Notes under the pieces: generated by a model
Seen by the model: the letters and a program-made list of their open reading frames with translations, nothing else
What the model was told of the DNA's origin: nothing
The model's database searches: none
Shown here: positions 1 through 64,000 of the stretch, piece by piece
Position numbering within the stretch: position 1 is the stretch's first letter
Layout of the letters: the number at the start of each line of letters is the position of its first letter
Program-made: the position numbers and the translations under genes
Assembly: GCA_020638675.1 (NCBI GenBank)
Contig: JACKID010000001.1
Span: 2,051,261 to 2,115,260 of the forward strand
Source of the DNA: Planctomycetota bacterium
Lineage (GTDB): Bacteria > Planctomycetota > UBA8742 > UBA2392
Length of the DNA: 64,000 nucleotides
Direction: 5' to 3'

Positions 1-7
1 CCTCGGC

Positions 8-889
8 GTGGGGTTGGGCTATGTCGGCACGTTGCTGACGCTGATCATCGTTCTGCCGCTCAGCGACAAGATCGGCGACCAGGCGACGTTCCTCGCCACG
101 GCCGGGATGTTTCTGGTGTTCGCGCTGCCGAGCTTCCTGCTCGTGAAAGAACGCCGAGTGACATCGCGCGAGCCGTTCAGCATGGGGCTGGTGAGTGAGA
201 GCTTCGCCTCGGTGCTGAAGACGTTGAAGTCGCTGCCGAAGAACCGCCCGGTGATGTGGTTCCTGCTCGGCAATTTCTTCTGCGTGGACGTGCTGAACAC
301 GGCCATCCTGTTCTTCGGTGACTTGACCAGCACCACCTTCGCGGGCTCGATCGAACGCGGTGAGGCAAGCATCTTCGGTTTCCAGATCGAGTCCACGACG
401 TCGCTGCTGATCATCGCGGGCATGACGCTGAACGGGCTGGCGCTGGTATTCGGCATCACGCTCGGCTTCCTCACCGACCGGCTCGGCTCGTTGCGAATGC
501 TCCGATTCAGCGCGCTGTGCCTCGTGGTTGGTTTGATCGGCGCGGCGCTCGCCGCCGGGCAGACGGTGCTCGGCTACCTGATTGGCATCTGCGGCTTCGG
601 GGGGCTGGGGCTCAGCGGCATCTGGACGGCCGGGCGGAAGCTGCTGATTGAGCTGAGCCCGCGCGAAAAGGTGGGCGAGTACTTCGGGCTGTACGGCATC
701 ACCACCAAGTTGAGTGTGATCGGCAGCGCGGTCGTGGGCATCCTGCAGGACGTTATTTCAAGACAGACCGGCAGCGATCTGACCGGCTGGCGCATCGCGA
801 TCGGCGCACAGGCCGCACCTTTGCTGCTGGGCATCCTGTTCCTGGCACTGGTGAAAAGGCCTACCGGCACCGCTACTGCCACGTCTTAA
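8..889 (+). CDS. Membrane transporter, C-terminal part (MFS-like); probably continues upstream of the window
   Basis: ORF 8..889 is hydrophobic throughout with multiple predicted TM helices (LLTLIIVLPL, FLVFALPSFLLV, LLIIAGMTLNGLALVFGITLGFL). The ORF track begins it at the first Met after the window edge, so it may be truncated. Confidence 0.5.
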   Translation: MGLGYVGTLLTLIIVLPLSDKIGDQATFLATAGMFLVFALPSFLLVKERRVTSREPFSMGLVSESFASVLKTLKSLPKNRPVMWFLLGNFFCVDVLNTAILFFGDLTSTTFAGSIERGEASIFGFQIESTTSLLIIAGMTLNGLALVFGITLGFLTDRLGSLRMLRFSALCLVVGLIGAALAAGQTVLGYLIGICGFGGLGLSGIWTAGRKLLIELSPREKVGEYFGLYGITTKLSVIGSAVVGILQDVISRQTGSDLTGWRIAIGAQAAPLLLGILFLALVKRPTGTATATS

Positions 890-955
890 CGATTTGCCCA
901 CACGGTTGCGGCGCAGGGCCTCCCGCCTACACTGCCCGCAACTCAGGAGAGAGCC

Positions 956-1888
956 ATGCGTGCAACCCGTGATGCCTTTGGAGTCGCCCTGCTGGAGCTG
1001 GGCCGCGAGAACCCGAACGTCGTCGCGCTGACGGCCGACCTCGGCGGCAGCGTCAAGACCGGCGCGTTTGCCAAGGAGTTCCCGGACCGTTTCTTCCAGA
1101 TGGGCGTGGCCGAGGCCAACATGGTCGACGTCGCCGCGGGCATGAGCACGGCCGGCAAGATCCCCTTCGCTACCACCTTTGCGATGTTCGGCACCGGTCG
1201 CGCGTGGGAAAGCGTGCGCAACACCATCGGCTACCCAGCGCTGAACGTGAAGATCGCCTGCACCCACAGCGGCCTCGGCGTGGGCGAAGACGGTGCGAGC
1301 CACCAGTCGCTGGAAGACATCGCGTTGATGCGCGTGATCCCGAACGTGACGGTCTGCGTGGCGGCTGACTACGCTTCGGCCTATGGATTGACCAAGGCCG
1401 TTGCAGCGCACAAAGGCCCCGTGTACCTGCGCCTCGGCCGCCCGAAGGTTGTGGACGTCTACAAGGACGGCGAGAAGTTCGAGATCGGCAAAGCCAAGAT
1501 CATCCGCGAGGGTAACGACGTCGCGATCATCGCCTGCGGCCCGCAGGTCGGCTTCGCGGTCGAAGCGGCCGACGAGTTGAAGAAGGCAGGCATCAACGCG
1601 ACCGTCGCCGACTTTCACACGATCAAGCCGCTCGATGAGGAAACGCTGGTGGCACTGGCGAAGAAGTGCGGCGCGGTGATCACGGCCGAGGACCACAACG
1701 TGCTCGGCGGGCTCGGCGGCGCGGTCGCTGAAACACTCGCACGCACGCACCCAACCCCGATCCGCTTCATCGGCACCCAGGACACCTTCGGCGAAAGCGG
1801 CGACCCGGACGCCCTCTGGCGCAAATACGGCGTCCACGTCGCCGACATCGTCAAAGCAGCCAAAGAAGCGATCGCTGCGAAGGCATGA
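956..1888 (+). CDS. tktB: Transketolase, C-terminal subunit (split transketolase TktB-type)
   Basis: 310 aa; strong similarity to the transketolase pyrimidine-binding and C-terminal domains (FFQMGVAEANMVDVAAGMS, HSGLGVGEDGASHQSLEDIALMR, YLRLGRP). No N-terminal TPP-binding subunit gene lies adjacent. Confidence 0.85.
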   Translation: MRATRDAFGVALLELGRENPNVVALTADLGGSVKTGAFAKEFPDRFFQMGVAEANMVDVAAGMSTAGKIPFATTFAMFGTGRAWESVRNTIGYPALNVKIACTHSGLGVGEDGASHQSLEDIALMRVIPNVTVCVAADYASAYGLTKAVAAHKGPVYLRLGRPKVVDVYKDGEKFEIGKAKIIREGNDVAIIACGPQVGFAVEAADELKKAGINATVADFHTIKPLDEETLVALAKKCGAVITAEDHNVLGGLGGAVAETLARTHPTPIRFIGTQDTFGESGDPDALWRKYGVHVADIVKAAKEAIAAKA

Positions 1889-1911
1889 ACAACTCATTTC
1901 CGCAGAACTAG

Positions 1912-1943
1912 AGCCCCGGATGGAAATCCGGGGCTTTCTCTTC
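1912..1943 (+). terminator. Rho-independent terminator after tktB
   Basis: Hairpin agccccggatggaaatccggggct followed by ttctcttc immediately after the tktB stop. Confidence 0.6.
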
Positions 1944-2000
1944 GACACCGGCAAACATTTCGGTCTAGTCTTGATTGCCTGAACCGAACCGGAGATTGCC

Positions 2001-3071
2001 ATGCTGCGTCGGATGAAGATAATGGCGCTGGCCGTCGCCAGCCTGATCACAATCGGTGTGCTGACCCCATCACACGAAACCAGCCAGAACGCGCCCGCGA
2101 AAGAAAGCGGCGATCCGCTCCCGAAAGCTCCAGTGCGAAACTGGGGAGACTGGTGGCCGGAGACCCAGTTCGGCGAAGACGACTCGGTTACTACAGATCA
2201 GATTCGCGCCGGCGACCGCACCTTTGAGCGAGTGGTGTACGGGGCCATAAGTACTCCATGGAACGGCTGCCTTGCCAATTTCTCCCACTCAGAGGCCGGT
2301 GACGGTTTGCGTTTCGACCTCTTGTGGAGCCGCCCGGGTGACTTCGCCTCCAAAGAGGAGAAGGACGCCTTCAAATCGCCCAAACAGGGCGACATCAGAG
2401 CTGCCATCGTGAGGGGAGACAAGGTCATCGCTGAGCCAACTAACGGCGAACCAGCGATTTCCGCATGGGCAGGCGGCAGTCTCGGAATGACGGGCGACAT
2501 GATGATCTTCTTCGATTGGCTGCCCGCAGACTTTGAAGACTATTGGATTCGGGTCGACATGCTGAAGGAGAGGCACTGGTTCCTGATCCCTTATGGGCTC
2601 GGATCCAACCCAAAGGAGAACGCGGGCCTAGAACTCGTCGAACGAGGCGGCCCTGAACAACCGCAGGCTGCGCAGAAGGCCGACCGTCTCCATCTTTGGA
2701 ACAGTGTTGGGTATGAACTCGGCTGGGTGAAGGAGGAGGGCTGGCATGTCTCGGCTTCGGTTTCCAACCCCTTCGACACAGAAATCCGGATTCACGTGTA
2801 CGAAGACGGCGCGCGTTGGGAACTCAGCTACCCGCGAACTTCGGCCGTCTATAACTGGCCGGCTGGTTATTCACGATTCTGTTCGTGGACGTCAATCTCG
2901 CGCGCAGATTCCATCGACTACTCGCGCACAGACACGTTCAAGTTCTGGCGAACGCCGTTTGATACTCGCAACTGGGGCCTCCTGCGGGTGACTGTGGAAG
3001 ACCACGCATTCGACAAGGTCGTACCCAGTAGTCTGTTCAACTACACACACAATTGGCTAGAGAAGAAGTAG
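2001..3071 (+). CDS. Secreted hypothetical protein (signal peptide, Trp-rich)
   Basis: 356 aa; N-terminal signal peptide MKIMALAVASLITIGVL; no recognisable domain; many W, D and E residues. Wedged between tktB and the convergent gpsA. Confidence 0.55.
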   Translation: MLRRMKIMALAVASLITIGVLTPSHETSQNAPAKESGDPLPKAPVRNWGDWWPETQFGEDDSVTTDQIRAGDRTFERVVYGAISTPWNGCLANFSHSEAGDGLRFDLLWSRPGDFASKEEKDAFKSPKQGDIRAAIVRGDKVIAEPTNGEPAISAWAGGSLGMTGDMMIFFDWLPADFEDYWIRVDMLKERHWFLIPYGLGSNPKENAGLELVERGGPEQPQAAQKADRLHLWNSVGYELGWVKEEGWHVSASVSNPFDTEIRIHVYEDGARWELSYPRTSAVYNWPAGYSRFCSWTSISRADSIDYSRTDTFKFWRTPFDTRNWGLLRVTVEDHAFDKVVPSSLFNYTHNWLEKK

Positions 3072-3077
3072 TGCCGG

Positions 3078-4061
3078 TTACTCCGCCTTGATGGATCGGG
3101 TCATCAGGCGGGTAACGGCTGTGCGTGGGTCGGCGTGGTCGTATATGACGTTGCAGACTTCTTCGCAGATGGGCATCTCTACACCCTTCTGGCGGGCGAG
3201 TTCGCGCAGGGCCTTGGCCGTGTTGTAGCCTTCCACCACCATTTCCATTGACGCGATGATCGCTTCAGGCTTCTCGCCGCCGCCGATGCGTCGCCCGAAG
3301 TTCAGGTTGCGCCCGTGGCTTGATGCACAGGTCGTGTACAAGTCGCCGATGCCGCTGAGCCCGCTAAACGTCCGCTCTTCAGCGCCGATTGCAACGCCGA
3401 GCCGGACGATCTCGGCCAAACCGCGCGCGATCAACGCCGCCTTGGCGTTGTCGCCCAGCTTGAGCCCGTCCACGATGCCCGCCGCGATAGCGACTACATT
3501 CTTCGCAGCGCCGGAAAGCTCCACACCCGCAAGGTCGGTGCTGTAGTAGACGCGGAAGGTGGGGGTGCTCACCAGCTCCGCCAATGCCTGCGCGCGCGTC
3601 TCATCGCCCGCGCTGACAACCACGGCGGGCATTCCGCGCGCGACTTCCTCGGCGTGGCTCGGCCCCGACAGGCACAACAGGTGCTTCGAGCTGGTGACCT
3701 CGCCCAGGATCTGCGTTGGAAACTTGACCGTCTCCTGCTCAATCCCCTTGCTCAGGCTGACGATCGGAAGTTCAGGCGGCAGGCGGTCAGCCAGTTGCGT
3801 GAACTCGCTGCGAATGAAACGGGTCGGCACGGCGCTGATGCACCAGTCGAAGCGCTCGAGGCCGTCCAACTCGTTGGTTGCCTCGAGGCCTTCCGGGAAG
3901 GAGATATCCGGCAGGAAGATGCGGTTCACGCGTGTCTTCGCCAGTTCGGCCGCGTAATCCGGCAGGCGCTCATACAACGTCACGCGGTTGCCCGCACCCG
4001 CGAGCAGCACGCCGAACGCGGTCCCCCAACTGCCTGCACCGATGATCAGCACTTCAGCCAT
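3078..4061 (-). CDS. gpsA: NAD(P)H-dependent glycerol-3-phosphate dehydrogenase
   Basis: 327 aa; GAGSWGTA Rossmann motif and the conserved GpsA core (LSGPSHAEEV, NVVAIAAG, GRNLNFGRRIG). Confidence 0.9.
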   Translation of the reverse strand: MAEVLIIGAGSWGTAFGVLLAGAGNRVTLYERLPDYAAELAKTRVNRIFLPDISFPEGLEATNELDGLERFDWCISAVPTRFIRSEFTQLADRLPPELPIVSLSKGIEQETVKFPTQILGEVTSSKHLLCLSGPSHAEEVARGMPAVVVSAGDETRAQALAELVSTPTFRVYYSTDLAGVELSGAAKNVVAIAAGIVDGLKLGDNAKAALIARGLAEIVRLGVAIGAEERTFSGLSGIGDLYTTCASSHGRNLNFGRRIGGGEKPEAIIASMEMVVEGYNTAKALRELARQKGVEMPICEEVCNVIYDHADPRTAVTRLMTRSIKAE

Positions 4062-4719
4062 TGCTTGCCTCAGGCGTTTTGCGGCCGATACGCGGCTCGC
4101 TGCCGTTCATGATTCTACGGATGTTTGAGCGATGTTTGACCAGCACGGCGAGCGACATCACGCAGATCAGTATAAAGCGTCGGTCGTATGGCTCGGTGAA
4201 TGTCTGCGCGCCCAGCCAGGCATAGTAGAAGGCCGGCATGCTAAGCCCGGCCACAATGCTCGAGATGCTCACCATGCGAGTCACCAGCAGCGTCAGCCCG
4301 AACGCGCCGAGCGCACAAAGGGCAGGCAGCGGTACATGAATCTCGGGCAACGTTGTCACGACCAATACTACGCCGAGCCCGGTCGCCACGCCCTTGCCGC
4401 CTTTGAACTTGAGATAGATCGAGTACAGGTGGCCCATCAGGGCGCCGATCGCCGCGAACAGCACGAGGTCCGTGCCGGCGCGCGGCGCAAGCCAGAGTCC
4501 AAGCAGGCAGGGGCCGGCGCCCTTGAGTGCGTCAAGCAACAGCACGACGGGAAACCACTTCCAGCCGATGACCCGCGCCGCGTTGGTCGCGCCGATGTTG
4601 CGGCTGCCGTGCTGGCGAATGTCCACGCCCTTCAGCAGGTAGCCCGCAAGCAGCCCGTACGGAATGCTGCCCACCATGTAGGAGACGAGCAGCGTTCCGA
4701 TGATCCAGGCCCAGGTCAT
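4054..4719 (-). CDS. plsY: Glycerol-3-phosphate acyltransferase PlsY
   Basis: 221 aa membrane protein with PlsY motifs (GSIPYG, SRNIGATNAAR, FKGGKGVATG). Overlaps the gpsA start by 8 nt (classic plsY-gpsA arrangement). Confidence 0.9.
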   Translation of the reverse strand: MTWAWIIGTLLVSYMVGSIPYGLLAGYLLKGVDIRQHGSRNIGATNAARVIGWKWFPVVLLLDALKGAGPCLLGLWLAPRAGTDLVLFAAIGALMGHLYSIYLKFKGGKGVATGLGVVLVVTTLPEIHVPLPALCALGAFGLTLLVTRMVSISSIVAGLSMPAFYYAWLGAQTFTEPYDRRFILICVMSLAVLVKHRSNIRRIMNGSEPRIGRKTPEASNG

Positions 4720-6557
4720 GCCTTCGCCGGGGTGAGTGTGCGCGCGTAGCGGGTCAGCTCGCTGATCATTTCGTAGCGGTTCATCGGCGTGATCATGTAG
4801 AAGCCCTGCACCTCGGGCGCGATCTCTTGCATCAACTCTTTGCTGATCTTTACGCCTTCCGCACGCCCGCTTTCGCCGCGCTTGCCTTTCATGCGCTCGC
4901 GAATGTCCTCGGGCACGTCGATGCCGGGAACCTCGTGGTGAAGGAAATCGGCGTTGCGTTCACTGACCAGTGGCATGATGCCAAGAATCAACGGAACGCC
5001 GAGCGGCCTCGCGGACTCGGTCACGCGTCGGGCCGTGGCGATATCAAACACCGGCTGCGTCATGATGAACCTGGCGCCCGCCTGCACCTTCCGCTGAAAG
5101 CGTTTGACCTCGTTCTCCAGCCGCAATGACGCACAGTTGAACGCGCCGCCGACGAAGAAGTTGGTGGGGGAATTGCCGTCACGCCCCGTCGCGAATTCGC
5201 CCTTGTTGAAGCGCGAGATCATCTCGATCAGCTTGTGGCTGGCCATGTCGAACACGCCGCTGCTGCCCTTGTAGGCCTGCGTGGCGACCGGGTCGCCGGT
5301 CACGGCGAGGATGTTGGTAATGCCCATCGCGTAAGCACCCAGCAGGTGCGACTGGGTGCCGATCAGGCTGCGGTCACGGCAAGCGATGTGAAGCACGATG
5401 CGCGCATCGACCTGCTGCATGAGCAGCCCGGCAAACGCGAGGTTGCTCATGCGCATGATGCTGAGCGCGTTGTCTGCAATGGTGATGGCGTCGGCGCCGG
5501 CCTTCACGACTTCGGCGGCGCCTTTCAGTTCGCCCGTTGCATCGAATCCGCGCGGAGGGTCCACTTCGGCAATCACGATCCTGCGGGTCTTCAGATCCCC
5601 TTCGAGCGTCGGCTGCAATTTCAGAGGCTCGGAGGGCTTGGCCTTCTGTGCGGGCTCAGCGGCTACGCGCAGGTGACGCATCGACGGCTTGCGCGCGCTG
5701 ACCTGGCCCTTGAGTTTGCGGATGTCCTCAGGCGTCGTGCCGCAGCAGCCGCCGATCAGGTTGGCGCCAAGGTCGGCCAGGCGACGCGCGCTGCGGGCGA
5801 AGTAGTCGCTGCTTTCGATGTAGATCGGCCGTCCGTGATCGTCGAAATCCGCAAGACCGCGGTTGGGGTAGATGCTGATCGGCTTCTCCGTCAGCTCGAC
5901 CAGACGCTTGCAGACTTCAATGGCCGCGCTCTCGCCGCCGCCGCAGTTGGCGCCGATGACGTCGACCGGCTGCCTGTCCAGCTCGCGGACCATGCGCTCG
6001 GGTGAAATGCCCGTGGTGGTCGTGCCTGCAAGTGTGAACGCCATCTGCGCGATCAGCGGCGTCCCGGGGGCGACGGCGCGCACAGCCGCAATGGCAAACA
6101 GCAGCTCGGAGAGGTCGGGAAAGGTCTCCAGCAGGAGGGCGTCGACGCCGCCCTCAACCAGTCCCGTGACTTCTTCCTTGAAGCACTCGCGGCGCTCGTC
6201 GTCGGTGAGCTTGTTACTGGAGCGGAACAGCGGGCCGATAGCTCCCACGACATAGGCGCGGTCGCCGGCAACCTGCCTGGCCAGCTCCGCGCCGGCCTTG
6301 CAGACGTCATGGCTTGTGACATTGGCTTCGGCCGCTGCGAGTGCCATGCGGTCGGCGCCGAAAGTGTTGGTCTCGATTACGTCTGAACCTGCGTCGAGGT
6401 ATTCCTGGTGCGCGGCAATCACGAAGTTCGGCTTGGCGAGGTTCAGCACTGGCCCGATGCCGCCGCCCGCCACGAGCCCGCGACTTGCCAGCAAGGTGCC
6501 GTACGCCCCGTCACCAACGAGGACCTTCTTCCTGAGTGCTTCGAGAAACGGCTCCAT
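4716..6557 (-). CDS. Bifunctional homocysteine S-methyltransferase domain / 5,10-methylenetetrahydrofolate reductase (YitJ-like MetH-N/MetF fusion)
   Basis: 613 aa. The N-terminal half has Hcy-binding (S-methyltransferase) motifs including the zinc-ligand cysteines (ANCGG, GGCCGTT). The C-terminal half is MetF-like (MTHFR). Confidence 0.8.
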   Translation of the reverse strand: MEPFLEALRKKVLVGDGAYGTLLASRGLVAGGGIGPVLNLAKPNFVIAAHQEYLDAGSDVIETNTFGADRMALAAAEANVTSHDVCKAGAELARQVAGDRAYVVGAIGPLFRSSNKLTDDERRECFKEEVTGLVEGGVDALLLETFPDLSELLFAIAAVRAVAPGTPLIAQMAFTLAGTTTTGISPERMVRELDRQPVDVIGANCGGGESAAIEVCKRLVELTEKPISIYPNRGLADFDDHGRPIYIESSDYFARSARRLADLGANLIGGCCGTTPEDIRKLKGQVSARKPSMRHLRVAAEPAQKAKPSEPLKLQPTLEGDLKTRRIVIAEVDPPRGFDATGELKGAAEVVKAGADAITIADNALSIMRMSNLAFAGLLMQQVDARIVLHIACRDRSLIGTQSHLLGAYAMGITNILAVTGDPVATQAYKGSSGVFDMASHKLIEMISRFNKGEFATGRDGNSPTNFFVGGAFNCASLRLENEVKRFQRKVQAGARFIMTQPVFDIATARRVTESARPLGVPLILGIMPLVSERNADFLHHEVPGIDVPEDIRERMKGKRGESGRAEGVKISKELMQEIAPEVQGFYMITPMNRYEMISELTRYARTLTPAKA

Positions 6558-6597
6558 GCGGACTCCGGCGAACGTTGCGCGAGTATATGAGCGCGCG

Positions 6598-7740
6598 TCA
6601 AGCTTCCAAGCGCACGTAGCGCTTGCCGGGCAGGGCCTTGGCGAGGCGCTTCATTTCGAGGGTGAGCAGGCCGCTGCTGATCTGCGCGGCGGGCAGGCTG
6701 GTTTTGCCCATCAGCTCATCGACGGTCAGGCCGTCGCTGGGCATCAGCACTTTCCACAACGCGGCCTCAGTGGGGGACATGCCTTGTGGCGTGGCGCTTG
6801 CCCGCTTCTCCGGCGCCTTTTCCTCGGGCAGCAACTTGAGCATCTCGAGGCCTTCGTAAACGTGCTCCGGCTCAGCGACGAGGTGCGCGCCTTCGCGGAT
6901 CAGGTCGTGGGGGCCCTGGCTGAGGTCGCTGTCGACTTTGCCCGGCAGTGCGAAGACCTCGCGGCCTTGCTCGGCGGCGAGGCGCGCGGTGATCAATGAG
7001 CCGGACTTGCGCGTGGCCTCGACCACGAGAACGCCGAGGCTAAGCCCGGAGATGATCCGGTTGCGCTGCGGGAAGTTGCGCGCGCGCCCGGGCGTGTGCA
7101 GGGGGAACTCGCTTACGACCGCGCCATTCTCGGCAATCTCCAGCGCGAAGCGGTCGTTCTCGGGCGGATAGATGTCCAACAGTCCGCTTCCCACCACGGC
7201 GATTGTTCGGCCGCCGGCATCCAGCGCGGCGCGATGCGCGGCTGTGTCGATCCCCCGAGCCAGGCCGCTCACGACGGTGACCCGGCGAATGGCAAAGTCG
7301 CGGGCGAAGCGCGCGGCCTGCGCGGTGCCGTAATAGCTGGCGCTGCGGCCACCGACGATGGCGAGCGACAGGTCGTCGTGTGAAGTGATTTCGCCACGGA
7401 CGTAGAGCAGCGGCGGCGGGTCATCGATGCGCTTGAGGATCTGCGGGTATGCCTTGTCCTCGAGCTCAAGCAGCTTGACTCCGTGCTTCTCGCACTCTTC
7501 CAGCTCGCGGAGGTGGTCGCCCTTGCGGATGACCTCCGCCAGCGCCTCCGCCCCTTGCTTGTTTACCTTCGGGACCTTGTTGAGTTCGCTCTTTGGGGCC
7601 GCGACGATGCCGCTCGCGCTGCCGAATCGCTTCAGCAGGTTCGCGACACCCAGCGGCGTGAACTTCTGCGCCACCGCCAGCGCGACTTTCGCCTCGATCT
7701 CACGCATGTGACCGGCCCAGCAGGGTTGCCGCGAGTGCAT
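6598..7740 (-). CDS. dprA: DNA processing protein DprA (Smf)
   Basis: 380 aa; DprA Rossmann-like core (LAIVGGRSASYYG, VVSGLARGIDTAAHRAAL, TIAVVGSGLDIYPPEN, FPQRNRIISGLS) plus a C-terminal winged-helix-like tail. Start uncertain (Met1 or Met12). Confidence 0.85.
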   Translation of the reverse strand: MHSRQPCWAGHMREIEAKVALAVAQKFTPLGVANLLKRFGSASGIVAAPKSELNKVPKVNKQGAEALAEVIRKGDHLRELEECEKHGVKLLELEDKAYPQILKRIDDPPPLLYVRGEITSHDDLSLAIVGGRSASYYGTAQAARFARDFAIRRVTVVSGLARGIDTAAHRAALDAGGRTIAVVGSGLLDIYPPENDRFALEIAENGAVVSEFPLHTPGRARNFPQRNRIISGLSLGVLVVEATRKSGSLITARLAAEQGREVFALPGKVDSDLSQGPHDLIREGAHLVAEPEHVYEGLEMLKLLPEEKAPEKRASATPQGMSPTEAALWKVLMPSDGLTVDELMGKTSLPAAQISSGLLTLEMKRLAKALPGKRYVRLEA

Positions 7741-8785
7741 CGTCCAGCCTGCAGGGAAGGGCCCCAGCTTCGCCCAACTCTGAAAGCACTACGAATCGCA
7801 GCACGTGGCCGGTGCGCTTCTTGTCGGCCTCCATGATCTCCAGCGCGCGCGCCGCTTCCAGGTTCTCCGGGACAACGGTCGAGAGCCCGAAGCGTCCGAA
7901 CAAGGCAACCACCCGAGTGGCGACTTCCGGGTCCAGCTTCGCACGCTCAACCGACAGGCGCAAAGCCGCGGCGGTGCCGATGGCAACAGCTTCGCCATGC
8001 AGATAGCGCTCGGGAAAGGCAGTCTCGATCACGTGGGCAAGCGTGTGCCCGAGATTGAGTGTCGCGCGGCGCCCGGTGACTTCCACCTCGTCCTCCGCGA
8101 CGACCTGCGCCTTGAAACGAACGCAAGCCTCGATGACCCGTTGCAGTGAATCCACCTCGCGGGCCGCCAGCTTGTCCGCCGACGCTTCGAGCAACGACAT
8201 CAACTCGTCGCCGCTGAGGGCGGCTGTCTTGATGATCTCTGCGATGGCGCTGACATACTCGCGCTCGGGCAGCGTCTTCAAGAAGTGAAGATCGCAAAAG
8301 ACGGCCGCGGGCTGGTGGAACGCGCCGATCAGGTTCTTGCCCGCCGCGTGGTTGATCGCGGTCTTGCCGCCTACGCTTGAATCGACCATCGCCAGCAGGC
8401 TCGTCGGCACCTGCACGTACCGAATTCCGCGCAGCAGCGTGGCCGCGAGATAGCCCGCGAGGTCGCCAACCATCCCGCCGCCCAGCGCAAACACGAGCGA
8501 GTGTCGATCCACCTGGCGCGCGGCGAACACTTCATCGTAAAGTCGCGCGAGTTGTTCAATGCCCTTGCTGTTCTCACCGGCAGGCACGGTGAAGACTTCG
8601 TTCGCCACCACTGCGTTCTGTACTACGTCGGCGTGAAGCGGCCCCACGTTGGTGTCCGTGACAATGAAGCTGCTCGTCGGCTTCTCGGCTTCTGCGAATT
8701 CACGCATTTCGCCAAGCAGCCGCTCGCCGATCACGACGTCGTAGCTGCGCTCGCCAAGGGAAACTGGTACGCGGGTAACTTCCAT
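7700..8785 (-). CDS. aroB: 3-dehydroquinate synthase
   Basis: 361 aa; AroB motifs (GGGMVGDLAGYLAATLLRG, VQVPTSLLAMVDSSVGGKT, NLGHTLAH). Confidence 0.9.
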   Translation of the reverse strand: MEVTRVPVSLGERSYDVVIGERLLGEMREFAEAEKPTSSFIVTDTNVGPLHADVVQNAVVANEVFTVPAGENSKGIEQLARLYDEVFAARQVDRHSLVFALGGGMVGDLAGYLAATLLRGIRYVQVPTSLLAMVDSSVGGKTAINHAAGKNLIGAFHQPAAVFCDLHFLKTLPEREYVSAIAEIIKTAALSGDELMSLLEASADKLAAREVDSLQRVIEACVRFKAQVVAEDEVEVTGRRATLNLGHTLAHVIETAFPERYLHGEAVAIGTAAALRLSVERAKLDPEVATRVVALFGRFGLSTVVPENLEAARALEIMEADKKRTGHVLRFVVLSELGEAGALPCRLDDALAATLLGRSHA

Positions 8786-8816
8786 TGCCTGAGCCTAACA
8801 CGCGGCGTGCAAACGA

Positions 8817-10727
8817 CTATTCCTTGGCGTGCGGGTCGTCCGGCTCGGGCTCGGACGGCTGTTCCGGCTGGGTTGGCTCAGCGGGAGCTTCAGGCTCGCC
8901 GCCTTTGCCGCCCGGCAGCGGCTTCAGCTTGAGTCCGCCCTGCTTCTTGATTCGTCCGCGCGACAGCTCGAGGGTGCTGGCCTCGAAGCGCGCGCGCTCT
9001 CGGCGCTCGCTGAGGATGAACCACGTCAATACCGCGAGCAGCAGCACCACACCGCCGATTCCGGCCACCGCGTACAGCCAGGCGCCTTCTTCACTGTCTT
9101 CGGCGATGCCTTTCATCTTTCGCACGATGATCAACGGCCGAACGCTTGAGCTGGTGCTGTTGCTCTCGAACACGTTGCGATAGTAGCGCGCGTCGATGTC
9201 GATCAGCGCGCGGGGCTCCAGCCCGGTGGGCGGCTCGATCATGTCACACAGGTAGCGCTTGGGTGTTTCCAGGTCGCCGGTGTCGTGCAGGACGAGCGCA
9301 CGGAACACGCGCCGCAGCCCGCTGATGTTCGGTGGCAGTATCACCGGCGCGTAGTCGTCGCCGATCATGCCGACGACGTGAATCCCCTGGCCGCGGTAGC
9401 GCGGGCCGGTTTCTTCACCCGCAAGGTCGAAGTAGCCGATCTCGGGCACGATCTCAACCTGGTCGTCCGGGTCGTTGGCCTTGGCGAGCATCGCGTAGTA
9501 CGCCGCCTCGGACTCAAGGTAGATCGGGTCTTCGCGCATCGCATCGCGCACCTGCTGAAGCAGTTCATCCGTAAGCTCGTAGGGCGACCTTTGGCTGAGT
9601 GCCAGGTCAGCCGTGAGCAGCAGCGGAAGATGGTCCTGCGTGACGACCTTCTTGGCCTGTGTGCTGTAGGGCTTGACCTCGCGGCTGTAGATCCAGCGGC
9701 GCAGGAACGCGCCTGTAAACTTGACCATCACCTTCTCGGTGACCAGCTTGTCTTCGTGCGAGACGGATCCCTTGTCGTTCACGTAGGGCTTGAGCGCATC
9801 CGGAATCGTCAAGGCCTGGAACTCGACGGTGCGCTGCTCAATCTTGTGTTCCTTGCGCAGCATTCCCGGGCCGAGCAACGCCACGACGCCCTCGTAGTAG
9901 CTTTCCACCTTTGTGCCGTCCTGCAGCACGATCGCCTTGTCGGGCCTGATTTCGTAAAGGTCGAACAGGCGCCCCTCGGCCGCGAAGCCCCGCCCGCGAT
10001 ACACTTCGCATACATCCTGCGACTTGCCGAAATACCAGCCGGACTGCTCGACGCGCTTCTGGTATTCGGCGTACGCCGCGCTGCCCGGTGCGGGCAGCTT
10101 CTTCAGAATCTGCAGTGCCAGCACCTCGTTGGTAGGCGCCTGGCGTCCGCGGTAGGCGTCGAACTCGTTCATCGACTTTTCGCGCGAGGCATCGGTGAAC
10201 TGCACGAAATCGAGCAGGTTCTGCGTTTCGTCCGCCAGCCTGAACACCGGCTCAAGCGTCAGCTTCTCGGCGATGGCCAGTTCCCGCTCCGCTTCCTGAC
10301 GCGCGAGGTCACGCTGATCGGTGCCGCCGCTTGACGGGAATGGGTCCGGCGGCGGCAGCTCTTCGCCGCCGTCGAACGGCAACCCGACGTCGTTCGACTT
10401 CGGCTTGTTGGCCTTCGTCGGGTCGGAGTCCGTCTCGAAGTTGCCGGGCAACTGGTTGATCGGATGCTCCGTCTGCCACTGTTCGCGCTTCTGCTTGAAC
10501 AACGCCCGAATCTGCTCGGTCGTCAGCAGCGGGTCGAAGTTGGTGCGGATGCTTTCCGGCTCCCAGTCCCAGGACTCGCGGTCGTCCTGCCACGAGTACG
10601 TCAGCAGCATGAAAATGATGCCGACCAGGCTGATCGTCATGACGACCAGTCCCGCCAGCTTCACGAACATCGCCGAAGCGGCGGGGGCGGGGCCGTGGTC
10701 AACTGGCTTGATGGAAATCTTCGCCAA
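8817..10727 (-). CDS. Hypothetical membrane protein: two TM helices (N- and C-terminal) flanking a large ~500-aa domain, Pro/Glu-rich C-terminal tail
   Basis: 636 aa; TM at approximately residues 20-43 and 555-580; no recognisable domain. First gene of a tight four-gene minus-strand cluster. Confidence 0.6.
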   Translation of the reverse strand: MAKISIKPVDHGPAPAASAMFVKLAGLVVMTISLVGIIFMLLTYSWQDDRESWDWEPESIRTNFDPLLTTEQIRALFKQKREQWQTEHPINQLPGNFETDSDPTKANKPKSNDVGLPFDGGEELPPPDPFPSSGGTDQRDLARQEAERELAIAEKLTLEPVFRLADETQNLLDFVQFTDASREKSMNEFDAYRGRQAPTNEVLALQILKKLPAPGSAAYAEYQKRVEQSGWYFGKSQDVCEVYRGRGFAAEGRLFDLYEIRPDKAIVLQDGTKVESYYEGVVALLGPGMLRKEHKIEQRTVEFQALTIPDALKPYVNDKGSVSHEDKLVTEKVMVKFTGAFLRRWIYSREVKPYSTQAKKVVTQDHLPLLLTADLALSQRSPYELTDELLQQVRDAMREDPIYLESEAAYYAMLAKANDPDDQVEIVPEIGYFDLAGEETGPRYRGQGIHVVGMIGDDYAPVILPPNISGLRRVFRALVLHDTGDLETPKRYLCDMIEPPTGLEPRALIDIDARYYRNVFESNSTSSSVRPLIIVRKMKGIAEDSEEGAWLYAVAGIGGVVLLLAVLTWFILSERRERARFEASTLELSRGRIKKQGGLKLKPLPGGKGGEPEAPAEPTQPEQPSEPEPDDPHAKE

Positions 10728-10791
10728 TGGCGCACCTCTTAACCATAGGAACGGGAAATTCCGCTCCCGGTTCAGCTGCGGCTATTGGAGC

Positions 10792-11616
10792 CTATTCCGG
10801 CTTCGTTGTGAACTGGAAGATTCTCGCACCCTTGGGGTGCTTGAGCGTAATGGCCACAACGATCTCGTCGCCGTCGCGCAAGGGCACGGGCTCATGCACC
10901 GGCAGGCCATTGAGGTACGTCCCGTTGGTCGAACGCATGTCCTCGATCATGAACGCGTCGCCATCCTTTCGGATCTGGAAGTGACGCTTGCTGATCGTCG
11001 GGATCTGGAAAACCAGGTCGCTGGGCGGCTCACGCCCGATCATCATGGTCTTGCGAATCTCGTGGCGCGTGCCGCTCTCGACGTCGACCAGGTAGCCGAC
11101 TTCGGCCTTCGAGGCCTTGTCCACGGGGCGCTGCGCGCGCGTCGGCTTCGATTGTTTCGCGGGCTCTGGTGAGAGGGCCGGGGCTTCGGGCGACAGCGCG
11201 GTGGGGGCCATCTCGGTCCTGTCCGACTGAATCGGCTTGGCGGCCTTCACCGCCTCGTACTTCGAGCCCTTGATGTTGGCCTTCACCTTGGCCGCGTCCA
11301 CCCTGCCGTTGCCTGCCAGCGGCTGCACAACGTCGACCTCGACCATGCGGTAGAGGTTGGCGTGGCGGAAGTAGCGGTCGACGGACGGCGGAATGCGGAT
11401 CAGCACCTTCTTCTCGGCCGCTTCGCCGCCGATCAGCTTGATGGCAATGCTTCTGAAGGCGTCCTCGGAAATCTCCAGCGTGCCGGTGATGTCCATCTCG
11501 ACGCGGTCGTACGGGAGCTGCAGCAACTGCGGGAAATAGTCGAACACCGCCGAGATGAATTCTTCCTCACTCTCGGCGGCGATCACAAGTCGATTCCAGC
11601 GCAGCGTTGCAGACAT
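10792..11616 (-). CDS. FHA domain-containing protein (C-terminal FHA, N-terminal unknown domain)
   Basis: 274 aa; C-terminal FHA signature (IGREPPSDLVFQIPTISKRHFQIRKDGDAFMIEDMRSTNGTYLNGLPV); the N-terminal ~170 aa are unassigned. Confidence 0.7.
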   Translation of the reverse strand: MSATLRWNRLVIAAESEEEFISAVFDYFPQLLQLPYDRVEMDITGTLEISEDAFRSIAIKLIGGEAAEKKVLIRIPPSVDRYFRHANLYRMVEVDVVQPLAGNGRVDAAKVKANIKGSKYEAVKAAKPIQSDRTEMAPTALSPEAPALSPEPAKQSKPTRAQRPVDKASKAEVGYLVDVESGTRHEIRKTMMIGREPPSDLVFQIPTISKRHFQIRKDGDAFMIEDMRSTNGTYLNGLPVHEPVPLRDGDEIVVAITLKHPKGARIFQFTTKPE

Positions 11617-11619
11617 GGC

Positions 11620-11889
11620 CTAGTCGTCTTCTCCGTCGACGAACCGCAGCGCCTCGTTCTGGAGCAGCGTAAGCTGCGAGTCGGAGTTGCCGGTCGCCTC
11701 GATAATTCCGCGCATCTGCTGTTTGCGTTCGTCACCCTCAATCAGCGTATCAATCAACAGCCGGTACAGGTGGGTTGTGCTGATCGGAATTGCATGGATG
11801 AGGTCGTCAAACTCGTCATCCGAGAACTGGAAGTTCCCGTGATCCGATTGAAGGGTAGCGGAGCCGTCGTCGTTCTTGATGATCTTCAT
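11620..11889 (-). CDS. Small acidic hypothetical protein
   Basis: 89 aa ORF sitting 3 nt after the FHA gene start and 24 nt before the next gene, same strand; operon position supports it being real. No domain seen. Confidence 0.45.
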   Translation of the reverse strand: MKIIKNDDGSATLQSDHGNFQFSDDEFDDLIHAIPISTTHLYRLLIDTLIEGDERKQQMRGIIEATGNSDSQLTLLQNEALRFVDGEDD

Positions 11890-11913
11890 TGAGGTGTGTT
11901 TCTCCGTTACGGT

Positions 11914-13110
11914 TTAGCGCTTCTGGGTGATGCGGCAGGAAAGGCCCGCATCCTTGAACCGGTCGCGCACGCCCTGGGCCTCGTCTTCCGAGACGCCCTT
12001 CACGACCGGCACAATCATCTTGCCGGCCAGAGCAATTGCAGAGTTCATGTCGATGCCCTGAATGTCCGCAATGATCTCGGCCGCGGCCTGCTTCTTGTCT
12101 GCGCCCTTGGGCGGCGACAGGAACACCGTGAAGTTGCCGCCACCTTCGGCCGCCTTGCGACCTGAGCCGCCGGCCGCCGGGGCTACCGCACCGGTGTTCG
12201 GCTTCTTGATCTGTTTCGTGACTGGCTTCTTGGCCGCGCCCGGGAGCTTCGGGGCGGGCTTGCCGGCCGGTGCCGGCGCGGCCTTGTTGAGTTTGGAAGT
12301 CTCGCGCTTCTTTTTCTCGAGGTTCGGGTCTTTGTAGGTGCTGGCCTTGCCGGTCCAGACCGGAAGAGTGTCTTCCGGGCCCGGCTTGAACTTGGCCTTC
12401 GGGTTTCCGTCAGCGTCCAATTCGACCTCCTCGTCATCAAGCGAAAGGTTTTCCAGCGAAAGTCCCGCGTCATCATCTTCGACCGACAGCGACGGCTGTG
12501 AAGCCTTGCGAGTCGGCGGCAGCATGGTCATGGCGTCCGCGTTGAAACCCGGCTCGTCATCTGCGGGAATATCCAGTGCATCTACGGGGATGTCGACCGA
12601 GTCATCGGACACATCCATCACGTCGCCCTCAAGCCCTAGGCCGCCCGCGTCGTCGCCGGGGATATCCACGCCGACGGACACGTTTTCGTCACCTTCCAGG
12701 TCGCTGAGGTCAAGGTCCAGGTCGTCGGACTCAGTTACATCCTGCGTCCCGACAGTCTCTTCCATCTGGACGCTGCCGTCGTCGTCCACATCGTCGAACG
12801 GGATGTCAACCGCCATCGGCTCACCGCCGAAGGGCTCAACGGCCGCGAGGCTCTCGACCTTCTGGGCCGGCATCGGCTCATGGGCGCTCTCGTTCTCGGC
12901 CGCAAATTCGTCGGTGAGATCGACCGGCTCAGGATCGTCATGGATGGGCGGGACGCCGCCGAAGATGGTAGGAGCGCCCATCGGCACGGGTGACGAAACT
13001 GCTACGCCGTCCGGGGTTAAACTCATGTCAAGGCGCAGGGGCTGACCGGGCACCTCAAGTCTTACTGATATCGAATCGCCGGGGCGAAGAACTACTTCTT
13101 GTGTGGCCAT
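11914..13110 (-). CDS. Polyelectrolyte protein: short N-terminal domain, long poly-acidic Asp/Glu-rich region, Lys/Pro-rich basic region and a C-terminal ribosomal L7/L12 C-terminal-domain-like fold
   Basis: 398 aa. The C-terminal 70 aa (FTVFLSPPKGADKKQAAAEIIADIQGIDMNSAIALAGKMIVPVVKGVSEDEAQGVRDRFKDAGLSCRI) match the L7/L12 CTD pattern F.V.L...K...IK.VR..TGLGLKEAK.LV...P..VKEGVSKEEAE.IK.KLEEAGA.VE. Confidence 0.6.
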   Translation of the reverse strand: MATQEVVLRPGDSISVRLEVPGQPLRLDMSLTPDGVAVSSPVPMGAPTIFGGVPPIHDDPEPVDLTDEFAAENESAHEPMPAQKVESLAAVEPFGGEPMAVDIPFDDVDDDGSVQMEETVGTQDVTESDDLDLDLSDLEGDENVSVGVDIPGDDAGGLGLEGDVMDVSDDSVDIPVDALDIPADDEPGFNADAMTMLPPTRKASQPSLSVEDDDAGLSLENLSLDDEEVELDADGNPKAKFKPGPEDTLPVWTGKASTYKDPNLEKKKRETSKLNKAAPAPAGKPAPKLPGAAKKPVTKQIKKPNTGAVAPAAGGSGRKAAEGGGNFTVFLSPPKGADKKQAAAEIIADIQGIDMNSAIALAGKMIVPVVKGVSEDEAQGVRDRFKDAGLSCRITQKR

Positions 13111-13326
13111 AGGTCGTTTTACACCTGTTCAGGCGTTGCCCGTCTTTCGCGGCTGCAATCCTTTGGGGTCAAGGAATTGTCGCGGTCAGCGGCAACTTGT
13201 GTCAAGCCCTTTCACAGAGCATCCCTGCGCACCGAGAATCACATCCTCACAGCATCCACGCAACATGCAAGCCGCCACCGGACACCCGTTGCCAAAGCCG
13301 CGGCGCAGTGGTTGCATACCGCCGAC

Positions 13327-14016
13327 ATGGTTGCCACGAACCCATCCGCAACGCCGGCCCTGCAAATCGAGGACCTGGTCAAGACCTATCCGGGCGGGAT
13401 TGAGGCCGTCAAGGGCGTCAGCCTAACCGTTCAGCAAGGCGAGATGCTTGCGATCATGGGCAAGTCCGGCAGCGGCAAGTCCACGCTCATGAGCCTGATC
13501 GGCACCCTCGACAAGCCGGACAGCGGCCGGATTCTGATCCATGGGCAGGACATCGCGCACATCAAGAACCTTGCCAGGTTCCGGCGCGAGGAAATCGGGT
13601 TCGTGTTCCAGTTGCACTATCTGCTCCCGCACCTGACGCTGCTCGACAACGTCGCGCTGCCCCTGTTGGGCAAGTCCGGTGCGCAAGACCTTGCCCGCAA
13701 GGCGCTTGAGCAGGTGGGGCTGTCGCACCGCGTGGGTCACGTGCCGGCCAAGGTCAGCGGCGGCGAACGCCAGCGTGCGGCCATCGCCCGCGCGATTGTG
13801 AATCGCCCGCGCGTTCTGCTTGCGGACGAGCCTACCGGCAACGTGGACAGCGAAAGCGAAGCCGTGCTGCTCGATCTGTTCCAGAGCCTGCAGGATGAAT
13901 TGGGGATGACGCTGATTGTAGTGACACACGAGCGCGGCGTGGCCGACCGGGCCGACCGAATCGTGCACTACAAAGACGGTCTGATTGAGCGGATCGAGAC
14001 CAGGGAATCAGTTTGA
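13327..14016 (+). CDS. ABC transporter ATP-binding protein (LolD/MacB-type ATPase)
   Basis: Walker A GKSGSGKST, ABC signature LSGGERQRAAIARA, Walker B VLLADEPTGNVD. Start placed at Met77 of ORF 13099..14016; the upstream 76 residues look like non-coding read-through. Confidence 0.85.
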   Translation: MVATNPSATPALQIEDLVKTYPGGIEAVKGVSLTVQQGEMLAIMGKSGSGKSTLMSLIGTLDKPDSGRILIHGQDIAHIKNLARFRREEIGFVFQLHYLLPHLTLLDNVALPLLGKSGAQDLARKALEQVGLSHRVGHVPAKVSGGERQRAAIARAIVNRPRVLLADEPTGNVDSESEAVLLDLFQSLQDELGMTLIVVTHERGVADRADRIVHYKDGLIERIETRESV

Positions 14017-14471
14017 GACTCGCAGCAGTCATATTGATGTTGGCACTCGGATTGGCGTGCGCCGGCTGCCTTGATTCGGGCAACATCCCCGGTGTCACCA
14101 CCGACCCCGAGGCCGCCGCCAAGGCCGCATTCCCGGAATTACCGCCCGCAGCCGAGGCCACGCAACTGAAAGATCGCGGGAGCAAGATGTTCAACGGGCT
14201 CGGCTGCCAGAGTTGTCATTCCACGACACACGAGCGCAACGGACTGATGGGACCGCCGCTGGGCGGAGTCAGCGACAGGGTGCTGGAACGCAAGGACCAT
14301 GACCCGTTGAAAGCGCGGCGCTGGCTGGTGATGCACATCAAGGACCCTTTGATGTACCCGAGCCCCTTCGCCGATCAAGCTGACTACAAGGGCACCCATA
14401 TGCCGCCCAACCCGCGCGTCACGGACGAAGACCTGCGCGCACTGGTTGAGTTTCTCTGGGCCCTGCGCTAA
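14013..14471 (+). CDS. Cytochrome c family lipoprotein (mono-heme)
   Basis: 152 aa; lipoprotein signal ending LACAGC; single CxxCH heme-binding motif (CQSCH). ATGA overlap with the upstream ABC ATPase. Confidence 0.7.
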   Translation: MRLAAVILMLALGLACAGCLDSGNIPGVTTDPEAAAKAAFPELPPAAEATQLKDRGSKMFNGLGCQSCHSTTHERNGLMGPPLGGVSDRVLERKDHDPLKARRWLVMHIKDPLMYPSPFADQADYKGTHMPPNPRVTDEDLRALVEFLWALR

Positions 14472-14503
14472 ACCCGCTTCCCAAGCGACTTCCGGAATTT
14501 GGC

Positions 14504-15589
14504 ATGCGCGGCCCGGCCGACCAACTCTCATTCCCTCCGGGAACCGAACTCGTGTTCGGGCCACAGGCCGCGCGCCGCCAGTTCATCAGCGACCGCATTG
14601 CCGAAGTCTCGAGAGGCTGGGGATTCACTGAGATCATTCTGCCCGCCTTCGACAGCGCCGAGACCTTCCGCGACCTCGGCGACGAGACCGAGCTTTACAA
14701 TCTTGTGGACCGCGAGGGCCACACGCTCACGCTGCGCGCAGACTTCACTTTGATCGCTGCCAAGGCCTTGGCGATGGAGTTGCGCCGGGAGCGACGCCAG
14801 ATCCGCGCCAGCTACGAAGGCCGCGTGTACCGCTTCGCGCCCAGCGGCCACGGTCATCGCGTCGAGCAGACCCAGCGCGGGCTGGAGTGGGTGAACGCAG
14901 CCGGCGCGACGTATGACGCAGCCGTACTGATGATGGCCCGCGAGTGCCTCAATGCGGGCGGCGCGGAGGATGCGATCATTGTCGTGGGGCACGGCGGGTT
15001 CATTCACGCAGCCCTCGGCGAAAAGGGGCGCAACGAGCGCCGCCTGATTGAAGCCCTTGACCACAAGAACCCGAGCCGCATCGCGCAGCTGGCACAGCGC
15101 GTCGGGCTTGATGCAGACACGGCCGCGCTGCTTGGGTCTTTGCCGCTGCTGACTGGCGGTCCGGAAGTGTTCAAGAACGCACGCGAGTTCAAGCTGAATG
15201 CCGCGGCAGACGCCGCGTTGTCCGAACTCGAGGGCCTGTATCGGTTGCTTGAGGAAGCCGGCGCGGCCGATCGTGTGCTGATCGACCTAGGCGAAGTGCG
15301 ACGCTCGGACTACTACAGCGGCTTCATGTTCAAGATCTACCACGAGGCCGTCGGCGAAGAGCTTGGCGGCGGGGGCCGCTACGATCGCCTGTTCGACCGC
15401 TTCGGGATGGACGTGCCGGCCGTGGGCTTCGGGTTCAACCTGGCCCGTTTGGCCGAGGCGACTTCACGCAACGGCTACGCGGGAACACCGCCGACTGCGA
15501 TAGCTTCGTCCGGCGGCGCTGACGCGCTGAAGAAGGTGCTGGAGCTGCGCCGTCAGGGCAAGCCAGTAGACCTGAAGGGGGATGCCTGA
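14504..15589 (+). CDS. hisZ: ATP phosphoribosyltransferase regulatory subunit HisZ (HisRS paralog lacking the anticodon-binding domain)
   Basis: 361 aa; class II aaRS-like core (RYDRLFDRFG, GFGFNLARL). Followed by a short-form hisG with overlapping stop/start. Confidence 0.8.
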   Translation: MRGPADQLSFPPGTELVFGPQAARRQFISDRIAEVSRGWGFTEIILPAFDSAETFRDLGDETELYNLVDREGHTLTLRADFTLIAAKALAMELRRERRQIRASYEGRVYRFAPSGHGHRVEQTQRGLEWVNAAGATYDAAVLMMARECLNAGGAEDAIIVVGHGGFIHAALGEKGRNERRLIEALDHKNPSRIAQLAQRVGLDADTAALLGSLPLLTGGPEVFKNAREFKLNAAADAALSELEGLYRLLEEAGAADRVLIDLGEVRRSDYYSGFMFKIYHEAVGEELGGGGRYDRLFDRFGMDVPAVGFGFNLARLAEATSRNGYAGTPPTAIASSGGADALKKVLELRRQGKPVDLKGDA

Positions 15590-16233
15590 TGCTGCGCATG
15601 GCACTCCCTACCGGGCGAATGCTGAAACAGGCTATGCCGTTTCTGGAAGCCGCAGGCTACGCTCCGAACGAGCCGCTGCATGAGACCCGCAAGCTGACCG
15701 TGCCCAGCAAATGCGGGCGCATTGAGTATCTGCTGGTGAAGCCGGTGGACGCCCCGCTGTATGTCGAGCAGGGCGTGGCGGAAGTCGGCGTGTGCGGCAA
15801 GGACGTGCTGATGGAAGTCGGCGCCGACCTGCTCGAGCCGCTCGACCTTGGGTTCGCTCGCTGCCGCATGGTCGTTGCAGGAAAGCCTGAGATCGAACGC
15901 AAGCTGGACAACCTGCTGTCGCCGGTCCGCGTCGCCAGCAAGTTTCCGCGGGTGGCGCAGCACTACTTCCTGAAGAAGGGTACGCCGTGCACGGTGTTCA
16001 AGCTGTCCGGGAGCGTAGAAATCGGTGCGGTGCTGGGGCTTTCTCACTACATTGTAGACATAGTGGAAACAGGCACGACGCTGAAGGAGAACGGGCTTGT
16101 CGTGCATGAAGAAATCGCGGAGTGCAGCGCGCGCCTGGCGGTGAATCGCGCCGCTTGGTACGCGAAGCTGGCGGAAGTGCGCGAGCTGCTGAACAACCTG
16201 AAACAGTCCGTCGAGGGGGCAAGCCATGACTGA
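15589..16233 (+). CDS. hisG: ATP phosphoribosyltransferase, short form
   Basis: 214 aa; HisG motifs (MLRMALPTGR, GVCGKDVL, DIVETGTTLKENGL). Confidence 0.9.
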   Translation: MLRMALPTGRMLKQAMPFLEAAGYAPNEPLHETRKLTVPSKCGRIEYLLVKPVDAPLYVEQGVAEVGVCGKDVLMEVGADLLEPLDLGFARCRMVVAGKPEIERKLDNLLSPVRVASKFPRVAQHYFLKKGTPCTVFKLSGSVEIGAVLGLSHYIVDIVETGTTLKENGLVVHEEIAECSARLAVNRAAWYAKLAEVRELLNNLKQSVEGASHD

Positions 16234-17626
16234 CACGCTGAACATCTACGAAGTCGGCTCTGACGAGTTCACCGCGTTCCAGAGGCGGCTTGCGGCGCGC
16301 GCGCTGTCTGACGACATGTCGCTGGGCGGCAAGCCGGGCGAATTGCTGCAGCGCGCCCAGGACAGCGGTGACTCCGAATTCGCGGCGTTCGCCACGGCGT
16401 TTTATGAAGGCCTCGCGCACACCGCGCGCGCAACGGTCGAACGCGTCATCCAGCGGGTCGAGACCATGGGGGATGAAGGCGTGCGCCAGTGCGCGCGACT
16501 GTTCGACGGGCAGGAATTGCCGACGGCACGCATCCAGGTCAACAAACTGGACCTGATGAAGGGCGCCGACGGCGTCGATGAAGCGCTGCTGAAGCAATGC
16601 ACTGACGAGATAATGCCGCGCCTGCGCAAGTTCCACGAGAAGCAGAGAGAAGCGTCGTGGCAGATTGACGACGACGGCGGCTCCGTCGGCGTGCGGGTAC
16701 AGCCGCTGCGCCGCGTCGGCCTGTACATTCCGGGTGGAACTGCCTGCTACCCCAGCACCCTGATGATGACGTATGTGGCGGCTCAGGTCGCAGGCGTCGA
16801 GGAGATCGCTGTCTTCACTCCGCCGGAGACCCTGGAAAAGTCCCCGCTGCTGTGCGCGCTGCTCAATGAGCTTGGCATCAATGAGGTGTTCCGCGTCGGC
16901 GGCGCGCAGGCCATCGCTGCTGCCGCCATCGGCACCGAGAAGATCGCCAGGGTCGACAAGATAGTAGGCCCGGGCAACATCTTCGTGGCAATCGCGAAGC
17001 AGATGCTCAGTGGACGCGTCGGCATTGACAGCTTTGCGGGCCCCAGCGAAATCGTCGTCGTGTTCGACGCATCGTCAGACCCGGCGCTGGTAGCCGCGGA
17101 CATGCTGGCCCAGGCCGAGCACGATGGTCACGCCGCCGCAATCGGCATCACCGACAGCGCCGAGCAGGCCGAGAAGGTGAAGGCAGAAGTCGCGAAGCAA
17201 CTCGCAGACCTGCCGCGTAAGGACATCATCGAAGTGTCCCTCAGGACCTACGGTGGAATTCTCTGCGTGCCGAGCAAAGGCTTTGCGTTCCGCTTTGCCG
17301 ACTCGATCGCGCCGGAACACCTTGAGTTGCATACCGAGGACGCCGAAAACGACGCCAAGCAGATCAAGAACGCGGGCGCAATCTTCATCGGCCCATACGC
17401 GCCGGAATCGTTCGGCGACTACAACGCCGGGCCAAACCACACGCTGCCCACGGCCGGCAGCGCGCGTTGGGCGAGCGCGCTCAGCGTGCGCGACTTCGTG
17501 CGCCACGTCAGCATCATCCGCGGCAGCAAAGAGCTTCTCGCGGCAAACAAGGATGCGGCCATCGGGCTTGCACGCGCCGAACAGCTGGAAGCCCATGCCC
17601 GCAGCCTCGAGAAGCGTTTCTCCTGA
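16226..17626 (+). CDS. hisD: Histidinol dehydrogenase
   Basis: 466 aa; HisD motifs (GPGNIFV, AGPSEIVVV, AQAEHDGHAAA). Overlaps hisG by 8 nt. Confidence 0.9.
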   Translation: MTDTLNIYEVGSDEFTAFQRRLAARALSDDMSLGGKPGELLQRAQDSGDSEFAAFATAFYEGLAHTARATVERVIQRVETMGDEGVRQCARLFDGQELPTARIQVNKLDLMKGADGVDEALLKQCTDEIMPRLRKFHEKQREASWQIDDDGGSVGVRVQPLRRVGLYIPGGTACYPSTLMMTYVAAQVAGVEEIAVFTPPETLEKSPLLCALLNELGINEVFRVGGAQAIAAAAIGTEKIARVDKIVGPGNIFVAIAKQMLSGRVGIDSFAGPSEIVVVFDASSDPALVAADMLAQAEHDGHAAAIGITDSAEQAEKVKAEVAKQLADLPRKDIIEVSLRTYGGILCVPSKGFAFRFADSIAPEHLELHTEDAENDAKQIKNAGAIFIGPYAPESFGDYNAGPNHTLPTAGSARWASALSVRDFVRHVSIIRGSKELLAANKDAAIGLARAEQLEAHARSLEKRFS

Positions 17627-18702
17627 TGAACGACACGACGCTTAAATATTTCAAGCAGCAGCTTCCGGGACTCGCGGGCGGCTACACGCTCGACGTGCCC
17701 GATTGCGCCATCAAGCTGAACCAGAATGAGAACGCCTGGGACTGGCCCGCGCACCTGAAGCAGGAAGTGTTCGAGCGCGTCCGCGACCTGCCGTGGAATC
17801 GCTACCCGCCGTTTACGCCGGACGCTTTCGTGGGCAAGGTTGCGGCACACATCGGGGCAGAACCGGGACAGGTGCTCGTCGGCAACGGCAGCAACGAGCT
17901 GCTCTATTCCGTGTTCGTCAGCACTCTTGAGCGCGGGCGCAAGGTCGTGATTCCGCAGCCCACGTTCACCGTCTACAAACTGCTGGCGGACCTGCTCGGT
18001 GCGGATGTCGAGACAGCGGGCCTGGACGATGAACTGCAGTACGACTCGGCCGCACTGGAGAAAGCCGCTGAGGACGCAGCGGTCGTCGTCCTGGCGACGC
18101 CCAACAACCCGACCGGAAGCGTGATCGACCCGACCGACCTGGAACATCTGGTCAATACCAGCGGCGCGCTCTGGGTCGTTGATGAAGCCTATTTCGAGTT
18201 TCACGGCGAGACCGCGATTGAGCTTACGCGAAGCTGCCGCAATCTCGTGGTCTTGCGCACGTTCAGCAAGGCGCTCGCGACGGCCGGGCTGCGCTTCGGC
18301 TGCATGGTCTGCCACCCGGAGGCGCGCCCGATCTTCGGCGCTGCGAAGCTTCCCTACAACCTGAACATCTTCACGATGGCCGCGGTCGAGACCGCGATTG
18401 AGAACGCAGTCACCATGAAGACCCGCGTGGAGGAAACCAAACGCGAGCGTGACCGCATCGCACGCAAGCTGCGCGAGTACACCGGCGTGAAGGTCTATCC
18501 AAGCCGCGCAAACTTCATCCTGTTCGAGACCGAGCGCAGCCCGCGTGACGTTTGGAAGGCTATGGTCGAGCGCGGCGTGTTAATCCGCGATGTCTCCGGC
18601 TATCCGCGATTGGGCAAGGCCCTGCGGGTAAGCATCGGGCGGCCGGAAGAAAACGATGCATTCATCAAGGCGCTGGAATACGCGATGACGGTGGTGGCAT
18701 GA
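17626..18702 (+). CDS. hisC: Histidinol-phosphate aminotransferase
   Basis: Start at ATG 17626 (overlapping the hisD TGA) within ORF 17467..18702; class II aminotransferase with the PLP lysine in FSKA; typical HisC N-terminus (IKLNQNENAW). Confidence 0.85.
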   Translation: MNDTTLKYFKQQLPGLAGGYTLDVPDCAIKLNQNENAWDWPAHLKQEVFERVRDLPWNRYPPFTPDAFVGKVAAHIGAEPGQVLVGNGSNELLYSVFVSTLERGRKVVIPQPTFTVYKLLADLLGADVETAGLDDELQYDSAALEKAAEDAAVVVLATPNNPTGSVIDPTDLEHLVNTSGALWVVDEAYFEFHGETAIELTRSCRNLVVLRTFSKALATAGLRFGCMVCHPEARPIFGAAKLPYNLNIFTMAAVETAIENAVTMKTRVEETKRERDRIARKLREYTGVKVYPSRANFILFETERSPRDVWKAMVERGVLIRDVSGYPRLGKALRVSIGRPEENDAFIKALEYAMTVVA

Positions 18703-19292
18703 CGCAGCGCACGGGTACGTTCACCCGCAAGACGGCCGAGACGCAGATCAACGTCGAAATCAACATTGATGGCGAAGGCAGCTACGACGTCGACACCGGC
18801 ATCGGGTTCCTGAACCACATGCTGGAGTTGTTCAGCAAACACGGACTGTTCGACCTTAAGGTGACCTGCAAGGGCGACCTGGAAGTAGACGCGCACCACA
18901 GTGTGGAAGACATCGCCATCGCCATCGGCGAAGCGTTCAAGCAGGCCGCCGGCGACAAGGCGGGCATCAACCGCTATGGCCACGCGTACATCCCGATGGA
19001 TGAGGCGTTGATTCGCTGTGCGCTCGACCTCAGCGGTCGCCCGTACCTGGCGTGCGAGCTCGGCAACATGCAGCGCGAAGAGGTGGGGGGGCTGCCGACG
19101 GAAATGGTCGAGCACTTCTGGCGCAGCTTCAGCACGCACTTCCCGATGAACCTGCACATTGACGTTCTGCGCGGCGACGACACGCACCATATCATTGAGG
19201 GCGTGTTCAAGGCGGTCACCAAGGCCCTGCGCGTTGCGCTGGACTTTGACCCGCGGCGCAAAGGCGTTCCCAGCACCAAGGGCGTGCTATAG
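18699..19292 (+). CDS. hisB: Imidazoleglycerol-phosphate dehydratase (IGPD domain only)
   Basis: 197 aa from ATG 18699 (overlaps the hisC stop); IGPD motifs (RKTAETQI, DTGIGFLNHML, DAHHSVEDIAIA, HHIIEGVFKA). No histidinol-phosphatase domain. Confidence 0.9.
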   Translation: MTQRTGTFTRKTAETQINVEINIDGEGSYDVDTGIGFLNHMLELFSKHGLFDLKVTCKGDLEVDAHHSVEDIAIAIGEAFKQAAGDKAGINRYGHAYIPMDEALIRCALDLSGRPYLACELGNMQREEVGGLPTEMVEHFWRSFSTHFPMNLHIDVLRGDDTHHIIEGVFKAVTKALRVALDFDPRRKGVPSTKGVL

Positions 19293-19294
19293 CC

Positions 19295-19903
19295 ATGGCC
19301 GCCGTCACGATCGTCGATTCCGGCATCTGCAATCTCGCCAGCATCTCGCGCTCGCTGGAGCGGGCAGGTGGGCGGGTGCACGTTGCGTCAGGACCAGAGG
19401 ATCTCACGCTCGCGCAGCGCCTGGTGCTGCCCGGGGTAGGAAGTTTTCCCGCAGGCATGAAGGCGTTGAACGAGCGCGGGCTCAGCGAGGCGATTCGCGA
19501 TTTCGCCGCGACCGGCAAGCCGGTGCTGGGAATCTGCCTGGGCATGCAGCTCCTGTTTGAAACGGGCGAAGAGTTCGAGCCCACAACGGGCCTGGGGCTG
19601 ATTCCAGGTCGGGTGCGAGAGATTCGGGCAGGAGACAATCCTTCACCGCACATGGGCTGGAACCGCGTAAACGTAACGGCCGACGATCCGTTGTTGCGTG
19701 ACCTGCCGGCCGAGCCGTTCCTGTATTTCGTGCACAGCTATGTGTGCGAGCCGGTCGAGGCTTCCGACGTCATCGGCGAGACTGAATACGCGGAGACATT
19801 CTGCAGCGTCGTGCGGCGAGGCAATGTGCGCGGCATCCAGGCGCACCCGGAAAAGAGCCAGCGCTGCGGCGCCAGGCTGCTGGAGAATTTCCTCAAGCTA
19901 TGA
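19295..19903 (+). CDS. hisH: Imidazole glycerol phosphate synthase, glutamine amidotransferase subunit
   Basis: 202 aa; class I GATase (GICLGMQLL with catalytic Cys; HSY; H-E near the C-terminus). Confidence 0.9.
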   Translation: MAAVTIVDSGICNLASISRSLERAGGRVHVASGPEDLTLAQRLVLPGVGSFPAGMKALNERGLSEAIRDFAATGKPVLGICLGMQLLFETGEEFEPTTGLGLIPGRVREIRAGDNPSPHMGWNRVNVTADDPLLRDLPAEPFLYFVHSYVCEPVEASDVIGETEYAETFCSVVRRGNVRGIQAHPEKSQRCGARLLENFLKL

Positions 19904-20634
19904 GCGACTTCACTCTCTATCCGGCCATTGATCTGCGACAGGGGCGCGTCGTCCGCCTGCAGCAAGGCCGCGCCGACGCCGAAACCACATACGGCGAAGA
20001 CGCCATGGAGGTTGCGCGCGAGTTCGAGGCACAGGGCGCCGAGTGGCTGCACGTCGTCAATCTCGACGGCGCGTTCGGCGACGCGAGCGAAAACCTGTCT
20101 GTCCTGAGCACAATCTGCGGCGTCATCGACATCCCCGTCGAATTCGGGGGCGGGCTGCGGTCCGCGAACGACGTCCGGCGAGCGCTCGACCTTGGCGCCG
20201 CCCGCGTGATTCTCGGTACGGTGGCGCTGCGAAAGCCTGAGCTGGTTCGCGAACTGGCCTCAAAGCATGCGGACAAGATCGCGGTCGGAATCGACGCACG
20301 AAACGGCATGGTCGCCGTGGAAGGCTGGGTCGAAACCAGCGAAACCTCGGCCGAAGAGTTGGCCCGCCGCATGATGGATGCCGGAGTGCGGCGCTTCATC
20401 TACACTGACATTGCGCGCGACGGCATGATGGTGGGGCCCGATCTGGACGGTGCCACGAAGCTCGCGCAGGGCGGTGCGGGAGTGATCGCCTCCGGTGGAG
20501 TTGGAACGCTGGAGCATGTGACGTCGGCCGCAACCGCGTCAGGCGTCGAGGGATTGATCGTCGGCAAGGCGTTGTATGAAGGGCGATTTACGGTAAGAGA
20601 GGCGCTGGAGGCGGTGAAAGGAACACGGACATGA
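19900..20634 (+). CDS. hisA: 1-(5-phosphoribosyl)-5-[(5-phosphoribosylamino)methylideneamino]imidazole-4-carboxamide isomerase
   Basis: 244 aa; HisA motifs ([53 protein letters not shown]). Confidence 0.9.
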   Translation: MSDFTLYPAIDLRQGRVVRLQQGRADAETTYGEDAMEVAREFEAQGAEWLHVVNLDGAFGDASENLSVLSTICGVIDIPVEFGGGLRSANDVRRALDLGAARVILGTVALRKPELVRELASKHADKIAVGIDARNGMVAVEGWVETSETSAEELARRMMDAGVRRFIYTDIARDGMMVGPDLDGATKLAQGGAGVIASGGVGTLEHVTSAATASGVEGLIVGKALYEGRFTVREALEAVKGTRT

Positions 20635-21398
20635 GCGACTTCCTGGTGATCCCGGCCATCGAGCTGCGCGGTGGCATGGCCCTGCGCTACGAATCTGTCG
20701 GCATGGGCACGCGCGCCAACCGCGTTGAGCCGATCGGCTTCGCGCGCCAGTTCGTCGAAGCCGGCGCCAGGATGCTGCACGTCTACAATCTCGACGGCCC
20801 GTTCATCGTGAGCCAGGCCGAGCACTCCGGCAGCGTGCTCGCCGGCGCCGAACGCAACCTGACCGTGATGGGCGAGATGGCCAAGACACTCAACGTACCG
20901 ATCCAGGTCAGCGGCGGTATCCGCGATTTCGAGAGCTTCAAGATGATCACGCGGCTTGGCATCCAGCGCGCCGCGATCGGCAGCTCGGCCATGCAGGATC
21001 CGTCGCTGGTCGCCGCCTGTGTTGCCGAAAATGCCGACGCCGCGGTTGTGTACATCGACGCCAAGGATGGCCGTCTTGTTTCGCAGGAGTGGATCAAGGA
21101 CGCAAAGGCCAGCGTGGCCGACGTCGCCGCCAAGGTTCGCGAAGCGGGCGTAAAGCATTTCATCTACCAGGACGTAGCGGCCGACGCGGCCGGCAACGGG
21201 CCTCGGGCAGCCGATGCCGCGCAGGTCGGTGCTGACGTTATTGTCACCGGCGGCGTCCAGACGCTCGACCACATCAAGGCCGCGGCCTCGGTCAGCGGCG
21301 TAAGCGGTGTGCTTGTCGGCAAGCCGCTGATGCAGGGGGAGTTCACCCTGCAGCAGGCCGAAGAATACGCCAAGGCCGGATTCGCGGCGCGAAGCTGA
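20631..21398 (+). CDS. HisA/HisF-family (beta/alpha)8 barrel paralog, divergent; function unknown
   Basis: 255 aa; clear HisA-like fold signatures ([52 protein letters not shown]) but an altered catalytic region (E for D in PAIEL; the RDG Asp is replaced) and a ~25-aa insertion. Sits between hisA and hisF with overlapping stop/start codons. Confidence 0.6.
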
Positions 21399-21400
21399 TC

Positions 21401-22171
21401 ATGCTTGCAAAACGACTCATCGTGTGCCTCGACGTGAAAGACGGCCGCGTCGTGAAGGGCGTGAATTTCGTGGGGCTGCGTGACGCAGGCGACCCAGTTG
21501 AGTGCGCGGTGCGCTACGACCGCGAAGAGGCCGACGAGCTGGTCTTTCTGGACATCACGGCCAGCAGCGACGAGCGCGACACGACCGTCGAGCTGGCCCG
21601 CCGCTGCGCGCTTGAGCTGAGCATTCCCTTCACCATCGGCGGCGGCGTTCGCAGCGTGGACGATTTCGAAAGGCTCCTGCGCGCCGGGGCGGACAAAGTG
21701 GCGATCAACAGCGCCGCCGTGAAGAACCCCGAATTGATCCGCCAGTGCTCGGAGCGCTTCGGCAAGCAGGCAGTTGTGCTCGCCGTGGATGCGCGTCGGA
21801 CCGGCCAGGGCTGGCACGTTTACGTGAAAGGTGGACGAGAGGACACCGGGATGGACGCGCTGGAGTGGATTCGGCAAGGGGTCGCTCTCGGCGCCGGCGA
21901 GATCCTGCTGACCAGCATGGACCGCGACGGCACAGGCAAAGGCTTTGACCTTGATCTCACCCGATCCGCGGCCGAAGCGGTGGCCGTGCCGGTGATCGCT
22001 TCCGGCGGCGTTGGTACACTGGAACATCTGGCCGAAGGCCTGCAAGCCGGGGCGGCTGCGGTGCTCGCGGCCGGGATATTCCATTTCGGGCAGCACAGCG
22101 TCGCGGAAGCCAAGCAGTTTCTGCGGGAGAGACACATCGCCGTGCGCCCGCCGGAGGCTATGCCCGCATGA
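21401..22171 (+). CDS. hisF: Imidazole glycerol phosphate synthase, cyclase subunit
   Basis: 256 aa; HisF motifs ([52 protein letters not shown]). Confidence 0.9.
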
Positions 22172-23478
22172 GCGACATTACCGAACAGGCGCCGGTCAGC
22201 GGACTGAAGTTCGACAGCAACGGGTTGCTGCCGTGCATCATGCAGGACGCCCGCAGCGGTGAAGTGCTGACGCTGGCGTGGATGAATCTGGAGGCCTTCA
22301 AGCACACGCTCGAGACCGGGCTGGTGACGTTCTATTCGCGCAGCCGCAAACAGCTTTGGACCAAAGGCGAAACCAGCGGCAACATCATGCGCGTGGCCGA
22401 GCTGAAGCTCGACTGCGATGGTGACGCACTGGTCGCCCGCGTGCTGCCGGAAGGTCCGGCATGCCACACCGGCGAAGGCGACTGCTTCTTCCAGACCGTG
22501 TTCAAGAACAAGGCGGTGCTCAGCGAAGTCGAGGGAGCGCCCGCACGGACAGACGGCTGGGGCGCGCGCCTGGGTACACTGATGGATGACGTGCGCACGC
22601 TGCTGCAAGAGCGCAAGGCAACGCTGCCCGAAGGCAGCTACAGCACGTACCTGTTCACCAAGGGTCTCGACAAGATTCTCAAGAAACTCGGTGAAGAGGC
22701 CACCGAGACAATCGTCGCCGCCAAGGGAAGCGACCGCAGTGAGCTGATTGGCGAGATGTGTGACCTCGTGTTCCACCTAATGGTGCTGATGGTGGAAAAG
22801 GAAGTCAGCTTCGAAGACATCCGGCGCGTCATGCAGAAGCGCCACCGCAGCGACGAGGCCAAGGCTTCCCCGGACACTGAGTTGAAGGTCAGTCGCCCGG
22901 TTGAGTGCGAGCCGCTTGAGAAGCGCCTGCTTCAGCAGCTCGATCCCAGCCTTCACCGTGACGTGACGCGCGCGCTGGAAGTCATGTACCGCGCGCACAA
23001 GGGTCAGCTGCGCGACGGGGGACTGCCCTACGCGACCCACCCGCTGGAGGTTGCACTGGTGGCCGTCGAGGACGTCAAGCTTCGCGAGCGCGACGAGATC
23101 ATCACGGCGCTGCTGCACGACGTGCTCGAAGACGACATGGAAACCACGCCGGCCGAGTTGACCGACAAGTTCGGCGAAAAGGTTTCGGCCGGGGTCGTGC
23201 TGCTGACCAAGATGTACAAGCGCGACGGCTCACCCAAAGAGCTGGGGCTGCAGCGCTACTATCAGGGCCTGCGCACGGCGCCTGGCTGGGTGCGCGCGAT
23301 CAAGATGTGCGACCGTGTGCACAACCTGCGGTGCCTGCCGGACTCCGGCCGCAGTGCCGAAGAGATCGCCCACTATGTGAAGGAATCACGGGCGCACCTG
23401 CTGCCCCTTGCGGCCAGCACGACGGACCAGCGGCTGCTGCGCGCCGGCGACCTGCTGTTGAAGGAACTCTACAAGTAG
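22168..23478 (+). CDS. hisIE: Tri-domain fusion: phosphoribosyl-AMP cyclohydrolase (HisI) / phosphoribosyl-ATP pyrophosphatase (HisE) / C-terminal RelA-SpoT-type HD hydrolase domain (small alarmone hydrolase-like)
   Basis: 436 aa. Residues ~1-110 are HisI ([32 protein letters not shown]). Residues ~125-215 are HisE/MazG-like ([44 protein letters not shown]). Residues ~250-436 match the RelA/SpoT HD domain ([49 protein letters not shown]). Confidence 0.85.
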
Positions 23479-23479
23479 G

Positions 23480-26400
23480 TCACACGCGGGAGTCGTGCAG
23501 GTCGCTGTCGGCTTCCGGCAGCTTTTCAGGCGCCTCGGACTGCTTCGACCTGCCGCGCTTGAACCAGCCAAGCAAGTCATCCAGCAGCACATAGAACGCA
23601 GGCACCACGAGCAGACTCAACGCCGTCGCGACACCCATGCCGCCAAGCACACCGATTGCCATCGGCCGTCGAATCTCGCCACCCGGCCCAAGCGCCATTG
23701 CCGCCGGCAACGCCGCCATCATGGTGGCCACGCTGGTCATCAGGATCGGGCGCAAACGAATCGGCCCGGCCTTCTGCATTGCTTCGCGCGTCGACAGCCC
23801 CTTCAGGCGCAACTGGTTGGCGTAGTCGACGAGGATGATCGAGTTCTTCTTGGCGATGCCGATCAGCAGCAACAGCCCGATCATGCTGAAAATGTTCAAC
23901 GTCTGACCTGTCGAGATAAGCGCCAGGGTCGCACCCGCAACGGTAATCGGCACGATGGTCAGCACGGTCACCGGGTGCCAGAAACTGTTGAACTGCGCGG
24001 CCAGCACCATGTAGGCCACGAGAATGCCCATCAGCATCGCGAAGATCAGGCTCTGGATCGCGTTGTTGTAGTCCGCGGCGGCGCCGCTCATGACGACGCG
24101 ATAGCCCTCGGGCAACTTGGCGCCGAGTTCTTTGCCTTTCTGAAGCGCCTCGTCCTGTGTATGGCCCGCGCCGGGGTTGCCCATGATGGTGATCGAGCGT
24201 TCGCGGCCTTCGCGATTGATGCTCTGGAGTACGGGGCGTTCTTCATGCCTTACCAGCAGCGAAAGCGGTACAAGCTTGCCGTTGCTGCTGCGCACCTGCA
24301 GTCGCTCGATGTCGGCGGGGCTCTGGCGCTGCTCCTTCAACAGTCGCAGTCGTACATCCAGGCGACGCCCGGAGTCGGAGAACTTGCCCACACGAACGCC
24401 GCCGATCAGTGCGTTCAACGTAACGGCCACGTCCTGCACCGGCACACCAAGATCGGCCGCGCGATCGCGGTCCGGCGTGATGCGCAGCTCGGGCATGCCG
24501 ACCTGGTAGTTGGTGTCCACGTCGGTCGCATAGCCGCTGTCCTCAAGCTCCTGGGCGAGCTGCTGCGACAACTCACCGAGTTTCTCGAAGTCGGGGCCGC
24601 GCACGGAGAACTCGATCGGGTAGCCGCGCCGCGCGGCAAAGCCGCTCTGCGACAGGTCCTGCACGCGGGCCTTCACGCCCGGAATCGAGTTGATCGCCTT
24701 GCCCAGCTCCGCGCCGATTTCGTTCTGCGTCATGTCGCGCTCATCGGGCGGCACGAGCGTCACGAACATGCGGCCCTCGTTGACGTTGCCACCGCTGAAA
24801 CCGCCCACGATGGCGAATGCGCGCTTCACGTACTTGTGGTTGTTGACGATCTCTTCGGCCTTCTTGAACAGGTCGTCACTCTCTTCCATGTTGCTGCCGA
24901 CGGCCGACTTCAGTGAAACCATCAGGCGGCTCTGGTCCTGGCTGGGCACAAACTCCTGCGGCATCACAAACATCAGCCACATCGCCCCGGCGAAAACACC
25001 ACCGGCGACCAGCAGCACGAAAGCCGGGAAACGCACGGTGGGCTTCAGCGCGCGGTCGTACAGGCCCTTGAGCCCGTCGAAAGCCTTGTCCGCCAGCTTG
25101 CCCATGCCCTTGCGTTCCAGCTTGCCGGTGTCGCGCAGAAGTTGCGCACAGCGCGCCGGGGCAAGGGTGACCGCTTCGATGTAGCTGAACATCACCGCAA
25201 GGCTGAGCGTAACGCCGAATTGCAGGAAGAACCGCCCGATCACGCCGTCCATGAAAATGACCGGCACAAAGATGGCGATCACGGCCACCGTCGCGGCCAG
25301 CGCCGCGAACGCAATTTCTGTCGTACCGCCGATGGAGGCTTTCAGTCGGTCCGCGCCCTCTTCGCTGTGACGGAAAATGTTCTCCATCACCATGATTGCG
25401 TCATCGACCACGATGCCGACCGCCAGTGCCAGCGCCAGCAGCGTGAACGTATTGAGGGTAAACCCGAGGAAGTAGATCACGGCAATTGTGCCGAGCAGCG
25501 ACATCGGGATTGCCAGGATGACGTTGAGCGTGCTGCTAAGCGATCCAAGGAATATCCAGCAGACCAGCGCGGTGAGCAGCACGGCGAGAATCAGTTCGAA
25601 TTCGATCTCGTGAACGGATTCCTCGACGAACTTCGTCGAGTCAAAGTTGATGCCAAGCTCCATGTCTTCGGGCAGCCCGGCGCGAATATCCTCCAGCTCG
25701 GCGCGCACGGCTTGCGCAACGGCGACGGCGTTGGCACCGCGCTGCTTGCGGATGCCCAGGCCCTGCGCGGGTACGCCGTTCACACGCGACATGCGGCGCT
25801 CGTCCTCGAAGCCGTCTTCGACCAGCGCGACCTCGTGCATGTACGTGGGGACACCGTCCACTTCACGAATCACGAGGTTGCGCAACTGGTCAAGATGCAG
25901 TGCCTCGCCCATTACCCGAACGTTCACTTCACGCCCGACGGTTTCCATGCGCCCGGCGGGCAGCTCAACGTGCTCGCGGCGCAGGGCATTCGTGATATCC
26001 GCAACGGTAAGACCCTTGCCCGCCAGCTTGTCGGCATCCACCCAGATGCGCACGTTGCGCTCAAGGTAGCCGCCGAGAGTTACTTCGCCGACGCCCTCGA
26101 TTGTCTGCAGCCGCTCCATCACGCGATAGCGCACCGTGTCAGCCAGCTTCTGGCGCGAATACGGCCCGCTCAGGCTGATGTACATGATAGGGCGATCTTC
26201 CGGGTTGGTCTTGCGCACTACCGGCGGGTCGATGTCTTCCGGCAGGCGCCGCTGGGCCTGGGCGATCACCGCCTGCACTTCCTGCACGGCGAGGTCGATG
26301 TCGCGGTCGATCTGGAACTCAATCGTAACCTGCCCGCGCCCCTGTTCGGATTCGCTGGTGATGTTCTGGACGCCCTCGACCTGCACGAGAGCCTCTTCGA

Positions 26401-26599
26401 GGATCTCGACCACGTCCTGCTCAACGGCTTCCGGTGCGGCATTTTCCCAATCGACGCTGATGCTTACATTCGGGTAGTCAACGTCCGGGAACTGGCTGAT
26501 TCCGATTCGCATGGCCGCCACGACGCCAAAGACGATGGTCGCGCCCATGATCATCCAGGCGAGCACCGGTTTGCGAACGCAGAGCTCGGTCAGCTTCAT
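23480..26599 (-). CDS. Efflux RND transporter permease subunit (AcrB/CzcA family)
   Basis: 1039 aa, 12-TM RND architecture with two large periplasmic loops; RND motifs throughout. Confidence 0.9.
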   Translation of the reverse strand: MKLTELCVRKPVLAWMIMGATIVFGVVAAMRIGISQFPDVDYPNVSISVDWENAAPEAVEQDVVEILEEALVQVEGVQNITSESEQGRGQVTIEFQIDRDIDLAVQEVQAVIAQAQRRLPEDIDPPVVRKTNPEDRPIMYISLSGPYSRQKLADTVRYRVMERLQTIEGVGEVTLGGYLERNVRIWVDADKLAGKGLTVADITNALRREHVELPAGRMETVGREVNVRVMGEALHLDQLRNLVIREVDGVPTYMHEVALVEDGFEDERRMSRVNGVPAQGLGIRKQRGANAVAVAQAVRAELEDIRAGLPEDMELGINFDSTKFVEESVHEIEFELILAVLLTALVCWIFLGSLSSTLNVILAIPMSLLGTIAVIYFLGFTLNTFTLLALALAVGIVVDDAIMVMENIFRHSEEGADRLKASIGGTTEIAFAALAATVAVIAIFVPVIFMDGVIGRFFLQFGVTLSLAVMFSYIEAVTLAPARCAQLLRDTGKLERKGMGKLADKAFDGLKGLYDRALKPTVRFPAFVLLVAGGVFAGAMWLMFVMPQEFVPSQDQSRLMVSLKSAVGSNMEESDDLFKKAEEIVNNHKYVKRAFAIVGGFSGGNVNEGRMFVTLVPPDERDMTQNEIGAELGKAINSIPGVKARVQDLSQSGFAARRGYPIEFSVRGPDFEKLGELSQQLAQELEDSGYATDVDTNYQVGMPELRITPDRDRAADLGVPVQDVAVTLNALIGGVRVGKFSDSGRRLDVRLRLLKEQRQSPADIERLQVRSSNGKLVPLSLLVRHEERPVLQSINREGRERSITIMGNPGAGHTQDEALQKGKELGAKLPEGYRVVMSGAAADYNNAIQSLIFAMLMGILVAYMVLAAQFNSFWHPVTVLTIVPITVAGATLALISTGQTLNIFSMIGLLLLIGIAKKNSIILVDYANQLRLKGLSTREAMQKAGPIRLRPILMTSVATMMAALPAAMALGPGGEIRRPMAIGVLGGMGVATALSLLVVPAFYVLLDDLLGWFKRGRSKQSEAPEKLPEADSDLHDSRV

Positions 26600-27714
26600 G
26601 GCTTGGCTCCAGCGGGAGCACCTGCAGTGCTGTCCTTCTGGCCGGCAATCTTCACGGCCGCGCCATCGCGCAGCGCGTCTGCGCCGCGTACTACGACCAC
26701 TTCACCGGGCTCGACACCGCTTCGTACTTCGATGCGCCCGTCCGGCGTGCGCAATCCGATTTCGATCACGCGTTCGTGGGCTTTGCCGTCTTTCACGACA
26801 TATACGAGCATGCCCTTCTCACTGGCGCGCACGGCCGTTTCGGGCACGGTGGGGGCGTTGGGACTGGAGCCCACGGGAACTTTCACCAGTGCGAAACTTC
26901 CGGGAGTCAAGGTCGAGGCCGGCTCACCACTGACTTCTGCCGTCACGTTGACCATGCGGGTCGCGGGATCGGCGGACGCCCCGATGTGGATTATGGACGC
27001 GGTGTACTCGGCTTTCTCCCCGCTCACGCTAAAGCGCGCCTCCATGCCCTTGGCCATGGCGGACGCCGCCTCTTCGGGCACGGTGAACTTCAGCAGTAAT
27101 GGATCGCGCCGGAGCAGGCGTGCGATCACCGTGCCGGGCTGGACCCACTGCCCGGTCTGCACGAGGCGCGACTGAATGATGCCCGCGATCGGTGATGTCG
27201 GGGTGGCGTTCTGCAGGTCAAGCTCAGCCTGTGAGAATTCGGCGGCGCGCTCGCGCTCATTCGCCTCCGCTACGGCGACCTTGGTGCGCCACGCCTCAAT
27301 TTCCTCTTTTGAGAAGATGGAGCCCTTGGGGTCCTCGCGGCGCTTGAGGCCTTCCTGGGCCTCCTTCAGCTCCGCCTTCGCCCGGTCGTGGGCGGCCTGC
27401 GCGGCGTTGTATGAGTACTGAAAGCGTTTGGGTTCGATCTCGGCCAGAACGGTTTCGGGAGTAACGGCCTGGCCTTCGCGAAAGTTGATTTTCTCGACCA
27501 CGCCCTGGACCTGCGCCGTGATCAGCACCTCTTCAAAGGCGTCAACCGAGCCGGTGGCGCTGACCACGTACTCGACCTTGCGGCCCTCAATCGTTTCAAC
27601 ACCGACGGGGAAGGCGCGTGCCTTTGGCGCACCCGAGCCGCCGTCGTCGTCGCCACCGCAGGCTGCCACCAGTGCCGCGAGGCACGCACAAGCCAAAATG
27701 GACACCAGCCTCAT
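26596..27714 (-). CDS. Efflux RND transporter periplasmic adaptor subunit (membrane fusion protein), lipoprotein
   Basis: Start placed at Met45 (MRLVSILACACLAALVAACGG lipobox) because the first 44 codons of ORF 26596..27846 run into the tRNA-Val gene. HlyD-family coiled-coil and beta-barrel regions present. Overlaps the RND permease by 4 nt. Confidence 0.8.
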   Translation of the reverse strand: MRLVSILACACLAALVAACGGDDDGGSGAPKARAFPVGVETIEGRKVEYVVSATGSVDAFEEVLITAQVQGVVEKINFREGQAVTPETVLAEIEPKRFQYSYNAAQAAHDRAKAELKEAQEGLKRREDPKGSIFSKEEIEAWRTKVAVAEANERERAAEFSQAELDLQNATPTSPIAGIIQSRLVQTGQWVQPGTVIARLLRRDPLLLKFTVPEEAASAMAKGMEARFSVSGEKAEYTASIIHIGASADPATRMVNVTAEVSGEPASTLTPGSFALVKVPVGSSPNAPTVPETAVRASEKGMLVYVVKDGKAHERVIEIGLRTPDGRIEVRSGVEPGEVVVVRGADALRDGAAVKIAGQKDSTAGAPAGAKP

Positions 27715-27831
27715 GCGGCTTCCCCTCGGGTACATATCTCGCTTATACGCTGCGAGCCTTTGCAACAGACTCGATATCGCCGATATTCCAGCCGTTGTTC
27801 TGCGACGGCTTTGCGCTATCTTTACGCCCGC

Positions 27832-27908
27832 GGACGTGTAGCTCAATTGGTTAGAGCATCTGCTTTACACGCAGAGGGTCGGGGGTTCGAGTCCCTCCAC
27901 GTCCACCA
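27832..27908 (+). tRNA. tRNA-Val (anticodon TAC)
   Basis: Manual cloverleaf: acceptor GGACGTG/CACGTCC, D-arm GCTC...GAGC, anticodon stem TCTGC/GCAGA with loop TTTACAC (anticodon TAC), T-arm GGGGG TTCGAGT CCCTC, discriminator A, encoded CCA. Confidence 0.85.
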
Positions 27909-27911
27909 ACG

Positions 27912-27945
27912 AATCGGCGGCCGCATGGCCGCCGATTTGTTGGTT
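27912..27945. terminator. Bidirectional rho-independent terminator (tRNA-Val on + strand, DUF2277-like gene on - strand)
   Basis: Near-perfect 11-bp stem aatcggcggcc gcat ggccgccgatt followed by tgttggttt. Confidence 0.6.
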
Positions 27946-27965
27946 TGCCGGCGATCCTGGCTGAT

Positions 27966-28232
27966 CTAGCCAAAGCGTTTCCTTGCACGTTCCCTGGCCT
28001 TGGCGGCCTCGTCTTCCCGGTTCTTTGGCTCGGCGTTGGTTTCCAGCGACTCGATCAGCCTGCGGGCAGCGTCCGCTACCTCAAGCACGCCCGCGTTGAA
28101 TGCCTCTTCGTTTGCCTGGCTGGGTTTCGTAAAGCCGCTGATTTTGCGCACGAACTGCAGCGCCGCGGCCTGGATCTCCGCCTCAGTGGCCGGCGGCTCG
28201 AAGTTGAACAGCGTTCGTATGTTCCTGCACAT
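27966..28232 (-). CDS. Conserved small protein (DUF2277-like)
   Basis: 88 aa; the N-terminus MCRNIRTLFNFEPPATEAEIQAAALQFVRKISG resembles the conserved DUF2277 family; charged C-terminal tail. Ends just before the convergent terminator. Confidence 0.55.
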   Translation of the reverse strand: MCRNIRTLFNFEPPATEAEIQAAALQFVRKISGFTKPSQANEEAFNAGVLEVADAARRLIESLETNAEPKNREDEAAKARERARKRFG

Positions 28233-28274
28233 GGATCACCTCCGGCTTGCTTATACATCGTCGCGACGAGTGGT

Positions 28275-29138
28275 ATGGTCGCCTGCATGACCGACAGCGA
28301 TACAAAACCGCGGCGCATGCGTACCGTCCGGGACAAGCTGCTGCTCGTCGCGCTGGCCGTGCTGATTGTCGCCCCGTTCGCCGTCTATTTCGCCGTCTCC
28401 GGCGATTCGAAAGACGTCTGCGAGTCGGCCGAGGACCTCAGGAAAATGGCCGACGACGAGCCGCTGGTGGTCACCCGCGCACTAAAGGACGACGACCTGG
28501 CAGAGCTCGACCGCTTCACAAACCTGCAGGATCTGCAGCTGCACTACAGCGACATCACGGACGCCGGCGTGCCGCACATCGCCCGACATTCGGAGATGAA
28601 GCGGCTGGTGCTACACGCGACCAAGCTTACGGACACGGGCGCACGCCGGCTTGCCGGCCTCACCGGGCTGGAAGAGCTGGTGTTGATCGGGTGCATTGGC
28701 GTGACGTCAGACGGGCTGAAGTTCCTGCCTGACATGCCCAAACTGAAACAACTGGTTCTGCACCAGTTACCGGAAGTCGACGACGGAATCGGCGAAACCG
28801 TAGCCCAGTGTCATGCGCTCGAAAGCCTTGAATTCGAGGTGATGCGCGGAATCACCAACAAAACCGTGTTCGCGATCGCGAGTCTGACGCAACTGAGGGT
28901 GCTGGTGCTCGACCTTTGCCCAAACGTTACGGACGAGGCAATCGTTGCCGTAGCCGCGATGGAGGGGCTGGAAACGCTGTCGCTCGAGGGCGCGGACGAA
29001 ATGACCGACGCCTCCCTGCCCGGGCTGCAGCGCCTGAAGAAGCTGAAGAAACTGAACCTGCCCGTCAGGGCGAAGCTTTCGAAAGCGGCCATCGACAACC
29101 TGAAGGCCGCTCTGCCCGACTGCCAATTCAACCGCTGA
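28275..29138 (+). CDS. Membrane-anchored leucine-rich repeat (LRR) protein
   Basis: Start at Met111 of ORF 27945..29138 (the upstream part overlaps the DUF2277-like gene on the other strand). N-terminal TM helix (LLLVALAVLIVAPFAVYFAV), then repeated L..L..L.L..C..ITD-type LRR units (LQDLQLHYSDITDAGV, LEELVLIGCIGVTSDGL, LRVLVLDLCPNVTDEAI). Confidence 0.65.
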   Translation: MVACMTDSDTKPRRMRTVRDKLLLVALAVLIVAPFAVYFAVSGDSKDVCESAEDLRKMADDEPLVVTRALKDDDLAELDRFTNLQDLQLHYSDITDAGVPHIARHSEMKRLVLHATKLTDTGARRLAGLTGLEELVLIGCIGVTSDGLKFLPDMPKLKQLVLHQLPEVDDGIGETVAQCHALESLEFEVMRGITNKTVFAIASLTQLRVLVLDLCPNVTDEAIVAVAAMEGLETLSLEGADEMTDASLPGLQRLKKLKKLNLPVRAKLSKAAIDNLKAALPDCQFNR

Positions 29139-29145
29139 GGAAACC

Positions 29146-29799
29146 ATGCCGGACGACGACTGCATCATTACGCGACGACACTACAACTACATCGCCGAGC
29201 ACACGCGCGGTGACGACGACTTCCTGATCGAGTTGAAGAAGGCGGCCGAGGCTGCGGATATCCCCAGGATCTGGATCTCACCGGCGCAGGCCAGCCTGAT
29301 GCAGGTGATCCTGAAGCTGCACGGCGCCAAACAGGTCATCGAAGTAGGCACGCTGGCCGGATACAGCGCAATCAGCATGGCCCGTGCACTGCCTGCCGGC
29401 GGGCGGGTGCGCACCATTGAATTGGAGCCGAAGCACGCCGACTTCGCGGAAGACTGGATCGCCAGGTCGGACGTTGCAGACAAAGTTGTCGTGCTGCGCG
29501 GAGCGGGCGTGGACGTACTGAAAACCATTGAGACCGGCAGCGCCGATGCCTGTTTCCTCGATGCCGACAAGGCCAACTACCCGAAGTACCTCGACGAATG
29601 CCTGCGCATCCTCCCGGTCGGCGGCTTGATCATGGCAGATAACGCCTTCGCATTCGGTCGCCTGTTTGAGGAAGCGGACGACGAGTCCGGCGTTGCGGCC
29701 GTGCGTCGCTTCAACGACTACATGGCCGCTGAAAAGCGCGTGCATGCTGTCATGGTGGGAATCGGCGACGGCTGCTGGGTGGGAGTCAAGGAAGCTTGA
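29146..29799 (+). CDS. Class I SAM-dependent O-methyltransferase (caffeoyl-CoA OMT-like family 3)
   Basis: 217 aa; motif I VIEVGTLAGYSAI and the divalent-cation-site pattern FLDADKANY typical of O-methyltransferase family 3. Confidence 0.8.
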   Translation: MPDDDCIITRRHYNYIAEHTRGDDDFLIELKKAAEAADIPRIWISPAQASLMQVILKLHGAKQVIEVGTLAGYSAISMARALPAGGRVRTIELEPKHADFAEDWIARSDVADKVVVLRGAGVDVLKTIETGSADACFLDADKANYPKYLDECLRILPVGGLIMADNAFAFGRLFEEADDESGVAAVRRFNDYMAAEKRVHAVMVGIGDGCWVGVKEA

Positions 29800-30380
29800 A
29801 GCCACTGCCGCAGGAATGGTACTTCCGAAACGTCGTCGAAGTCGCTCGCGACCTTCTCGGTCGACACATTCGGCGCGGCGGCGTCACCGTACGCATTACC
29901 GAGGTCGAGGCATATTGCGGCCCAGGCGACAGCGCGGCTCACACAAGCAAGGGACGCACGCCGCGCACCGCGCCGATGTGGGGCGACGGAGGCCACGCCT
30001 ACGTCTACCTCTGCTACGGACTGCACAACATGCTGAACATCGTAACGGGGCACGGTGAGGGAACGGCCGTGCTGATCCGGGGCGCCGAGCCGGTGGTGGG
30101 GGAGGCTGTGATCCGCAAACGCCGCGGCGGCAAGACCGGCACGGTCCTGCTTACAGGCCCCGGCAAGCTGGGGCAGGCGCTGGACCTGACGACAGAGTGG
30201 TCAGGCCATGCGCTGTTCGAGAGCGGCGGGCTGGAGATGCTGGAAGGCAAACCCGCCACCCGGATTATCGCCGGGCCGCGCGTCGGTATCGACTTCGCAC
30301 GCCCCAAAGACATCCGCGCCCGCCTGAGATTCGCGGACGCGGACAGCGATTGGGTTACGCACAAAGGCAAGCTGCGCTGA
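29796..30380 (+). CDS. mpg: DNA-3-methyladenine glycosylase (Mpg/AAG family)
   Basis: 194 aa; Mpg family signature (GRHIRRGGVTVRITEVEAY, HAYVYLCYGLHNMLNIVTG, LTGPGKLGQALDLT). Confidence 0.85.
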   Translation: MKPLPQEWYFRNVVEVARDLLGRHIRRGGVTVRITEVEAYCGPGDSAAHTSKGRTPRTAPMWGDGGHAYVYLCYGLHNMLNIVTGHGEGTAVLIRGAEPVVGEAVIRKRRGGKTGTVLLTGPGKLGQALDLTTEWSGHALFESGGLEMLEGKPATRIIAGPRVGIDFARPKDIRARLRFADADSDWVTHKGKLR

Positions 30381-30381
30381 G

Positions 30382-31098
30382 TTACTTCTTCTCGCCCTTG
30401 TCCGGCTGATCGCCCTCGGCAGGCTTTTCGGGCTTGTCTTCGGTCTTGTCAGCCTTGCCGTATTCGACTTTGAGCGCCGCCTCGATCTCCTTGCGCAGGT
30501 CCGCATCCTCCGGCGTGACCTTGCTGGCGTAGAACTTGATCACCTTGCCGTCCTTGCCGACGAGGTACTTGCAGAAGTTCCAGCTGGGCAGTTCTTCGGA
30601 TTGTTTCTTCAGGTTGGCGTAGATCGGCGACTGGCCGTCGCCTTCCTTGGTCTGGACTTTCTCAAACAGCGGGAAGGTGACTTCGTACTTGTCGGTGCAG
30701 AACTTGCGAATCTCTTCGGGTGTGCCCGGCTCCTGTCCGCGGAAGTCGTTGCTGGGGAAGCCGAGAATCACGAAGCCCTTGTCCTTCAGGTCTTCGTACA
30801 GCTTCTCCAAGCCGGTGTATTGCGGCGTGTAGCCGCACTTGCTGGCGACGTTAACCACGAGCGTTACTTTGCCCTGGTAGTCTTTCAGGTCTGCGTCTTC
30901 GCCCTCGAGCGTCTTGGTCTTCAGGCGATAGAGGGAGTCCTCAGGCAACTCTGCTTCTTGCTTGTCGCTGGAGTTGTCGTCTGACTTGGCAACCTTTCCG
31001 TCGTCATCCTTGGCGGGCTTGTCGTCCTGCGCGACGACTCCAAGGGTCGGCAGGGCCAGCAGCGTGAGCAGCGCCGCGAACTGCATCATTCGGTTCAT
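30382..31098 (-). CDS. Glutathione peroxidase, secreted form with charged N- and C-terminal extensions
   Basis: 238 aa; signal peptide; GPx core (LVVNVASKCGYTPQY, LGFPSNDFRGQEPG, WNFCKYLVGKDGKVI) flanked by K/D/E-rich tails. Confidence 0.85.
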   Translation of the reverse strand: MNRMMQFAALLTLLALPTLGVVAQDDKPAKDDDGKVAKSDDNSSDKQEAELPEDSLYRLKTKTLEGEDADLKDYQGKVTLVVNVASKCGYTPQYTGLEKLYEDLKDKGFVILGFPSNDFRGQEPGTPEEIRKFCTDKYEVTFPLFEKVQTKEGDGQSPIYANLKKQSEELPSWNFCKYLVGKDGKVIKFYASKVTPEDADLRKEIEAALKVEYGKADKTEDKPEKPAEGDQPDKGEKK

Positions 31099-31115
31099 GA
31101 CGAGTCTCCGGTTTC

Positions 31116-31601
31116 TCAGGCACTCAGCGCGTCGTTGATGTCAGTCAGCAGTTGCGAATCATCGGGCTTCGTCGGCGGTGCATAGCGCTTGATAACCTGG
31201 CCATCCTTGCCGACGAGGTACTTCGTAAAGTTCCAGTCCGGCTCGTCCTGGTCGGACGTCAGGAACTGATACACCGGGTGCTTGCCGTCGCCCTTCACTT
31301 CGACCTTCTCGAACATCGGGAAGTCGACGTGGAACTTCGTTGTGCAGAACTCACGAATCTGCTCTGCCGACCCGGGCTCTTGCGCGCCGAACTGATTGCA
31401 CGGAAAGCCGAGCACGTTGAAGCCCTTGCCGGACAGCTCAGACTGCAGCTTCTGCAAACCCTCATAGTGCGGCGTAAGCCCGCAGGCGCTGGCCACGTTC
31501 ACGACAAGACTGACATTGCCCTTGTATTGCGACAGGTCGGCCGGCTTGCCCTCGAGCGTCTTTGTCTTCAGGTCGTACAGCGATGCCATGACTTCTCCCA
31601 T
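31116..31601 (-). CDS. Glutathione peroxidase (cytoplasmic)
   Basis: 161 aa; GPx core (LVVNVASACGLTPHY, LGFPCNQFGAQEPG, WNFTKYLVGKDGQVI). Confidence 0.9.
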   Translation of the reverse strand: MGEVMASLYDLKTKTLEGKPADLSQYKGNVSLVVNVASACGLTPHYEGLQKLQSELSGKGFNVLGFPCNQFGAQEPGSAEQIREFCTTKFHVDFPMFEKVEVKGDGKHPVYQFLTSDQDEPDWNFTKYLVGKDGQVIKRYAPPTKPDDSQLLTDINDALSA

Positions 31602-31710
31602 TTCCCCTGATTCCCGGCGCAGCTTAGCGAGCTAACACGCGTCTGTGCGGGGCTGTTCCATTGAAAGTGGATTGGTAACGTAGCCGGCAGCACCGGCACG
31701 GAAGGCCCAC

Positions 31711-32232
31711 ATGCCGCACCGACTCGCAGTTTACCCCGGCACGTTCGACCCGGTCAGCAACGGCCACATCGACGTCATTGAACGCGGCTCGCAGTTGTTT
31801 GAGCAACTCGTGGTTGCATGCGCGGTAAACATCTCAAAGCAGCCGCTCTTCTCGCTGGAAGAGCGCATGGAAATGCTGCGTGAGTGCACGGCCGACTTCA
31901 CCAACGTCCGTATCGAGAGCTTTTCCGGCATGGTGGTGGACTACGTCCGCAGCCTGAGCGGCAAGGTCATCCTGCGCGGACTTCGCACCTTCAGCGACTA
32001 CGAGAACGAGGTGCAGATGGCCTACGCCAACCGCACGTTCGCGCCGGACATCGAAACGGTGTTCGTCTGCGCGAGTCTTGAGGAAAGCTTCATTTCTTCC
32101 AGGCTCATCCGTGAAGCCGCAGCGCTGGATGGTGACATCTCGCGCTTCGTGCCCGAAGGCGTCGCCAAACGGCTGCGCAGCAAGGCTTCAGCACTCAAGG
32201 GCGAAGTCAAGAAACACAGCGAAGGACGCTGA
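31711..32232 (+). CDS. coaD: Phosphopantetheine adenylyltransferase
   Basis: 173 aa; YPGTFDPVSNGHIDV (T/HxGH nucleotidyltransferase motif) and the CoaD core. Confidence 0.9.
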   Translation: MPHRLAVYPGTFDPVSNGHIDVIERGSQLFEQLVVACAVNISKQPLFSLEERMEMLRECTADFTNVRIESFSGMVVDYVRSLSGKVILRGLRTFSDYENEVQMAYANRTFAPDIETVFVCASLEESFISSRLIREAAALDGDISRFVPEGVAKRLRSKASALKGEVKKHSEGR

Positions 32233-32298
32233 TTTTTGCGCCTTGCGCCTCCGATGATGCATCCGCACAATGCCGCCGCCTTACCGGAGACGTAATCG

Positions 32299-33462
<1,164 letters not shown>

Positions 33463-33585
33463 GCGCGTGAGCGCCGGGCGCTTACCTTGACTATCGGGGG
33501 TGCCGGACTAGTCTGGTCCGGCCTTCCGCGGGCGCGGTAGCCGTGTCATTTGGGCATTTAACTCGATTCAGGTCGGAAGAACTCA

Positions 33586-34770
33586 GTGGACGTCTTCGCC
33601 AAGTGCTTCGAATTCACGCGCGACCTTGAAGTTCAGGCGGCGGGGCTATACCCCTTCTTCAAGACGATTGAGGGTAACCACGGCTCGCGGGTAGTGATCG
33701 ATGGCCGCGAAGTCGTCATGGCCGGGTCCAACAACTACCTGGGCCTGACGCGTCACCCGCGCGTAGTCGAAGCTGCCGTCAAGGCAACCAAAGAGTTCGG
33801 CACGTCCTGCAGCGGATCTCGCTACGCCAATGGCACTTATGTAATCCACGTCGAGCTTGAGGAAAAGCTCGCGGATTACATGGACAAGCCCAAGGCCCTC
33901 TGTTTCACGACGGGCTACACGACCAACATGGGCGCGATCAGCGTGCTGGCCGGGCGTCGCGACATCATTTACAGCGACCGCGAAAACCACAGCTGCATCA
34001 TGGACGCAACGCAGCTCACGTTCGCGGAAACCAAGAAGTACAAGCACGACGACATCGAAGACCTCGCCCGCATCCTGGAAAACTCACCTGCGGACGCGGG
34101 CAAGCTGATCGTTTCTGACGGCGTGTTCAGCATGAAGGGCACCATCTGCCGCCTGCCGGAGATGGTTGAACTCAAGAAGAAGTACGGCGCCCGCATCTTC
34201 GTTGACGACGCGCACGGCGTGGGCGTTGTCGGCCCCACAGGCCGCGGTACGGCCGAGCATTATGGCCTCGATAAAGACGTCGACGTGGTGATGGGCACGT
34301 TTAGCAAGAGCTTTGCCGGCCTCGGCGGCTTCATCGCCGGCGAGGAACGCGTCATCAACTACGTGAAGCACCACGCACGCCAGTTGATCTTCGCGGCCAG
34401 CATGACGCCCGCCAGCGTCGCGGCCGTGAGTACCGCGCTGGACATGATCCGCAGCGAGCCGCAGCACCTTGAGAACCTGCGCAAGGTGATCTCGAGTGTT
34501 CGCGCGGAATTCCGCCGCATCGGCTACCCGGTCGACGACCAGCCGACGCCGATCGTCTACGTGAAGGTGGGCGAAGACATCGAAGCGTTCCAGTTCTGGA
34601 AAGAGCTGCTTGAGATGGGCGTCTACACCAACCCGGTCATCACGCCGGGCGTGCCCCAAGGCCAGAGCGGCGTACGCGCCAGCTTCATGGCAATCCACAC
34701 TGAAAGCGACCTCGCGCGCATCATCGACGCGTTCGAGAAGCTCGGCAAGAAGTACGGGCTGCTGAAGTAG
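33586..34770 (+). CDS. Alpha-oxoamine synthase family PLP enzyme (serine palmitoyltransferase/BioF/KBL-like; SPT-like by motif)
   Basis: 394 aa (GTG start per ORF track); PLP-lysine motif GTFSKSFAGLGGFIAG resembles SPT (GTFTKSFG) more than BioF or KBL; fold-type I aminotransferase throughout. Confidence 0.75.
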   Translation: MDVFAKCFEFTRDLEVQAAGLYPFFKTIEGNHGSRVVIDGREVVMAGSNNYLGLTRHPRVVEAAVKATKEFGTSCSGSRYANGTYVIHVELEEKLADYMDKPKALCFTTGYTTNMGAISVLAGRRDIIYSDRENHSCIMDATQLTFAETKKYKHDDIEDLARILENSPADAGKLIVSDGVFSMKGTICRLPEMVELKKKYGARIFVDDAHGVGVVGPTGRGTAEHYGLDKDVDVVMGTFSKSFAGLGGFIAGEERVINYVKHHARQLIFAASMTPASVAAVSTALDMIRSEPQHLENLRKVISSVRAEFRRIGYPVDDQPTPIVYVKVGEDIEAFQFWKELLEMGVYTNPVITPGVPQGQSGVRASFMAIHTESDLARIIDAFEKLGKKYGLLK

Positions 34771-34776
34771 CGATCC

Positions 34777-35226
34777 ATGAAACTTACCAGCTACACAATC
34801 GAGCGCGGCTACCCGGTACCGCCGGAGCGCCTGTACGCAGGCTTCACCGAGCCCGATCTGCTGAAGCAATGGATCTGGGGCCCCGGCGCCAAAGACGTGC
34901 GCGTTGAGTGCGATCTGCAGATCAACGGCACATTCAACATCAGCATGGACGGCGGCGACTCACGCTGGGGAATGCGCGGCATGTACCTGGAGATTCAGCC
35001 GGGCCGCAAGCTGATCCACACGCTGCACTGGGACGCAGACGTCGGCTACAACGGCGAGGGTAAGCATCCGATTGACGAAGTCATCGTCGTCAACATCAAG
35101 CCCTACGCCGACGGCAGTGCCCTTGAATACCTGCACATGGGCATCCCCGACGACGGCCGGTCAGCCGCTGAGCACGAACGCAGCGTACGGGCTACGCTGG
35201 ACCTGCTTGAGAAGGTCCTTGCCTGA
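34777..35226 (+). CDS. SRPBCC-fold protein (AHSA1/activator-of-Hsp90-ATPase-homolog-like)
   Basis: 149 aa; pattern typical of the AHSA1/START-like family (ERGYPVPPERLYAGFTEPDLLKQW). Confidence 0.6.
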   Translation: MKLTSYTIERGYPVPPERLYAGFTEPDLLKQWIWGPGAKDVRVECDLQINGTFNISMDGGDSRWGMRGMYLEIQPGRKLIHTLHWDADVGYNGEGKHPIDEVIVVNIKPYADGSALEYLHMGIPDDGRSAAEHERSVRATLDLLEKVLA

Positions 35227-36189
35227 CTACTTGTCATACCAGATCACGTCCGGCACCTGCCAGTCAGTCTGCTTGTCCATGTACTCTTCGTTCAGGTACT
35301 TGTCGGCGGCGTGTTCGTCGCCCTTCAGGTACTTGTCGAAGAATACGGTGGTCAGCGCTGCGATGATGATGTTGGCGCGCGCCTTCTTGCCCCAGTCGTT
35401 GGGCGCGTTCGTGAAATCCAGGTGGCCGACGTTCTGCAGCGCGATGAAGTACTTGTCGCCGCTCGGCATGTCGTCGTAGCTAGCCTTCTTCTCAAGCCAG
35501 CCGTCGTCCGTGCCCGTGATCTGCATGCACGGCACTTCGTAATGGTCAAAGCTGGTGTTGTCGAACCACGGGCTCGCGCCGCCTATGTCGCCGGCGGCCA
35601 TGGGCACTACCGCGTCCACCCGGTCATCGCGCAGGTTCTCGTGGTGGTCGTCGAAATTGACGTCCGTGCCGCCCATGAAGTGCGCGGTTGCGCCGCCGAA
35701 GCTATGGCCCGTCACGCCGATCTTGTCCATGTCGAACTTGCCGGCCAGCTTCGGGTCGGTCAGGTTCCACTGCTCTGCCATGTCCAGCACGAAGCTGATG
35801 TCGGCCGCGCGGTCACGCGCCTCGTTCTCGTTGTAGAGCGCCTCGGCCAGCTCAAAGGCGTTCAGACGCGAGCTGCTGCCCACGTGCTCCGGCACGATCA
35901 CGACGTAGCCGTGTCGGGCGAGGTGCTTGTCAAGGTAAGTATAGTGCGAACGGTCGCCGCCCAGCCCGTGCGACAGCACAACTACCGGGAACGGGCCGGC
36001 GTCGTCGCTCGGGTAGTAGACCGTGGTCGGGACGTCGCGGTCGCGCGCGTCGTCCTCCAGGTCGTCGAACTTGACCGACTTGATCTCATGCCCGCCGTCT
36101 GAGCCCGGGCCGCTTGCCGGCTTCTCGTTCTTGTCACAACCAGCAGCGAACAACACCAGCAGCGCCAGCGCGGCGTAGACCGTCTTCAT
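35227..36189 (-). CDS. Alpha/beta hydrolase lipoprotein (PAF-acetylhydrolase/chlorophyllase-like)
   Basis: 320 aa; lipobox LFAAGC; nucleophile elbow GHSFGG; catalytic Asp and His candidates downstream. Confidence 0.7.
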   Translation of the reverse strand: MKTVYAALALLVLFAAGCDKNEKPASGPGSDGGHEIKSVKFDDLEDDARDRDVPTTVYYPSDDAGPFPVVVLSHGLGGDRSHYTYLDKHLARHGYVVIVPEHVGSSSRLNAFELAEALYNENEARDRAADISFVLDMAEQWNLTDPKLAGKFDMDKIGVTGHSFGGATAHFMGGTDVNFDDHHENLRDDRVDAVVPMAAGDIGGASPWFDNTSFDHYEVPCMQITGTDDGWLEKKASYDDMPSGDKYFIALQNVGHLDFTNAPNDWGKKARANIIIAALTTVFFDKYLKGDEHAADKYLNEEYMDKQTDWQVPDVIWYDK

Positions 36190-36253
36190 GGGATGCCCCC
36201 GGAATTCGAGGTTGTGAGCGACGTCGGTTATTATGACTCGCCCGCGGCCGCTT

Positions 36254-36613
36254 TCACGGATTTACCGGATTTGCCCCGCCGCGGAACACGAAGAACGCGG
36301 CGGCAACAAGGCAAAGCGCCGCCCAGAAGTAGTCCATCTTCAGCGGCACCTTCAGGTAGAGGATCGCGAAGCCCGCGAACACGGTCATCGTGATCACCTC
36401 CTGCATCACCTTGAGCTGTCCAAGCGAATAGACCTTTGCACCCAGCCGATTGCCGGGCACCTGCAGGCAGTACTCAAAGAACGCGACGCCCCAGCTCGTG
36501 AGGATCACGATCCAGAGTGCCGAGTTCTTCTGGTCCTTCAGGTGCCCGTACCAGGCATACGTCATAAAGAGGTTGCTGCCGATCAGCAGCAACGGCGTGT
36601 AGAGCTTTTCCAT
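36254..36613 (-). CDS. DMT-superfamily small membrane protein (DUF486-like)
   Basis: 119 aa, 4 predicted TM helices; N-terminus MEKLYTPLLLIGSNLFMTYAWYGHLK resembles the DUF486 family. Confidence 0.55.
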   Translation of the reverse strand: MEKLYTPLLLIGSNLFMTYAWYGHLKDQKNSALWIVILTSWGVAFFEYCLQVPGNRLGAKVYSLGQLKVMQEVITMTVFAGFAILYLKVPLKMDYFWAALCLVAAAFFVFRGGANPVNP

Positions 36614-36673
36614 ATGGGGATGGGATCCGGGCAGAACGGTCGATCGACCAGGCTGTACCTACCAACTATCAAC

Positions 36674-37840
36674 TCAGATCACGTTCGCTTCTTCGTGCAG
36701 CCTGCTGGGGTCGCTGAACCGGGCGAGTTCCAGCGGCGTGATATCGACGCTGCTGGCCTTGCCGTCCAGTACCAGCTCAGCCGTGACGATGCCGGCCGCC
36801 GGCGCGTGCATCAGCCCGTGGCCGCTGAAGCCGGCGCAAACCCAGGCGCCTTGCAGGTGCCCAAGCTTGTCGATCACCGGATGGTGGTCCGGCGTGACCT
36901 CGTACAGCCCGGCCCACTTGTGCTTCGGCACCGCGTTCTCGAGCACCGGCGCGCGCTCCATGGCGGTCACCAGCATCTGCTCGCCGAAGTCTTCATTGAA
37001 GCTGTCGTTGAAGCCGGCCGATTCGCTGTGGTCGCTCATCCCGATCAGCACGCCGCCGGACTCGCGGTGGAAGTACAGCGTCGTTGACAGGTCAACAGTC
37101 ATCGGGAACGGGTCTTTGATGTCCTCGAATTTGTCCGTCACAATGATCTGGCGGCGGATCGGGTCGATCGGGACGTCAATGCCCGCCAGCGCGGCAACCT
37201 TGCGCGTCCACGCGCCGGTGCACAGCACAACGCGGCCCGTCTTCACCTCGCCCTGGTTTGTTTCAACCGCTACCACGCGCCGGTTGTTGTCATCCAGCTT
37301 GATGCCGGTGACCTCGACGTTGTTCTCGATGGTCGCGCCCGCCTTGCGTGCGGCCTTGGCAAAGCCTTGCGTGATGTCGCTGGGGTCGCCGAACCCGTCG
37401 CGTTGGTGGAAGGTCGCGCCCTGAACGCCGTCGGTGTTCACGTAGGGCAGGCGCTCGGCCACCTGTTCCGGCGACCACCACTCGACGTCCATGCCGAGGC
37501 GCTTCCACATCTCGAACGACTTCTTGAAGCTCGCCACCAACTCGTCGCTGGTCAGCAGGAAGCAGTAGCCCCATTGCCAGTACTGCAGCGGCTCGCCGAT
37601 CTCGGTTTGCCAGTTCTCGAAGGCCTTGATGGACAACAGGCTGAGCCGCGTGTTGACCTCGGTACTGAACTGCGCGCGGATGCCGCCCGCGCATTTGCCG
37701 GTGCTCTCCTGCCCGAGAAACTCGTCGCGCTCGAGCAGCAAAACCTTGCCCGCGCCGCGTTTTGCCAGGTGATAGGCGACTGACACGCCGATGCACCCGC
37801 CGCCGATCACTACGATGTCTGCACTGTGCTGCACGATCAC
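36674..37840 (-). CDS. FAD-dependent oxidoreductase (DAO family; sarcosine oxidase beta / glycine oxidase-like)
   Basis: 388 aa; N-terminal dinucleotide-binding motif VVIGGGCIGVSVAYHL; DAO-family core. Confidence 0.8.
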   Translation of the reverse strand: MIVQHSADIVVIGGGCIGVSVAYHLAKRGAGKVLLLERDEFLGQESTGKCAGGIRAQFSTEVNTRLSLLSIKAFENWQTEIGEPLQYWQWGYCFLLTSDELVASFKKSFEMWKRLGMDVEWWSPEQVAERLPYVNTDGVQGATFHQRDGFGDPSDITQGFAKAARKAGATIENNVEVTGIKLDDNNRRVVAVETNQGEVKTGRVVLCTGAWTRKVAALAGIDVPIDPIRRQIIVTDKFEDIKDPFPMTVDLSTTLYFHRESGGVLIGMSDHSESAGFNDSFNEDFGEQMLVTAMERAPVLENAVPKHKWAGLYEVTPDHHPVIDKLGHLQGAWVCAGFSGHGLMHAPAAGIVTAELVLDGKASSVDITPLELARFSDPSRLHEEANVI

Positions 37841-37968
37841 TCCTGCCCGTGTTGCAGGTGTCCCGCCTGCACGCTCGGACGGCAGCCCGAGCGAAGTTCA
37901 GAGACACTATTACCCATACCGTGATAACTCAACGGCGACGACGCTGCGGGCGAGACGCCCACAACACG

Positions 37969-38808
37969 TCAGGCCCTTGCCGCCAGCGCCTCTTTCATGC
38001 GCTCGAAGTCCTCGGGCGGGCAGCCGCGCTTGCCGAAGAACTTGCTGCGGGCGTGTTCCGGCCCGTGGAAGTCCGCGCCGCCGCTGACCAGCATGTCCAG
38101 CTTGCGCGCGATCGAAACGTAGTGCTGCGAGACGTCATGGTTGTGGTCGCTGTGGTGGCACTCAATGCCGTCCAGGCCCTCGCGACGCGCTTCAAACACC
38201 ACTTCGTCGCCGTTGCGGTACAGCCCCGGATGCGCAATCACCGCCACGCCGCCCGCCGACTGGATCGCGTCAATGGCAATCTCGATCCGGATCGTGGTGT
38301 GCGGCACAAAGCCCGGACAGCCCTTGCGCAGGTAGCGCGCAAACGCCTCCTGGTAGTTCGCCACCTTGCCCTGCTGCACCAGCAGGCGCGCCAGGTAAGG
38401 CCGGGCCAGCGACACGCCGTCTTCCACACCTTCGGTGCTCAGCGGCACCCCGTGGGCCCGCAGGCGCTCAACCATCTCGAAGAAGCGCTTGCGCCTGCGC
38501 TCCTGCACATCGCCGCACAGGCGCTGCAGTGTTCGGCTGGTGCGATCGATTCCCAGCCCGAGCAGGTGGACTTCCGTGCCCGCACACTCACACGTGATTT
38601 CCACACCGGGCACAAACTCGACGCCATGTTCGCGCGCTGCGGCCTCGGCTTCATCCAGACCGGCGGTTGTGTCATGGTCGGTGAGTGCCAGCGTGTGTAC
38701 GCCGCGGCTCGCGGCCTCTTCAAACAGGCGTGCGGGCGCGAATGCGCCGTCCGAGCAGGTGGAGTGGCTGTGGAGGTCGATCAGGGGTGAATGCGGGCTG
38801 TCGTTCAT
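37969..38808 (-). CDS. PHP-domain phosphoesterase (TrpH/YciV-like)
   Basis: Start at the internal Met (MNDSPHSPLIDLHSHSTCSDG) of ORF 37969..39393; PHP metal-binding His motifs (HSHS, DHD, HP). Confidence 0.75.
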   Translation of the reverse strand: MNDSPHSPLIDLHSHSTCSDGAFAPARLFEEAASRGVHTLALTDHDTTAGLDEAEAAAREHGVEFVPGVEITCECAGTEVHLLGLGIDRTSRTLQRLCGDVQERRRKRFFEMVERLRAHGVPLSTEGVEDGVSLARPYLARLLVQQGKVANYQEAFARYLRKGCPGFVPHTTIRIEIAIDAIQSAGGVAVIAHPGLYRNGDEVVFEARREGLDGIECHHSDHNHDVSQHYVSIARKLDMLVSGGADFHGPEHARSKFFGKRGCPPEDFERMKEALAARA

Positions 38809-38856
38809 CGTTATCCAGAAGGTAGAGTCCGCACGGACTTCCGGAAAGGGGGCAAG

Positions 38857-39237
38857 GTGAAACAACTTGCACTGGTATGCCTCGGCGGAGCGCTCGGGGC
38901 ATCGATGCGCTGGGGCATCGCGATGGGGCTGCAGTGGAAATGGCCCAAGTTCGCGGAGACGTTCCCGTACGCAACTCTCATCGCAAATTTCATCGGCTGC
39001 TTCGCTATCGGTCTCGGCGTCGGCCTGCTCGGGCGCGAGGGAGTAAAGTGGGGGGCCGAGCTGCAACTGCTGCTGCTGGTGGGCGTCTGCGGCAGCCTGA
39101 CCACCTTCAGCACCTTCGCCAACCAGACACTCGACCTCGCCCCCGGCAAGGCGCTGCTGAACATCGGCATCAGCGTCGCCGGCGGGCTGTTCCTGGCCTG
39201 GCTCGGCCTGACACTTACCGGAGCCCGGCCTGCATAG
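38857..39237 (+). CDS. crcB: Fluoride ion channel CrcB (FluC)
   Basis: 126 aa from GTG 38857 (alternative ATG at 38791 overlaps the PHP gene start); CrcB motifs (GGALGASMRW, ANFIGCFAIG, GVCGSLTTFSTFA). Confidence 0.75.
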   Translation: MKQLALVCLGGALGASMRWGIAMGLQWKWPKFAETFPYATLIANFIGCFAIGLGVGLLGREGVKWGAELQLLLLVGVCGSLTTFSTFANQTLDLAPGKALLNIGISVAGGLFLAWLGLTLTGARPA

Positions 39238-39456
39238 CCCCGCGCCCGTTAAGCGGGGGTGACATTCGGGGCATCGGGACGCGGGCGTGCGGCCCCGCCA
39301 AACCACATCGCGCGACCAGTCCGACGAAGCTTCAGCGAAGGCGGAAGACGCGGCAAACAGCCAAAGCAACCATAGGTAAACACCGGTGAACAAGTGAATG
39401 GATGTTCACCGATGGTTGCGTTGGCCGTTGCACTACTTCGCTTCAAGCGGAGCCAA

Positions 39457-39531
39457 GGGGACTATCCCGGAAGTTCGGGACTGTCCCCGTTCTCAAAAGC
39501 TCTAAGTCAAACGACTACGGGGACCGTCCCG
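39457..39531. promoter_or_regulatory. Array of three GGGAC-N(1-2)-GTCCC palindromes (operator-like) in a convergent intergenic region
   Basis: ggggactatcccgg (39457-39470), cgggactgtccccg (39476-39489) and cggggaccgtcccg (39518-39531). Two are perfect 5+1+5 palindromes; centre-to-centre spacings are ~19 and ~42 bp. Confidence 0.4.
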
Positions 39532-39550
39532 TACCGGTGAAGTCCCCTTG

Positions 39551-40018
39551 CTACGCCGCGGCCGACTCGACCGGCGGAGAGGCCTCCATCCTCTCCTGTT
39601 TCCAGTCGTTGAGCGCGTCCATGGCTTCAGCCAGGAAGGCGTCGAGCTGTTCCGCCTGCTTCAGCGACGGCTCGTTGACCGCCTTCGCCGGCGCGCTGTC
39701 GAACGGCTCGGAGATCAGGCCGCGCTCGAGCAGCACTTCCTCAATGCACGTTTGCATCAGCTCGACCTTGCGTTGCTGCTGGCGCTCGAGGTCTTTCTGC
39801 GCGCGCAGCCCGACGCTGGGGGCGATGCGCCAGCGGTACGGCTTGTCGAACGGCAAAGTCGCGACGTGGTCCAGCTCGCGCTCGTGCTCGGCCAGCACCT
39901 TGCGGTCGCGGGCGATGGCGCGGTCAATGTCCTCGCCGCCCAGGTTCAGGTAAAGCTCATTGAGTTCCCGGCGGATCGCATCCTGCTCTTCGGCCGGAAG
40001 TTTCGAAGGATCAAACAT
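39551..40018 (-). CDS. Hypothetical protein (coiled-coil, charged)
   Basis: ORF 39551..40057 taken from internal Met14 (MFDPSKLPAEEQ...); no domain; weak support. Confidence 0.4.
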   Translation of the reverse strand: MFDPSKLPAEEQDAIRRELNELYLNLGGEDIDRAIARDRKVLAEHERELDHVATLPFDKPYRWRIAPSVGLRAQKDLERQQQRKVELMQTCIEEVLLERGLISEPFDSAPAKAVNEPSLKQAEQLDAFLAEAMDALNDWKQERMEASPPVESAAA

Positions 40019-40250
40019 GTCGTGTCTCCGTGTGTGGTTGCTGAAACAAGTATCCACACCGGTGCGACATTCTAGGCCGATTTAAGGCCAACCCGGATGC
40101 CAACCAACGCCCACAGAGCCTTATTTAGAGGGCTTCACGGGCGCCACAAAGGTTTTTTCGGGCTATTTTCGGGCAGCCAAAAAGGGGCTCGTCCGCGTAG
40201 CGCACATTCCGTCATCTCCCAATCAGCTGCTACTGACCCGCCGGTTGGGC

Positions 40251-41234
40251 CTAAGGCTTAGACTTGATAATCCAGTTAACCGATACGTTTGTCGGTCGAG
40301 TCTCAGCATCCCCACCCTTGCCGATGATGTGTGAATGTGCTCCTGCCGTTTCGGTAACCACTGACTCGTTGCTAGGGTAGCCATACTCTCGATCAATGGA
40401 AATTCGAGAGACAGAACCTAGGTTGATGTTTTCTCCGACCAACTTTCTGCTTGTGTAGTTCGACCAGAATATTGCGGTCTCCAAGACTAGTGAGTTACTG
40501 GAGCCCCTTGGCAAGTCTTCTGACCTCACGAACGGCTCGTCCCGCGGGGAAAACAGCGAGTGGTTGTGTGCTCCACCTTCGTTAGTTTCAAACTTCTTGA
40601 GGGGCATCGCCGTACTACCCCTTTGACGGCTACCTACTACATCTCCAACCTGAGCCCCCGAGCCGCTGGTCCTTTTCGCAGCCTCTAAATCAATACCCGC
40701 ACCGCTATCTACACCACGCAAAAACTGGCCGCGAAGATCGGGAATGTTGAACATTGCTGTGTTACCAGCACCATTGCCATGGGTGACGCCGATGGCGGCG
40801 TATAGCTCTGCGTACTCATCCATGCGGATCGCGCGCCCGTCACAAAGCAGCCAGCCAGTGGGTATGTTATTGGCTGGTCCAGAAAATGCCGTCACAGCGC
40901 CAACGGGGACGCCGGTGAGCTCCTGCGCCAGAGCCTTCCTGGCCAGCTCGTCCTCGCTAATGGCCCGCCCAATGGACTTAGCGGTCAGATCCTCTCGCGC
41001 CGACTTCATCTCCTTGTCATAGCGGTCAAGAACTTCTTGCTTTTGCATTGCGAGATCCAGCTCCAGCCCTGCCTTTATGCTGCTGTAGCCCGACCAGCCC
41101 GCGAGACCAAGCGCGGTTAGAAAAACTCCGAAGTAGATCATCGCACGATTTATCCATGCGTGGCACGCATCTCGGACCGCCAATAACTGCGAGGCGGATA
41201 ACTCCTCACCCTTCTTTTCGATCTTCTCAGTCAT
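40251..41234 (-). CDS. Membrane-anchored phage tail collar domain protein (MdpB/microcystin-dependent-protein-like)
   Basis: 327 aa; N-terminal TM helix (MIYFGVFLTALGLAGW) and coiled coil, then Phage_Collar signature (IPTGWLLCDGRAIRMDEYAELYAAIGVTHGNGAGNTAMFNIPDLRGQFLRG), GGAHNHSL / AGAHSHII repeats and a tail-fibre-like C-terminus (PTNVSVNWII). Local GC content is visibly lower than the surroundings. Confidence 0.75.
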   Translation of the reverse strand: MTEKIEKKGEELSASQLLAVRDACHAWINRAMIYFGVFLTALGLAGWSGYSSIKAGLELDLAMQKQEVLDRYDKEMKSAREDLTAKSIGRAISEDELARKALAQELTGVPVGAVTAFSGPANNIPTGWLLCDGRAIRMDEYAELYAAIGVTHGNGAGNTAMFNIPDLRGQFLRGVDSGAGIDLEAAKRTSGSGAQVGDVVGSRQRGSTAMPLKKFETNEGGAHNHSLFSPRDEPFVRSEDLPRGSSNSLVLETAIFWSNYTSRKLVGENINLGSVSRISIDREYGYPSNESVVTETAGAHSHIIGKGGDAETRPTNVSVNWIIKSKP

Positions 41235-41258
41235 CTACGTTCTAGCCTCCCTTTGCGC

Positions 41259-41765
41259 TCAGTCGTCTTCCCAAAGCCAGGCGAGCCGTGCGCGGTCAGT
41301 TGTGGTAACCCGATTCCAGCCCGTCTCATCTCTTAGTTCGTTCCAAAGTTCGATGAGTTCGTCTCTCGCTGAGATGCACTCTTGAAGAGCGATCTGATGA
41401 TCCGCGTGGCCAATAATGCCGGAAGTCAGGCGCAACCGATTGACCTCAATGTCGTTCTCGAGTTGAGCGAGCTTTTGGCAAAACGGGATCCAGCTCTTGG
41501 TCGGCCAGACGTCCTTCTGTACGTCCGGGCGATTGAGGTTCATGCCAATGCGGTGTCGGTATCTTGCATACTTGCTGACATCCTGTTGAAGTTCGTCCCA
41601 CGCGAGAACATCCTTTGCGAACTCGTTGGACTCTCGTTGATCAAGGAACGTGAAACCGGTGAGAACGGCGCTGGCCACCGAAATCACGATAGCGATGGCC
41701 GCCATCCATCGCTCTATCGACCAACCTGAGTTCTTCTTTTCACTCATGCGATGATTGTAGCCCAT
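41259..41765 (-). CDS. Hypothetical membrane-anchored protein (partner of the tail-collar protein)
   Basis: 168 aa; one TM helix (WMAAIAIVISVASAVLTGF); same strand, 24-nt gap to the tail-collar gene; low-GC region. Confidence 0.45.
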   Translation of the reverse strand: MGYNHRMSEKKNSGWSIERWMAAIAIVISVASAVLTGFTFLDQRESNEFAKDVLAWDELQQDVSKYARYRHRIGMNLNRPDVQKDVWPTKSWIPFCQKLAQLENDIEVNRLRLTSGIIGHADHQIALQECISARDELIELWNELRDETGWNRVTTTDRARLAWLWEDD

Positions 41766-42073
41766 ATAGGGTATGTGCGACGATTACAATCGGAAGCAAC
41801 GCTGGTAGCACGCCAGAATCGAACTCGCACCAAGGAAGCGCTCGTGATGGGATGATGCCCCTTGTTGCTCACGATGGGGCCCCCAAGCCAAGACCCGGGG
41901 CTCCAGTGGGCTATTATCTACCGCCCCTGCCTTGCCGTCGGTTGCGCCGGTCATATACTTCCCGCCCCTTCGGTGACGTGTTTCCGGGTGTGTGCCTGGG
42001 CGTTGCTGGAGACACATCAGAGCCCGGCCGTGCGTGGCTTGCCGCGTCCGAAGTCGGGATCAGGAACCCTTAC

Positions 42074-43777
42074 ATGTCATCATTGCGTGCCATCAATCCG
42101 CTCATCCGTCGCTACGGACCGAAGTCAGAAGTCGTCGAAGCGGAACTCGATTCAATCTGGAAAGAACCGTCGCTTGAGGACATGGTCCCGAGCGCACGCC
42201 ACTTCAGCGAAGACTCGCTGGTCAAGGGCCGTGTCATCACCGCCGAAAAGGACCGCGTCATCGTCGACATCGGCGCCAAGACCGTCGGCATCATCGACGC
42301 ACGCGAGTTCTCGGCCGACGAGGACAAGCCAAAGGTCGGCGACGAAATCACCGTCCTGATCGAAGAGCTTGAGAACGATGACGGCCTCATCGGGCTGTCG
42401 AAGCGCAAGGCCGACCGCAAGATCAACTGGGAAACCGTCGTCGCCAAGCACAAGGAAGGCGACACCGTCCGCGGCAAGGTCACCAAGAAGATCAAGGGCG
42501 GCCTGCTGATCGACATCGGCGTGCCCGCGTTCCTGCCGGCCAGCCAGGTCAGCATTCGCCGCACCCGCGACATCAACGAGTTCATCGGCGACGAGCTGGA
42601 ATGCGAGATCATCAAGATCGACCAGGCCCGCGAGAACATCGTCGTCAGCGCCCGCAAGCTGCAGGAGCGCAACCGCGAACGCCTCAAGGACGCGCTGCTC
42701 AGCGAAATCGAGGAAGGCCAGCTGCGCGAGGGCGTGGTCAAGAACATCGCCGACTTCGGCGCGTTCGTTGACCTCGGCGGCATCGACGGCTTGCTGCACA
42801 TCACCGACATGACCTGGGGCCGCATCCAGCACCCGAGCGAAGTGGTCAAGATCAACGAGACGGTCAAGGTGAAGGTGCTCAAGGTCGACCGCGACCGCGA
42901 GCGCATCGCGCTGGGCATGAAGCAGCTTCACGACAGCCCGTGGAAGGGCATCGCCGAGCGCTACCCGGTCGGCTCACGCCACCAGGGCAAGGTTGTCAAC
43001 ATCATGTCCTACGGCGCTTTCATTCGCCTCGAGGAGGGCATCGAAGGCCTGGTCCACGTCAGCGAAATGAGCTGGACCAAGCGCGTCAACGACCCGCGCG
43101 AAGTCGTGCAGCTTGGCGACGACGCGGAAGTCATCATCCTAGGCGTGAACGAGGAAAAGCAGGAAATCAGCCTCGGTATGAAGCAGCTTGAGGACAACCC
43201 GTGGGACAAGGTCAGCGCCAAGTACCAGCCGGGCGCCAAGGTCAAGGGCGTCGTGCGCAACCTGACCACCTACGGCGCGTTCATTGAGATCGAGCCGGGC
43301 ATCGACGGGCTGCTGCACGTCAGCGACATGAGCTGGACCCGCAAGGTCAGCCACCCGAACGAGATGGTCAAGAAGGGTGACGAAGTCGAGTGCGTGGTGC
43401 TGGCGGTCGACACCGACAAGCACCGCATCGCGCTGGGCATGAAGCAGCTCAAGACCGACCCGTGGGAAGACGAGATTCCGGAGCGTTTCTCGGTCGGCAC
43501 CGAAATGGAAGGCACGATCACCAAGATCACCAACTTCGGCGTGTTCGTAGAGCTGGACAACGAACTCGAAGGCCTGCTGCACATCAGCGAGCTCGCGGCC
43601 GAGGGCGGCGACAAGCCGGAAGAAGTCGTGAAGGTCGGCGAGAAGATCAAGGTCAAGGTGATCAAGCTCGACCCGAAGGAGCGCAAGATCGGGCTTACGG
43701 CGTCTGATTTCGAGGGCAGCGAAGGCGAAGTCGGCGGCACGACCCCGGCCGACGATTCCGACGCAAGCGCCGAATAG
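42074..43777 (+). CDS. rpsA: 30S ribosomal protein S1 (six S1 domains)
   Basis: 567 aa from ATG 42074 inside ORF 41852..43777; repeated S1-domain motifs (G.V..I...G.F..L..G..GL.H.S...W). Confidence 0.9.
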   Translation: MSSLRAINPLIRRYGPKSEVVEAELDSIWKEPSLEDMVPSARHFSEDSLVKGRVITAEKDRVIVDIGAKTVGIIDAREFSADEDKPKVGDEITVLIEELENDDGLIGLSKRKADRKINWETVVAKHKEGDTVRGKVTKKIKGGLLIDIGVPAFLPASQVSIRRTRDINEFIGDELECEIIKIDQARENIVVSARKLQERNRERLKDALLSEIEEGQLREGVVKNIADFGAFVDLGGIDGLLHITDMTWGRIQHPSEVVKINETVKVKVLKVDRDRERIALGMKQLHDSPWKGIAERYPVGSRHQGKVVNIMSYGAFIRLEEGIEGLVHVSEMSWTKRVNDPREVVQLGDDAEVIILGVNEEKQEISLGMKQLEDNPWDKVSAKYQPGAKVKGVVRNLTTYGAFIEIEPGIDGLLHVSDMSWTRKVSHPNEMVKKGDEVECVVLAVDTDKHRIALGMKQLKTDPWEDEIPERFSVGTEMEGTITKITNFGVFVELDNELEGLLHISELAAEGGDKPEEVVKVGEKIKVKVIKLDPKERKIGLTASDFEGSEGEVGGTTPADDSDASAE

Positions 43778-43800
43778 CATTGGCCATACGCCATATCGCG

Positions 43801-43834
43801 ACGCCCGGGGAAACCCGGGCGTCGTTTTATTTGC
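43801..43834 (+). terminator. Rho-independent terminator after rpsA
   Basis: Hairpin acgcccggggaaacccgggcgt followed by cgttttatttg. Confidence 0.7.
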
Positions 43835-43981
43835 CCTATTTGGCGTTTTTGAGCACAATCGGTAAGCCCAACGGCATTTTTGCCACAGACAGTACGGGGC
43901 CATTGGCGTGGAATTGCTGTGTGATTCCACACCTGCGTCGCCTCTGGCGACCGTACTCAGCCAGAGACGAGGATCGCCGCC

Positions 43982-45289
43982 ATGCAGCTACTTCGACCGG
44001 CCACACTTCTGCTGATTGCGTTGTTGTCCGCGCCTGCGTGGGCCGCGCTGGTTGAGTCCCAATTCCCCGGCAAGACGGAAGACGCAGTGGCGGCCGAGTT
44101 CGAGGCCGGCTTGCCCGCATGGCTTCAGGCGCGCCTCAAAGAACCGGCCAAGCCGCAGATGTACACGCTCGACGGCAAGACCGAGGTGTTCGTTGAATTG
44201 ACGGCAATCGACGGCTCCAACACCACCTGGATGACGCTGGTTCGTGTGGGCTGGATAGCCGAGACGAATCGCTACGGTTGGGGCCCCTACGGCAAGGAGT
44301 ACAAACTCGCGTTGGCGGACATTCCGGCACGCGAAGTCGCCGGCTGGTTCGTGCCTAAATTCCGCACGCCACAGGAGATTGTCGCGCTCGCGTGCTGGCT
44401 GGCGTCGAAGGGCGAGCAGCTTGAAGCGAACGCAAAGTTGGCGGGTCTGGCAGCCGTCAAGGAAGACCTGAAGAAGGACGCAGAGGCCTGGGTCGCCGCA
44501 AAGAACGGCTGGACCGTCCCGGCGGACGGGCTGATGATCGTCGAGACCCACGACCTTGAGCGCAACGAAGACGGCATGCTGTTCCAGACCAAAGCCGCGA
44601 ACGCGGAACGGCTCAAGGAACTCGACAAGGAAGCAAAGAAAGCCTTCAAGGAACTCGAGAAGCTGCAGGGTCTGGACGTAAAGAGCAAGCCGGGCTACCG
44701 CAAGAATTCGCCGGGAATGCGGCTCGTGATCCTGCAGGATTACGTCGATCGCTTCGAGCGCCGCTATGCCGGAACAAGTTTCATGGAAAAGAAGGGCACC
44801 AAGGAAGACCTCGACGATATCCGCGCGGCGATCAAAGCCGACCTCGAATACGTCGAGACCGAGAAATACAAGGCCGAGCGTTCCGGCATCGACGGGGACT
44901 GGCACGCCGCCGCCGAAGCCTACGACGTGATTCTGCGCGTCGACCCTTTGAATCCTGACCTAGTACTCGCGACGGCCGAGGCGTTCAGCAAAGCAGCCAA
45001 GATCACCAACGGCGCACGCAATGCCGAAGACCCGGCGTCGGCGAAACGCGCAGCGTTGTTGTATGAGCGATTGCTGGAGATCTACCCGAAGGCACTGGGT
45101 TTTCATAACCATGCGGGCGTAAACTGGCTGGCCGCCGCCAGCGACAGCAAGGTGGCTTCCGATGGCAAGAAACGGGCGAAGGAACACCATGAGGAGGTGA
45201 TCCGCCGCACGGACAACCGCAGCGACCTGTCAGAGAGTGAAAAGAGCAATCGTGAATACGCCGAAGGCCAACTGAAGCTGATCAAGTGA
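43982..45289 (+). CDS. Secreted hypothetical protein, paralog 1 of a tandem family (N-terminal conserved domain, K/E-rich coiled coil, TPR-like C-terminus)
   Basis: 435 aa; signal peptide LLIALLSAPAWA; shares architecture and motifs (IVALACWLASKGEQLEAN...) with the next two genes. Confidence 0.6.
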   Translation: MQLLRPATLLLIALLSAPAWAALVESQFPGKTEDAVAAEFEAGLPAWLQARLKEPAKPQMYTLDGKTEVFVELTAIDGSNTTWMTLVRVGWIAETNRYGWGPYGKEYKLALADIPAREVAGWFVPKFRTPQEIVALACWLASKGEQLEANAKLAGLAAVKEDLKKDAEAWVAAKNGWTVPADGLMIVETHDLERNEDGMLFQTKAANAERLKELDKEAKKAFKELEKLQGLDVKSKPGYRKNSPGMRLVILQDYVDRFERRYAGTSFMEKKGTKEDLDDIRAAIKADLEYVETEKYKAERSGIDGDWHAAAEAYDVILRVDPLNPDLVLATAEAFSKAAKITNGARNAEDPASAKRAALLYERLLEIYPKALGFHNHAGVNWLAAASDSKVASDGKKRAKEHHEEVIRRTDNRSDLSESEKSNREYAEGQLKLIK

Positions 45290-45360
45290 GGAAGCAGCTT
45301 CGGTTGCGGCAAACAACCTGTTTGTTACCTTTGACAATCAGGGACTGAGGAGGAGAGGAA

Positions 45361-46704
45361 ATGAGGAGCATCAACACAGCCCTGCTCGCGGCATTGGTTT
45401 GCGCCGGCTTTGCGGGCACTTTGCTGGCCGACCCCAGCGAAGACCTGTTCAGCAAAACCCACAAAGGCGCCAAGGAAGCCAAGGTCGCCTCTGACTGGTA
45501 TGACGCGCTGCCGGCGTGGGTGAACTCGCTGACGAGCAAAAACAACTTCCCGGTAACGCACCTGCCCTACGAGATCGTGAAGGGCAAGCTGAAGAACTCA
45601 AAGGTAGTGAACAAGTTCGAAATCCGCGACGCCAACGCCAAGCAGTTCAGCGCCTATCTCATGGTGCTCAACGGGACAGACGCCAACGGTCTGCCGGTCT
45701 ACGAAAAGACTAACGACTACGGCTGGCTTGCCTGGAAGGGCTGGCCCGCCAAGTACATCGTCGAGACCTATCCCGTCGAGGCCAACACTGACACGGCGAC
45801 CCTCGTGGCATTTGGCGCCTGGCTGTACGGCGAGAAGGAAAACGAGCTCGCCAACCGGGTGCTTACGGTCGCGCATGAGAAGGACAAGGAGCTCGCCCCG
45901 CTGATCGAGGCCTACATCTGCGACAAAGAGAAGTGGGAACTCCCGGCGACCGGCATGCAGCTCTGGAACGCGTGGGACGCGGAATACCAGAAAGAACGCG
46001 CGATTCTCGTAACTCCCGAAGAGCACGAGAAGCGCCTCAAGGAGCGCGAGAAGTCGGCTGAATCCGAATTCAAAGCCATCGTCGACGCGCGCGGCGACTA
46101 CAAGGGACGCCCGCCCCGCCGCAAGGTTCCGACCAAGCAACTGGTCCTGCTGCAGTGGGAGATCAAGCAGTACAAGATCGCCTACGCCTCGGCCGACTTC
46201 TTCAAGGACAGCAAGGTCACGGACAAGCTGCAGGAGATCACAGACTCAATCACCGACGACCTCGCGCTGATCAAGGACAACATGGAAGTCGCCCGCAACA
46301 TGGGCGCAGACGGTGATGCCAACGAGCTCAAGAAGAAGGCCGAGTTCCTGGAAGAAGTCCTGAAGATCGACCCGGAAGACCTGAATCTGCGCAGCCAGGT
46401 CGGCAACGCGTGGTACATCTGGGGCAACCCGGCGCCGCACGGCAACAGCTGCGACCGTGCAGACGGCATGAAGAAGGCCATCCCGCACTACGAAATCATC
46501 ATCAAGGCTTACCCGAGTAACACGTCGTTCCTGCTGGCTCTCGGGCGCTGCTACCAGGCGCTGGAAGACAGCAAGCACGCACGCGTCTACTACGAGAAGG
46601 TGATCGAGATCGACGGCACCAAGGGCAACGCGGTGACCGCCAAGGCCCTGATCCGAAACATGGACATGGCCGACCAGACACGCGCCAAGAACGGCGGAAA
46701 GTAG
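45361..46704 (+). CDS. Secreted hypothetical protein, paralog 2 of the tandem family
   Basis: 447 aa; signal peptide; ETYPVEANTDTATLVAFGAWLYGEKENELANRVLTV aligns with paralog 3 (TTYPVATNPDTQDVIAFAVWLYLNADDPMIANRVLTV). Confidence 0.6.
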   Translation: MRSINTALLAALVCAGFAGTLLADPSEDLFSKTHKGAKEAKVASDWYDALPAWVNSLTSKNNFPVTHLPYEIVKGKLKNSKVVNKFEIRDANAKQFSAYLMVLNGTDANGLPVYEKTNDYGWLAWKGWPAKYIVETYPVEANTDTATLVAFGAWLYGEKENELANRVLTVAHEKDKELAPLIEAYICDKEKWELPATGMQLWNAWDAEYQKERAILVTPEEHEKRLKEREKSAESEFKAIVDARGDYKGRPPRRKVPTKQLVLLQWEIKQYKIAYASADFFKDSKVTDKLQEITDSITDDLALIKDNMEVARNMGADGDANELKKKAEFLEEVLKIDPEDLNLRSQVGNAWYIWGNPAPHGNSCDRADGMKKAIPHYEIIIKAYPSNTSFLLALGRCYQALEDSKHARVYYEKVIEIDGTKGNAVTAKALIRNMDMADQTRAKNGGK

Positions 46705-46712
46705 ACTGCAAC

Positions 46713-46745
46713 GGGGCCCGGGAAGCCGGGCCCCGACTGTTTTCT
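46713..46745 (+). terminator. Rho-independent terminator after paralog 2
   Basis: Hairpin ggggcccgggaagccgggcccc followed by gactgttttctg. Confidence 0.6.
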
Positions 46746-46823
46746 GAAATAGTGCGTAGCGCAAAGCAACCAAGCGTCACTTATCTGCAGCGCCCCCTCG
46801 GCCGACCCCTTCGCGGCTGAACC

Positions 46824-48041
46824 ATGACTCGCTCTCTGATTGTGCTTCTCGTGCTGGCACTCGCGGCACCGCTGTTCGCGAGCGGGCTGGTTGAGAAGGT
46901 CTTCGCGCGCAAGATCGCCGACGACTGGTACAAGCACTTCCAGGACTACGTCGAAGGGCAATGCAAAGCCGGGAAGTACCCGGAGACCTGGTTCGAGGGC
47001 GCGGACGGCACGCTGCAACTGTTCCGGATCCAATCCGTCAGCGACGGCAAACTGATCACCTTTGAACTGGTCGAGGCCGCCGACGCCAAGGGCAACATCA
47101 GCCGCAGCCCCGCCAAGGAATCGACCACATTCGAGTGGTCACAGTGGCAACCGAGATTCATCGCCACCACCTATCCGGTGGCGACGAACCCGGACACGCA
47201 GGACGTGATCGCGTTTGCCGTATGGCTCTATCTCAACGCCGATGACCCGATGATTGCCAATCGCGTGTTGACCGTCGTCTACGAAGCCAATCCGGACATG
47301 CGCGACGACATCACGGACTTCGTCCGCGAGCACCACGCCTGGTCACCCAAGGACAAGCTGGCGGTGGGGGAGATGTGGGACGAAGTCTTCGCCAAGTGGC
47401 GCCGCGTGCTGCTGCCCAAGAAAGAAGCAGAGCAACTGGAGAAGGACCGCAGCAAGGAGTGCAAGGCCGTTTCCACACTGCTGGACGAATACCGCAATGC
47501 GGAAGCCCGCACACTCACGCTCGCGCAGATTGCCTATGGGCTGCGCGAATGGCGCAAGAAGCACGGCGCTTCCGACACTGGCTCAAAGTATCTCAAAGAC
47601 GTAGAAGCCGTGCTGGACTCCATCAGCACCGACCTCAAGAATGTGGAAACACTCGTCGCCCTGGCTGACGGCGGCGCAAAAGCCGCCAAGCCCCAATGGG
47701 ACGCCGTCGCCAAGGACTATGAGAAAGCGCTTGCGCTCGACAATCGCGACGCGCGCCTGCTTTCCCTCACGGCCGACGCATGGCGCAAGCACGCGAACCC
47801 CGAAGTCGTCGGCGGCCAGTTCAAGTGCACACAGGAACACTCGGCCCGCCGCGCGCTTGAGCTGTACGAACGTTGGCACGAAAGCGAGCCGACCAACTAC
47901 AAGGTCGTGCTGAACATGGCCGTCTGCAACCACGTAATCGGACAGCGCAACGACGCGCGCAAGCTGTATCAAAGAGTGATCGACGAGAGCGAAGACGCGG
48001 CGCTGATCAAGCAGGCCCGCGACTACGACAAACTGCCCTGA
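46824..48041 (+). CDS. Secreted hypothetical protein, paralog 3 of the tandem family
   Basis: 405 aa; signal peptide LIVLLVLALAAPLFA; conserved ANRVLTV block and TPR-like C-terminus shared with paralogs 1 and 2. Confidence 0.6.
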   Translation: MTRSLIVLLVLALAAPLFASGLVEKVFARKIADDWYKHFQDYVEGQCKAGKYPETWFEGADGTLQLFRIQSVSDGKLITFELVEAADAKGNISRSPAKESTTFEWSQWQPRFIATTYPVATNPDTQDVIAFAVWLYLNADDPMIANRVLTVVYEANPDMRDDITDFVREHHAWSPKDKLAVGEMWDEVFAKWRRVLLPKKEAEQLEKDRSKECKAVSTLLDEYRNAEARTLTLAQIAYGLREWRKKHGASDTGSKYLKDVEAVLDSISTDLKNVETLVALADGGAKAAKPQWDAVAKDYEKALALDNRDARLLSLTADAWRKHANPEVVGGQFKCTQEHSARRALELYERWHESEPTNYKVVLNMAVCNHVIGQRNDARKLYQRVIDESEDAALIKQARDYDKLP

Positions 48042-48077
48042 CTTGCCCGCGTCGGTCGCCCCCGCTAAACCCGCGTC

Positions 48078-48875
48078 ATGAGCGGCGCAAAGATTGCATC
48101 CATCTCACTGCCTTGCCTTGCGCTGGTGTTCCTGCTGGCAGGTTTCATCGCGAACCCGCCGGCCGAGCCGGAGCCCGAGCCGCTGCCGCCGCAGGAATTT
48201 GATCTCCTGTTGGCGCGCGAGTACGTGGAGGCCCAATGCTGGCAGTGCCACAGTGTCAGCAGCCTGCACGACGAACTTGTCGCCGAGTTCGGCGAGCAGG
48301 CCGCGGGACTGCGTCCATACGGGCCGGACCTGGCAGGCGTTGGCAATCGCTACGCAGCAGACTGGCACGCGGCCCACTTCTGGCAGCCCGGCACGGTCGT
48401 CGCGGGCTCACAGATGCCCGCGCAGCGGCAGTTGTTCGACCAGTCCGGCGCCCTGAACGAACTGGGACAAAACGTCGTGCGCTTTCTGCTGACGCTCAAG
48501 ACCCCGTCGCCGATCAACAAGCCCTGGCCCACGGAGCGCCTGTCCGCTCCAGACGGCGACGCCGCCCGGGGGCGTACGGTGTTCGTTCGCGAATGCGCCG
48601 GCTGCCATGGCGACCAGGGGCACGGCGACGGCCCCGCGGCGCGCTTCTTCAAGACCGTACGCGCACCGGCGAAGCTGGCCGACGGCGAGTTGATCACCCT
48701 GCGCGACGGCGAAGCCCCGCTCGACACCATCTACACGAACATCACCAACGGGCTGCCGGGCACCGGCATGCCCAGCTTTGGCACTCGCCTGAATGAAGCC
48801 GATAGAGCGGATGTCGCGGCCTACGTGCTCAAGATCAGCCAGGGGGCTGGCTCAGTTTCGCCAGGCAAAGACTGA
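48078..48875 (+). CDS. Di-heme c-type cytochrome (CcoP/FixP-like), membrane-anchored
   Basis: 265 aa; N-terminal TM helix; two CxxCH motifs (CWQCH, CAGCH). Confidence 0.7.
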   Translation: MSGAKIASISLPCLALVFLLAGFIANPPAEPEPEPLPPQEFDLLLAREYVEAQCWQCHSVSSLHDELVAEFGEQAAGLRPYGPDLAGVGNRYAADWHAAHFWQPGTVVAGSQMPAQRQLFDQSGALNELGQNVVRFLLTLKTPSPINKPWPTERLSAPDGDAARGRTVFVRECAGCHGDQGHGDGPAARFFKTVRAPAKLADGELITLRDGEAPLDTIYTNITNGLPGTGMPSFGTRLNEADRADVAAYVLKISQGAGSVSPGKD

Positions 48876-48956
48876 CGAGTTTTGCAGAGAGGGGGCACGG
48901 CGAAATTGTGCCTGTCCCCATCACGGGCTAGGATCACGGCAACCGAGGAACCACCG

Positions 48957-49424
48957 ATGGCACTGTTTTCATCAACCTACCCGATTCGTTTCAGCGATGT
49001 GGACCACGCGGGAATCCTGTACTACCCGCGCTTTCTGCACTACTTCCACTGCTGCTTTGAGGACTTCTTCGAGCGAGGGCTGGGCATTCGTTACAGCCAC
49101 CTGCTCGACGTCGAGCGCATCGGCTTTCCCACCGTGCACATGGAGGTCGATTACCTGAAGCCGCTGCGCTTCGGCGACCACGTCGAGATCAGCCTCGGCA
49201 TCCAGAAGATCGGCAAGAAGAGCGTAACCTGGACCTACACCGGCGACACCGCGCGCGACAACAAGAAGGTCCGCGCCGTCGAGGCCAGCCTCGTCACCGT
49301 CTGCCTTGACATGGACTCTTTCACAGGCGTCGAGCTGCCCCAGAAGTACCACGACCTGTTCAAGAAGTGGCTCGTCCCTGACAGCCACCGAACCGGCCTC
49401 TACAAGGCCGTGAAGCCGGAATGA
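48957..49424 (+). CDS. Acyl-CoA thioesterase, hotdog fold (4-hydroxybenzoyl-CoA thioesterase/YbgC-like)
   Basis: 155 aa from the internal Met (MALFSSTYPIRFSDVDHAGILYYPRFLHYF) of ORF 48882..49424; 4HBT-family pattern with the catalytic Asp in SDVD. Confidence 0.75.
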   Translation: MALFSSTYPIRFSDVDHAGILYYPRFLHYFHCCFEDFFERGLGIRYSHLLDVERIGFPTVHMEVDYLKPLRFGDHVEISLGIQKIGKKSVTWTYTGDTARDNKKVRAVEASLVTVCLDMDSFTGVELPQKYHDLFKKWLVPDSHRTGLYKAVKPE

Positions 49425-49521
49425 CGGTTCCGTCTCTGCCGGGCAGTTCAGTCTCCGCCCATTGAGCCGCCTCTCGCGACTCCCGCACTCCAGCCGTCGC
49501 AGACGGCGCCTCACTTGATAG

Positions 49522-50155
49522 CCCCCGGTGGAGCGAAGCGAAACCGGGGGAATTCGTCGCCATCGGAATCCCGAGCCGGCTTGCCGGCGGCTCTCGTGTG
49601 GGCGCGGGCCCTCCCGCCCGATATCATCCGGTCATGGCCCACACGTACACGCGGCAGTTGCTTCATATCGTGTTCAGCACGAAGGACCGCCGTCCGCACC
49701 TTACGCCTGACAGACGCCCGCGCATGCTCGGCTATCTGCGTACGGTTTCCGAGGACCTTGGCGTCACGTTACTCCGATCAAACGGCGTTGAAGATCATGT
49801 ACACCTGCTGATCGACCTGCCGGCGTCGCTCAGCACGGCCGAGTTCATGCAAAAGCTGAAGGCCAATTCATCGCGCTGGTTTCGCAAGCAATTCACCGCT
49901 GTCGATTTTCACTGGCAGCGCGGCTACGGCGCGTTCAGTGTCAGGGAATCGAAGGCCGCCGACGTGTGTGGCTACATCGACCGGCAGGAACAGCATCACA
50001 AGAAGAGTTCGTTTGAAAACGAACTTCGCAAGCTTGTAGCAAGCCACGGGCTGGAGTTTGACGAACGCACCTTCCTTGAGTGATGAGTCGCCGGCAAGCC
50101 GGCTCGGGTCCGTTCTTACCTGCATACCCCCGGTTCCGCTGCGCTTCACCTGGGG
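49522..50155 (+). mobile_element. REP-associated tyrosine transposase (RAYT) unit with flanking inverted repeats
   Basis: Left side: hairpin cccccggtggagcgaagcgaaaccggggg (49522-49550) and cccgagccggcttgccggcggctc (49570-49593). Right side: gagtcgccggcaagccggctcggg (50085-50108), an inverted copy of the left repeat, and cccccggttccgctgcgcttcacctgggg (50127-50155), a near-inverted copy of the left hairpin arm. These enclose the RAYT gene. Confidence 0.7.
49634..50083 (+). CDS. IS200/IS605-family Y1 transposase, REP-associated (RAYT/TnpA-REP)
   Basis: 149 aa from Met13 (MAHTYTRQLLHIVFSTKDRRP); HuH motif DHVHLLI; Y1 catalytic Tyr near the C-terminus (GYGAFSV...Y). Confidence 0.8.
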   Translation: MAHTYTRQLLHIVFSTKDRRPHLTPDRRPRMLGYLRTVSEDLGVTLLRSNGVEDHVHLLIDLPASLSTAEFMQKLKANSSRWFRKQFTAVDFHWQRGYGAFSVRESKAADVCGYIDRQEQHHKKSSFENELRKLVASHGLEFDERTFLE

Positions 50156-50282
50156 CTATCGAGAGAACCGCCGTCTTCGACGGCTGACGGGCCGACCTGC
50201 CGGAGAGCAGCCTGTGCCGAGGCACGGAAACGTTCGACTTGCGTCCGGGGCTCCAGTTCCTTGAATCGATGCGCACGAGGAC

Positions 50283-51860
50283 GTGAACATGAGCGACATT
50301 CCCGAGTTTCCCGATCGCTTCAACATGGCGAGCTACTTCGTTGACTCGAACATTGAGGCCGGGCGAGGCAGCAAGGTTGCGATTCACTACGAGGGCGCTC
50401 GTCTCACGTACCAGCAGGTGTTCGAGAACGTAAACCGCGCGGGCAACGGGCTGAAGGCGCTTGGACTGCAGCCGGAACAGCGCGTCTTGACCGTACTGCA
50501 CGACCGCCCGGAGTTCGTCGACTTCTGGTTCGGCGCGATCAAGGTGGGCGGTGTCGCCACGCAGATCAACCCGCTGCTGCCGACCGAAGACTTCGCGTAC
50601 TACCTGAACTACACCAAGGCGCCGATCGCGGCCGTTGATGAAGAGGCGTTGCCGAGTTTCCTGCCGGCGCTGAAGGAAGCGCGCTACCTGAAGCACGTAA
50701 TCGTCGTCGGCAAGGCGAGCGCTGACGCGCCCGCGGGCATCAAGCTTCACGCATGGAATGAATGGCTTGCCGGCCAGAGCGACAAGCTTGATCCGGCAGA
50801 CACCAGCAAGGACGACCCGAGCGTCTGGCTGTTCACCAGCGGCACGACCGGCCACAGCAAGGGCGCCGTCCACTTCCACTTTCACTTCCCGTACAACACC
50901 GAAGTCTACGCCAAGCGTTTTATAGGCATGCGCGAGAGCGACATCACCGTCAGCGGCCCGCGCCTGTTCTTCGGCTACGCCACGGGCACCAACGTGATGT
51001 TTCCGTTCGCGGTGGGGGCGACGACGGTGCTGTTCCCTGACCGGCCTACGCCCGCGCGCCTGTTTGAGCTTGTGCAGAAACACAAGTGCACGGTGCTGAC
51101 CAACGTGCCGACGCTGATCAACAAAATGCTCGCTGAAGAGGCCCGCCCGGACCTGTCTTCACTGCGCTTCATGTGGAGCGCCGGCGAAGCACTGCCCAAA
51201 GACCTGCACGAAAAGTGGGATGCCGCATTCGGCGTGCCGATCATTGACGGCATCGGCAGCGCAGAGAGCTTTCACATCTATATCAGCAACCGGCCTGACG
51301 ACGTGCGCCCCGGAAGCCTTGGCAAGCTGGTACCGGGCTACACCGCAAAGCTGACCGACGACGACGGCAACGCGGTGCAGCAGGGCGACGTCGGCACGCT
51401 CTGGGTCGGCGGCGACAGCGCTGCGCTCTACTACCACAACGCGTATGCGAAATCGAAAGAACACCTGCGCGGAGGCTGGATCGTAAGCGGCGACAAGTTC
51501 CGCCAGGACGCCGACGGCTACTGGTTCTATGAAGGCCGCGGCGACGACCTGATCAAGAGCGGCGGCATCTACGTCAGCCCGCTGGAAGTCGAGAACTGCC
51601 TGATGCAGCACGAGGCCGTGAAGGAATGCTGCGTAATCGGCAAGAAGGACGAGGCGGGGCTCGAAAAGCCCTTCGCCATCGTCGTGCTGAACGAAGGCGT
51701 TGAAGCCAGCGACGCCACCAGCGACCGGCTGATCGCGCACGCCAAGCAGAAACTCGTACGCTACAAGGCCCCGCACGGCGTGGCCTTCAGCGACAAACCA
51801 CTGCCACGCAACGACCGCGACAAGATCGACCGCAAAGCCCTGCGCAAGGAATACGCCTAG
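50283..51860 (+). CDS. Aryl-CoA ligase, AMP-binding (benzoate-CoA ligase family)
   Basis: 525 aa; AMP-binding motif FTSGTTGHSKG; overall benzoate/4-hydroxybenzoate-CoA ligase-like organisation. Confidence 0.7.
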   Translation: MNMSDIPEFPDRFNMASYFVDSNIEAGRGSKVAIHYEGARLTYQQVFENVNRAGNGLKALGLQPEQRVLTVLHDRPEFVDFWFGAIKVGGVATQINPLLPTEDFAYYLNYTKAPIAAVDEEALPSFLPALKEARYLKHVIVVGKASADAPAGIKLHAWNEWLAGQSDKLDPADTSKDDPSVWLFTSGTTGHSKGAVHFHFHFPYNTEVYAKRFIGMRESDITVSGPRLFFGYATGTNVMFPFAVGATTVLFPDRPTPARLFELVQKHKCTVLTNVPTLINKMLAEEARPDLSSLRFMWSAGEALPKDLHEKWDAAFGVPIIDGIGSAESFHIYISNRPDDVRPGSLGKLVPGYTAKLTDDDGNAVQQGDVGTLWVGGDSAALYYHNAYAKSKEHLRGGWIVSGDKFRQDADGYWFYEGRGDDLIKSGGIYVSPLEVENCLMQHEAVKECCVIGKKDEAGLEKPFAIVVLNEGVEASDATSDRLIAHAKQKLVRYKAPHGVAFSDKPLPRNDRDKIDRKALRKEYA

Positions 51861-52618
51861 TGGAACACACCTTCGGCAACAACACCTGGCCGCAGATCAA
51901 AGCCGCGCTTGAGGCTGACGCGCCCGTCGTGGCGATTCTGCCATGCGGCGCTACCGAAGCTCACGGCCGTCACCTGCCCCTGAACACCGACGTCATTATC
52001 AGCGACGGCATGGCCGCCTACGCGCTGCCCGCGCTAGAGGAAGCCGGTGTAGTCGCGTTCATGCTGCCATCGTTGCCGTACGCACCGGCCGAGTATGCGG
52101 CGGAGTTCGCCGGCACGCTAAGCGTAAGTGCGGAGGCCGCGGCGGGAGTCATCTTCGACATCGCCAGGGGCCTGAAGGCGCAGGGCTTTGCCTGCTTGGC
52201 CCTCGCGAACAGCCACTTTGACCCGGCGAACGTACAGATGCTGCGCGAAGTCACCGGCCGCATTGAAACTGAGCTGCAGCTGCCGGTCGCGTTTCCGGAT
52301 TTCACGCGTCGTAAGCTCGCGCAGACGCTGACCGACGAGTTCAAGTCCGGCGCCTGCCACGCGGGGCAGTACGAAACCAGCCTCGTCATGGCGTCCCGCC
52401 CGGAACTGGTAGACGAGCCCGCAAGGCAAGCCAGCAACGACAACCCGGCCAGCCTGACCGACGCATTCGCCAAGGGTGCCAAGACGTTTGAGGAAGCCGG
52501 CGGCCCGCAGGCCTACTTCGGGTATCCGCGCGCCGCGACACCTGACGAAGGCGTACAAACGTACGAAACCCTTGCTGCAGCGCTGGTTGAGGCGATCCGG
52601 GCCAAGCTGCCCGCCTGA
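51860..52618 (+). CDS. Creatininase-family amidohydrolase
   Basis: 252 aa; creatininase-family metal-site pattern (ILPCGATEAHGRHLPLNTD, ANSHFDPAN, GACHAGQYETS). Start overlaps the stop of the ligase. Confidence 0.7.
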   Translation: MEHTFGNNTWPQIKAALEADAPVVAILPCGATEAHGRHLPLNTDVIISDGMAAYALPALEEAGVVAFMLPSLPYAPAEYAAEFAGTLSVSAEAAAGVIFDIARGLKAQGFACLALANSHFDPANVQMLREVTGRIETELQLPVAFPDFTRRKLAQTLTDEFKSGACHAGQYETSLVMASRPELVDEPARQASNDNPASLTDAFAKGAKTFEEAGGPQAYFGYPRAATPDEGVQTYETLAAALVEAIRAKLPA

Positions 52619-52654
52619 TTCCACAATCCACAACCGGCTTGCGAATCGCCACTT

Positions 52655-52715
52655 TTCTGATTAGACGCACTCATATTAATTGCACCCAGGGATAATTGAA
52701 ACCTAAAGTATTATC
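52655..52715 (+). promoter_or_regulatory. AT-rich putative promoter/operator region upstream of the SDR-RidA-MarR-ECH-ACAD gene series
   Basis: ctcatattaattgcacccagggataattgaaacctaaagtattatc is strikingly AT-rich against a ~65% GC background; contains TTGCAC / TTGAAA and TATTAT-like hexamers. Confidence 0.3.
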
Positions 52716-53483
52716 ATGACACCTACGGTAATCATCACCGGCGCTTCCCGCGGCATCGGCAAAGCTATCGCAACCGACCTGGCCCAGCGCGGCTACAACC
52801 TGATGCTGGTCGCACGCAACGAAGGACGACTTCTTTCAGTCCGGGACGAGTGTGCCAAGATTGGGGCGAAGGCAGCCGTCCTGACAATTGACCTGACCCG
52901 AGACGACGCCGGCGCGGCCGTGCGAGACGCAACGCTTGACACCTTCGGGCCAGCATGGGGTTTGGTGAATAACGCCGGGATGGCCGAAAGCGCGCCGCTG
53001 GCAAAGAGCGACGACGACTTTCTCAGGCAGCACATGGAGCTGAATTTCTACGCGCCCATGCGCATCATGCGCTCGGTCCTACCGCGCATGATCGAGACGA
53101 AGGGTGGGCGCGTCATCAACATGTGCAGCACGGCTGCGCTATCGGGCTACCCGTACATCAGCGCATACGCAGCCAGCAAGCACGCGCTGCTGGGCGCCAC
53201 CCGCGCGCTGGCCAAAGAGTTCGCGCAGAAGGGCGTCACGTTCAACGCAATCTGCCCGGGCTACGTCCGCACAGAGGTCTGGGAAGCCACCATCAAGAAC
53301 ATCGTGGACAAGACCGGGCTCGACGAAGTCCAGGCCGAGGACAAGCTGAAAAAACTTTCGCCGCAGTACCGCATCTTCGAGCCGGCCGAGATCGCGCACA
53401 CGGTCGCGTTCCTGCTCAGCGAGGAATCGCATGGCATCACCGGGCAGGCAATCAGCATCGATGGGGGAGAGATCGAGCATTGA
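52716..53483 (+). CDS. SDR-family oxidoreductase
   Basis: 255 aa; TGASRGIG NAD(P)-binding motif, NNAG, catalytic S-Y-K (YxxxK in SAYAASK). Confidence 0.85.
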   Translation: MTPTVIITGASRGIGKAIATDLAQRGYNLMLVARNEGRLLSVRDECAKIGAKAAVLTIDLTRDDAGAAVRDATLDTFGPAWGLVNNAGMAESAPLAKSDDDFLRQHMELNFYAPMRIMRSVLPRMIETKGGRVINMCSTAALSGYPYISAYAASKHALLGATRALAKEFAQKGVTFNAICPGYVRTEVWEATIKNIVDKTGLDEVQAEDKLKKLSPQYRIFEPAEIAHTVAFLLSEESHGITGQAISIDGGEIEH

Positions 53484-53890
53484 TGACCACACAGGCTGAA
53501 ACCATCAACCCGCCCGGCTGGAAGCGGCCCAAGGGCTACTCCAATGCGATCGTGCTGCCCAAGGGCAGGCCGATGTTCATTGCGGGCATGGTCGGCTGGG
53601 ATGAAAACGAGGAGTTCGTCAGCGACGACTTCACGGCGCAGTTCCGGCAGGCACTGTTGAACATCAGGGCGTGTACCGAAGCCGCGGGCAGCCGCGTCGA
53701 CTGCATCGGGCGCATGACGCTTTACGTGATCGACAAGCGAGACTACACGGCCGACCTGCCCGGCATCGGCGCCGCCTGGCGCGAGGTGATGGGGCGGCAC
53801 TACCCCGCAATGGCTCTGATTGAAGTGAAGTCCTTGCTTGAGCCGGGTGCAAAGCTGGAAATCGAAGCGACAGGAGTGGTGCCGGATTAG
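53483..53890 (+). CDS. RidA-family protein (YjgF/endoribonuclease L-PSP)
   Basis: 135 aa from ATG 53483 (overlaps the SDR stop) inside ORF 53123..53890; RidA pattern (PKGYSNAIVL, FIAGMVGWD, PAMALIEVKSL). Confidence 0.8.
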   Translation: MTTQAETINPPGWKRPKGYSNAIVLPKGRPMFIAGMVGWDENEEFVSDDFTAQFRQALLNIRACTEAAGSRVDCIGRMTLYVIDKRDYTADLPGIGAAWREVMGRHYPAMALIEVKSLLEPGAKLEIEATGVVPD

Positions 53891-53892
53891 CC

Positions 53893-54348
53893 ATGGATAA
53901 CCCGCTGACACAATCTGAGCGCGCCCGCGTCGGTCTCTGGATCCGCCTGGCCCGCTGCTACAACCTTGCGATGCGCGACTTGCGCAGCGGACTGCGCGAA
54001 GAGTGCACCATGCCCCAGTTCGACGTGCTTGCGCAGCTCGAGCGCTCGCCCGAAGGGCTGACTTTCAGTTCGCTTTCGGAGAAGCTGCTGGTCACGGCCG
54101 GCAACTTGACAGGCATCGTCGACCGGCTCGAAAAGCAGGGGCTGGCGTTTCGCGAAACCAACCCGAAGGACCGCAGGCAAACGTTCATCAAGCTGACCGA
54201 CAAAGGTCGCGAGTACTGCGACAAGATCATCCCGCAGCACACGCACGACATCGCCAGGCTGCTGGCAGGGCTGAGCGACAACACGGTCCAGAACCTGCGC
54301 GGCGATCTCGACAAGATGGCCGCGTTGCTCGACGGTCAGCAGGAATGA
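53893..54348 (+). CDS. MarR-family transcriptional regulator
   Basis: 151 aa; winged-HTH MarR pattern (PQFDVLAQL, LSEKLLVTAGNLTGIVDRLEKQGLAFRETNPKDRRQTFIKLTDKG). Confidence 0.8.
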   Translation: MDNPLTQSERARVGLWIRLARCYNLAMRDLRSGLREECTMPQFDVLAQLERSPEGLTFSSLSEKLLVTAGNLTGIVDRLEKQGLAFRETNPKDRRQTFIKLTDKGREYCDKIIPQHTHDIARLLAGLSDNTVQNLRGDLDKMAALLDGQQE

Positions 54349-55148
54349 CGGGAGAAACCATGCAGCCCAAGTCGTTTCTCTACGCGGAATCTGACGGCAT
54401 CGGAACGATCACGCTGAACCGCCCGGAGCGCTACAACGCCCTCACGTTCGAGGTGTACGCCGAGCTTGGGGCGTTCTTCAAGCAGCTTGCGTCGCGCGAC
54501 GAAGTGCGCGTCATCGTCATCACGGGCGCCGGCAAGGCTTTTTGCAGCGGCGGCGACGTTGAGGACATCATCGGCGAGCTGTTCGCGCGCGACATGCGCG
54601 GGCTGCTCGACTTCACGCGCATGACCGTGGACCTGATCCGCGCAATCCGCACCTGCCGCAAACCTGTAATCGGCGCGCTCAACGGAACCACCTGCGGTGC
54701 GGGCGCGGCGATTGCGCTGGCCTGCGATTTCCGCATTGCCAGTACGTACGCGAAGTGCGCCTTTCTCTTCACGAAGGTCGGGCTCAGCGGCGCGGACATG
54801 GGCGCGTGCTTCCTGCTGCCGCGTGTGGTCGGCATGACCAAGGCGACCGAATTGCTGATGCTCGGCGATTTCATCGACGCCGCGGAGTGCCACCGGATCG
54901 GGCTCTACAACGAAGTGGTCGATTCAGATCAGCTGATGCCGCGCGTGAAGGCGCTGGCCGAGCAACTTTGCAGAGCCCCCCAGTTCGGCTTGATGATGAC
55001 CAAGGAGCTGCTCAACAAGGCTATGAGCTTCGACCTGGAAACAGCTCTCGAAGCCGAGGCGGAGGCGCAGGCCATCTGCATGCAGCACCCGGACTTCCGC
55101 GAATCCTATGACGCGTGGACGGAAAAGCGCGACCCGAAGTTCCAGTGA
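54345..55148 (+). CDS. Enoyl-CoA hydratase/isomerase (crotonase) family protein
   Basis: 267 aa from ATG 54345 (overlaps the MarR stop) inside ORF 54003..55148; crotonase oxyanion-hole motifs (ITGAGKAFCSGGDV, ALNGTTCGAGAAIALACDFRIA). Confidence 0.85.
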   Translation: MTGETMQPKSFLYAESDGIGTITLNRPERYNALTFEVYAELGAFFKQLASRDEVRVIVITGAGKAFCSGGDVEDIIGELFARDMRGLLDFTRMTVDLIRAIRTCRKPVIGALNGTTCGAGAAIALACDFRIASTYAKCAFLFTKVGLSGADMGACFLLPRVVGMTKATELLMLGDFIDAAECHRIGLYNEVVDSDQLMPRVKALAEQLCRAPQFGLMMTKELLNKAMSFDLETALEAEAEAQAICMQHPDFRESYDAWTEKRDPKFQ

Positions 55149-55150
55149 CC

Positions 55151-63375: not shown

Positions 63376-64000
63376 GGCTGCATTGTACCAGCTTCGCCGG
63401 AATCTGCTGAAGGTGGGGGAGGCTTGATTCCAAGGCCTTCCAGCACTTCGACCACTTCGTCCACGCTGATCAACTTCATCAGCACGCCGTCCTTGTCGTC
63501 TCGGCGATCGTAGCCGTCAGGCCACTTCGCCTTGTCAACCTGCAGCACGGCCACGCGCTCCTGACTCGGATACGGCCCCGTCCACGCAGGATCGTCCGGG
63601 CCGAAAAGCGCGATCGTCGGCACGTCCAGCGCCAGACCTGCCTGCATCAAGCCGGTGTCGCCCGACACGTGCGCCGCGCACAACTGCAGCAGCGCCGCGC
63701 TGCCCATGAACGGAAGTTTGCCTACCGCAAAGTGTGCGGGCATGTCGTGGTCGCAGCGTGCCTTCACCATCTCAGCCAGCAGGGCGTCGTCCGGGCCGCC
63801 GACGAACAGGCAGGTGTAGCCGCGCTCGCAAAGAATCCGCGCGAGCCCTACCCAGTGGCTCACCGGCCAGCGCTTGCTGGGCAGCGACCCACCCAGATTC
63901 ATGGCGACGGCCGTGCCCGACCGGATGCCCATGCCGTGAAGCAGCTCAGCAGCCTGGGCCCGGTCGCCGTCGTCGGGGTACAGCTCGGTGTGCCAGTGGG
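63372..64000 (-). CDS. Glycosyltransferase family 9 (heptosyltransferase-like), C-terminal part; N-terminus lies beyond the window end
   Basis: GT9 C-terminal domain motifs ([50 protein letters not shown]); the reading frame is open to the window edge. Overlaps the yeaH start by 4 nt. Confidence 0.65.

Follow-up and report, generated by a model that had tools for sequence, protein, structure and literature searches.

Do four closely packed genes of unassigned function form a single module, or do they belong to more than one unit? The question arises from a window of 64,000 nt (JACKID010000001.1 of assembly GCA_020638675.1, positions 2,051,261-2,115,260 of the forward strand) from a Planctomycetota bacterium (UBA8742; UBA2392). 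An earlier sequence-only reading had seen here what looked like a coherent, undescribed module, either for membrane-associated signalling or for modulating translation, made up of four tightly packed minus-strand genes. The ORF check confirmed these genes, here called A to D. The set does include the phosphothreonine reader (FHA), the membrane protein and the domain resembling the C-terminal domain (CTD) of L7/L12 (bL12) that had been named, and its functions stay unassigned. The genes and their neighbours are:

6598-7740, minus strand: dprA, overlapping aroB by 41 nt
7700-8785, minus strand: aroB (3-dehydroquinate synthase), 31 nt 3' of A
8817-10727, minus strand: gene A, 636 aa, TTG start (ORF, 57 close homologues, alignment, hydropathy)
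10792-11616, minus strand: gene B, 274 aa, STAS-linker-FHA (ORF, Pfam, alignment)
11620-11889, minus strand: gene C, 89 aa, acidic (ORF, alignment)
11914-13110, minus strand: gene D, 398 aa, pI 4.2 (ORF, homologue alignment, charge analysis)
13176-13205, minus strand: promoter-like site TTGACA-18-GACAAT
13327-14016, divergent from D: ABC ATPase gene

All four are real, conserved genes. Database homologues numbered 57 (close) for A, 133 for B and 61 for D, the last all from Planctomycetota MAGs, and C was kept in 36 fetched loci. The spacers were 24 nt (D/C), 3 nt (C/B) and 64 nt (B/A); the first two agreed with the earlier values and the third had been given as 65 nt. The array had been taken to end with A, before aroB. 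It was found instead to comprise nine co-directional genes with D-C-B-A at the head. The gap between A and aroB (31 nt) is smaller than that between B and A, and aroB, dprA and further genes continue in the same direction down to about 3078. A pattern scan from D to aroB, including the B/A junction, found no terminator-like sites. The promoter-like site, a pattern match only with 10/12 consensus matches, lies in the intergenic region that separates D from the divergent ABC ATPase gene, about 65 nt before the start codon of D.

Gene neighbourhoods were then compared. Wherever C occurs (36 loci), it lies between D and B, and this trio was never split. In MAG SJ201, contig JADLBZ010000275 carries D-C-B and then a gene for an unrelated TPR protein, while A is found on contig JADLBZ010000093 between BamA and aroB, with aroB-dprA retained; the trio was relocated as a unit and A stayed with aroB. 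A profile search with A covering 1.84 billion representative proteins gave 30 matches only. Distant A homologues, encoded by far-related Planctomycetota that lack D-C-B, immediately precede aroB at 5 of 6 loci, four of them (P0241, P0243, P0245 and P0248) overlapping aroB and one (P0259) 38 nt upstream of it; the sixth, P0247, is not beside aroB. No FHA, C or D genes were found near these distant aroB-linked homologues, and the distant locus L032 also has dprA after A-aroB. Co-conservation of all four genes therefore fails for A, and the proposed coherent module holds for D-C-B and not for A.

The reading we favour, and consider moderately probable, is that two units lie side by side. D-C-B (13110 to 10792) would be a cytoplasmic, phospho-dependent adaptor or partner-switch trio limited to one lineage of uncultured Planctomycetota. 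A, an inner-membrane protein, would form with aroB (and dprA) a separate unit that is older than the trio.

Protein B consists of three parts:

11317-11616, minus strand: residues 1-100, STAS-fold domain (beta-beta-alpha-beta-alpha-beta-alpha-beta)
11062-11316, minus strand: residues 101-185, variable disordered linker (orthologue alignment)
10795-11061, minus strand: residues 186-274, FHA domain (Pfam PF00498)

The FHA domain, recognised earlier, matched PF00498 with E 1e-19 and 71 bits, the cutoff being 20.7. The pThr-binding residues G194, R195, S209, H212 and N231 were invariant in the alignment, and the nearest solved relatives (Mtb FhaA (Rv0020c), EmbR, GarA, Rad53 FHA1 and OdhI) are all proven pThr binders. 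Judged from its sequence, this domain is a canonical, bona fide phosphothreonine reader. The preceding region was not the novel domain of about 170 aa that had been supposed but a STAS fold of about 100 aa plus the linker. The STAS assignment holds at the fold level only, since Pfam, PDB profile search and hhalign all remained below significance for sequence membership. An S/T50-E51 dyad lies at the N-terminus of helix 2, the position phosphorylated in SpoIIAA/RsbV. The linker varies in length, as in the 343-aa B of locus L022, and carries a conserved D-x-T134-E-x-A-P motif with T134 present in 16 of 18 orthologues. These genomes also contain a stand-alone STAS-FHA paralogue that has neither C nor D with it, so the STAS-FHA protein is not strictly dependent on them.

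B differs from the known proteins that it resembles. At the sequence level it does not belong to the STAS partner-switching proteins (SpoIIAA, RsbV, RsbS/RsbR; PF01740); in contrast to them, a long tether links its STAS domain to an FHA domain, and the neighbouring genes include none for an anti-sigma kinase, PP2C phosphatase or sigma factor. In sequence, the FHA domain most resembles the actinobacterial FHA regulators (GarA/OdhI, FhaA Rv0020c, FhaB/FipA and EmbR). Like GarA/OdhI, B is small and soluble, and a conserved Thr (T134 in orthologues) stands in a flexible stretch ahead of the FHA domain, a layout that makes a cis phospho-switch conceivable. However, B fell well short of the NCBIfam equivalog cutoffs (44.9 vs 200 for OdhI; 56.6 vs 125 for FhaB), a STAS domain is present in B only, and D and C have no counterparts among these regulators. 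A literature search found no paper describing the STAS-tether-FHA architecture, and B is a previously unrecognised STAS-FHA protein with a putative role in phospho-signalling.

Protein D is a mostly disordered scaffold protein, and its charges are segregated, as had been noted from the sequence:

12982-13110, minus strand: residues 1-43, small N-terminal region MATQEVxLRPGDSISVxLExPGQxxRLDLSLTPxG, kept in homologues down to ~40% identity
12376-12981, minus strand: residues 44-245, acidic disordered region, net charge -51 (alignment, charge analysis)
12517-12546, minus strand: residues 189-198, invariant F189 ... T195-M196-x-P198 (GFxADxxTMxPP) (alignment)
12139-12375, minus strand: residues 246-324, basic Lys/Pro/Ala-rich linker, net charge +11 (alignment, charge analysis)
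12286-12366, minus strand: residues 249-275, invariant LPVWTGKAxxYxDP...KKxxT271-x-K-[L/I] (alignment)
11917-12138, minus strand: residues 325-398, highly conserved C-terminal domain, possibly bL12 CTD-like (profile searches)

The NCBI gene model (P0178) starts at Met44; because residues 1-43 are conserved, the 398-aa form is the right one. Conserved islands in the acidic region include SLAAVEPF..QAVDIPFDD and DDLDLDL, and T195, M196 and P198 were present in 25/25 sequences. In the basic linker L249, P250, W252, A256, Y259, D261 and P262 were invariant, and T271 was likewise found in 25/25 sequences, with L (14) or I (11) at the +3 position. T271 with its aliphatic +3 residue is the best candidate for an FHA ligand. 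The C-terminal domain had a mean column identity of 82%, and it is 78-86% identical where A is only 41-45% identical. Its likeness to the bL12 CTD is weakly supported: TIGR00855 matched with E 2.9e-5 and 24.5 bits, below the cutoff of 84.4; a profile search of PDB matched bL12/bL12m at E 0.003-0.03; hhalign gave E 3.8e-4 with a probability of 36%; and Pfam PF00542 gave no match.

Protein C is acidic (pI 4.28), as reported before, and has the invariant core EFDDL.HA.P.[SN]TT..YRLL.DTL in the alignment. No match was found in Pfam, NCBIfam or PADLOC, and a profile search of PDB gave nothing significant. A metagenome scan recovered only 14 loci, all of the same lineage, with no detectable relatives outside the D-C-B lineage.

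In the proposed mechanism, the STAS domain of B, a module that binds partners in switches of the SpoIIAA/RsbV/MlaB type, would bind a partner and the FHA domain would read phosphothreonine, the two being joined by the flexible tether; C would be a small helical partner of acidic character. An invariant Thr would be phosphorylated by a Ser/Thr kinase whose gene lies elsewhere, T271 in K-K-x-x-T-x-K-[L/I] of D being the best candidate. The FHA domain of B could then dock on this residue and bring the STAS domain and the end domain of D to a target, or release them from it. Phosphorylation would in this way gate an adaptor or partner switch. A crude scan of the 64-kb window for motifs turned up no kinase, phosphatase or anti-sigma-type partner.

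Protein A showed the two hydrophobic segments and the Pro/Glu-rich C-terminal tail that had been described. Its AlphaFold model had a pLDDT of 73.6, and the following parts were distinguished:

10587-10682, minus strand: residues 16-47, first hydrophobic (putative TM) segment; Kyte-Doolittle maximum 2.69, model helix 17-45
9612-9989, minus strand: residues 247-372, first OB-fold domain, predicted periplasmic
9108-9386, minus strand: residues 448-540, second beta-rich (OB-like) domain (alignment, model)
9003-9089, minus strand: residues 547-575, second hydrophobic (putative TM) segment (model, hydropathy)
8913-8939, minus strand: residues 597-605, invariant tail motif GGLKLKPLP, predicted cytoplasmic (alignment)

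The predicted topology is N-in/C-in with two TM segments and a periplasmic region of about 500 aa. Invariant residues R244, F248, G252, R253 and D256 were found at the first OB fold and the motifs PPNISGxRR and RYYRN in the second; PPNISG.R and YYR are retained in distant homologues too. With their invariant Arg/Tyr motifs, these folds probably bind an anionic ligand. In the tail, G597, K600, L601, K602, P603 and L604 were invariant in 33 sequences.

Against the two-unit reading stands the possibility that all four proteins form one membrane-associated complex, in which A would anchor cytoplasmic D-C-B, for instance through its conserved tail, and relay a signal from the periplasm to an output that depends on phosphorylation. 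Of the 30 loci with room for it, A comes after B in 29; GGLKLKPLP is invariant in 33/33 A proteins of the lineage owning D-C-B and missing in the distant homologues without the trio (P0241-P0250); and no terminator-like site separates B from A. The position of A and its tail motif leave room for a real connection with D-C-B within the lineage. However, the whole block hisD-hisG-hisZ-cytc-ABC / D-C-B-A-aroB-dprA-MTHFR (~13 kb) is syntenic in the lineage down to 41% identity, so the four-gene adjacency is indistinguishable from general synteny. A and D-C-B have different neighbours on separate contigs in SJ201, the A family predates the trio and is linked to aroB, its cytoplasmic segments contain no invariant Thr for FHA to read, and the B/A spacer is the widest of the set. 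We regard a single complex as possible but doubtful. That the four are lineage-specific hypothetical genes merely packed together is the least probable reading: neither function, partner nor kinase has been identified for them and the order of genes across the region is rigid in this lineage, but D-C-B stayed together on relocation with spacers of only 24 and 3 nt, and the D end domain, the C core motif and B are under strong purifying selection.

Two readings assign the trio a specific target. Translation control is quite unlikely in our judgement: here the D end domain would mimic the bL12 stalk CTD to engage translational GTPases or the ribosome, and B would render that binding dependent on phosphorylation. 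Residues 325-398 align over the full CTD with the same beta-alpha-alpha-beta-alpha-beta pattern, are extremely constrained and, like the CTD of bL12, are joined to a flexible tether rich in Ala/Pro/Lys; JGI pipelines label several D homologues 'ribosomal protein L7/L12'. Yet every score was under its family threshold, D lacks the bL12 N-terminal (L10-binding) domain, and the end domain follows a disordered scaffold of 320 residues, acidic and basic; D is not a ribosomal protein. Helgstrand et al. (2007) reportedly assigned roles to bL12 residues, K70 and R73 contacting translation factors; by manual alignment in either register, these appear to correspond to the non-basic A344/E345 and I347/A348 of D. 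The fold shared with the bL12 CTD, ClpS-like in SCOP, also serves other adaptor roles. The translation-modulating role suggested earlier rests solely on the weak CTD similarity. Very unlikely, too, is that the STAS domain of B regulates the ABC ATPase as MlaB does MlaF. In every lineage locus except SJ201 the ATPase gene lies next to D in divergent orientation, whereas the relocated trio of SJ201 has no adjoining ABC ATPase; this adjacency lies inside the fully syntenic block. Moreover, neither a permease beside the ATPase nor Mla permease/MCE genes are encoded, the STAS-FHA paralogues are not beside ABC genes, and MlaB, unlike B, has no FHA domain.

The separate A-aroB pair of the two-unit reading was also compared with known systems. 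A has no sequence similarity to periplasmic OB-fold proteins (DUF3299 PA4066, YgiW/BOF, CcmE) or tandem-OB SSBs, from which it differs in having 636 aa, two TM segments, additional helical domains and motifs of its own, TGPxYRGQG in addition to PPNISGxRR and RYYRN. Envelope genes are linked to aroB elsewhere, in pilMNOPQ-aroK-aroB and in aroK-aroB-damX of E. coli. The A-aroB pair is similar in that an envelope gene stays beside aroB across great evolutionary distances with no obvious biochemical link. In contrast, A is unrelated to PilQ or DamX, and the order is A then aroB, with stop and start codons often overlapping.

All four ORFs packed on the minus strand upstream of aroB, here called A to D, were found to be real genes with homologues for each, at the positions assigned to them in an earlier sequence-only reading. 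They are transcribed in the order D-C-B-A and are given here by window coordinate:

8817-10727, minus strand: gene A, ORF of 636 aa with a TTG start, two-TM envelope protein
10792-11616, minus strand: gene B, ORF of 274 aa, predicted STAS domain, linker and FHA domain
11620-11889, minus strand: gene C, ORF of 89 aa, small acidic protein
11914-13110, minus strand: gene D, ORF of 398 aa, disordered scaffold with an end domain resembling the bL12 C-terminal domain

Homologues numbered 57 for A (full length, 41-100% identity), 133 for B and 61 for D, and C was present in every related locus. All named homologues came from MAGs labelled Planctomycetota or Planctomycetes bacterium, and the window was 100% identical to the proteins H6839_08865 and H6839_08880. 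The compositional features first described were also borne out, namely the charge segregation of D, the acidity of C, and two hydrophobic segments (residues 16-47 and 547-575) with a Pro/Glu-rich tail in A. An anti-phage defence role was rejected for the four genes, since none of the proteins matched the PADLOC defence-system models.

The spacers measured 24 nt between D and C and 3 nt between C and B, as originally read, and 64 nt instead of 65 nt between B and A. The gap between A and aroB (31 nt) was narrower than that between B and A, and the gene array ran on past A. The aroB (7700-8785) and dprA (6598-7740) genes, both on the minus strand, overlap by 41 nt given the listed dprA start, and the run of same-direction genes goes on with an S-methyltransferase/MTHFR fusion gene, plsY and gpsA. 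A pattern scan gave a promoter-like site 5' of D (13205-13176) and found nothing terminator-like between D and aroB. The same array includes, at window 4716-6557 (minus strand), a gene for a fused enzyme of one-carbon metabolism (613 aa), in whose orthologues a homocysteine S-methyltransferase domain (PF02574) is combined with an MTHFR domain (PF02219).

The four genes had been proposed to form one membrane-associated signalling or translation-modulating module. Gene order across the block hisD-hisG-hisZ-cytc-ABC / D-C-B-A-aroB-dprA-MTHFR was kept in 22 GTDB species and additional assemblies, even where the identity of A fell to 41%. Since the whole block is syntenic, adjacency of the four genes within the lineage (the uncultured Planctomycetota group that carries D-C-B) is uninformative beyond general synteny. 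In SJ201, a MAG of this lineage, one contig carried A (IT463_04710) with BamA on one side and aroB-dprA-MTHFR on the other. D (IT463_13170), C and B lay together on a second contig, followed by a TPR protein and an ECF sigma factor. A profile search with A over 1.84 billion representative proteins returned 30 hits only; these include one distant group of full-length proteins (647-721 aa, E 1e-36 to 1e-54) and a relative of 442 aa. The distant A-like gene was directly upstream of aroB in 5/6 loci examined, overlapping it by 4-14 nt in four and separated from it by a 38-nt gap in one; P0247 was the one exception. In one of the distant A-aroB loci, L032, the aroB-dprA pair recurred. No gene for an FHA protein, C or D was found near the distant A-like genes in the six loci. 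Co-conservation of all four genes thus fails, as A stands apart from the trio in SJ201 and its family occurs without D-C-B in six distant loci. What stands of the single module is the D-C-B unit, always together, with D and B flanking C in 36/36 loci containing C; A as a member does not. Our reading is that there are two separate units, D-C-B and A-aroB, and that A, paired with aroB, is a member of an older family of envelope proteins in Planctomycetota. The distribution of the tail motif GGLKLKPLP of A, invariant in the lineage with D-C-B and absent from distant A homologues, favours a lineage-specific link of A and the trio.

Several features of these neighbourhoods were recorded besides. 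In SJ201 the genes that come after the trio on its strand (L027 5861-8585), for a 705-aa TPR protein and the ECF sigma factor, overlap by 11 nt. The 705-aa protein was considered as a second A and rejected, being a TPR protein unrelated to A (hhalign probability 0.1%). Given the STAS domain of B, the sigma factor 3' of the trio may represent a sigma-factor link. On the other side of D, window 13327-14016 (plus strand) encodes an ABC ATPase without an adjacent permease gene, overlapped by a small cytochrome c gene (14013-14471, plus strand) whose product has a lipoprotein-signal-like N-terminus (LACAGC). This pair was conserved across the lineage, with a protein of about 198 aa between the two in some species. 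In two of the distant loci (L028 1-2637, L049 2718-6821) we also saw, within about 1-5 kb of the A-like gene, a Ser/Thr kinase of very large size containing TPR repeats; kinases of this kind are numerous in Planctomycetota, so the proximity may be due to chance.

Protein A was similar by fold to OB-fold periplasmic proteins (DUF3299, BOF/YgiW). This likeness is at fold level only, without sequence membership in either family: A and its distant homologues had no Pfam or NCBIfam match, and the A1 profile of A found nothing in PDB at E<=1. Because the Arg/Tyr motifs PPNISGxRR and RYYRN are invariant, the periplasmic OB folds may bind an anionic ligand. The analysis delimits a family of envelope proteins found throughout Planctomycetota, with two TM segments and tandem OB folds, whose genes keep their place directly 5' of aroB; it is a concrete lead for an envelope function.

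The FHA domain of B was canonical (PF00498, residues 192-253, E 9.7e-20), scoring 71.2 bits against a Pfam gathering cutoff of 20.7, and its pThr-binding residues G194, R195, S209, H212 and N231 (Gly-Arg, Ser-x-x-His, Asn) were invariant in 41 orthologues and paralogues, which confirms the FHA domain seen in the sequence. The closest solved relatives of the domain were Mtb FhaA, EmbR, GarA, Rad53 FHA1 and OdhI. B scored below the OdhI/GarA equivalog NF041660 (44.9 vs a cutoff of 200) and the FhaB/FipA equivalog NF049868 (56.6 vs 125), with both matches confined to the FHA domain. At the sequence level, FHA is the sole family of which B is a member.

The N-terminal part of B, which had been called a novel domain of about 170 aa, resolves into a STAS-fold domain and a variable tether; the tether is longer in the 343-aa B of locus L022, which accounts for its extra length. 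The predicted fold has the STAS order beta-beta-alpha-beta-alpha-beta-alpha-beta. By sequence, no Pfam or NCBIfam STAS match was found at E<=1, the A3 profile of this domain found no STAS protein in PDB, and hhalign against SpoIIAA gave a probability of 9% (E 0.0034) covering the beta4-alpha3-beta5 region only. Because sequence methods miss it, the STAS domain is a fold-level assignment, visible in the predicted fold only, and corrects the domain annotation of B. Position 50 was S/T in 18/18 orthologues and mostly Gly in paralogues, its register against SpoIIAA S58 being ambiguous by one residue, and position 51 was acidic (Glu or Asp) in almost every sequence, so that orthologues read S/T50-E51 and paralogues mostly Gly-Glu. 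These residues lie at the predicted N-terminus of helix 2, the part that is phosphorylated in SpoIIAA and RsbV. No anti-sigma kinase or PP2C phosphatase was found among the gene neighbours of B.

A stand-alone family of B paralogues shared the STAS-FHA architecture at 36-44% identity, with one copy in the window's own genome (P0150). A paralogue of about 245 aa was seen in every genome of the lineage (for example L026 4590-5333, L033 7001-7753 and L034 7001-7726), its linker carrying a conserved motif of its own, 'DETHPP...TKIQTRA'. The neighbours of these paralogues varied among loci, and none resembled A, C or D. This lineage of uncultured Planctomycetota, common in activated sludge, carries the architecture twice in each genome, in two paralogues. 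B appears to be a hybrid of two known kinds of protein, the STAS partner-switch proteins and the actinobacterial FHA regulators, and our literature search for STAS with FHA found no paper describing such a fusion. A predicted partner-switch domain tethered to a phosphothreonine-reading domain would join Hanks-kinase/FHA recognition and STAS partner switching, the two main bacterial logics of phospho-protein recognition, in one polypeptide.

In D, the 43-residue N-terminal region (window 12982-13110, minus strand) was conserved in homologues to about 40% identity. The NCBI gene model (H6839_08880, 355 aa) begins at Met44 and omits it; since these 43 upstream residues are conserved, the 398-aa ORF with its ATG at 13110 is the better model, and the start codon is corrected accordingly. 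Residues 1-324 comprise a small beta region and disordered acidic and basic sequence, with a net charge of -51 over residues 44-245 and +11 over 246-324. The acidic half contains conserved islands, with a Lys/Pro/Ala linker downstream. In an alignment of 25 homologues two motifs were invariant, F189...T195-M-x-P198 and LPVWTGKAxxYxDP...KKxxT271. T271 is followed at +3 by Leu in 14 of the sequences and Ile in 11, and pT-x-x-[I/L] is the classic FHA ligand pattern; we infer that T271-x-x-[L/I] is a candidate ligand for the FHA domain of B. With its long disordered scaffold of segregated charge, its invariant linear motifs and a head resembling the bL12 CTD, D is of a kind rarely seen in bacteria.

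The core of C (pI 4.28), EFDDL.HA.P.[SN]TT..YRLL.DTL, was invariant. Searches of Pfam, NCBIfam, PADLOC and PDB found no relatives of C; its best match, to the C-terminal region of KsgA (E 0.05), was dismissed as a chance hit. When metagenomes were scanned with the profile of C, 14 loci only came back and, because all were of the same lineage, the known distribution was not widened. Neither C nor D was found outside the lineage in homologue and metagenome searches.

The D-C-B unit most likely works in the cytoplasm as an adaptor or partner switch that depends on phosphothreonine. The domains and folds, the conservation and the neighbourhood statistics are what the analysis shows; the phosphorylation, the partners, the identity of the ligand and the substrate of A are inferred. 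The FHA domain of B would read pThr, with T271 of D as the best candidate; alternative sites would be T195 of D, or T134 in the linker of B itself in a GarA-like cis switch. The STAS domain of B and the end domain of D would engage further targets, and C would act as the small partner. An MlaB-like role of B is a low-probability alternative on the STAS side. A scan of the 64-kb window for motifs of Hanks kinases, PP2C and HATPase came out negative, and ten large ORFs in it were AcrB, HlyD, LRR, S1, PHP, AMP-binding, OYE and similar.

The end domain of D (residues 325-398) had 82% mean identity and was 78-86% identical where A was only 41-45%. The match of D to TIGR00855 scored 24.5 bits, where the cutoff is 84.4 (E 2.9e-5, model positions 39-122 only), and there was no PF00542 match at E<=1. 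The end-domain profile found seven distinct bL12/bL12m sequences in PDB (E 0.003-0.03, 65 of 76 positions), and hhalign with an E. coli L7/L12 sequence gave E 3.8e-4 and a probability of 36%. The domain appears weakly but consistently like the bL12 C-terminal domain. D itself is no bL12: it scored below the family thresholds, lacks the N-terminal dimerisation/L10-binding domain and differs at the factor contacts. The conserved factor-binding residues of bL12 helix 4 are K70 and R73 (E. coli numbering), where D has the non-basic A344/E345 and I347/A348 when the HMMER alignment, or an alternative register, is read by hand; K65 was the only such position with a basic counterpart in D. A bL12 mimic in D is a low-probability reading. 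If it were true, the end domain would bind translational GTPases or the ribosome itself, B would control access to it by reading Ser/Thr phosphorylation, and this would be a new phosphorylation-controlled tuning of translation in Planctomycetota. We consider this free-standing ribosomal-stalk mimic very improbable, and likewise an independent long shot, in which the A family, with its periplasmic tandem OB folds, invariant Arg/Tyr motifs and conserved place next to aroB-dprA, would serve natural transformation as a receptor for DNA in the periplasm. For D-C-B we keep to the adaptor or partner switch. Elsewhere in the 64-kb window, a tRNA (27832-27905, plus strand) was the only Rfam match at the gathering threshold.

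Follow-up and report, generated by a model that had tools for sequence, protein, structure and literature searches.

A divergent HisA-like protein encoded in a planctomycete histidine operon and its genetic linkage to an alarmone hydrolase-type HD domain

Introduction

Why would a histidine operon that already encodes a canonical HisA carry another, divergent HisA-like gene between hisA and hisF? The question is raised by a 64,000-nucleotide stretch of a Planctomycetota genome (assembly GCA_020638675.1, contig JACKID010000001.1), below referred to as the window, where the product of this gene, here called HisA2, bears the NCBI label “hypothetical protein.” The textbook case of new enzyme functions arising after duplication is that of HisA, PriA, and TrpF, with the evidence coming mostly from laboratory evolution or from Actinomycetota; the locus adds a natural, ancient tandem hisA duplicate from a different phylum. 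The original prediction considered a neofunctionalized isomerase, a regulatory pseudo-enzyme, and a recent duplicate under relaxed selection.

Results

The genes upstream of hisA (Table 1) have an orthologous order in 15 related loci according to tblastn, and Pfam labels on the related loci agree. The genuine HisA carries the canonical PAIDL, IDARNG, YTDIARDG, and SGGV motifs. As predicted, it is followed by a 255-residue open reading frame with the HisA fold (PF00977), the two proteins share the start MSDF..PAI(D/E)LR.G, and the gene is translationally coupled on both sides: its start codon overlaps the hisA stop codon in the tetranucleotide ATGA (20631–20634), and 2 nt separate its stop codon from the hisF ATG (21401).

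Table 1. Coordinates of the histidine operon genes and of the HisA2 and HD features in the window.
Feature	Coordinates	Strand	Description	Basis
hisZ-hisG-hisD-hisC-hisB(IGPD)-hisH	14504..19903	+	tightly packed, codirectional upstream his genes	ORFs
hisA, genuine	19900..20634	+	244 aa	TIGR00007, 251 bits (cutoff 229)
HisA2	20631..21398	+	255-aa HisA-derived (βα)8 barrel; central finding	
HisA2, Glu11	20661..20663	+	codon GAG; β1 catalytic Asp position (Se D7, Tm D8, Mt D11)	
HisA2, loop 1	20685..20723	+	residues 19–31	alignment
HisA2, insertion	20805..20843	+	13 residues (59–71), loop β2α2 and start of α2	
HisA2, YQDVAADA	21165..21188	+	residues 179–186, remodeled β6 catalytic segment	site table, alignment to PriA
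hisF	21401..22171	+	256 aa	TIGR00735, 338.6 bits (cutoff 294.55)
HisIE portion of the fusion protein	22168..22860	+	PRA-CH and PRA-PH	profile matches
HD domain	22861..23478	+	SpoT/RelA-type HD_4 (small-alarmone-hydrolase-like), fused to HisIE	Pfam HD_4

HisA2 matches the Pfam family His_biosynth (PF00977) with 134 bits but falls below every HisA equivalog and NCBIfam HisA cutoff, e.g., 129 bits for TIGR00007 (cutoff 229) and 123 bits for PRK13585 (cutoff 243). It is 36% identical to the adjacent HisA over the full length (BLASTP E 2e-51) and 28% identical to HisF in a partial alignment only, with 45 bits for TIGR00735 against the cutoff of 294.55. The AF2 model (pLDDT 86.9, pTM 0.86) has MtPriA and SeHisA as its best Foldseek matches. 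In a compositional test for recent transfer, the gene (GC3 0.83) was similar to its neighbors. Rfam yielded one tRNA but no riboswitch or leader in the entire window, and none of the PADLOC anti-phage defense models matched HisA2, the HisIE::HD fusion, or the standalone HD protein described below.

Judging by its sequence relationships, HisA2 is an old tandem duplicate of hisA confined to one uncultured Planctomycetota lineage. When 1.84 billion representatives were scanned, the top target of the HisA2 profile outside the family was the HisA of its own lineage, encoded next door (199 bits), with other HisAs at 150–175 bits; the same scan yielded no intermediates or distant HisA2-like proteins, and its double-length high scorers proved to be ordinary HisA–HisF fusions. 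The entire HisA2 family collapses to a single representative at 50% identity clustering. In L021, the single related contig that was inspected, hisF directly follows hisA.

The family comprises at least 19 GTDB species and diverges down to 48–49% identity. The dN/dS ratios of HisA2 (0.02–0.27) resemble those of the genuine HisA (0.05–0.24), with the strongest constraint in the N-terminal half and, above all, in an inserted loop. Neither frameshifts nor premature stops occur in the 23 loci read, and the lengths are 254–259 aa in clusters P0001–P0046, save for one entry of 233 aa, and 251 aa in L103, the most divergent member. The divergence, the HisA-like dN/dS, and the conservation of the insertion contradict the earlier suggestion of a recent duplicate under relaxed selection. 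At the same time, HisA2 evolves faster than any other protein of the operon, with the mean distance of 0.55 vs. 0.24–0.44 for the others.

In order to characterize the active site, we compared 65 HisA2-family sequences with 176 ordinary HisAs (below, the site table) at positions whose roles are known for HisA, that is, the phosphate sites, the stacking Trp, and the catalytic positions (PMC9088769), and for PriA, including the PRA-binding checklist of Arg143, Ser81, and His50 in the MtPriA numbering (PMC13055916). The family conserves G96, R98, G117, G207/208, G230, K231, and W154, which form the phosphate sites and the stacking Trp, and the phosphate loops SGGIRD and TGGV are kept in HisA2, in agreement with the prediction. 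His50 is kept in 63 of the 65 sequences, and Arg19 is retained by the family but lost in L103. Position 118 (Se S103, Mt T105) is Ser in 47 sequences and Asp, Asn, Thr, or Glu otherwise, the equivalent of Mt Ser81 is Ser (47) or Gly (18), and the position of Mt Arg143 is occupied by Gln152 in 63 of 65.

The catalytic positions are altered. The expected substitution of Glu for the catalytic Asp in PAI(D/E)L holds for the entire family: the β1 position is Glu in 65/65 HisA2 sequences vs. Asp in 175/176 ordinary HisAs. The sole “ordinary” sequence with Glu at this position (P0239) is not a relative of HisA2, since it lacks the insertion and adjoins ThiF in an unrelated contig. The segment corresponding to YTDIARDGMM had also been predicted to differ; it is indeed changed at Gln180, Ala184, and Ala186, but Asp185 is retained. 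Position 180 is Gln in 64/65 HisA2 sequences vs. Thr in 175/176 ordinary HisAs (Mt T170, Tm T164). The R-D-G triplet has become A-(D/E)-A, with Ala184 and Ala186 in place of Arg and Gly, and across the family the neighbors of position 185 have changed from R/K to A/S/T and from G to A/S, respectively. Position 185 itself (Se D176, Mt D175) is Asp in 52 sequences and Glu in 13, i.e., an acid in all 65. At position 143 (Tm D127, Mt D130), HisA2 of the window has Asp, and the family has Asp (57), Asn (7), or Ala (1), vs. Asp or Glu in 176/176 ordinary HisAs. In HisA, Mt T170/Tm T164 and Mt D130/Tm D127 organize loop 5. The features specific to HisA2 are fixed in the 65 family sequences and essentially absent from the 176 ordinary HisAs, and hence are not due to chance.

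Two loops are remodeled as well. In loop 1, Tyr20, Glu21, Thr27, Arg28, and Arg31 are invariant in the family; despite this invariance, residues 16–31 have low pLDDT in the AF2 model. An insertion of about 25 residues had been expected after the NLDG strand; the alignments and the site table show instead 13 residues following NLDG-x-F. The insertion is found in 65/65 HisA2-family sequences, while ordinary HisAs mostly have 0–3 residues at the same place. Its dN is 0–0.10 at dS of 0.4–1.8, Glu64 and the segment from Gly67 to Ala73 are invariant in the HisA2 alignment A1, and His65 is replaced by Tyr in L103.

The HD domain encoded downstream of hisF scores 47 bits against PF13328 (HD_4, cutoff 27.2), and its closest solved relative is the P. 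aeruginosa SAH (6yvc/6z3n, E 1.6e-16), a (p)ppGpp/(p)ppApp hydrolase. The catalytic motifs H..HD..ED..DRxHN are all invariant, an 11-residue segment and DR(V/I)HNLR are invariant in 16–19 sequences, and LTKMYKRDG and RYYxGL are specific to this HD family. The original prediction did not include the strongest clue at the locus, namely, the conserved coupling of HisA2 with this SpoT-like domain, which is part of the HisIE fusion protein encoded two genes further downstream.

The fusion to HisIE was observed in every operon locus examined. HisA2 and HD occur together in 19/19 GTDB species loci and also in L103–L105, and both HisA2 (46 clusters) and the HisIE::HD fusion (39 clusters) end abruptly at the same lineage boundary. 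A standalone HD gene lies directly next to HisA2 in four loci (L009, L013, L107, L108). L009 and L013 are collinear with the window as far as the start of hisZ, where only HisA2 and HD are left, hisZGDCBHA and hisF-hisIE being missing from the locus in these incomplete MAGs with short contigs. L107 and L108 contain two further adjacent pairs, with L107 in another neighborhood. In the tree, the solo members included, L009, L013, and L107, are monophyletic (97%) and nested within the operon-bearing members (98%), and thus the solo arrangement is derived; purifying selection persists in it (ω 0.18 for L009–L013). Plain HisIE of this lineage's type (>53% identity) was absent from 5.8 billion clusters, which suggests that the solo lineage has lost hisIE rather than moved it.

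Since the pair is kept together even where the surrounding his genes are gone, it probably has a new job; the sub-lineage that deleted these genes, as seen in incomplete MAGs with short contigs, kept just these two ORFs and thus provides a natural experiment, according to which the pair has a value of its own. Judging by gene content and order, HisA2 and HD appear to form a genetically coupled two-gene functional module, born in the his operon and seemingly able to persist without it.

In a mirror-tree style comparison, the best residual correlations of HisA2 were with HisIE (0.53) and HD (0.37), values too weak and non-independent to be treated as evidence. When metagenomes were scanned with the HD alignment, the pattern LLHDVLED matched generic RelA/SpoT proteins, with no member of this HD subfamily among the matches listed; one locus with a nearby hisF (L024) was rejected as coincidental, since it carries a 697-aa long RSH. 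The literature on HisA paralogues in Planctomycetes, SAH–HisI fusions, and ppGpp in connection with ProFAR did not describe the arrangement, and we found no published description of either the HisIE::HD fusion or the pairing of HD with a HisA-like barrel.

Discussion

As a canonical HisA is encoded directly upstream, HisA2 is not the ProFAR isomerase of the pathway. Two readings of its function are leading: an enzyme with a new substrate and a regulatory pseudo-enzyme. Our preferred, though tentative, explanation is that HisA2 is a neofunctionalized HisA-derived barrel that acts, together with the HD hydrolase, on a phosphorylated ribosyl nucleotide resembling ProFAR. HisA2 keeps the HisA barrel with its two phosphate sites and stacking Trp, as well as Arg19, His50, and the acid pair of Glu11 and Asp/Glu185. 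The catalytic face of its N-terminal half has been rebuilt (Glu11, Gln180, and A-(D/E)-A), together with loop 1, with the new invariant Tyr20, Glu21, Arg28, and Arg31, and loop 2 with its 13-residue insertion. We propose that HisA2 may bind a doubly phosphorylated ribosyl nucleotide similar to ProFAR, whose non-reacting half would be unlike the AICAR ribotide and might bear, e.g., an extra ribose-linked phosphate or pyrophosphate recognized by the new Arg-rich loops. Glu11 and Asp185 would then carry out an Amadori-type ring opening and isomerization, and the HD hydrolase would take a ribose-linked (pyro)phosphate off this metabolite or off the compound that precedes or follows it. The precedent for recruitment of a HisA/PriA paralogue to modified nucleotide intermediates is AdeK (PMC13055916).

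Several observations count against the preferred explanation. Replacement of the general base Asp by Glu and loss of the Thr170 equivalent could equally indicate a binding-only sensor, the D/N/A variation at position 143 and the D/E toggle at position 185 are unusual for strictly catalytic residues, His65 and Arg19 are lost in L103, and the distance residuals of HisA2 and HD correlate weakly (0.37).

A bolder version, which we regard as rather unlikely, is that HisA2 and HD form a new two-enzyme nucleotide pathway that originated inside the histidine operon. Its substrates would be ProFAR-type or ring-opened purine nucleotides with a 2′/3′-(pyro)phosphate, e.g., compounds made by the his enzymes from (p)ppApp-like nucleotides or another ribosylamine derived from an alarmone, and the extra phosphate would be recognized by the Arg-rich loops of HisA2 and removed by HD. 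If true, this would be a case of natural innovation by duplication in a phylum that reportedly has no RelA/SpoT enzymes, and it would have given rise to a new route of metabolism or of alarmone clearance. More generally, identification of the substrate could add a new branch to the metabolism of nucleotides or alarmones, assign a role to an orphan SpoT-like hydrolase from a phylum believed to be without stringent-response enzymes, and provide a well-dated example of neofunctionalization for studies of enzyme evolution.

Among the known systems, HisA (EC 5.3.1.16; S. enterica 5a5w, T. maritima 1qo2) has the same (βα)8 fold (Foldseek TM 0.70–0.75) and belongs to the same Pfam family as HisA2, which derives from the neighboring hisA and shares with it the phosphate sites, Arg19, His50, the Trp145 equivalent, and the β6 acid. 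In contrast to HisA, with its β1 Asp, conserved Thr, and R-D-G, HisA2 has Glu, Gln, and A-(D/E)-A, respectively, carries the 13-residue insertion in loop 2 and a loop 1 of new sequence, and is retained where the pathway genes have been deleted. The bifunctional HisA/TrpF enzyme PriA of Actinomycetota (1vzw, 2y85, 3zs4) provides the best PDB profile and structure matches, with identical numbering and length through residue 58 and with Arg19 and His50 in common, but HisA2 has Gln152 for Arg143, Glu11 for Asp11, and the additional loop-2 insertion, and it comes from a planctomycete rather than an actinobacterium and coexists with a canonical HisA directly upstream.

The TrpF-only SubTrpF2 and AdeK of the adechlorin cluster, the latter believed to process a modified (chlorinated) nucleotide of the ProFAR type, are, like HisA2, second copies beside a housekeeping enzyme with fixed active-site substitutions (PMC13055916). 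However, SubTrpF2 changed Arg19, Arg85, Thr105, Trp145, and Thr170, whereas HisA2 shows the opposite pattern, keeping Arg19, Arg85, and Trp145; AdeK is under relaxed selection in a nucleoside-antibiotic gene cluster, whereas HisA2 is strongly constrained and resides in the his operon or alone with HD; and HisA2 changes the catalytic Asp itself. A HisA barrel whose function shifts through loop insertion and remodeling after duplication is also seen in laboratory-evolved S. enterica HisA (dup13-15, D10G; innovation–amplification–divergence; PDB 5ac7, 5g1t, and others), where a three-residue duplication in loop 1 led to TrpF activity, in contrast to the 13-residue insertion in loop 2 and catalytic replacement in HisA2. 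In HisA2, Glu has replaced the Asp that serves as the catalytic base, selection has frozen the inserted loop, and the protein is tied to an alarmone hydrolase-type domain. This domain belongs, with all catalytic motifs, to the family of the small alarmone hydrolases (P. aeruginosa SAH 6yvc/6z3n, X. campestris SAH, and metazoan Mesh1), which cleave (p)ppGpp, (p)ppApp, and NADPH (PMC9765508), but its association with HisIE by fusion or with a HisA-like barrel as a pair sets it apart, as do its own LTKMYKRDG and RYYxGL motifs. It occurs in Planctomycetes, a phylum in which a 2011 survey found no RSH genes (PMC3153485).

The other leading reading, possible though doubtful, is that HisA2 is a regulatory pseudo-enzyme that binds ProFAR, PRFAR, or another nucleotide without turnover and controls HD or is controlled by it; the hydrolysis of an alarmone or of a phosphorylated cofactor would thereby be tied to metabolite levels. 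This reading would explain why the binding residues are kept while Asp11 and the Thr170 equivalent are replaced and position 143 varies, and the D7N and D11N variants of real HisA/PriA do bind the ligand without turnover (PDB 5ahf, 5a5w, 2y88). Strongly conserved loops with low pLDDT would fit loops gated by a ligand or a partner, and the tight genetic linkage of HisA2 and HD fits as well. On the other hand, the invariant Glu11 and the acid at position 185 in 65/65 sequences are a conservative, catalysis-competent pair rather than Asn or Ala, and a ProFAR/PRFAR sensor would have no ligand in the solo lineage, if the histidine pathway is really missing there.

It is unlikely that HisA2 is a second, specialized ProFAR isomerase, condition-specific or channeling between HisA and HisF/HisH. 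Its position between hisA and hisF with translational coupling to both, the retention of both phosphate sites, Trp154, Arg19, and Arg98, and the weak HisA activity kept by the PriA paralogue AdeK (PMC13055916) are consistent with such an isozyme. On the other hand, HisA2 scores below all HisA equivalog cutoffs, has Glu and Gln where 175/176 ordinary HisAs have Asp and Thr, has lost D143 in 8/65 sequences, and is kept with HD where hisA, hisF, hisH, and hisIE have been deleted from the locus. If HisA2 proved to act just as a sensor or as a weak isozyme, the locus would still provide a clean case study, albeit of narrower interest.

It is very unlikely that the link between HisA2 and HD is incidental, with HisA2 employed elsewhere, e.g., as a structural partner of HisF/HisH, and HD acting independently as the missing histidinol-phosphate phosphatase of the pathway or as a general alarmone hydrolase. 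Being fused to HisIE would be in keeping with a role in the pathway, and a histidinol-phosphate phosphatase gene is not visible in the operon; the nearby PHP-domain protein (window 37969–39393; L103 15991–16806) was rejected for this role, as it resembles 3′,5′-bisphosphate nucleotidase (pAp phosphatase)/RNase RNM and not HisJ. However, HisA2 is followed by standalone HD in four independent contigs and at least two neighborhoods, two separate deletions spared precisely these two ORFs, HisA2 and HD share identical phyletic limits, and a literature search for an HD-family histidinol phosphatase found none.

Highly improbable, too, is a dedicated PRA isomerase, i.e., a TrpF replacement from a HisA duplicate and the natural counterpart of PriA or laboratory-evolved HisA. 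PriAs are the best PDB profile matches, and the D127 equivalent is dispensable in a part of the HisA2 family; Jürgens and colleagues are said to have conferred TrpF activity on TmHisA in 2000 with D127V. SubTrpF2 provides a precedent (PMC13055916), but Arg19, the distal-phosphate Arg98, and Trp154, all changed in the TrpF-specialized SubTrpF2, are kept in HisA2, Gln152 stands where PriA needs Arg143 for PRA, the context is his and not trp, and the reading offers no rationale for the obligate link to HD. The PriA-like broadened specificity considered initially is disfavored on the same grounds, namely, the ProFAR-type Arg19, the distal-phosphate Arg, the Trp145 equivalent, and Gln at the Arg143 site. 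Finally, a tandem duplicate decaying under relaxed selection has a negligible probability: HisA2 does evolve fastest in the operon, but decay is refuted by the selection analysis, with the dN/dS values given above, intact frames in all 23 loci, a near-constant length, and many invariant residues, the inserted loop among them.

Identity and origin of HisA2

Between hisA and hisF, the histidine operon of the window carries a gene for a further HisA-fold barrel, here called HisA2. HisA2 matches the Pfam family His_biosynth with 134 bits, stays below the cutoffs of all curated HisA models (129 bits for TIGR00007), and is labeled "hypothetical protein" by NCBI; aligned end to end with the upstream HisA, it shows 36% identity, and with HisF only 28%, over a partial length. 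The extra HisA-like gene, translationally coupled on both sides, is thus as originally predicted, its start overlapping the hisA stop (ATGA) and hisF starting 2 bases beyond its stop. GC3 of HisA2 is like that of the neighboring genes.

Coordinates of the features discussed (L013 and L103–L105, contigs with related loci; L106, a contig of another metagenome)
Feature	Sequence	Position	Strand	Remarks
his operon	window	14504-23478	+	compact; order hisZ, hisG, hisD, hisC, hisB (IGPD), hisH, hisA, HisA2, hisF, hisIE
Canonical hisA	window	19900-20634		TIGR00007 251 bits vs. cutoff 229
HisA2 gene	window	20631-21398		255 aa
hisIE::HD fusion	window	22168-23478	+	436 aa; C-terminal HD_4 domain
ABC-ATPase and small cytochrome c genes	window	13099-14471
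Same genes	L013	8687-9907
RND efflux pump	window	23480-27846	minus
tRNA gene	window	27832-27905
Restriction-modification, GmrSD, Abi genes	L104	14621-21353
Restriction-modification, GmrSD, Abi genes	L105	11812-15069
PHP-domain protein	window	37969-39393	minus
PHP-domain counterpart	L103	15991-16806
Low-GC patch	window	40001-42000		GC 0.55 vs. ~0.63; GC3 0.60-0.64 vs. ~0.8
Patch ORFs	window	40251-41234, 41259-41765	minus
Two-domain ORF	window	4716-6557	minus	613 aa
P0239	L106	2248-2973

Among 5.8 billion protein clusters searched, 46 were HisA2, their identity ranging from 100% to 49%. Their length is 254–259 aa except for one of 233 aa, and the source names they carry are all Planctomycetes or Planctomycetota MAGs (one Planctomycetaceae); below 49%, identity drops sharply to 33%, i.e., to ordinary HisA. 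When 1.84 billion representatives at 50% identity were searched with a profile, the whole family amounted to one representative (440 bits) and fragments, and no HisA2–HisA intermediates were found, the next matches being only ordinary HisA or HisA–HisF fusions. Far from being a single case, HisA2 makes up a conserved family, for which a new subfamily within the HisA/PriA group is the best description. The family profile gave the neighboring HisA proteins of its own lineage higher scores (up to 199 bits) than any other HisA in that list (150–175 bits), which shows that HisA2 stems from an ancient tandem duplication of the local hisA. On a related contig (L021), hisF directly follows hisA.

Pairwise dN/dS (Nei–Gojobori, 15 genome pairs) was 0.02–0.27 for HisA2 vs. 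0.05–0.24 for genuine HisA in the pairs having it. The constraint is uneven, dN of residues 1–100 being ~1.2- to 6-fold below that of residues 101–255, with dN of 0–0.10 at dS 0.4–1.8 in the inserted loop region (residues 56–77). Invariant positions in a 25-sequence alignment include E11, R13, Y20, E21, G24, G26, T27, R28, R31, NLDGPF, E64, H65, G67–A73, N76, L77, GG-RD, W154, IYQ, G208, and GK. The most divergent HisA2 (L103, 48% identity) has R19 replaced by Q and H65 by Y, and keeps E11, Y20, E21, E64, Q180, and the insertion. HisA2 is under purifying selection: since dN/dS is HisA-like, the insertion is constrained, and invariants persist to 48% identity, relaxed selection and recent duplication are ruled out.

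Active-site changes

Sequences of the family (65) and domains of ordinary HisA (176) were aligned to the family profile.

Residues at selected positions in HisA2 and ordinary HisA
Position	HisA2 family	Ordinary HisA
11	Glu 65/65	Asp 175/176
20	Tyr 65/65	Leu 169/176
143	D 57, N 7, A 1	always D/E
180	Gln 64/65	Thr 175/176
184	Ala/Ser/Thr	Arg/Lys 153/176
185	D 52, E 13	Asp 164/176
186	Ala/Ser	Gly 173/176
Loop-2 segment	13 residues in 65/65	mostly 0-3 residues

The proposed substitution of Glu for the catalytic Asp holds throughout the family, and mapping of the catalytic positions gives Glu for the β1 Asp, D, N, or A for the D130-equivalent, and D or E for the RDG Asp. The RDG region had been said to become [10 protein letters not shown]; the RDG Asp equivalent is still there, and it is the surrounding Thr, Arg, and Gly that are altered. 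The insertion expected after NLDG does follow NLDG-x-F, but its size is 13 residues rather than ~25. Kept in HisA2 are Arg19 (R/K), His50, Asp55, G96, R98, G117, W154, G207/G208, and G230/K231.

In HisA and PriA, Asp7/11 and Asp176/175 form the acid–base pair, Trp145 is the stacking partner of ProFAR, Arg83/85 and Ser103/Thr105 grip the distal phosphate, Arg19, Thr170, and Asp130 organize the ProFAR-specific loop conformation, and Arg143, Ser81, and His50 serve PRA (PMC9088769; PMC13055916). Given these roles and the retained and changed sites, HisA2 is predicted to keep binding equipment for a large, doubly phosphorylated, ProFAR-like ligand, its catalytic center being altered and the catalytic face rebuilt.

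The AlphaFold2 model of HisA2 based on the family alignment (pLDDT 86.9, pTM 0.86) has low confidence only at residues 16–31 (loop 1) and 62–66 (the insertion tip), which are the most conserved loops of the protein; the remainder of the insertion lengthens helix α2 N-terminally. In the PDB, Foldseek matched the model to MtPriA with PRFAR/rCdRP, to other PriAs, and to variants of S. enterica HisA (TM 0.70–0.75), and the top PDB-sequence profile match was S. coelicolor PriA (132 bits).

Genetic linkage to a SpoT-like hydrolase

In this operon, HisIE carries at its C-terminus a fused RelA/SpoT-type domain (HD), whose closest solved relatives are the P. aeruginosa small alarmone hydrolase, SAH (6yvc/6z3n, E 1.6e-16), Rel/SpoT hydrolase domains, and Mesh1; its catalytic motifs ([13 protein letters not shown](V/I)HNLR) are all invariant. 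The fusion forms 39 clusters (92% down to 60% identity), beyond which there is an abrupt drop to plain 240-aa HisIE at no more than 53% identity, and its range among planctomycetes ends at the same lineage boundary as that of HisA2. The literature searched describes neither a HisIE::SAH fusion nor a HisA2–SAH pairing.

With one genome scanned for each GTDB species, HisA2 turned up in 19 species. The paralogue is conserved at the same operon position, a point raised in the original prediction: 17 of 19 loci have the order hisH-hisA-HisA2-hisF-hisIE::HD, with the fusion intact in 17/17, as do three more contigs (L103–L105). At the other two loci (L009 and L013), HisA2 is followed by a standalone 209-aa HD gene, and nothing else of the his operon is present. 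In tblastx, L013 matches the window collinearly over 4210–14496, as far as the start of hisZ, and then jumps to HisA2 (20631–21398) and HD (22885–23556); hence two blocks, hisZGDCBHA and hisF-hisIE, are gone, and the survivors are exactly the HisA2 and HD ORFs. Two further HisA2–HD pairs were found, L107, in a different neighborhood, and L108. As L009, L013, and L107, the three solo members included in the tree, form one clade (97% bootstrap) nested inside operon-bearing members (98% support), the solo arrangement is derived; purifying selection on the solo pair persists (ω 0.18). No plain HisIE of this lineage's type, expected at ~70–80% identity, occurs among the 5.8 billion clusters, which suggests, within the limits of MAG completeness, that the solo lineage lost its his genes instead of relocating them. 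HisA2 and an SAH-type hydrolase are genetically tied, and this tie outlasts the his operon.

Known SAHs strip the ribose 3'-pyrophosphate or 2'-phosphate from (p)ppGpp, (p)ppApp, and NADPH (PMC9765508). A 2011 survey that included a single planctomycete reported no RelA/SpoT-family genes for the PVC superphylum (PMC3153485). By analogy with Mesh1 of animals, HD may be an orphan, a hydrolase with no synthetase of its own; if the HisA2 lineage also lacks synthetases, its substrate would perhaps be a non-alarmone.

Possible function and comparison with known systems

HisA2 may well be an active enzyme, a reading favored because the acid pair is conserved (Glu11 and Asp/Glu185) and the changes cluster at the expected place of the non-reacting half of ProFAR. 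The foremost alternative is a sensor that binds ligand without catalysis and regulates the HD hydrolase. The site of the changes suggests a ligand with an "aglycone" half different from that of ProFAR, and the new invariant arginines R28 and R31 would suit an extra phosphate. HisA2 and HD would act as a pair on a common nucleotide-type metabolite. A PriA paralogue, AdeK, is a probable handler of a modified ProFAR-type nucleotide (PMC13055916).

HisA2 descends from HisA and would work like it, but lacks the β1 Asp and the conserved Thr, scores below the curated cutoffs, and in some family members has lost the D130-equivalent; a redundant ProFAR isomerase is less likely than a sensor. A TrpF role is less likely again, and it is disfavored together with a PriA-like one because TrpF-specialized PriA paralogues (SubTrpF2) changed Arg19, Arg85, Thr105, Trp145, and Thr170, the reverse of the HisA2 pattern, and because the Arg143-equivalent of PriA is missing (Gln152); nor is HisA2, unlike PriA, the sole HisA-type gene. 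Still less likely is an incidental neighbor, and least of all a decaying copy. The original interpretation is partly supported, in favor of a new function and against relaxed selection, with PriA-like activity unlikely.

HisA2 offers a clean natural case of duplication and neofunctionalization in a classic model family, to which the unexpected partner and the natural deletion experiment of the solo lineage add; its importance is to be weighed against a substrate and mechanism that we infer and a lineage that is uncultured.

Neighboring genes

The ABC-ATPase and cytochrome c genes end 32 nt before hisZ and lie directly 5' of HisA2 in L009 and L013; the HisA2–HD module probably shares a transcription unit with them. 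No riboswitch or leader upstream of the operon was detected with Rfam, whose sole match across the 64-kb window was the tRNA gene. No histidinol-phosphate phosphatase was seen within or near the operon; the PHP-domain protein was rejected as a HisJ-type candidate, since it resembles 3',5'-nucleoside bisphosphate phosphatase/RNase RNM. Its window ORF, as called, has ~200 additional N-terminal residues with no family match.

The RND efflux pump occupies the downstream flank of the operon, which is a variable island site, as restriction-modification, GmrSD, and Abi genes lie there in L104 and L105, ~0.5–3 kb downstream. The low-GC patch was possibly acquired horizontally; one of its ORFs has a phage tail collar domain, the other no family match. 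The two-domain ORF joins homocysteine S-methyltransferase and methylenetetrahydrofolate reductase domains.

An unrelated HisA-like protein from a different metagenome (P0239) also has Glu at β1 (PAIELRGG), lacks the distal-phosphate Arg and the loop-2 insertion, and adjoins a ThiF-family gene in a neighborhood that is not a his locus; it may have arisen from HisA independently, as a second such paralogue.

Follow-up and report, generated by a model that had tools for sequence, protein, structure and literature searches.

A HisIE protein fused to a small alarmone hydrolase-type HD module, and its HisA-like partner, in Planctomycetota

The last gene of a planctomycete histidine (his) operon encodes a genuine three-domain protein, in which HisI and HisE are followed by a complete small alarmone hydrolase (SAH) unit. 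Across related loci, the most constant partner of this HD module is not HisIE – it is HisA2, a HisA-like paralog encoded by a separate gene of the same operon. We read the HD module as most likely acting together with HisA2, as a 3'-(pyro)phosphohydrolase that depends on Mn2+ and cleaves nucleotides resembling (p)ppGpp or (p)ppApp. The SAH and HisIE families are both known; their fusion and the pairing with HisA2 are undescribed in the literature searched.

A three-domain protein closes the his operon

We analyzed a 64,000-nucleotide stretch of a Planctomycetota genome (the window). A preliminary description had read the last gene of its his operon as encoding a 436-amino-acid HisIE with an added HD domain. 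The ORF at 22168..23478 (+ strand), which has an ATG start, and its Pfam and NCBIfam matches bore this out, and its translation is identical to GenBank MCB9894562.1. The public label of this protein (PGAP/GenBank) is ‘HisIE’ only.

Histidine biosynthesis relies on HisI for its third step and on HisE for its second, and HisIE makes ProFAR. The HisI domain (phosphoribosyl-AMP cyclohydrolase, PRA-CH; residues ~1–115, 22168..22512, + strand) matches PF01502 at residues 36–108 with 106.8 bits against a cut-off of 27. It is followed by a HisE domain (phosphoribosyl-ATP pyrophosphatase, PRA-PH; residues ~131–227, 22558..22848, + strand) that matches PF01503 at residues 141–226 (73.8 bits against a cut-off of 21.3) and TIGR03188 (96 bits). 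The HisIE equivalog NF002747 aligns to residues 7–227 with 242 bits, above its curated cut-off of 187. Residues D82-C83-D84-x-D86, C99-H100 and C106, which we take to be the HisI metal ligands of the DCDxD and C..CH..C motifs, are invariant in the fusion family, as are E176, E177, E180, E196 and D199 of HisE – presumably its EExxE and ExxD catalytic or metal-binding motifs.

The N-terminal 227 residues, the invariant catalytic motifs and the position at the end of the his operon are all shared with the bifunctional HisIE proteins of Shigella (6J22) and plants (HISN2, 7BGM). What differs is the third, unrelated catalytic domain appended here. This SAH-type HD module occupies residues ~243–436 (22894..23475, + strand), with support from its Pfam HD_4 match, its motifs, Foldseek and AF2 pLDDT values of 86–97 (85–92 in the HisE domain). 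Between HisE and HD lies a linker (residues ~228–242, 22849..22893, + strand) of low pLDDT and low identity: residues 227–240 fall below a pLDDT of 50 and are thus predicted to be disordered, none of its 15 columns is invariant and its length differs among nine fused loci. Mean pairwise identity is 0.36 in the linker against 0.75 in HisI, 0.74 in HisE and 0.68 in HD. With a whole-protein pTM of 0.48, the AF2 model gives no confident inter-domain geometry.

Fungal HIS4 (HisIE-HisD) likewise carries a further enzyme at the C-terminus of HisIE, joined through a variable linker (PMC1963479). The five catalogued his fusions, HIS4, hisNB and hisHF among them, all join one his enzyme to another (PMC1963479), whereas the domain added here comes from a nucleotide-signaling family with no assigned pathway step. 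The architecture had been suggested to be undescribed, and we found no paper describing it in the literature searched.

Had a frameshift or mis-assembly merged hisIE with an independent HD gene lying downstream of it, this interpretation would, as the preliminary description noted, have fallen. One GenBank record (L002) appears to point that way, with only the last 166 amino acids annotated, as a separate HD protein; the reading frame at that locus is actually continuous through HisIE and HD. HisIE moreover runs into HD in a single frame, with no internal stop, in nine independent loci, and PF01502, PF01503 and PF13328 are found together in all of ~39 clusters (P0001–P0039; 405–452 amino acids, 60–92% identity) drawn from NCBI, JGI, ENA and Logan assemblies. 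These observations rule out an artifact, for which we see next to no chance. The named members of the clusters in which HisI, HisE and HD_4 co-occur are Planctomycetes/Planctomycetota MAGs, taxonomy being given by source names only (‘Planctomycetes/Planctomycetota bacterium’ MAGs).

The C-terminal module is predicted to be an SAH-type hydrolase

The C-terminal part of the protein had been recognized as bearing the RelA/SpoT HD signature on the strength of four quoted motifs. All four are present in the translation, and the region matches HD_4 (PF13328) at residues 269–397 with 47.2 bits, above the gathering score of 27.2. Only positions 1–122 of the RelA/SpoT model TIGR00691 aligned, at residues 269–390, and the synthetase domain PF04607 had no match anywhere in the 436-residue fusion protein.

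Six motifs define RSH hydrolases (HD1–HD6: Arg; His; His-Asp; Glu-Asp; Asp-Arg/Lys; Asn; PMC9293644). We identified all six here, as R282 (HD1), H291 (HD2), H317-D318 (HD3), E321-D322 (HD4), D382-R383 (HD5) and N386 (HD6). Consistent with the earlier view that the metal-ligand positions are intact, every motif residue but D382 is invariant both in an alignment of 31 fused sequences and in one of 19 fused plus stand-alone sequences; D382 is nearly so, being Gly in one stand-alone sequence. Also invariant is a basic cluster that would suit a polyphosphorylated nucleotide. The residue that follows the HD1 Arg is Asp, Glu, Ala or His in this clade; in ppGpp hydrolases it is usually Lys or Arg (PMC9293644).

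Motifs and modeled fold alike mark the last ~200 residues as a genuine SAH-type HD hydrolase unit of the RelA/SpoT superfamily. Because the Mn2+ site, the Glu-Asp pair and the base-holding Arg and Asn are intact, we infer an active purine-nucleotide hydrolase. The closest solved structures are small alarmone hydrolases (6yvc, 6z3n and 6z3o; E ~1e-16), and Foldseek placed the modeled HD module at a TM-score of 0.81 to P. aeruginosa SAH (6yvc) and 0.82 to MESH1 (5vxa). Like P. aeruginosa SAH (6YVC), C. glutamicum RelH (7QOD) and MESH1 (3NR1/5VXA), the module is a single ~180–200-residue HD_4 domain with six motifs, an all-helical fold (TM ~0.8) and no synthetase. It differs from these in being fused to HisIE or encoded right after a HisA paralog, in opening with an extra, family-specific helix (K-V-S-R-P244-x-x-C247, with C247 invariant), and in occurring in Planctomycetota, reported to be RSH-free, and not in a toxin–antitoxin or prophage context. 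Long Rel/SpoT enzymes share the hydrolase domain (28–29% identity to T. thermophilus Rel structures; phmmer E-values of 4e-14 to 2e-8 against long Rel/RelA/SpoT), but the synthetase, TGS and ACT domains are absent here.

Both the HD and the HisA2 families are narrow, with a sharp score gap to their next relatives and with named members from Planctomycetes/Planctomycetota MAGs. The HD clade is isolated: three clusters (50% identity) exceeded 145 bits among 1.84 billion representatives. Other proteins in which ~200 residues precede a C-terminal HD_4 (P0287, P0347, P0379, P0354 and others) were considered as further cases of the same architecture and rejected, as they lack HisI and HisE; they carry tandem HD_4 domains, an unassigned N-terminal region or, in one instance, a PFK fusion. 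The nearest outgroup SAHs (P0143 and P0150) have no his genes nearby.

This fold would also accommodate a housekeeping role, in which HD takes a 2'- or 3'-phosphate off one of the abundant adenine nucleotides, such as NADPH or pAp/PAPS, and the link to histidine synthesis is incidental or a matter of cofactor balance. The module is as near in fold to MESH1, known in complexes with NADPH and PAPS (5vxa, 9chy), as to bacterial SAH; SAH-fold enzymes are promiscuous, metazoan MESH1 and the Xanthomonas enzyme XccSAH also hydrolyzing NADPH (PMC9765508); and HD counts as an orphan hydrolase, RSH synthetases being reported as absent from its lineage (PMC3153485). By sequence, however, it is nearer to P. 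aeruginosa SAH and long Rel enzymes (E-values of 1e-16 to 1e-13) than to MESH1 (1e-7), and a housekeeping role leaves the obligate HisA2 partner and the repeated placement in his operons unexplained. We consider such a role unlikely.

The operon covers every step but one

The operon has the order hisZ-G-D-C-B-H-A-(A2)-F-IE, with the fusion gene last and all genes on the + strand: hisZ (14504–15589), a short-form hisG (15589–16233), hisD (16226–17626), hisC (17626–18702), hisB (18699–19292), hisH (19295–19903), hisA proper (ProFAR isomerase; 19900..20634), the HisA2 gene (20631–21398) and hisF (21401..22171; 338.6 bits to TIGR00735). The stop codon of hisA overlaps the start of the HisA2 gene, and that of hisF overlaps the start of the fusion gene, in both cases as ATGA. 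This gene order is repeated in four other loci (L084, L085, L094 and L095). ABC-ATPase and small cytochrome c genes form the left flank (13099..14471, + strand), which is common to the operon form and to the HisA2-HD cassette form described below, and a convergent RND transporter gene lies downstream of the fusion gene. A search for a riboswitch or attenuator upstream of the operon with Rfam at the gathering threshold returned tRNA only, with no ppGpp, PRPP or ZTP riboswitch present.

The sole missing step is histidinol-phosphate phosphatase (HolPase): none is encoded in the operon, and HisB covers only the dehydratase half (IGP dehydratase) of the bifunctional model. A nearby PHP protein was considered as a HisK-type HolPase and rejected, as it is YciV-like – a relative of the 3',5'-nucleoside bisphosphate phosphatase/RNase RNM. 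HD domains are phosphohydrolases and HolPases are notoriously non-orthologous (PMC5516325, PMC12220765), a setting in which HD could have taken on this role through recruitment, as a HolPase of a fourth type. Compared with the known HolPase families (HAD HisB-N, PHP HisK/J and IMPase HisN), it matches HD_4/HD models only. Arguing against recruitment, the base-stacking Arg (HD1), the base-binding Asn (HD6) and the basic cluster are all invariant, HisA2 and the cassettes lacking his genes would go unexplained, and Planctomycetia generally encode an IMPase-type HisN elsewhere (PMC5516325). A HolPase function is in our estimation very improbable.

HisA2 is the most constant partner of the HD module

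The preliminary description had considered HD in relation to HisIE. That the two are fused, and that the fusion is conserved, stood up to comparison, but the more constant partner proved to be HisA2, which had been overlooked. HisA2 and the HD clade occur together in 14 of 14 informative loci; five of these hold a translationally coupled HisA2-HD two-gene cassette (intergenic gaps of 0–16 nt) with no other his genes there. Neighbor-joining trees of HisA2 and HD, assessed by bootstrap, are concordant for groups well supported in both. In the HisA2 tree the cassettes make up a clade that branches from within the operon forms (98% bootstrap), the deep nodes of the HD tree being poorly supported (19–42%). 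Because the cassettes persist without hisIE or other his genes, fusion of HD to HisIE is dispensable, and it appears to be a derived means of co-expressing HD with the pathway.

HisA2 is a 255-residue, HisA/PriA-like TIM-barrel paralog encoded between hisA and hisF. It scores 129 bits against the HisA equivalog TIGR00007, below the cut-off of 229, whereas the neighboring true hisA product scores 251. Its family comprises 46 clusters, with named members all from Planctomycetes and the PGAP label ‘hypothetical protein’. The best PDB profile match is S. coelicolor PriA (132 bits), and the AF2 model is confident (pLDDT 92, pTM 0.90). HisA2 shares with HisA and PriA the (beta/alpha)8 barrel, both phosphate-binding sites, W145, R83 and an acidic pair; it differs in its sub-cut-off score, an Asp7-to-Glu replacement, loss of the RDG motif, changes in loops 1 and 2 and coexistence with a normal hisA.

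HisA positions follow S. enterica numbering, and the residue mapping is taken as approximate. On this mapping, catalytic Asp7 of HisA is replaced by E11 (Glu in 45 of 45 sequences) and position 176 is Asp in 37 sequences and Glu in eight, which preserves an acidic pair (E11, D/E185) without the exact HisA residues. R98, W154, G96, G117, G208 and G230 are retained at HisA ligand or catalytic positions, and nearly all ProFAR-contact positions are kept. A new GxGTRxxR motif with invariant basic residues R28 and R31 occupies loop 1, loop 2 has a conserved, family-specific 13-residue insertion at the substrate face (residues ~57–70; E64-H65-x-G-S-V-L-A-G-A73), and the loop-6 RDG motif is missing. 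D143, the equivalent of HisA D129, is Asn or Ala in five of the 45 sequences.

A candidate link between alarmone removal and histidine synthesis

We propose that HD is an active SAH-type alarmone hydrolase partnered by HisA2, an arrangement that would tie alarmone removal to histidine synthesis; we give this model about an even chance of being correct. HisI and HisE would perform their pathway steps, with the flexible, poorly conserved linker tethering an SAH unit whose substrate would be a purine nucleotide similar to (p)ppGpp or (p)ppApp. HisA2 – a HisA-derived barrel with its ProFAR-binding positions kept and its active-site rim remodeled – would act as the functional partner of HD, with which it is co-inherited and, when HD is free-standing, coupled in translation. 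It may bind or convert a bis-phosphoribosyl his intermediate, and could thereby connect pathway flux with the activity of HD or the supply of its substrate. Fusion to HisIE is one of two arrangements of the module, one that fixes the ratio of hydrolase to his enzyme. In this way a lineage without the usual long Rel/SpoT regulator would couple the removal of a nucleotide alarmone to histidine synthesis.

SAHs are constitutively active in vitro and need outside regulation (PMC9293644). In long Rel/SpoT enzymes the hydrolase answers to sensor domains that are attached to it or associate with it, and the arrangement of HD may be likened to this; here a TIM barrel of the HisA type, encoded apart from HD, would be the candidate sensor, which is unprecedented for an RSH. 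It is gene order that suggests a physical or regulatory interaction between HisA2 and HD.

Neither the window nor 238 kb of sequence from loci of the clade showed a (p)ppGpp/(p)ppApp synthetase, and the PVC superphylum is reported to lack RSH enzymes altogether, on a sample that included only one planctomycete (PMC3153485). The presumed substrate may thus not exist in these cells. The same observations count in favor of a metabolic side-branch or repair pathway, in which HisA2 and then HD act in sequence on a nucleotide derived from the his pathway, not on a signaling alarmone – for example, a ProFAR- or PR-AMP-like compound with an extra 3'-(pyro)phosphate or a polyphosphate, which would be returned to the pathway or made into a new product. 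Such a sequence would fit the acidic pair at both catalytic positions of HisA2, its nearly complete set of ProFAR contacts, the basic R28/R31 of loop 1 and the loop-2 insertion at the substrate face, as well as the strict linkage and translational coupling of HisA2 and HD and the fusion of HD to the enzyme that makes ProFAR. The preliminary description had likewise raised a by-product of the his pathway as a possible substrate.

Yet a regulator paired with an enzyme also fits the gene pair, the pair stands without another his gene nearby in five loci, and Asn or Ala in place of D143 would be odd for a strict enzyme. We also know of no his intermediate with an extra (pyro)phosphate of that kind. 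On balance we judge a side-branch rather unlikely, though less so than a housekeeping role.

A more far-reaching reading is a tentative possibility, slightly less doubtful to us than the side-branch: HisA2 and HD may form a two-part module new to science, in which HisA2 either senses a ProFAR/PRFAR-like intermediate or produces a phosphoribosyl nucleotide not seen before, and so controls or feeds HD. A PVC lineage without Rel/SpoT would thereby have gained its own signaling or repair circuit within histidine biosynthesis, and the substrate may be an undescribed nucleotide.

Under the labels ‘HisIE’ and ‘hypothetical protein’, the module cannot be recognized in the databases as they stand. How SAHs are regulated, and what orphan SAHs do without synthetases, are standing questions (PMC9293644, PMC9765508). 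The SAH described here is tied firmly to a single biosynthetic pathway, and in two ways, through fusion to HisIE or through a cassette with a HisA paralog, and the HisA2-HD/HisIE system is testable, consisting of three soluble proteins or domains expressible in E. coli. Should HD prove to break down (p)ppGpp or (p)ppApp, alarmone metabolism would exist in the PVC superphylum, which textbooks list as RSH-free, together with a new, pathway-specific form of alarmone control. If it does not, the module would suggest a new function of the HisA fold and a new nucleotide substrate with ties to histidine synthesis.

A HisIE fusion to a RelA/SpoT-type hydrolase domain

[quoted passage not shown] Pfam models place PRA-CH at residues 36-108 (106.8 bits), PRA-PH at residues 141-226 (73.8 bits), and HD_4 at residues 269-397 (47.2 bits, above the gathering score of 27.2). 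The NCBIfam HisIE equivalog covers residues 7-227 (242 bits vs a cut-off of 187), while only the first 122 positions of the RelA/SpoT model TIGR00691 – the hydrolase part – align, to residues 269-390. Among solved structures, the N-terminal half resembles HisIE (6j22, 7bgm) and the C-terminal half best matches small alarmone hydrolases (SAHs; 6yvc/6z3n/6z3o, E~1e-16), followed by the hydrolase domains of long Rel proteins and then by the metazoan SAH MESH1. All four RelA/SpoT motifs originally quoted are found in the translation, and the assignment of the domain to the RelA/SpoT type is confirmed. The protein, referred to here as HisIE~HD, is identical to P0200 (MCB9894562.1), which is encoded on a 3.09-Mb contig; PGAP labels it plainly ‘HisIE’.

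A frameshift or assembly error could, in principle, have joined hisIE to a downstream gene, but relatives of the protein exclude this. Searching 5.8 billion proteins with HisIE~HD returned 39 clusters (P0001-P0039; 60-92% identity, at least 94% query coverage, 405-452 amino acids), all of which contain PF01502, PF01503, and PF13328, the HisI, HisE, and HD_4 combination for which a domain-architecture search had been suggested. From P0040 downwards, matches were ~240-amino acid HisIE proteins only. Across nine independent loci (the window, L002, L084, L085, L089, L091, L092, L094, and L095), HisIE and HD are read in a single frame that no stop codon interrupts, including one open frame at 3657-4994 of L002 (GenBank DAOMXR010000019.1). 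In the public annotation of L002, just the last 166 amino acids are called (HRJ77143.1, ‘HD domain-containing protein’) and hisIE appears to be missing from the gene list. Other proteins with a C-terminal HD_4 were considered as HisIE fusions and rejected, since none is one. Outside the window, P0344 (742 amino acids) is a phosphofructokinase (PF00365) whose C-terminus is an HD_4 domain, a further case of an SAH-type hydrolase joined to an enzyme of metabolism.

Both halves of HisIE~HD are conserved. In a 31-sequence alignment, the HisI motif residues D82, C83, D84, D86, C99, H100, and C106 and the HisE acidic motif residues E176, E177, E180, E196, and D199 are invariant; we take their roles to be those in HisI and HisE structures. 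The biosynthetic half therefore looks functional. RelA/SpoT homolog (RSH) hydrolases carry six motifs: a base-stacking Arg (HD1), His (HD2), His-Asp (HD3), Glu-Asp (HD4), Asp-Arg/Lys (HD5), and Asn (HD6) (PMC9293644). As had been proposed for the metal-ligand and signature residues, all six are intact (R282, H291, H317-D318, E321-D322, D382-R383, and N386), and no fused or stand-alone member departs from them apart from one stand-alone sequence with Gly in place of D382.

HisI, HisE, and HD have mean pairwise identities of 0.75, 0.74, and 0.68, respectively; the linker, at 0.36, lacks any invariant column. AlphaFold2 pLDDT is 85-92 for HisE, 86-97 for HD, and below 50 for the linker (residues 227-240); with an overall pTM of 0.48, the model therefore supports no fixed inter-domain arrangement. 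Foldseek aligned the HD module over ~178 residues with both Pseudomonas aeruginosa SAH (TM 0.81, rmsd 2.9 Å) and human MESH1 (TM 0.82). A family-specific helix (K-[VI]-x-R-P-x-x-C) opens the module in fused and stand-alone forms. HD is a complete, conserved SAH unit with catalytic and base-binding residues intact, carried on a flexible tether.

A HisA paralog is the genomic partner of the HD module

The operon runs hisZ, hisG (short), hisD, hisC, hisB (dehydratase only), hisH, hisA, HisA2, hisF, hisIE~HD, with gene starts checked, confirming the fusion as its last gene. HisA2 (20631-21398, + strand; P0209, locus tag H6839_08930, on the MCB9894562.1 contig) is an extra PF00977 gene whose HisA equivalog score of 129 bits falls under the cut-off of 229; hisA proper reaches 251 bits. 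Its database entry names a ‘Planctomycetes bacterium’ MAG as the source, whereas names of the HisIE-type entries break off at ‘[Pla’.

We observed that stand-alone HD homologs (P0124-P0131, 52-59% identical to the window HD domain; P0127 is a mis-called fusion) also accompany HisA2. In L001, L003, L086, L087, and L088, a HisA2 ortholog with 46-65% identity to the window HisA2, vs 33-38% to HisA, is followed 0-16 nucleotides downstream by an HD gene. The window, L001, L086, and L087 have in common a left flank of ABC ATPase and cytochrome c genes, along with Methyltransf_3 and Pur_DNA_glyco genes, and hisZGDCBHA, hisF, and hisIE are absent at the cassette site in the latter three. The window pair, a LolD/FtsE-like ABC ATPase and a 152-amino acid cytochrome c (13099-14471, + strand), lies directly 5' of hisZ; L001, L086, and L087 have these two genes ahead of their HisA2-HD cassettes.

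Eleven further loci came from scanning metagenomes with peptides specific to HisA2. HisA2 and HD occur together in 14 of the 14 loci long enough to judge (nine in operon form, five as cassettes), and six truncated contigs agree. The HisA2 family comprises 46 clusters (49-100% identity) whose named members are all Planctomycetes, with a gap to ordinary HisA at 33%. Among 1.84 billion representatives, the HD clade has just three clusters at or above 145 bits, the next scoring 103 bits; no his genes were found near the nearest outgroup SAHs. HisA2, missed in the preliminary description, is a strict genomic partner of HD.

Neighbor-joining trees of HD and HisA2 from the same loci concur on groups well supported in both: window/L084/L089 (100% and 100%, respectively), L002/L091/L092 (83% and 100%), and L001/L003/L086 (100% and 100%). 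Because the HisA2 tree unites the L001/L003/L086 cassettes with the window operon clade (98%), leaving other operon-type lineages outside, these cassettes are most simply explained by a secondary fission that removed the remaining his genes from the locus but kept HisA2 and HD side by side. Support falls to 19-42% at the deep nodes of the HD tree and basal stand-alone forms exist, so the ancestor may have been either fused or stand-alone. Whichever it was, the selected unit is HisA2 plus HD, not HisIE plus HD.

HisA2 retains features of a HisA-like binding site

We compared 45 HisA2 sequences using Salmonella enterica HisA numbering, in which positions are provisional. R83, W145, and the phosphate-site glycines G81, G102, G204, and G225 never vary, G203 is conserved in 44 of 45, position 15 keeps Arg or Lys, and H47 and D129 are retained in 43 and 40 sequences, respectively. 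The catalytic positions hold an acidic pair. HisA2 differs from HisA in having Glu for Asp7 in all 45 sequences and, at position 176, Asp in 37 but Glu in eight. It also differs in a loop-6 ‘RDG’ to ‘ADA’ change, a new invariant G-x-G-T-R-x-x-R motif in loop 1, and a 13-residue loop-2 insertion (E-H-x-G-S-V-L-A-G-A) absent from every HisA/PriA structure. HisA2 is modelled with confidence as a TIM barrel (pLDDT 92, pTM 0.90) in which the inserted loop has lower confidence. HisA2 therefore probably binds a ProFAR-like bis-phosphoribosyl ligand, and may convert it.

Other features of the window

A two-domain homocysteine S-methyltransferase (PF02574) and methylenetetrahydrofolate reductase (PF02219) protein is encoded at 4716-6557 (- strand). 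Glutathione peroxidase is encoded twice in tandem (238 and 161 amino acids) at 30382-31601 (- strand); L084 has one GSHPx gene at the matching place. A BioF/Kbl-family PLP acyltransferase (33586-34770, + strand) may be a sphingolipid-type enzyme, its best NCBIfam match being serine palmitoyltransferase (475 bits, under the 640 cut-off). At the right end lie a DUF444 (YeaH-like) gene (62266-63375, - strand) and a following open reading frame (63372-63932). Large, high-GC3 open reading frames with no Pfam match at E<=1e-5 are located at 8817-10727 and 11914-13110 (- strand) and at 43982-45289, 46824-48041, and 60637-62202 (+ strand); the 636-amino acid Pfam-less frame has a 608-611-amino acid counterpart, also without a Pfam match, at the same position in L001 and L086. 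An Rfam scan of the window found no RNA besides a tRNA gene (27832-27905, + strand, 74.7 bits) just past the start of the membrane-fusion gene of an RND efflux pair.

Possible function and significance of the HisA2-HD system

Functional coupling of HisIE~HD to alarmone turnover is plausible as a hypothesis. HD would most likely be a Mn2+-dependent 3'-(pyro)phosphohydrolase of a (p)ppGpp/(p)ppApp-type purine nucleotide. HisA2 would tie HD to the histidine pathway, whether by sensing a ligand and regulating an SAH that is otherwise constitutive or by acting as a companion enzyme, and fusion would cause the hydrolase to be made in a fixed ratio with the his enzymes.

Several points weigh against a straightforward alarmone role: Atkinson et al. 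reported no RSH protein in the PVC superphylum, with only one planctomycete sampled (PMC3153485); the window and 238 kb from loci of the clade contain no alarmone synthetase; SAH-fold enzymes also hydrolyze NADPH (PMC9765508); and the position after the HD1 Arg, usually Lys/Arg (PMC9293644), is acidic or Ala/His in the HisIE~HD family. Work after that of Atkinson et al. refers to Planctomycetes in connection with toxSAS subfamilies (bioRxiv 10.1101/2021.04.30.441581).

HD could instead be the missing histidinol-phosphate phosphatase (HolPase), an attractive reading because this is the only pathway step absent from the operon and the nearby PHP-family protein (37978-38784, - strand) is YciV-like, not HisK-like (closest to 3',5'-nucleoside bisphosphate phosphatase/RNase RNM of the YciV type; 220 and 188 bits, both under cut-off). 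However, the nucleobase-contact residues of HD are invariant, the usual HolPase in Planctomycetia is HisN (PMC5516325), and a HolPase role leaves HisA2 and the cassette form unexplained. The PHP gene is conserved in L085, where it likewise follows the his operon at a distance of a few kb, and a PHP gene also lies at the end of L002.

Judged on sequence and fold, HD belongs in every respect to the RSH hydrolase/SAH family, and its activity is a predicted one. The catalog of his-gene fusions comprises hisA/F, hisIE, hisHF, hisNB, and hisIED (PMC1963479). The preliminary description did not know the HisIE-HD fusion as a described architecture, and this holds: no paper combining an alarmone hydrolase with HisIE or HisA was found in the literature searched, and the main text of a 2020 census, which covers 11 SAH subfamilies, has no mention of an architecture of this kind. 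Public sequences exist, annotated just as ‘HisIE’ and ‘hypothetical protein’. What is new is that members of a known hydrolase family have this domain architecture and this partner gene, within a narrow group of uncultured Planctomycetota. Though not categorically new, HisIE~HD and HisA2 are unexpected for both the RSH and histidine-pathway fields, and the system is amenable to direct test with recombinant proteins.

Follow-up and report, generated by a model that had tools for sequence, protein, structure and literature searches.

How does a phage tail-collar gene come to stand next to rpsA in the chromosome of an uncultured planctomycete, and what might its product do there? The window analysed here (the whole stretch of DNA, 64 kb, taken from a single metagenome-assembled genome, MAG) is markedly uneven in composition at this point. 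The segment 40060-41800, singled out in a preliminary description as a low-GC islet beside rpsA, has 54.5% G+C, the lowest value in the window when stretches of equal length are compared (mean elsewhere 62.8%, s.d. 1.6%; z = -5.2); the background itself is about 63%, not the ~65% first given. With the edges defined below (40161-41923), the contrast is 54.9% against 62.9% for the rest of the window. Third codon positions follow the same trend, with a GC3 of 0.60 in the collar gene and 0.64 in the 168-aa gene against 0.77-0.88 in neighbouring genes, and codon-usage log-odds computed against 60 window genes place both islet genes as outliers (z = -5.5 and -3.7), so that composition is not uniform by either of the measures proposed at the outset, G+C content and codon usage. 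As first described, the two genes are co-oriented, both on the minus strand (Table 1). Since they are separated by only 24 bp on the same strand and the second is preceded by a Shine-Dalgarno-like sequence, they are best read as a two-gene operon. The divergent rpsA starts at 42074, 308 bp from the 168-aa gene, and its promoter-like site is kept in relatives.

Comparison with related genomes shows that the islet is a 1.76-kb foreign segment lodged in an intergenic slot that is permissive and variable and extends from up168, the gene next to crcB, to the rpsA promoter. The gene order DMT, DAO, PHP, crcB, rpsA is kept in relatives whose rpsA is 85-94% identical, and in six related Planctomycetota MAGs rpsA lies 30-200 bp after crcB and the syntenic site lacks the islet. 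In a seventh, the sister MAG L087, the slot reads crcB, up168 orthologue, glyoxalase, AraC-type gene, rpsA; the presence of a regulator and a glyoxalase exactly there indicates that the slot is variable and accepts other cargo, these other cargoes being metabolic or regulatory. In the blastn alignment with L087, homology ends at 40160 and restarts at 41924, and in relatives L010, L003 and L002 it restarts at 41922-41954. The islet of the preliminary description is thus real, whereas its limits have to be redrawn to 40161 and 41923, about 100 bp further right. Horizontal acquisition, suggested there from composition, is now supported both by the outlying composition and codon usage and by the absence of the segment from six relatives and its replacement by other genes in the seventh. 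The flanking gene up168 was considered as a further member of the islet and rejected, because its composition is native and a 66%-identical orthologue sits at that position in L087 too. Its multicopy family is specific to the lineage; a further homologue is surrounded by unrelated housekeeping genes, and the contig index gave no location for the paralogues of up168.

Table 1. Features of the islet and its borders (positions in the 64-kb window).
Feature	Position	Strand	Details and basis
up168 (NCBI H6839_09035, 155 aa from Met14)	39551..40057	-	Flanking gene; GC3 0.84
Islet, genome-specific inserted DNA	40161..41923		1763 bp, 54.9% G+C; blastn against the sister MAG locus L087
327-aa tail-collar protein, putatively membrane-anchored, with gp12-like receptor-binding module	40251..41234	-	ORF; Pfam, PHROG
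gp12-like collar and head module, residues 108-327	40254..40913	-	HxH at 40560-40568 and 40329-40337
Predicted helical spacer (stalk), residues 53-107	40914..41078	-	AlphaFold helices 53-89 and 94-107, pLDDT 60-82
Hydrophobic signal-anchor segment, collar protein residues ~27-47	41094..41156	-	Kyte-Doolittle; predicted topology
Shine-Dalgarno-like GGGAGG	41246..41251	-	11 nt upstream of the collar ATG; read from the sequence
168-aa ORFan, predicted single-pass membrane protein	41259..41765	-	ORF; TM residues 21-42 = 41640-41705
rpsA promoter-like site TTGCCG-16-TATACT	41932..41959	+	Promoter scan; outside the islet, abuts its right edge

One explanation for such an insert is a decayed prophage, tailocin or contractile-injection system, of which the collar gene would be an orphan tail-fibre gene devoid of present function. 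The foreign base composition of the islet is in keeping with this. However, no further phage, tail, baseplate, tailocin or integrase gene was found in the 64-kb window, whose genes are all housekeeping by Pfam, and the housekeeping flanks, syntenic with relatives, reach the very edges of the islet; both islet ORFs, moreover, are intact. The initial remark that no other phage genes are present here therefore holds, no adjacent prophage exists within the 64 kb, and a contractile-injection or tailocin remnant is unlikely because the window contains no such genes. ARAGORN and Rfam detected no tRNA within 12 kb of the islet (the nearest, a tRNA-Val, is 12 kb off), a permissive Rfam scan of 39500-42400 returned chance matches alone, no flanking att-like direct repeats exceed chance-level matches of 11-23 nt, and the islet has no blastn match in the plasmid collection PLSDB. 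At its 80% threshold ARAGORN also reports a weak tRNA-like string at 41804-41891, which Rfam does not see and which we treat as noise. A tRNA-linked integrative island was rejected, there being no near tRNA, flanking repeats or integrase.

The 327-aa protein, an identical copy of which is named "tail fiber protein" by NCBI, carries the canonical phage collar domain that had been noticed at first reading (Pfam PF07484, residues 112-172, 57.1 bits where the cut-off is 24, E = 1.8e-15, with the full profile, positions 1-57, covered). The HxH-type repeats were likewise recovered, as AHNH at 222-225 and AHSH at 299-302, and the protein ends in ...ETRPTNVSVNWIIKSKP. Matches to Pfam and to PHROG tail-fibre families begin around residues 70-110, and the latter continue up to residue ~326. 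The relationship to the T4 short-fibre protein gp12 extends over the whole of this region. In a phmmer search the gp12 structure 1OCY was matched at both ends of the module, and a family profile aligned with chain residues 5-197 of 1OCY (E = 1.2e-22), its first HxH falling on the gp12 H-K-H at chain positions 116/118, that is residues 445/447. The C-terminal return strand that closes the collar is also present, AETRPTNVSVNWIIKSK being aligned to gp12 NETRPWNISLNYIIKVK, and P314 and N316 are invariant among 71 homologues. The best Foldseek matches are gp12, the gp37 tip and the cyanophage A-1(L) fibre, all with a probability of 1.00, a value also reached with ~100 viral collar proteins. These comparisons show that the stretch from residue 108 to 327 is homologous over its full length to the receptor-binding domain of gp12.

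Phage homologues of this C-terminal module, a bona fide tail-fibre receptor-binding domain, number in the hundreds, at ~30-34% identity, which speaks for a prophage or tailocin remnant. The N-terminal 107 residues point elsewhere: they consist of a short tail, a hydrophobic segment and helices, with no shaft or baseplate-attachment region, and the N-terminus is a predicted membrane anchor instead of a fibre-attachment domain. Similarly anchored homologues also stand as solitary genes in other genomes. Considering this together with the intact ORFs and the housekeeping surroundings, we regard a remnant as unlikely.

The nature of the anchor calls for some caution. The hydrophobic segment, which lies within the first of three helices in the AlphaFold monomer model (14-41, 53-89 and 94-107), has a Kyte-Doolittle mean of 2.0 over 15 residues and of 1.46 over 19, the latter value making it only moderately hydrophobic. 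This, together with nearly neutral flanking charges, leaves the topology uncertain, and the segment might instead belong to a signal peptide with a long n-region that is cleaved off. The architecture first proposed thus stands as regards the hydrophobic N-terminal segment and the collar domain; the coiled-coil stalk does not, since the spacer shows a weak heptad pattern on inspection and is predicted simply to be helical. Residues 240-290 of the head are modelled with low confidence (pLDDT < 50). An N-terminal hydrophobic export or anchor signal is nevertheless found in 74 of the 120 best database homologues (~60%), so that free-standing, exported or membrane-anchored collar proteins, presented as unusual in the preliminary description, are in fact common. 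Because so many of the closest homologues carry such a signal and because the partner protein obeys the positive-inside rule, an extracytoplasmic location of the collar module is plausible.

The 168-aa partner is indeed a predicted single-TM protein, as had been stated, with a strong segment at residues 21-42 (Kyte-Doolittle 2.27) flanked by charges of +2 on the N-terminal and -2 on the C-terminal side; an alternative start at Met21 would give 148 aa. Its single-sequence AlphaFold model is all-helical (pLDDT 68) and matches generic four-helix bundles alone, all with E > 0.05. The protein is an ORFan at every depth searched: a word-indexed search of 5.8 billion clusters returned the self-match alone, an exhaustive phmmer search of 1.84 billion representatives returned itself and three spurious matches to very long proteins, and phmmer against all ORFs of 167 loci returned none. 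Pfam, PHROGs, PADLOC and NCBIfam yielded nothing meaningful, the best PHROG E-value being 0.077, to families of unknown function. A gene of the same length beside the closest collar homologue was tried and rejected, being unrelated. That the 168-aa ORF is a real functional gene rests on three features: its length, its codon-position GC pattern and the operon layout.

Rz-type i-spanins combine an N-terminal transmembrane segment with periplasmic helices, and the partner, with an N-in TM segment and a helical, putatively periplasmic domain of ~125 residues, has the same general shape. Lying beside a tail-fibre gene, it might be a leftover piece of the lysis or late genes of a phage. Yet no lipobox ORF, embedded or adjacent, occurs on the gene strand between 40100 and 41950, which leaves no o-spanin candidate; holin and endolysin are absent, and the PHROG search gave no spanin match. 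A lysis fragment is in our view extremely improbable.

Could the two genes form a small phage-exclusion or defence cassette, in which the anchored domain masks or mimics a receptor or senses phage parts and the ORFan acts as effector or partner? In favour of this, a recent two-gene acquisition that includes an ORFan and occupies a variable slot is typical of accessory or defence genes, and the phage-derived domain probably faces the envelope. On the other hand, no PADLOC-DB v2 family was matched at E <= 0.1 by either islet protein or by up168, no known defence gene lies within the 64-kb window, the other cargoes of the slot are of other kinds, and no effector-like domain (nuclease, protease or pore-former) was detected. 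Nor is the pair recurrent. A search for homologous two-gene cassettes, as advised in the preliminary description, found no homologue of the partner beside the collar genes P0016, P0069, P0089 and P0119 or in the 167 loci, and since the partner has no homologue anywhere searched, the cassette does not recur. We consider a defence cassette quite unlikely. A more specific version, in which a domesticated receptor-binding domain would serve as a tethered guard or decoy facing the periplasm, binding either the receptor glycan of its own cell or a part of an invading phage and blocking or sensing infection together with the ORFan, appears very unlikely; if true, it would make the pair a two-gene exclusion system not described before, travelling as mobile cargo.

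The reading that we favour, and hold to be probable, is that of a foreign two-gene operon encoding a type-II anchored, gp12-like glycan binder of the cellular tail-collar class and an ORFan partner. The second gene would encode a type-II (N-in, C-out) membrane-anchored protein whose extracytoplasmic part would run from a short helical spacer into a full gp12-like collar and head module. By analogy with gp12 and tail-fibre tips, this protein is most likely a trimer, which may be stabilised by a metal ion at the HxH motif. T4 gp12 binds the LPS core; the islet protein may similarly bind, in the periplasm, a carbohydrate of the cell envelope such as LPS, peptidoglycan or some other glycan. Judged by this analogy, the protein would most likely function as a glycan-binding head, trimeric and metal-stabilised, exposed at the periplasmic side of the membrane. 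A role as surface adhesin is awkward, as, with the anchor in the cytoplasmic membrane, a spacer of ~60 residues would not carry the head beyond the periplasm. The first gene would encode a single-pass protein with a periplasmic helical bundle, probably an assembly or partner subunit of the collar protein.

A further alternative is a membrane-tethered sensor, the collar being a periplasmic ligand-binding domain and the four-helix bundle of the partner (Tar-like in shape) taking part in signalling. The homologue P0089 has an HTH-looking N-terminus (by inspection), followed by a transmembrane segment and the collar module, and the partner's fold matches, though non-significant, are headed by four-helix bundles of periplasmic sensors; but the cytoplasmic tails of the two islet proteins are only about 26 and 20 residues long and hold no recognisable output domain, and the fold matches come from the single-sequence model mentioned above. 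Such a sensor seems highly improbable, and the anchored glycan binder with its ORFan partner remains the reading that we retain.

The locus offers a well-delimited gene gain in an uncultured planctomycete, with edges fixed within a few bases and both empty and alternatively filled sites in relatives, and its cargo is a phage receptor-binding domain seemingly re-used outside the virion. Collar proteins of the cellular kind are common, with MdpB, RhiB and unnamed homologues in the hundreds, and anchored, single-copy cases such as this one are a handy entry point to the envelope ligands of collar domains. The islet is known from a single MAG and the partner gene is an ORFan; on present evidence the finding overturns nothing and, though real, is a rather ordinary case within a widespread, functionally uncharacterised class.

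Compared with T4 gp12 (PDB 1OCY/1H6W), the N-terminal collar segment, the HxH and the C-terminal ETRPxNxxxNWIIK strand of the islet protein all align, the last with ETRPxN..NYIIK. In gp12, H445 and H447 bind zinc on the trimer axis, and the aligned HxH of the islet protein is a putative metal site. In contrast to gp12, the islet protein lacks the long fibre shaft and the baseplate-attachment part and has in their stead a 26-residue tail, a predicted membrane anchor and ~55 helical residues; its head insert (residues ~240-290) exceeds that of gp12 in length and bears no relation to it, and its gene lies in a bacterial chromosome without phage genes. The same collar-type fold is found in Bizionia argentinensis C24 (PDB 6OV6) and in the T4 gp37 tip (2XGF), with Foldseek E-values from 2e-6 to 4e-3. 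Both have HxH metal sites on the trimeric axis, and the likeness of the islet protein to them is one of fold; they differ in being virion fibre tips from phage or prophage genomes, at ~19-22% identity to the islet protein. C24 is a phage receptor-binding tip (PMC11821841).

The collar protein is at most 38-42% identical to any homologue. Four membrane-anchored homologues, P0016, P0069, P0089 and P0119, all metagenomic or MAG-derived, share its layout: a cytoplasmic N-terminal segment, one TM helix within residues ~40-90, a spacer and a C-terminal collar. Spacer length among them ranges from about 25 to 120 residues. P0069 stands by itself amid housekeeping genes, whereas P0089 is distinguished by its N-terminal segment and has as neighbours a second collar gene and a SpvB/TcdB/RHS toxin gene. 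Database sources name homologues "microcystin-dependent protein" or "rhizosphere induced protein", and the same collar/HxH module occurs in COG4675, the "microcystin-dependent protein" MdpB, and in RhiB of Rhizobium leguminosarum rhiABC, which are likewise free-standing, non-virion bacterial genes whose products are in many cases exported. Literature on the function of such proteins offers little: RhiB of the Rhizobium rhiABC operon carries a collar domain (PMC13133039), Solibacter collar paralogues are under positive selection (PMC3174227) and virophage collar proteins have been reported to bind LPS (PMC12724248). As many of its homologues are also exported or anchored and several stand alone, the islet protein, which combines a chromosomal non-phage context, a collar module and an N-terminal hydrophobic segment at 27-47, is on these grounds a new member of this known and widespread cellular, non-virion tail-collar class. 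Typical COG4675/MdpB and RhiB-like members have about 180-300 aa and a cleavable signal peptide or lipobox, often in tandem arrays; the islet protein, in contrast, has an uncleaved-looking anchor after its 26-residue tail, occurs once in the window and has an ORFan as its partner.

At 54.5% G+C, the stretch 40060-41800 lies far below the mean of 62.8% (sd 1.6%) of equal-length stretches elsewhere in the window, a bacterial chromosome segment of 62.6% G+C overall, and with z = -5.2 it has the lowest G+C of any stretch of that length in the window. GC3 is 0.60 and 0.64 in the two islet genes vs 0.77-0.88 in eight neighbours, and by codon-usage log-odds, with 60 window genes as the training set, they fall at z = -5.5 and -3.7, under all other genes. 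Composition is not uniform across the region, and the low-GC islet of the preliminary description is borne out by both measures. Its two genes are indeed co-oriented: the 168-aa and 327-aa ORFs lie 24 bp apart on the minus strand and together fill the low-GC stretch, with GGGAGG 11 nt 5' of the ATG of the second (collar) gene. An independent assembly of run SRR12358676 reproduces the islet locus without differences on a 2.5-kb contig, and the NCBI entry for the identical 327-aa protein ('MAG: tail fiber protein [Planctomycetes bacterium]') is on a 3.09-Mb contig. Elsewhere in the window, a 356-aa ORF with neither a Pfam nor an NCBIfam match may also be of foreign origin; its region has the second lowest G+C of the window (58.7%), and its codon-usage score is the lowest of the 60 otherwise native-looking genes, ~3 sd under their mean.

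Syntenic loci of related Planctomycetota MAGs were fetched with rpsA as probe. In six relatives (L002-L006 and L011; rpsA 85-94% identical), crcB is followed by rpsA within ~30-200 bp, with DMT, DAO oxidoreductase and PHP also detected upstream of crcB in most of them; neither the collar gene, the islet 168-aa gene nor up168, the flanking 168-aa gene between crcB and the islet, is traceable there. The sister MAG (GCA_020638605.1; L087) has the order crcB, up168 orthologue (66% identity), glyoxalase, AraC/GyrI-like regulator and rpsA. In blastn against this locus, homology stops at window position 40160 and restarts at 41924, and the DNA in between is therefore window-specific; its equivalent in the sister MAG measures 1663 bp and carries different genes. 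Composition, codon usage and the absence of the segment from the syntenic site in relatives support the suggested horizontal acquisition; the islet is a two-gene operon gained recently. It is marked by no integrase, transposase, tRNA or flanking repeat. A tRNA-like string near its right edge, ending ...GGTGCGAGTTCGATTCTGGCGTGCTACCA, passes ARAGORN solely when the threshold is lowered to 80% of default, carries an odd ATC anticodon and has no Rfam match; chance could explain it, as could decay of an att site or tRNA brought along from the donor. Across these loci and two others, L010 with one gene for a 184-aa membrane protein (773-1327) and L066 with one 183-aa ORF (6277-6828; MOSC-like by eye only), the crcB-rpsA space is a variable slot, and no recombinase or repeat explains its turnover.

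Positions of the islet, its genes and neighbouring features (window coordinates unless residues are stated)
Feature	Position	Strand	Remarks
356-aa ORF	2001-3071	plus	
crcB-rpsA slot	39238-42073		variable among relatives
Inverted repeat, 17-nt arms	39454-39470 / 39534-39550		
Inverted repeat, 18-nt arms	39473-39490 / 39517-39534		89% complementary
up168	39551-40057	minus	
Window-specific DNA (islet)	40161-41923		1763 bp, 54.9% G+C; blastn vs L087
327-aa ORF	40251-41234	minus	ORF call
HxH motifs of the 327-aa protein	residues 222-225; 299-302		AHNH; AHSH
168-aa ORF	41259-41765	minus	ORF call
tRNA-like string	41804-41891	minus	
rpsA promoter-like site, TTGCCG-16-TATACT	41932-41959		abuts islet right edge; kept in relatives
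Tandem paralogue array	43982-48041	plus	
IS200-like Y1 transposase	49598-50083	plus	

Pfam scans of 46 proteins across the 64 kb gave a clear metabolic, transport, biosynthetic or ribosomal assignment for most (including his genes, sucC, an AcrB-type pump, rpsA, a cytochrome c protein and fatty-acid oxidation enzymes), left a few without a match, and detected no phage structural, lysis or integration genes. The reported lack of other phage genes thus holds throughout the 64-kb window; with neither uniform composition nor an adjacent prophage, the islet observation stands. The scans revealed a single mobile-element gene, for an IS200-like transposase (Pfam Y1_Tnp, E = 6e-26); it is at a distance of ~8 kb from the islet and has no evident link to it. 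The flanking up168 (NCBI H6839_09035, 155 aa counted from Met14) matches nothing in Pfam, PHROG or NCBIfam. Its family is small and lineage-specific: the same 3.09-Mb genome encodes three or more paralogues (60-65% identity), and a further homologue lies amid unrelated housekeeping genes (L168). Nested inverted repeats between the convergent crcB and up168 (39454-39550) look like a shared terminator region, where a simple terminator scan called no terminator. Downstream of rpsA lie three consecutive paralogous genes (~405-447 aa, two of the three with C-terminal TPR motifs), an array also present in related MAGs with varying copy similarity.

In the 327-aa protein, an N-terminal hydrophobic segment is joined to a complete receptor-binding module of the gp12 type. 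Pfam Collar covers residues 112-172 (E = 1.8e-15), matches to PHROG tail-fibre families reach residue ~326, and both module ends match the T4 gp12 receptor-binding domain among solved structures, the C-terminal AETRPTNVSVNWIIKSK pairing with gp12 NETRPWNISLNYIIKVK. A profile from 71 homologues matches residues 5-197 of 198 of the 1OCY chain (E = 1.2e-22), its first HxH falling on gp12 H-K-H at chain positions 116/118; with an offset of +329 these are His445 and His447, the zinc ligands of gp12. AlphaFold, from a 71-row alignment, gives a model (mean pLDDT 71) with high confidence at 110-200 and in the last strand and low confidence at 240-290, the variable part of the head. Foldseek places this model closest in the PDB to gp12, the gp37 tip, the cyanophage A-1(L) fibre and C24, a Bizionia prophage fibre tip (PMC11821841), and ~100 viral collar proteins of the BFVD set match it; phage homologues of the module, at ~30-34% identity, are as distant as others. 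The N-terminus is unlike that of a fibre, being a hydrophilic tail of 26 residues followed by a hydrophobic segment (~27-47). The latter is called a probable signal anchor because its Kyte-Doolittle mean, 2.0 over 15 residues, is just 1.46 over 19. Helices are predicted at 14-41, 53-89 and 94-107; the heptad pattern is weak on inspection, and the proposed coiled coil is not borne out. Against an inert prophage or tailocin remnant stand the intact ORFs, the anchor in place of a shaft and the syntenic islet flanks.

In the 168-aa partner, residues 21-42 are clearly a transmembrane helix of N-in orientation (Kyte-Doolittle 2.27; flanking charge +2 N-terminally, -2 C-terminally), and the rest is predicted to be all-helical (AlphaFold, single sequence, pLDDT 68), with only generic four-helix bundles as fold matches (E > 0.05). 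The first description, of a collar protein anchored in the membrane and paired with a small membrane protein in a non-phage context, is supported, the anchor being probable from hydrophobicity. The partner has nothing in Pfam, PHROGs, PADLOC or NCBIfam; a word-indexed search of 5.8 billion clusters returned the self-match alone, and exhaustive phmmer against 1.84 billion representatives self and spurious matches. That it is a real gene is suggested by ORF length, GC3 > GC1 > GC2 and its operon-like position. Were it i-spanin-like, the pair could be a lysis-region fragment, but no o-spanin, holin or endolysin was found. A phage-exclusion or defence cassette is possible; against it, the islet proteins match no PADLOC defence model, no effector domain was detected and the two-gene pair does not recur, no 168-aa homologue adjoining a collar gene in any fetched locus.

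With N-in/C-out topology, the collar module would lie in the periplasm, probably as a trimer assembled about an HxH-bound metal. A membrane-tethered sensor would need an output domain, for which the tails are too short. Gp12 binds the LPS core. By analogy with this, and with virophage collar proteins reported to bind LPS (PMC12724248), the module may bind an envelope carbohydrate. Just ~55 helical residues separate membrane and head, which would confine the head to the periplasm; glycan binding in the periplasm is therefore more likely than a role as surface adhesin.

The arrangement is less unusual than supposed. Among the best 120 homologues, none above 42% identity apart from the self-match, 74 have an N-terminal hydrophobic segment: at the extreme N-terminus in 58, typical of signal peptides or lipoproteins, and further in in another 16 (query counted). 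Those 16 include P0016, P0069, P0089 and P0119, whose parts follow each other as in the query. P0069 stands alone amid housekeeping genes (sulfatase, lactonase, riboflavin synthesis). The closest homologue, P0002 (38% identity), forms a tandem pair with a second collar gene; a DDE transposase lies nearby, and the contig has 54.9% G+C. In L085 (8001-16241), P0089 is one of two tandem collar genes that precede a gene for a 2007-aa SpvB/TcdB/RHS-type toxin, a hint that collar modules may provide toxin loci with targeting or sensing; the N-terminus of P0089 has an HTH-like segment, by inspection only, then a transmembrane segment. Many homologues are named 'microcystin-dependent protein' or 'rhizosphere induced protein' at source; RhiB of the Rhizobium rhi operon is a collar-domain protein (PMC13133039), and collar paralogues in Solibacter are under positive selection (PMC3174227). 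The 327-aa protein is a new, divergent member of this large, poorly understood cellular tail-collar class, and individual to the present case are the precisely delimited insertion into a slot whose cargo differs per relative and the ORFan partner.
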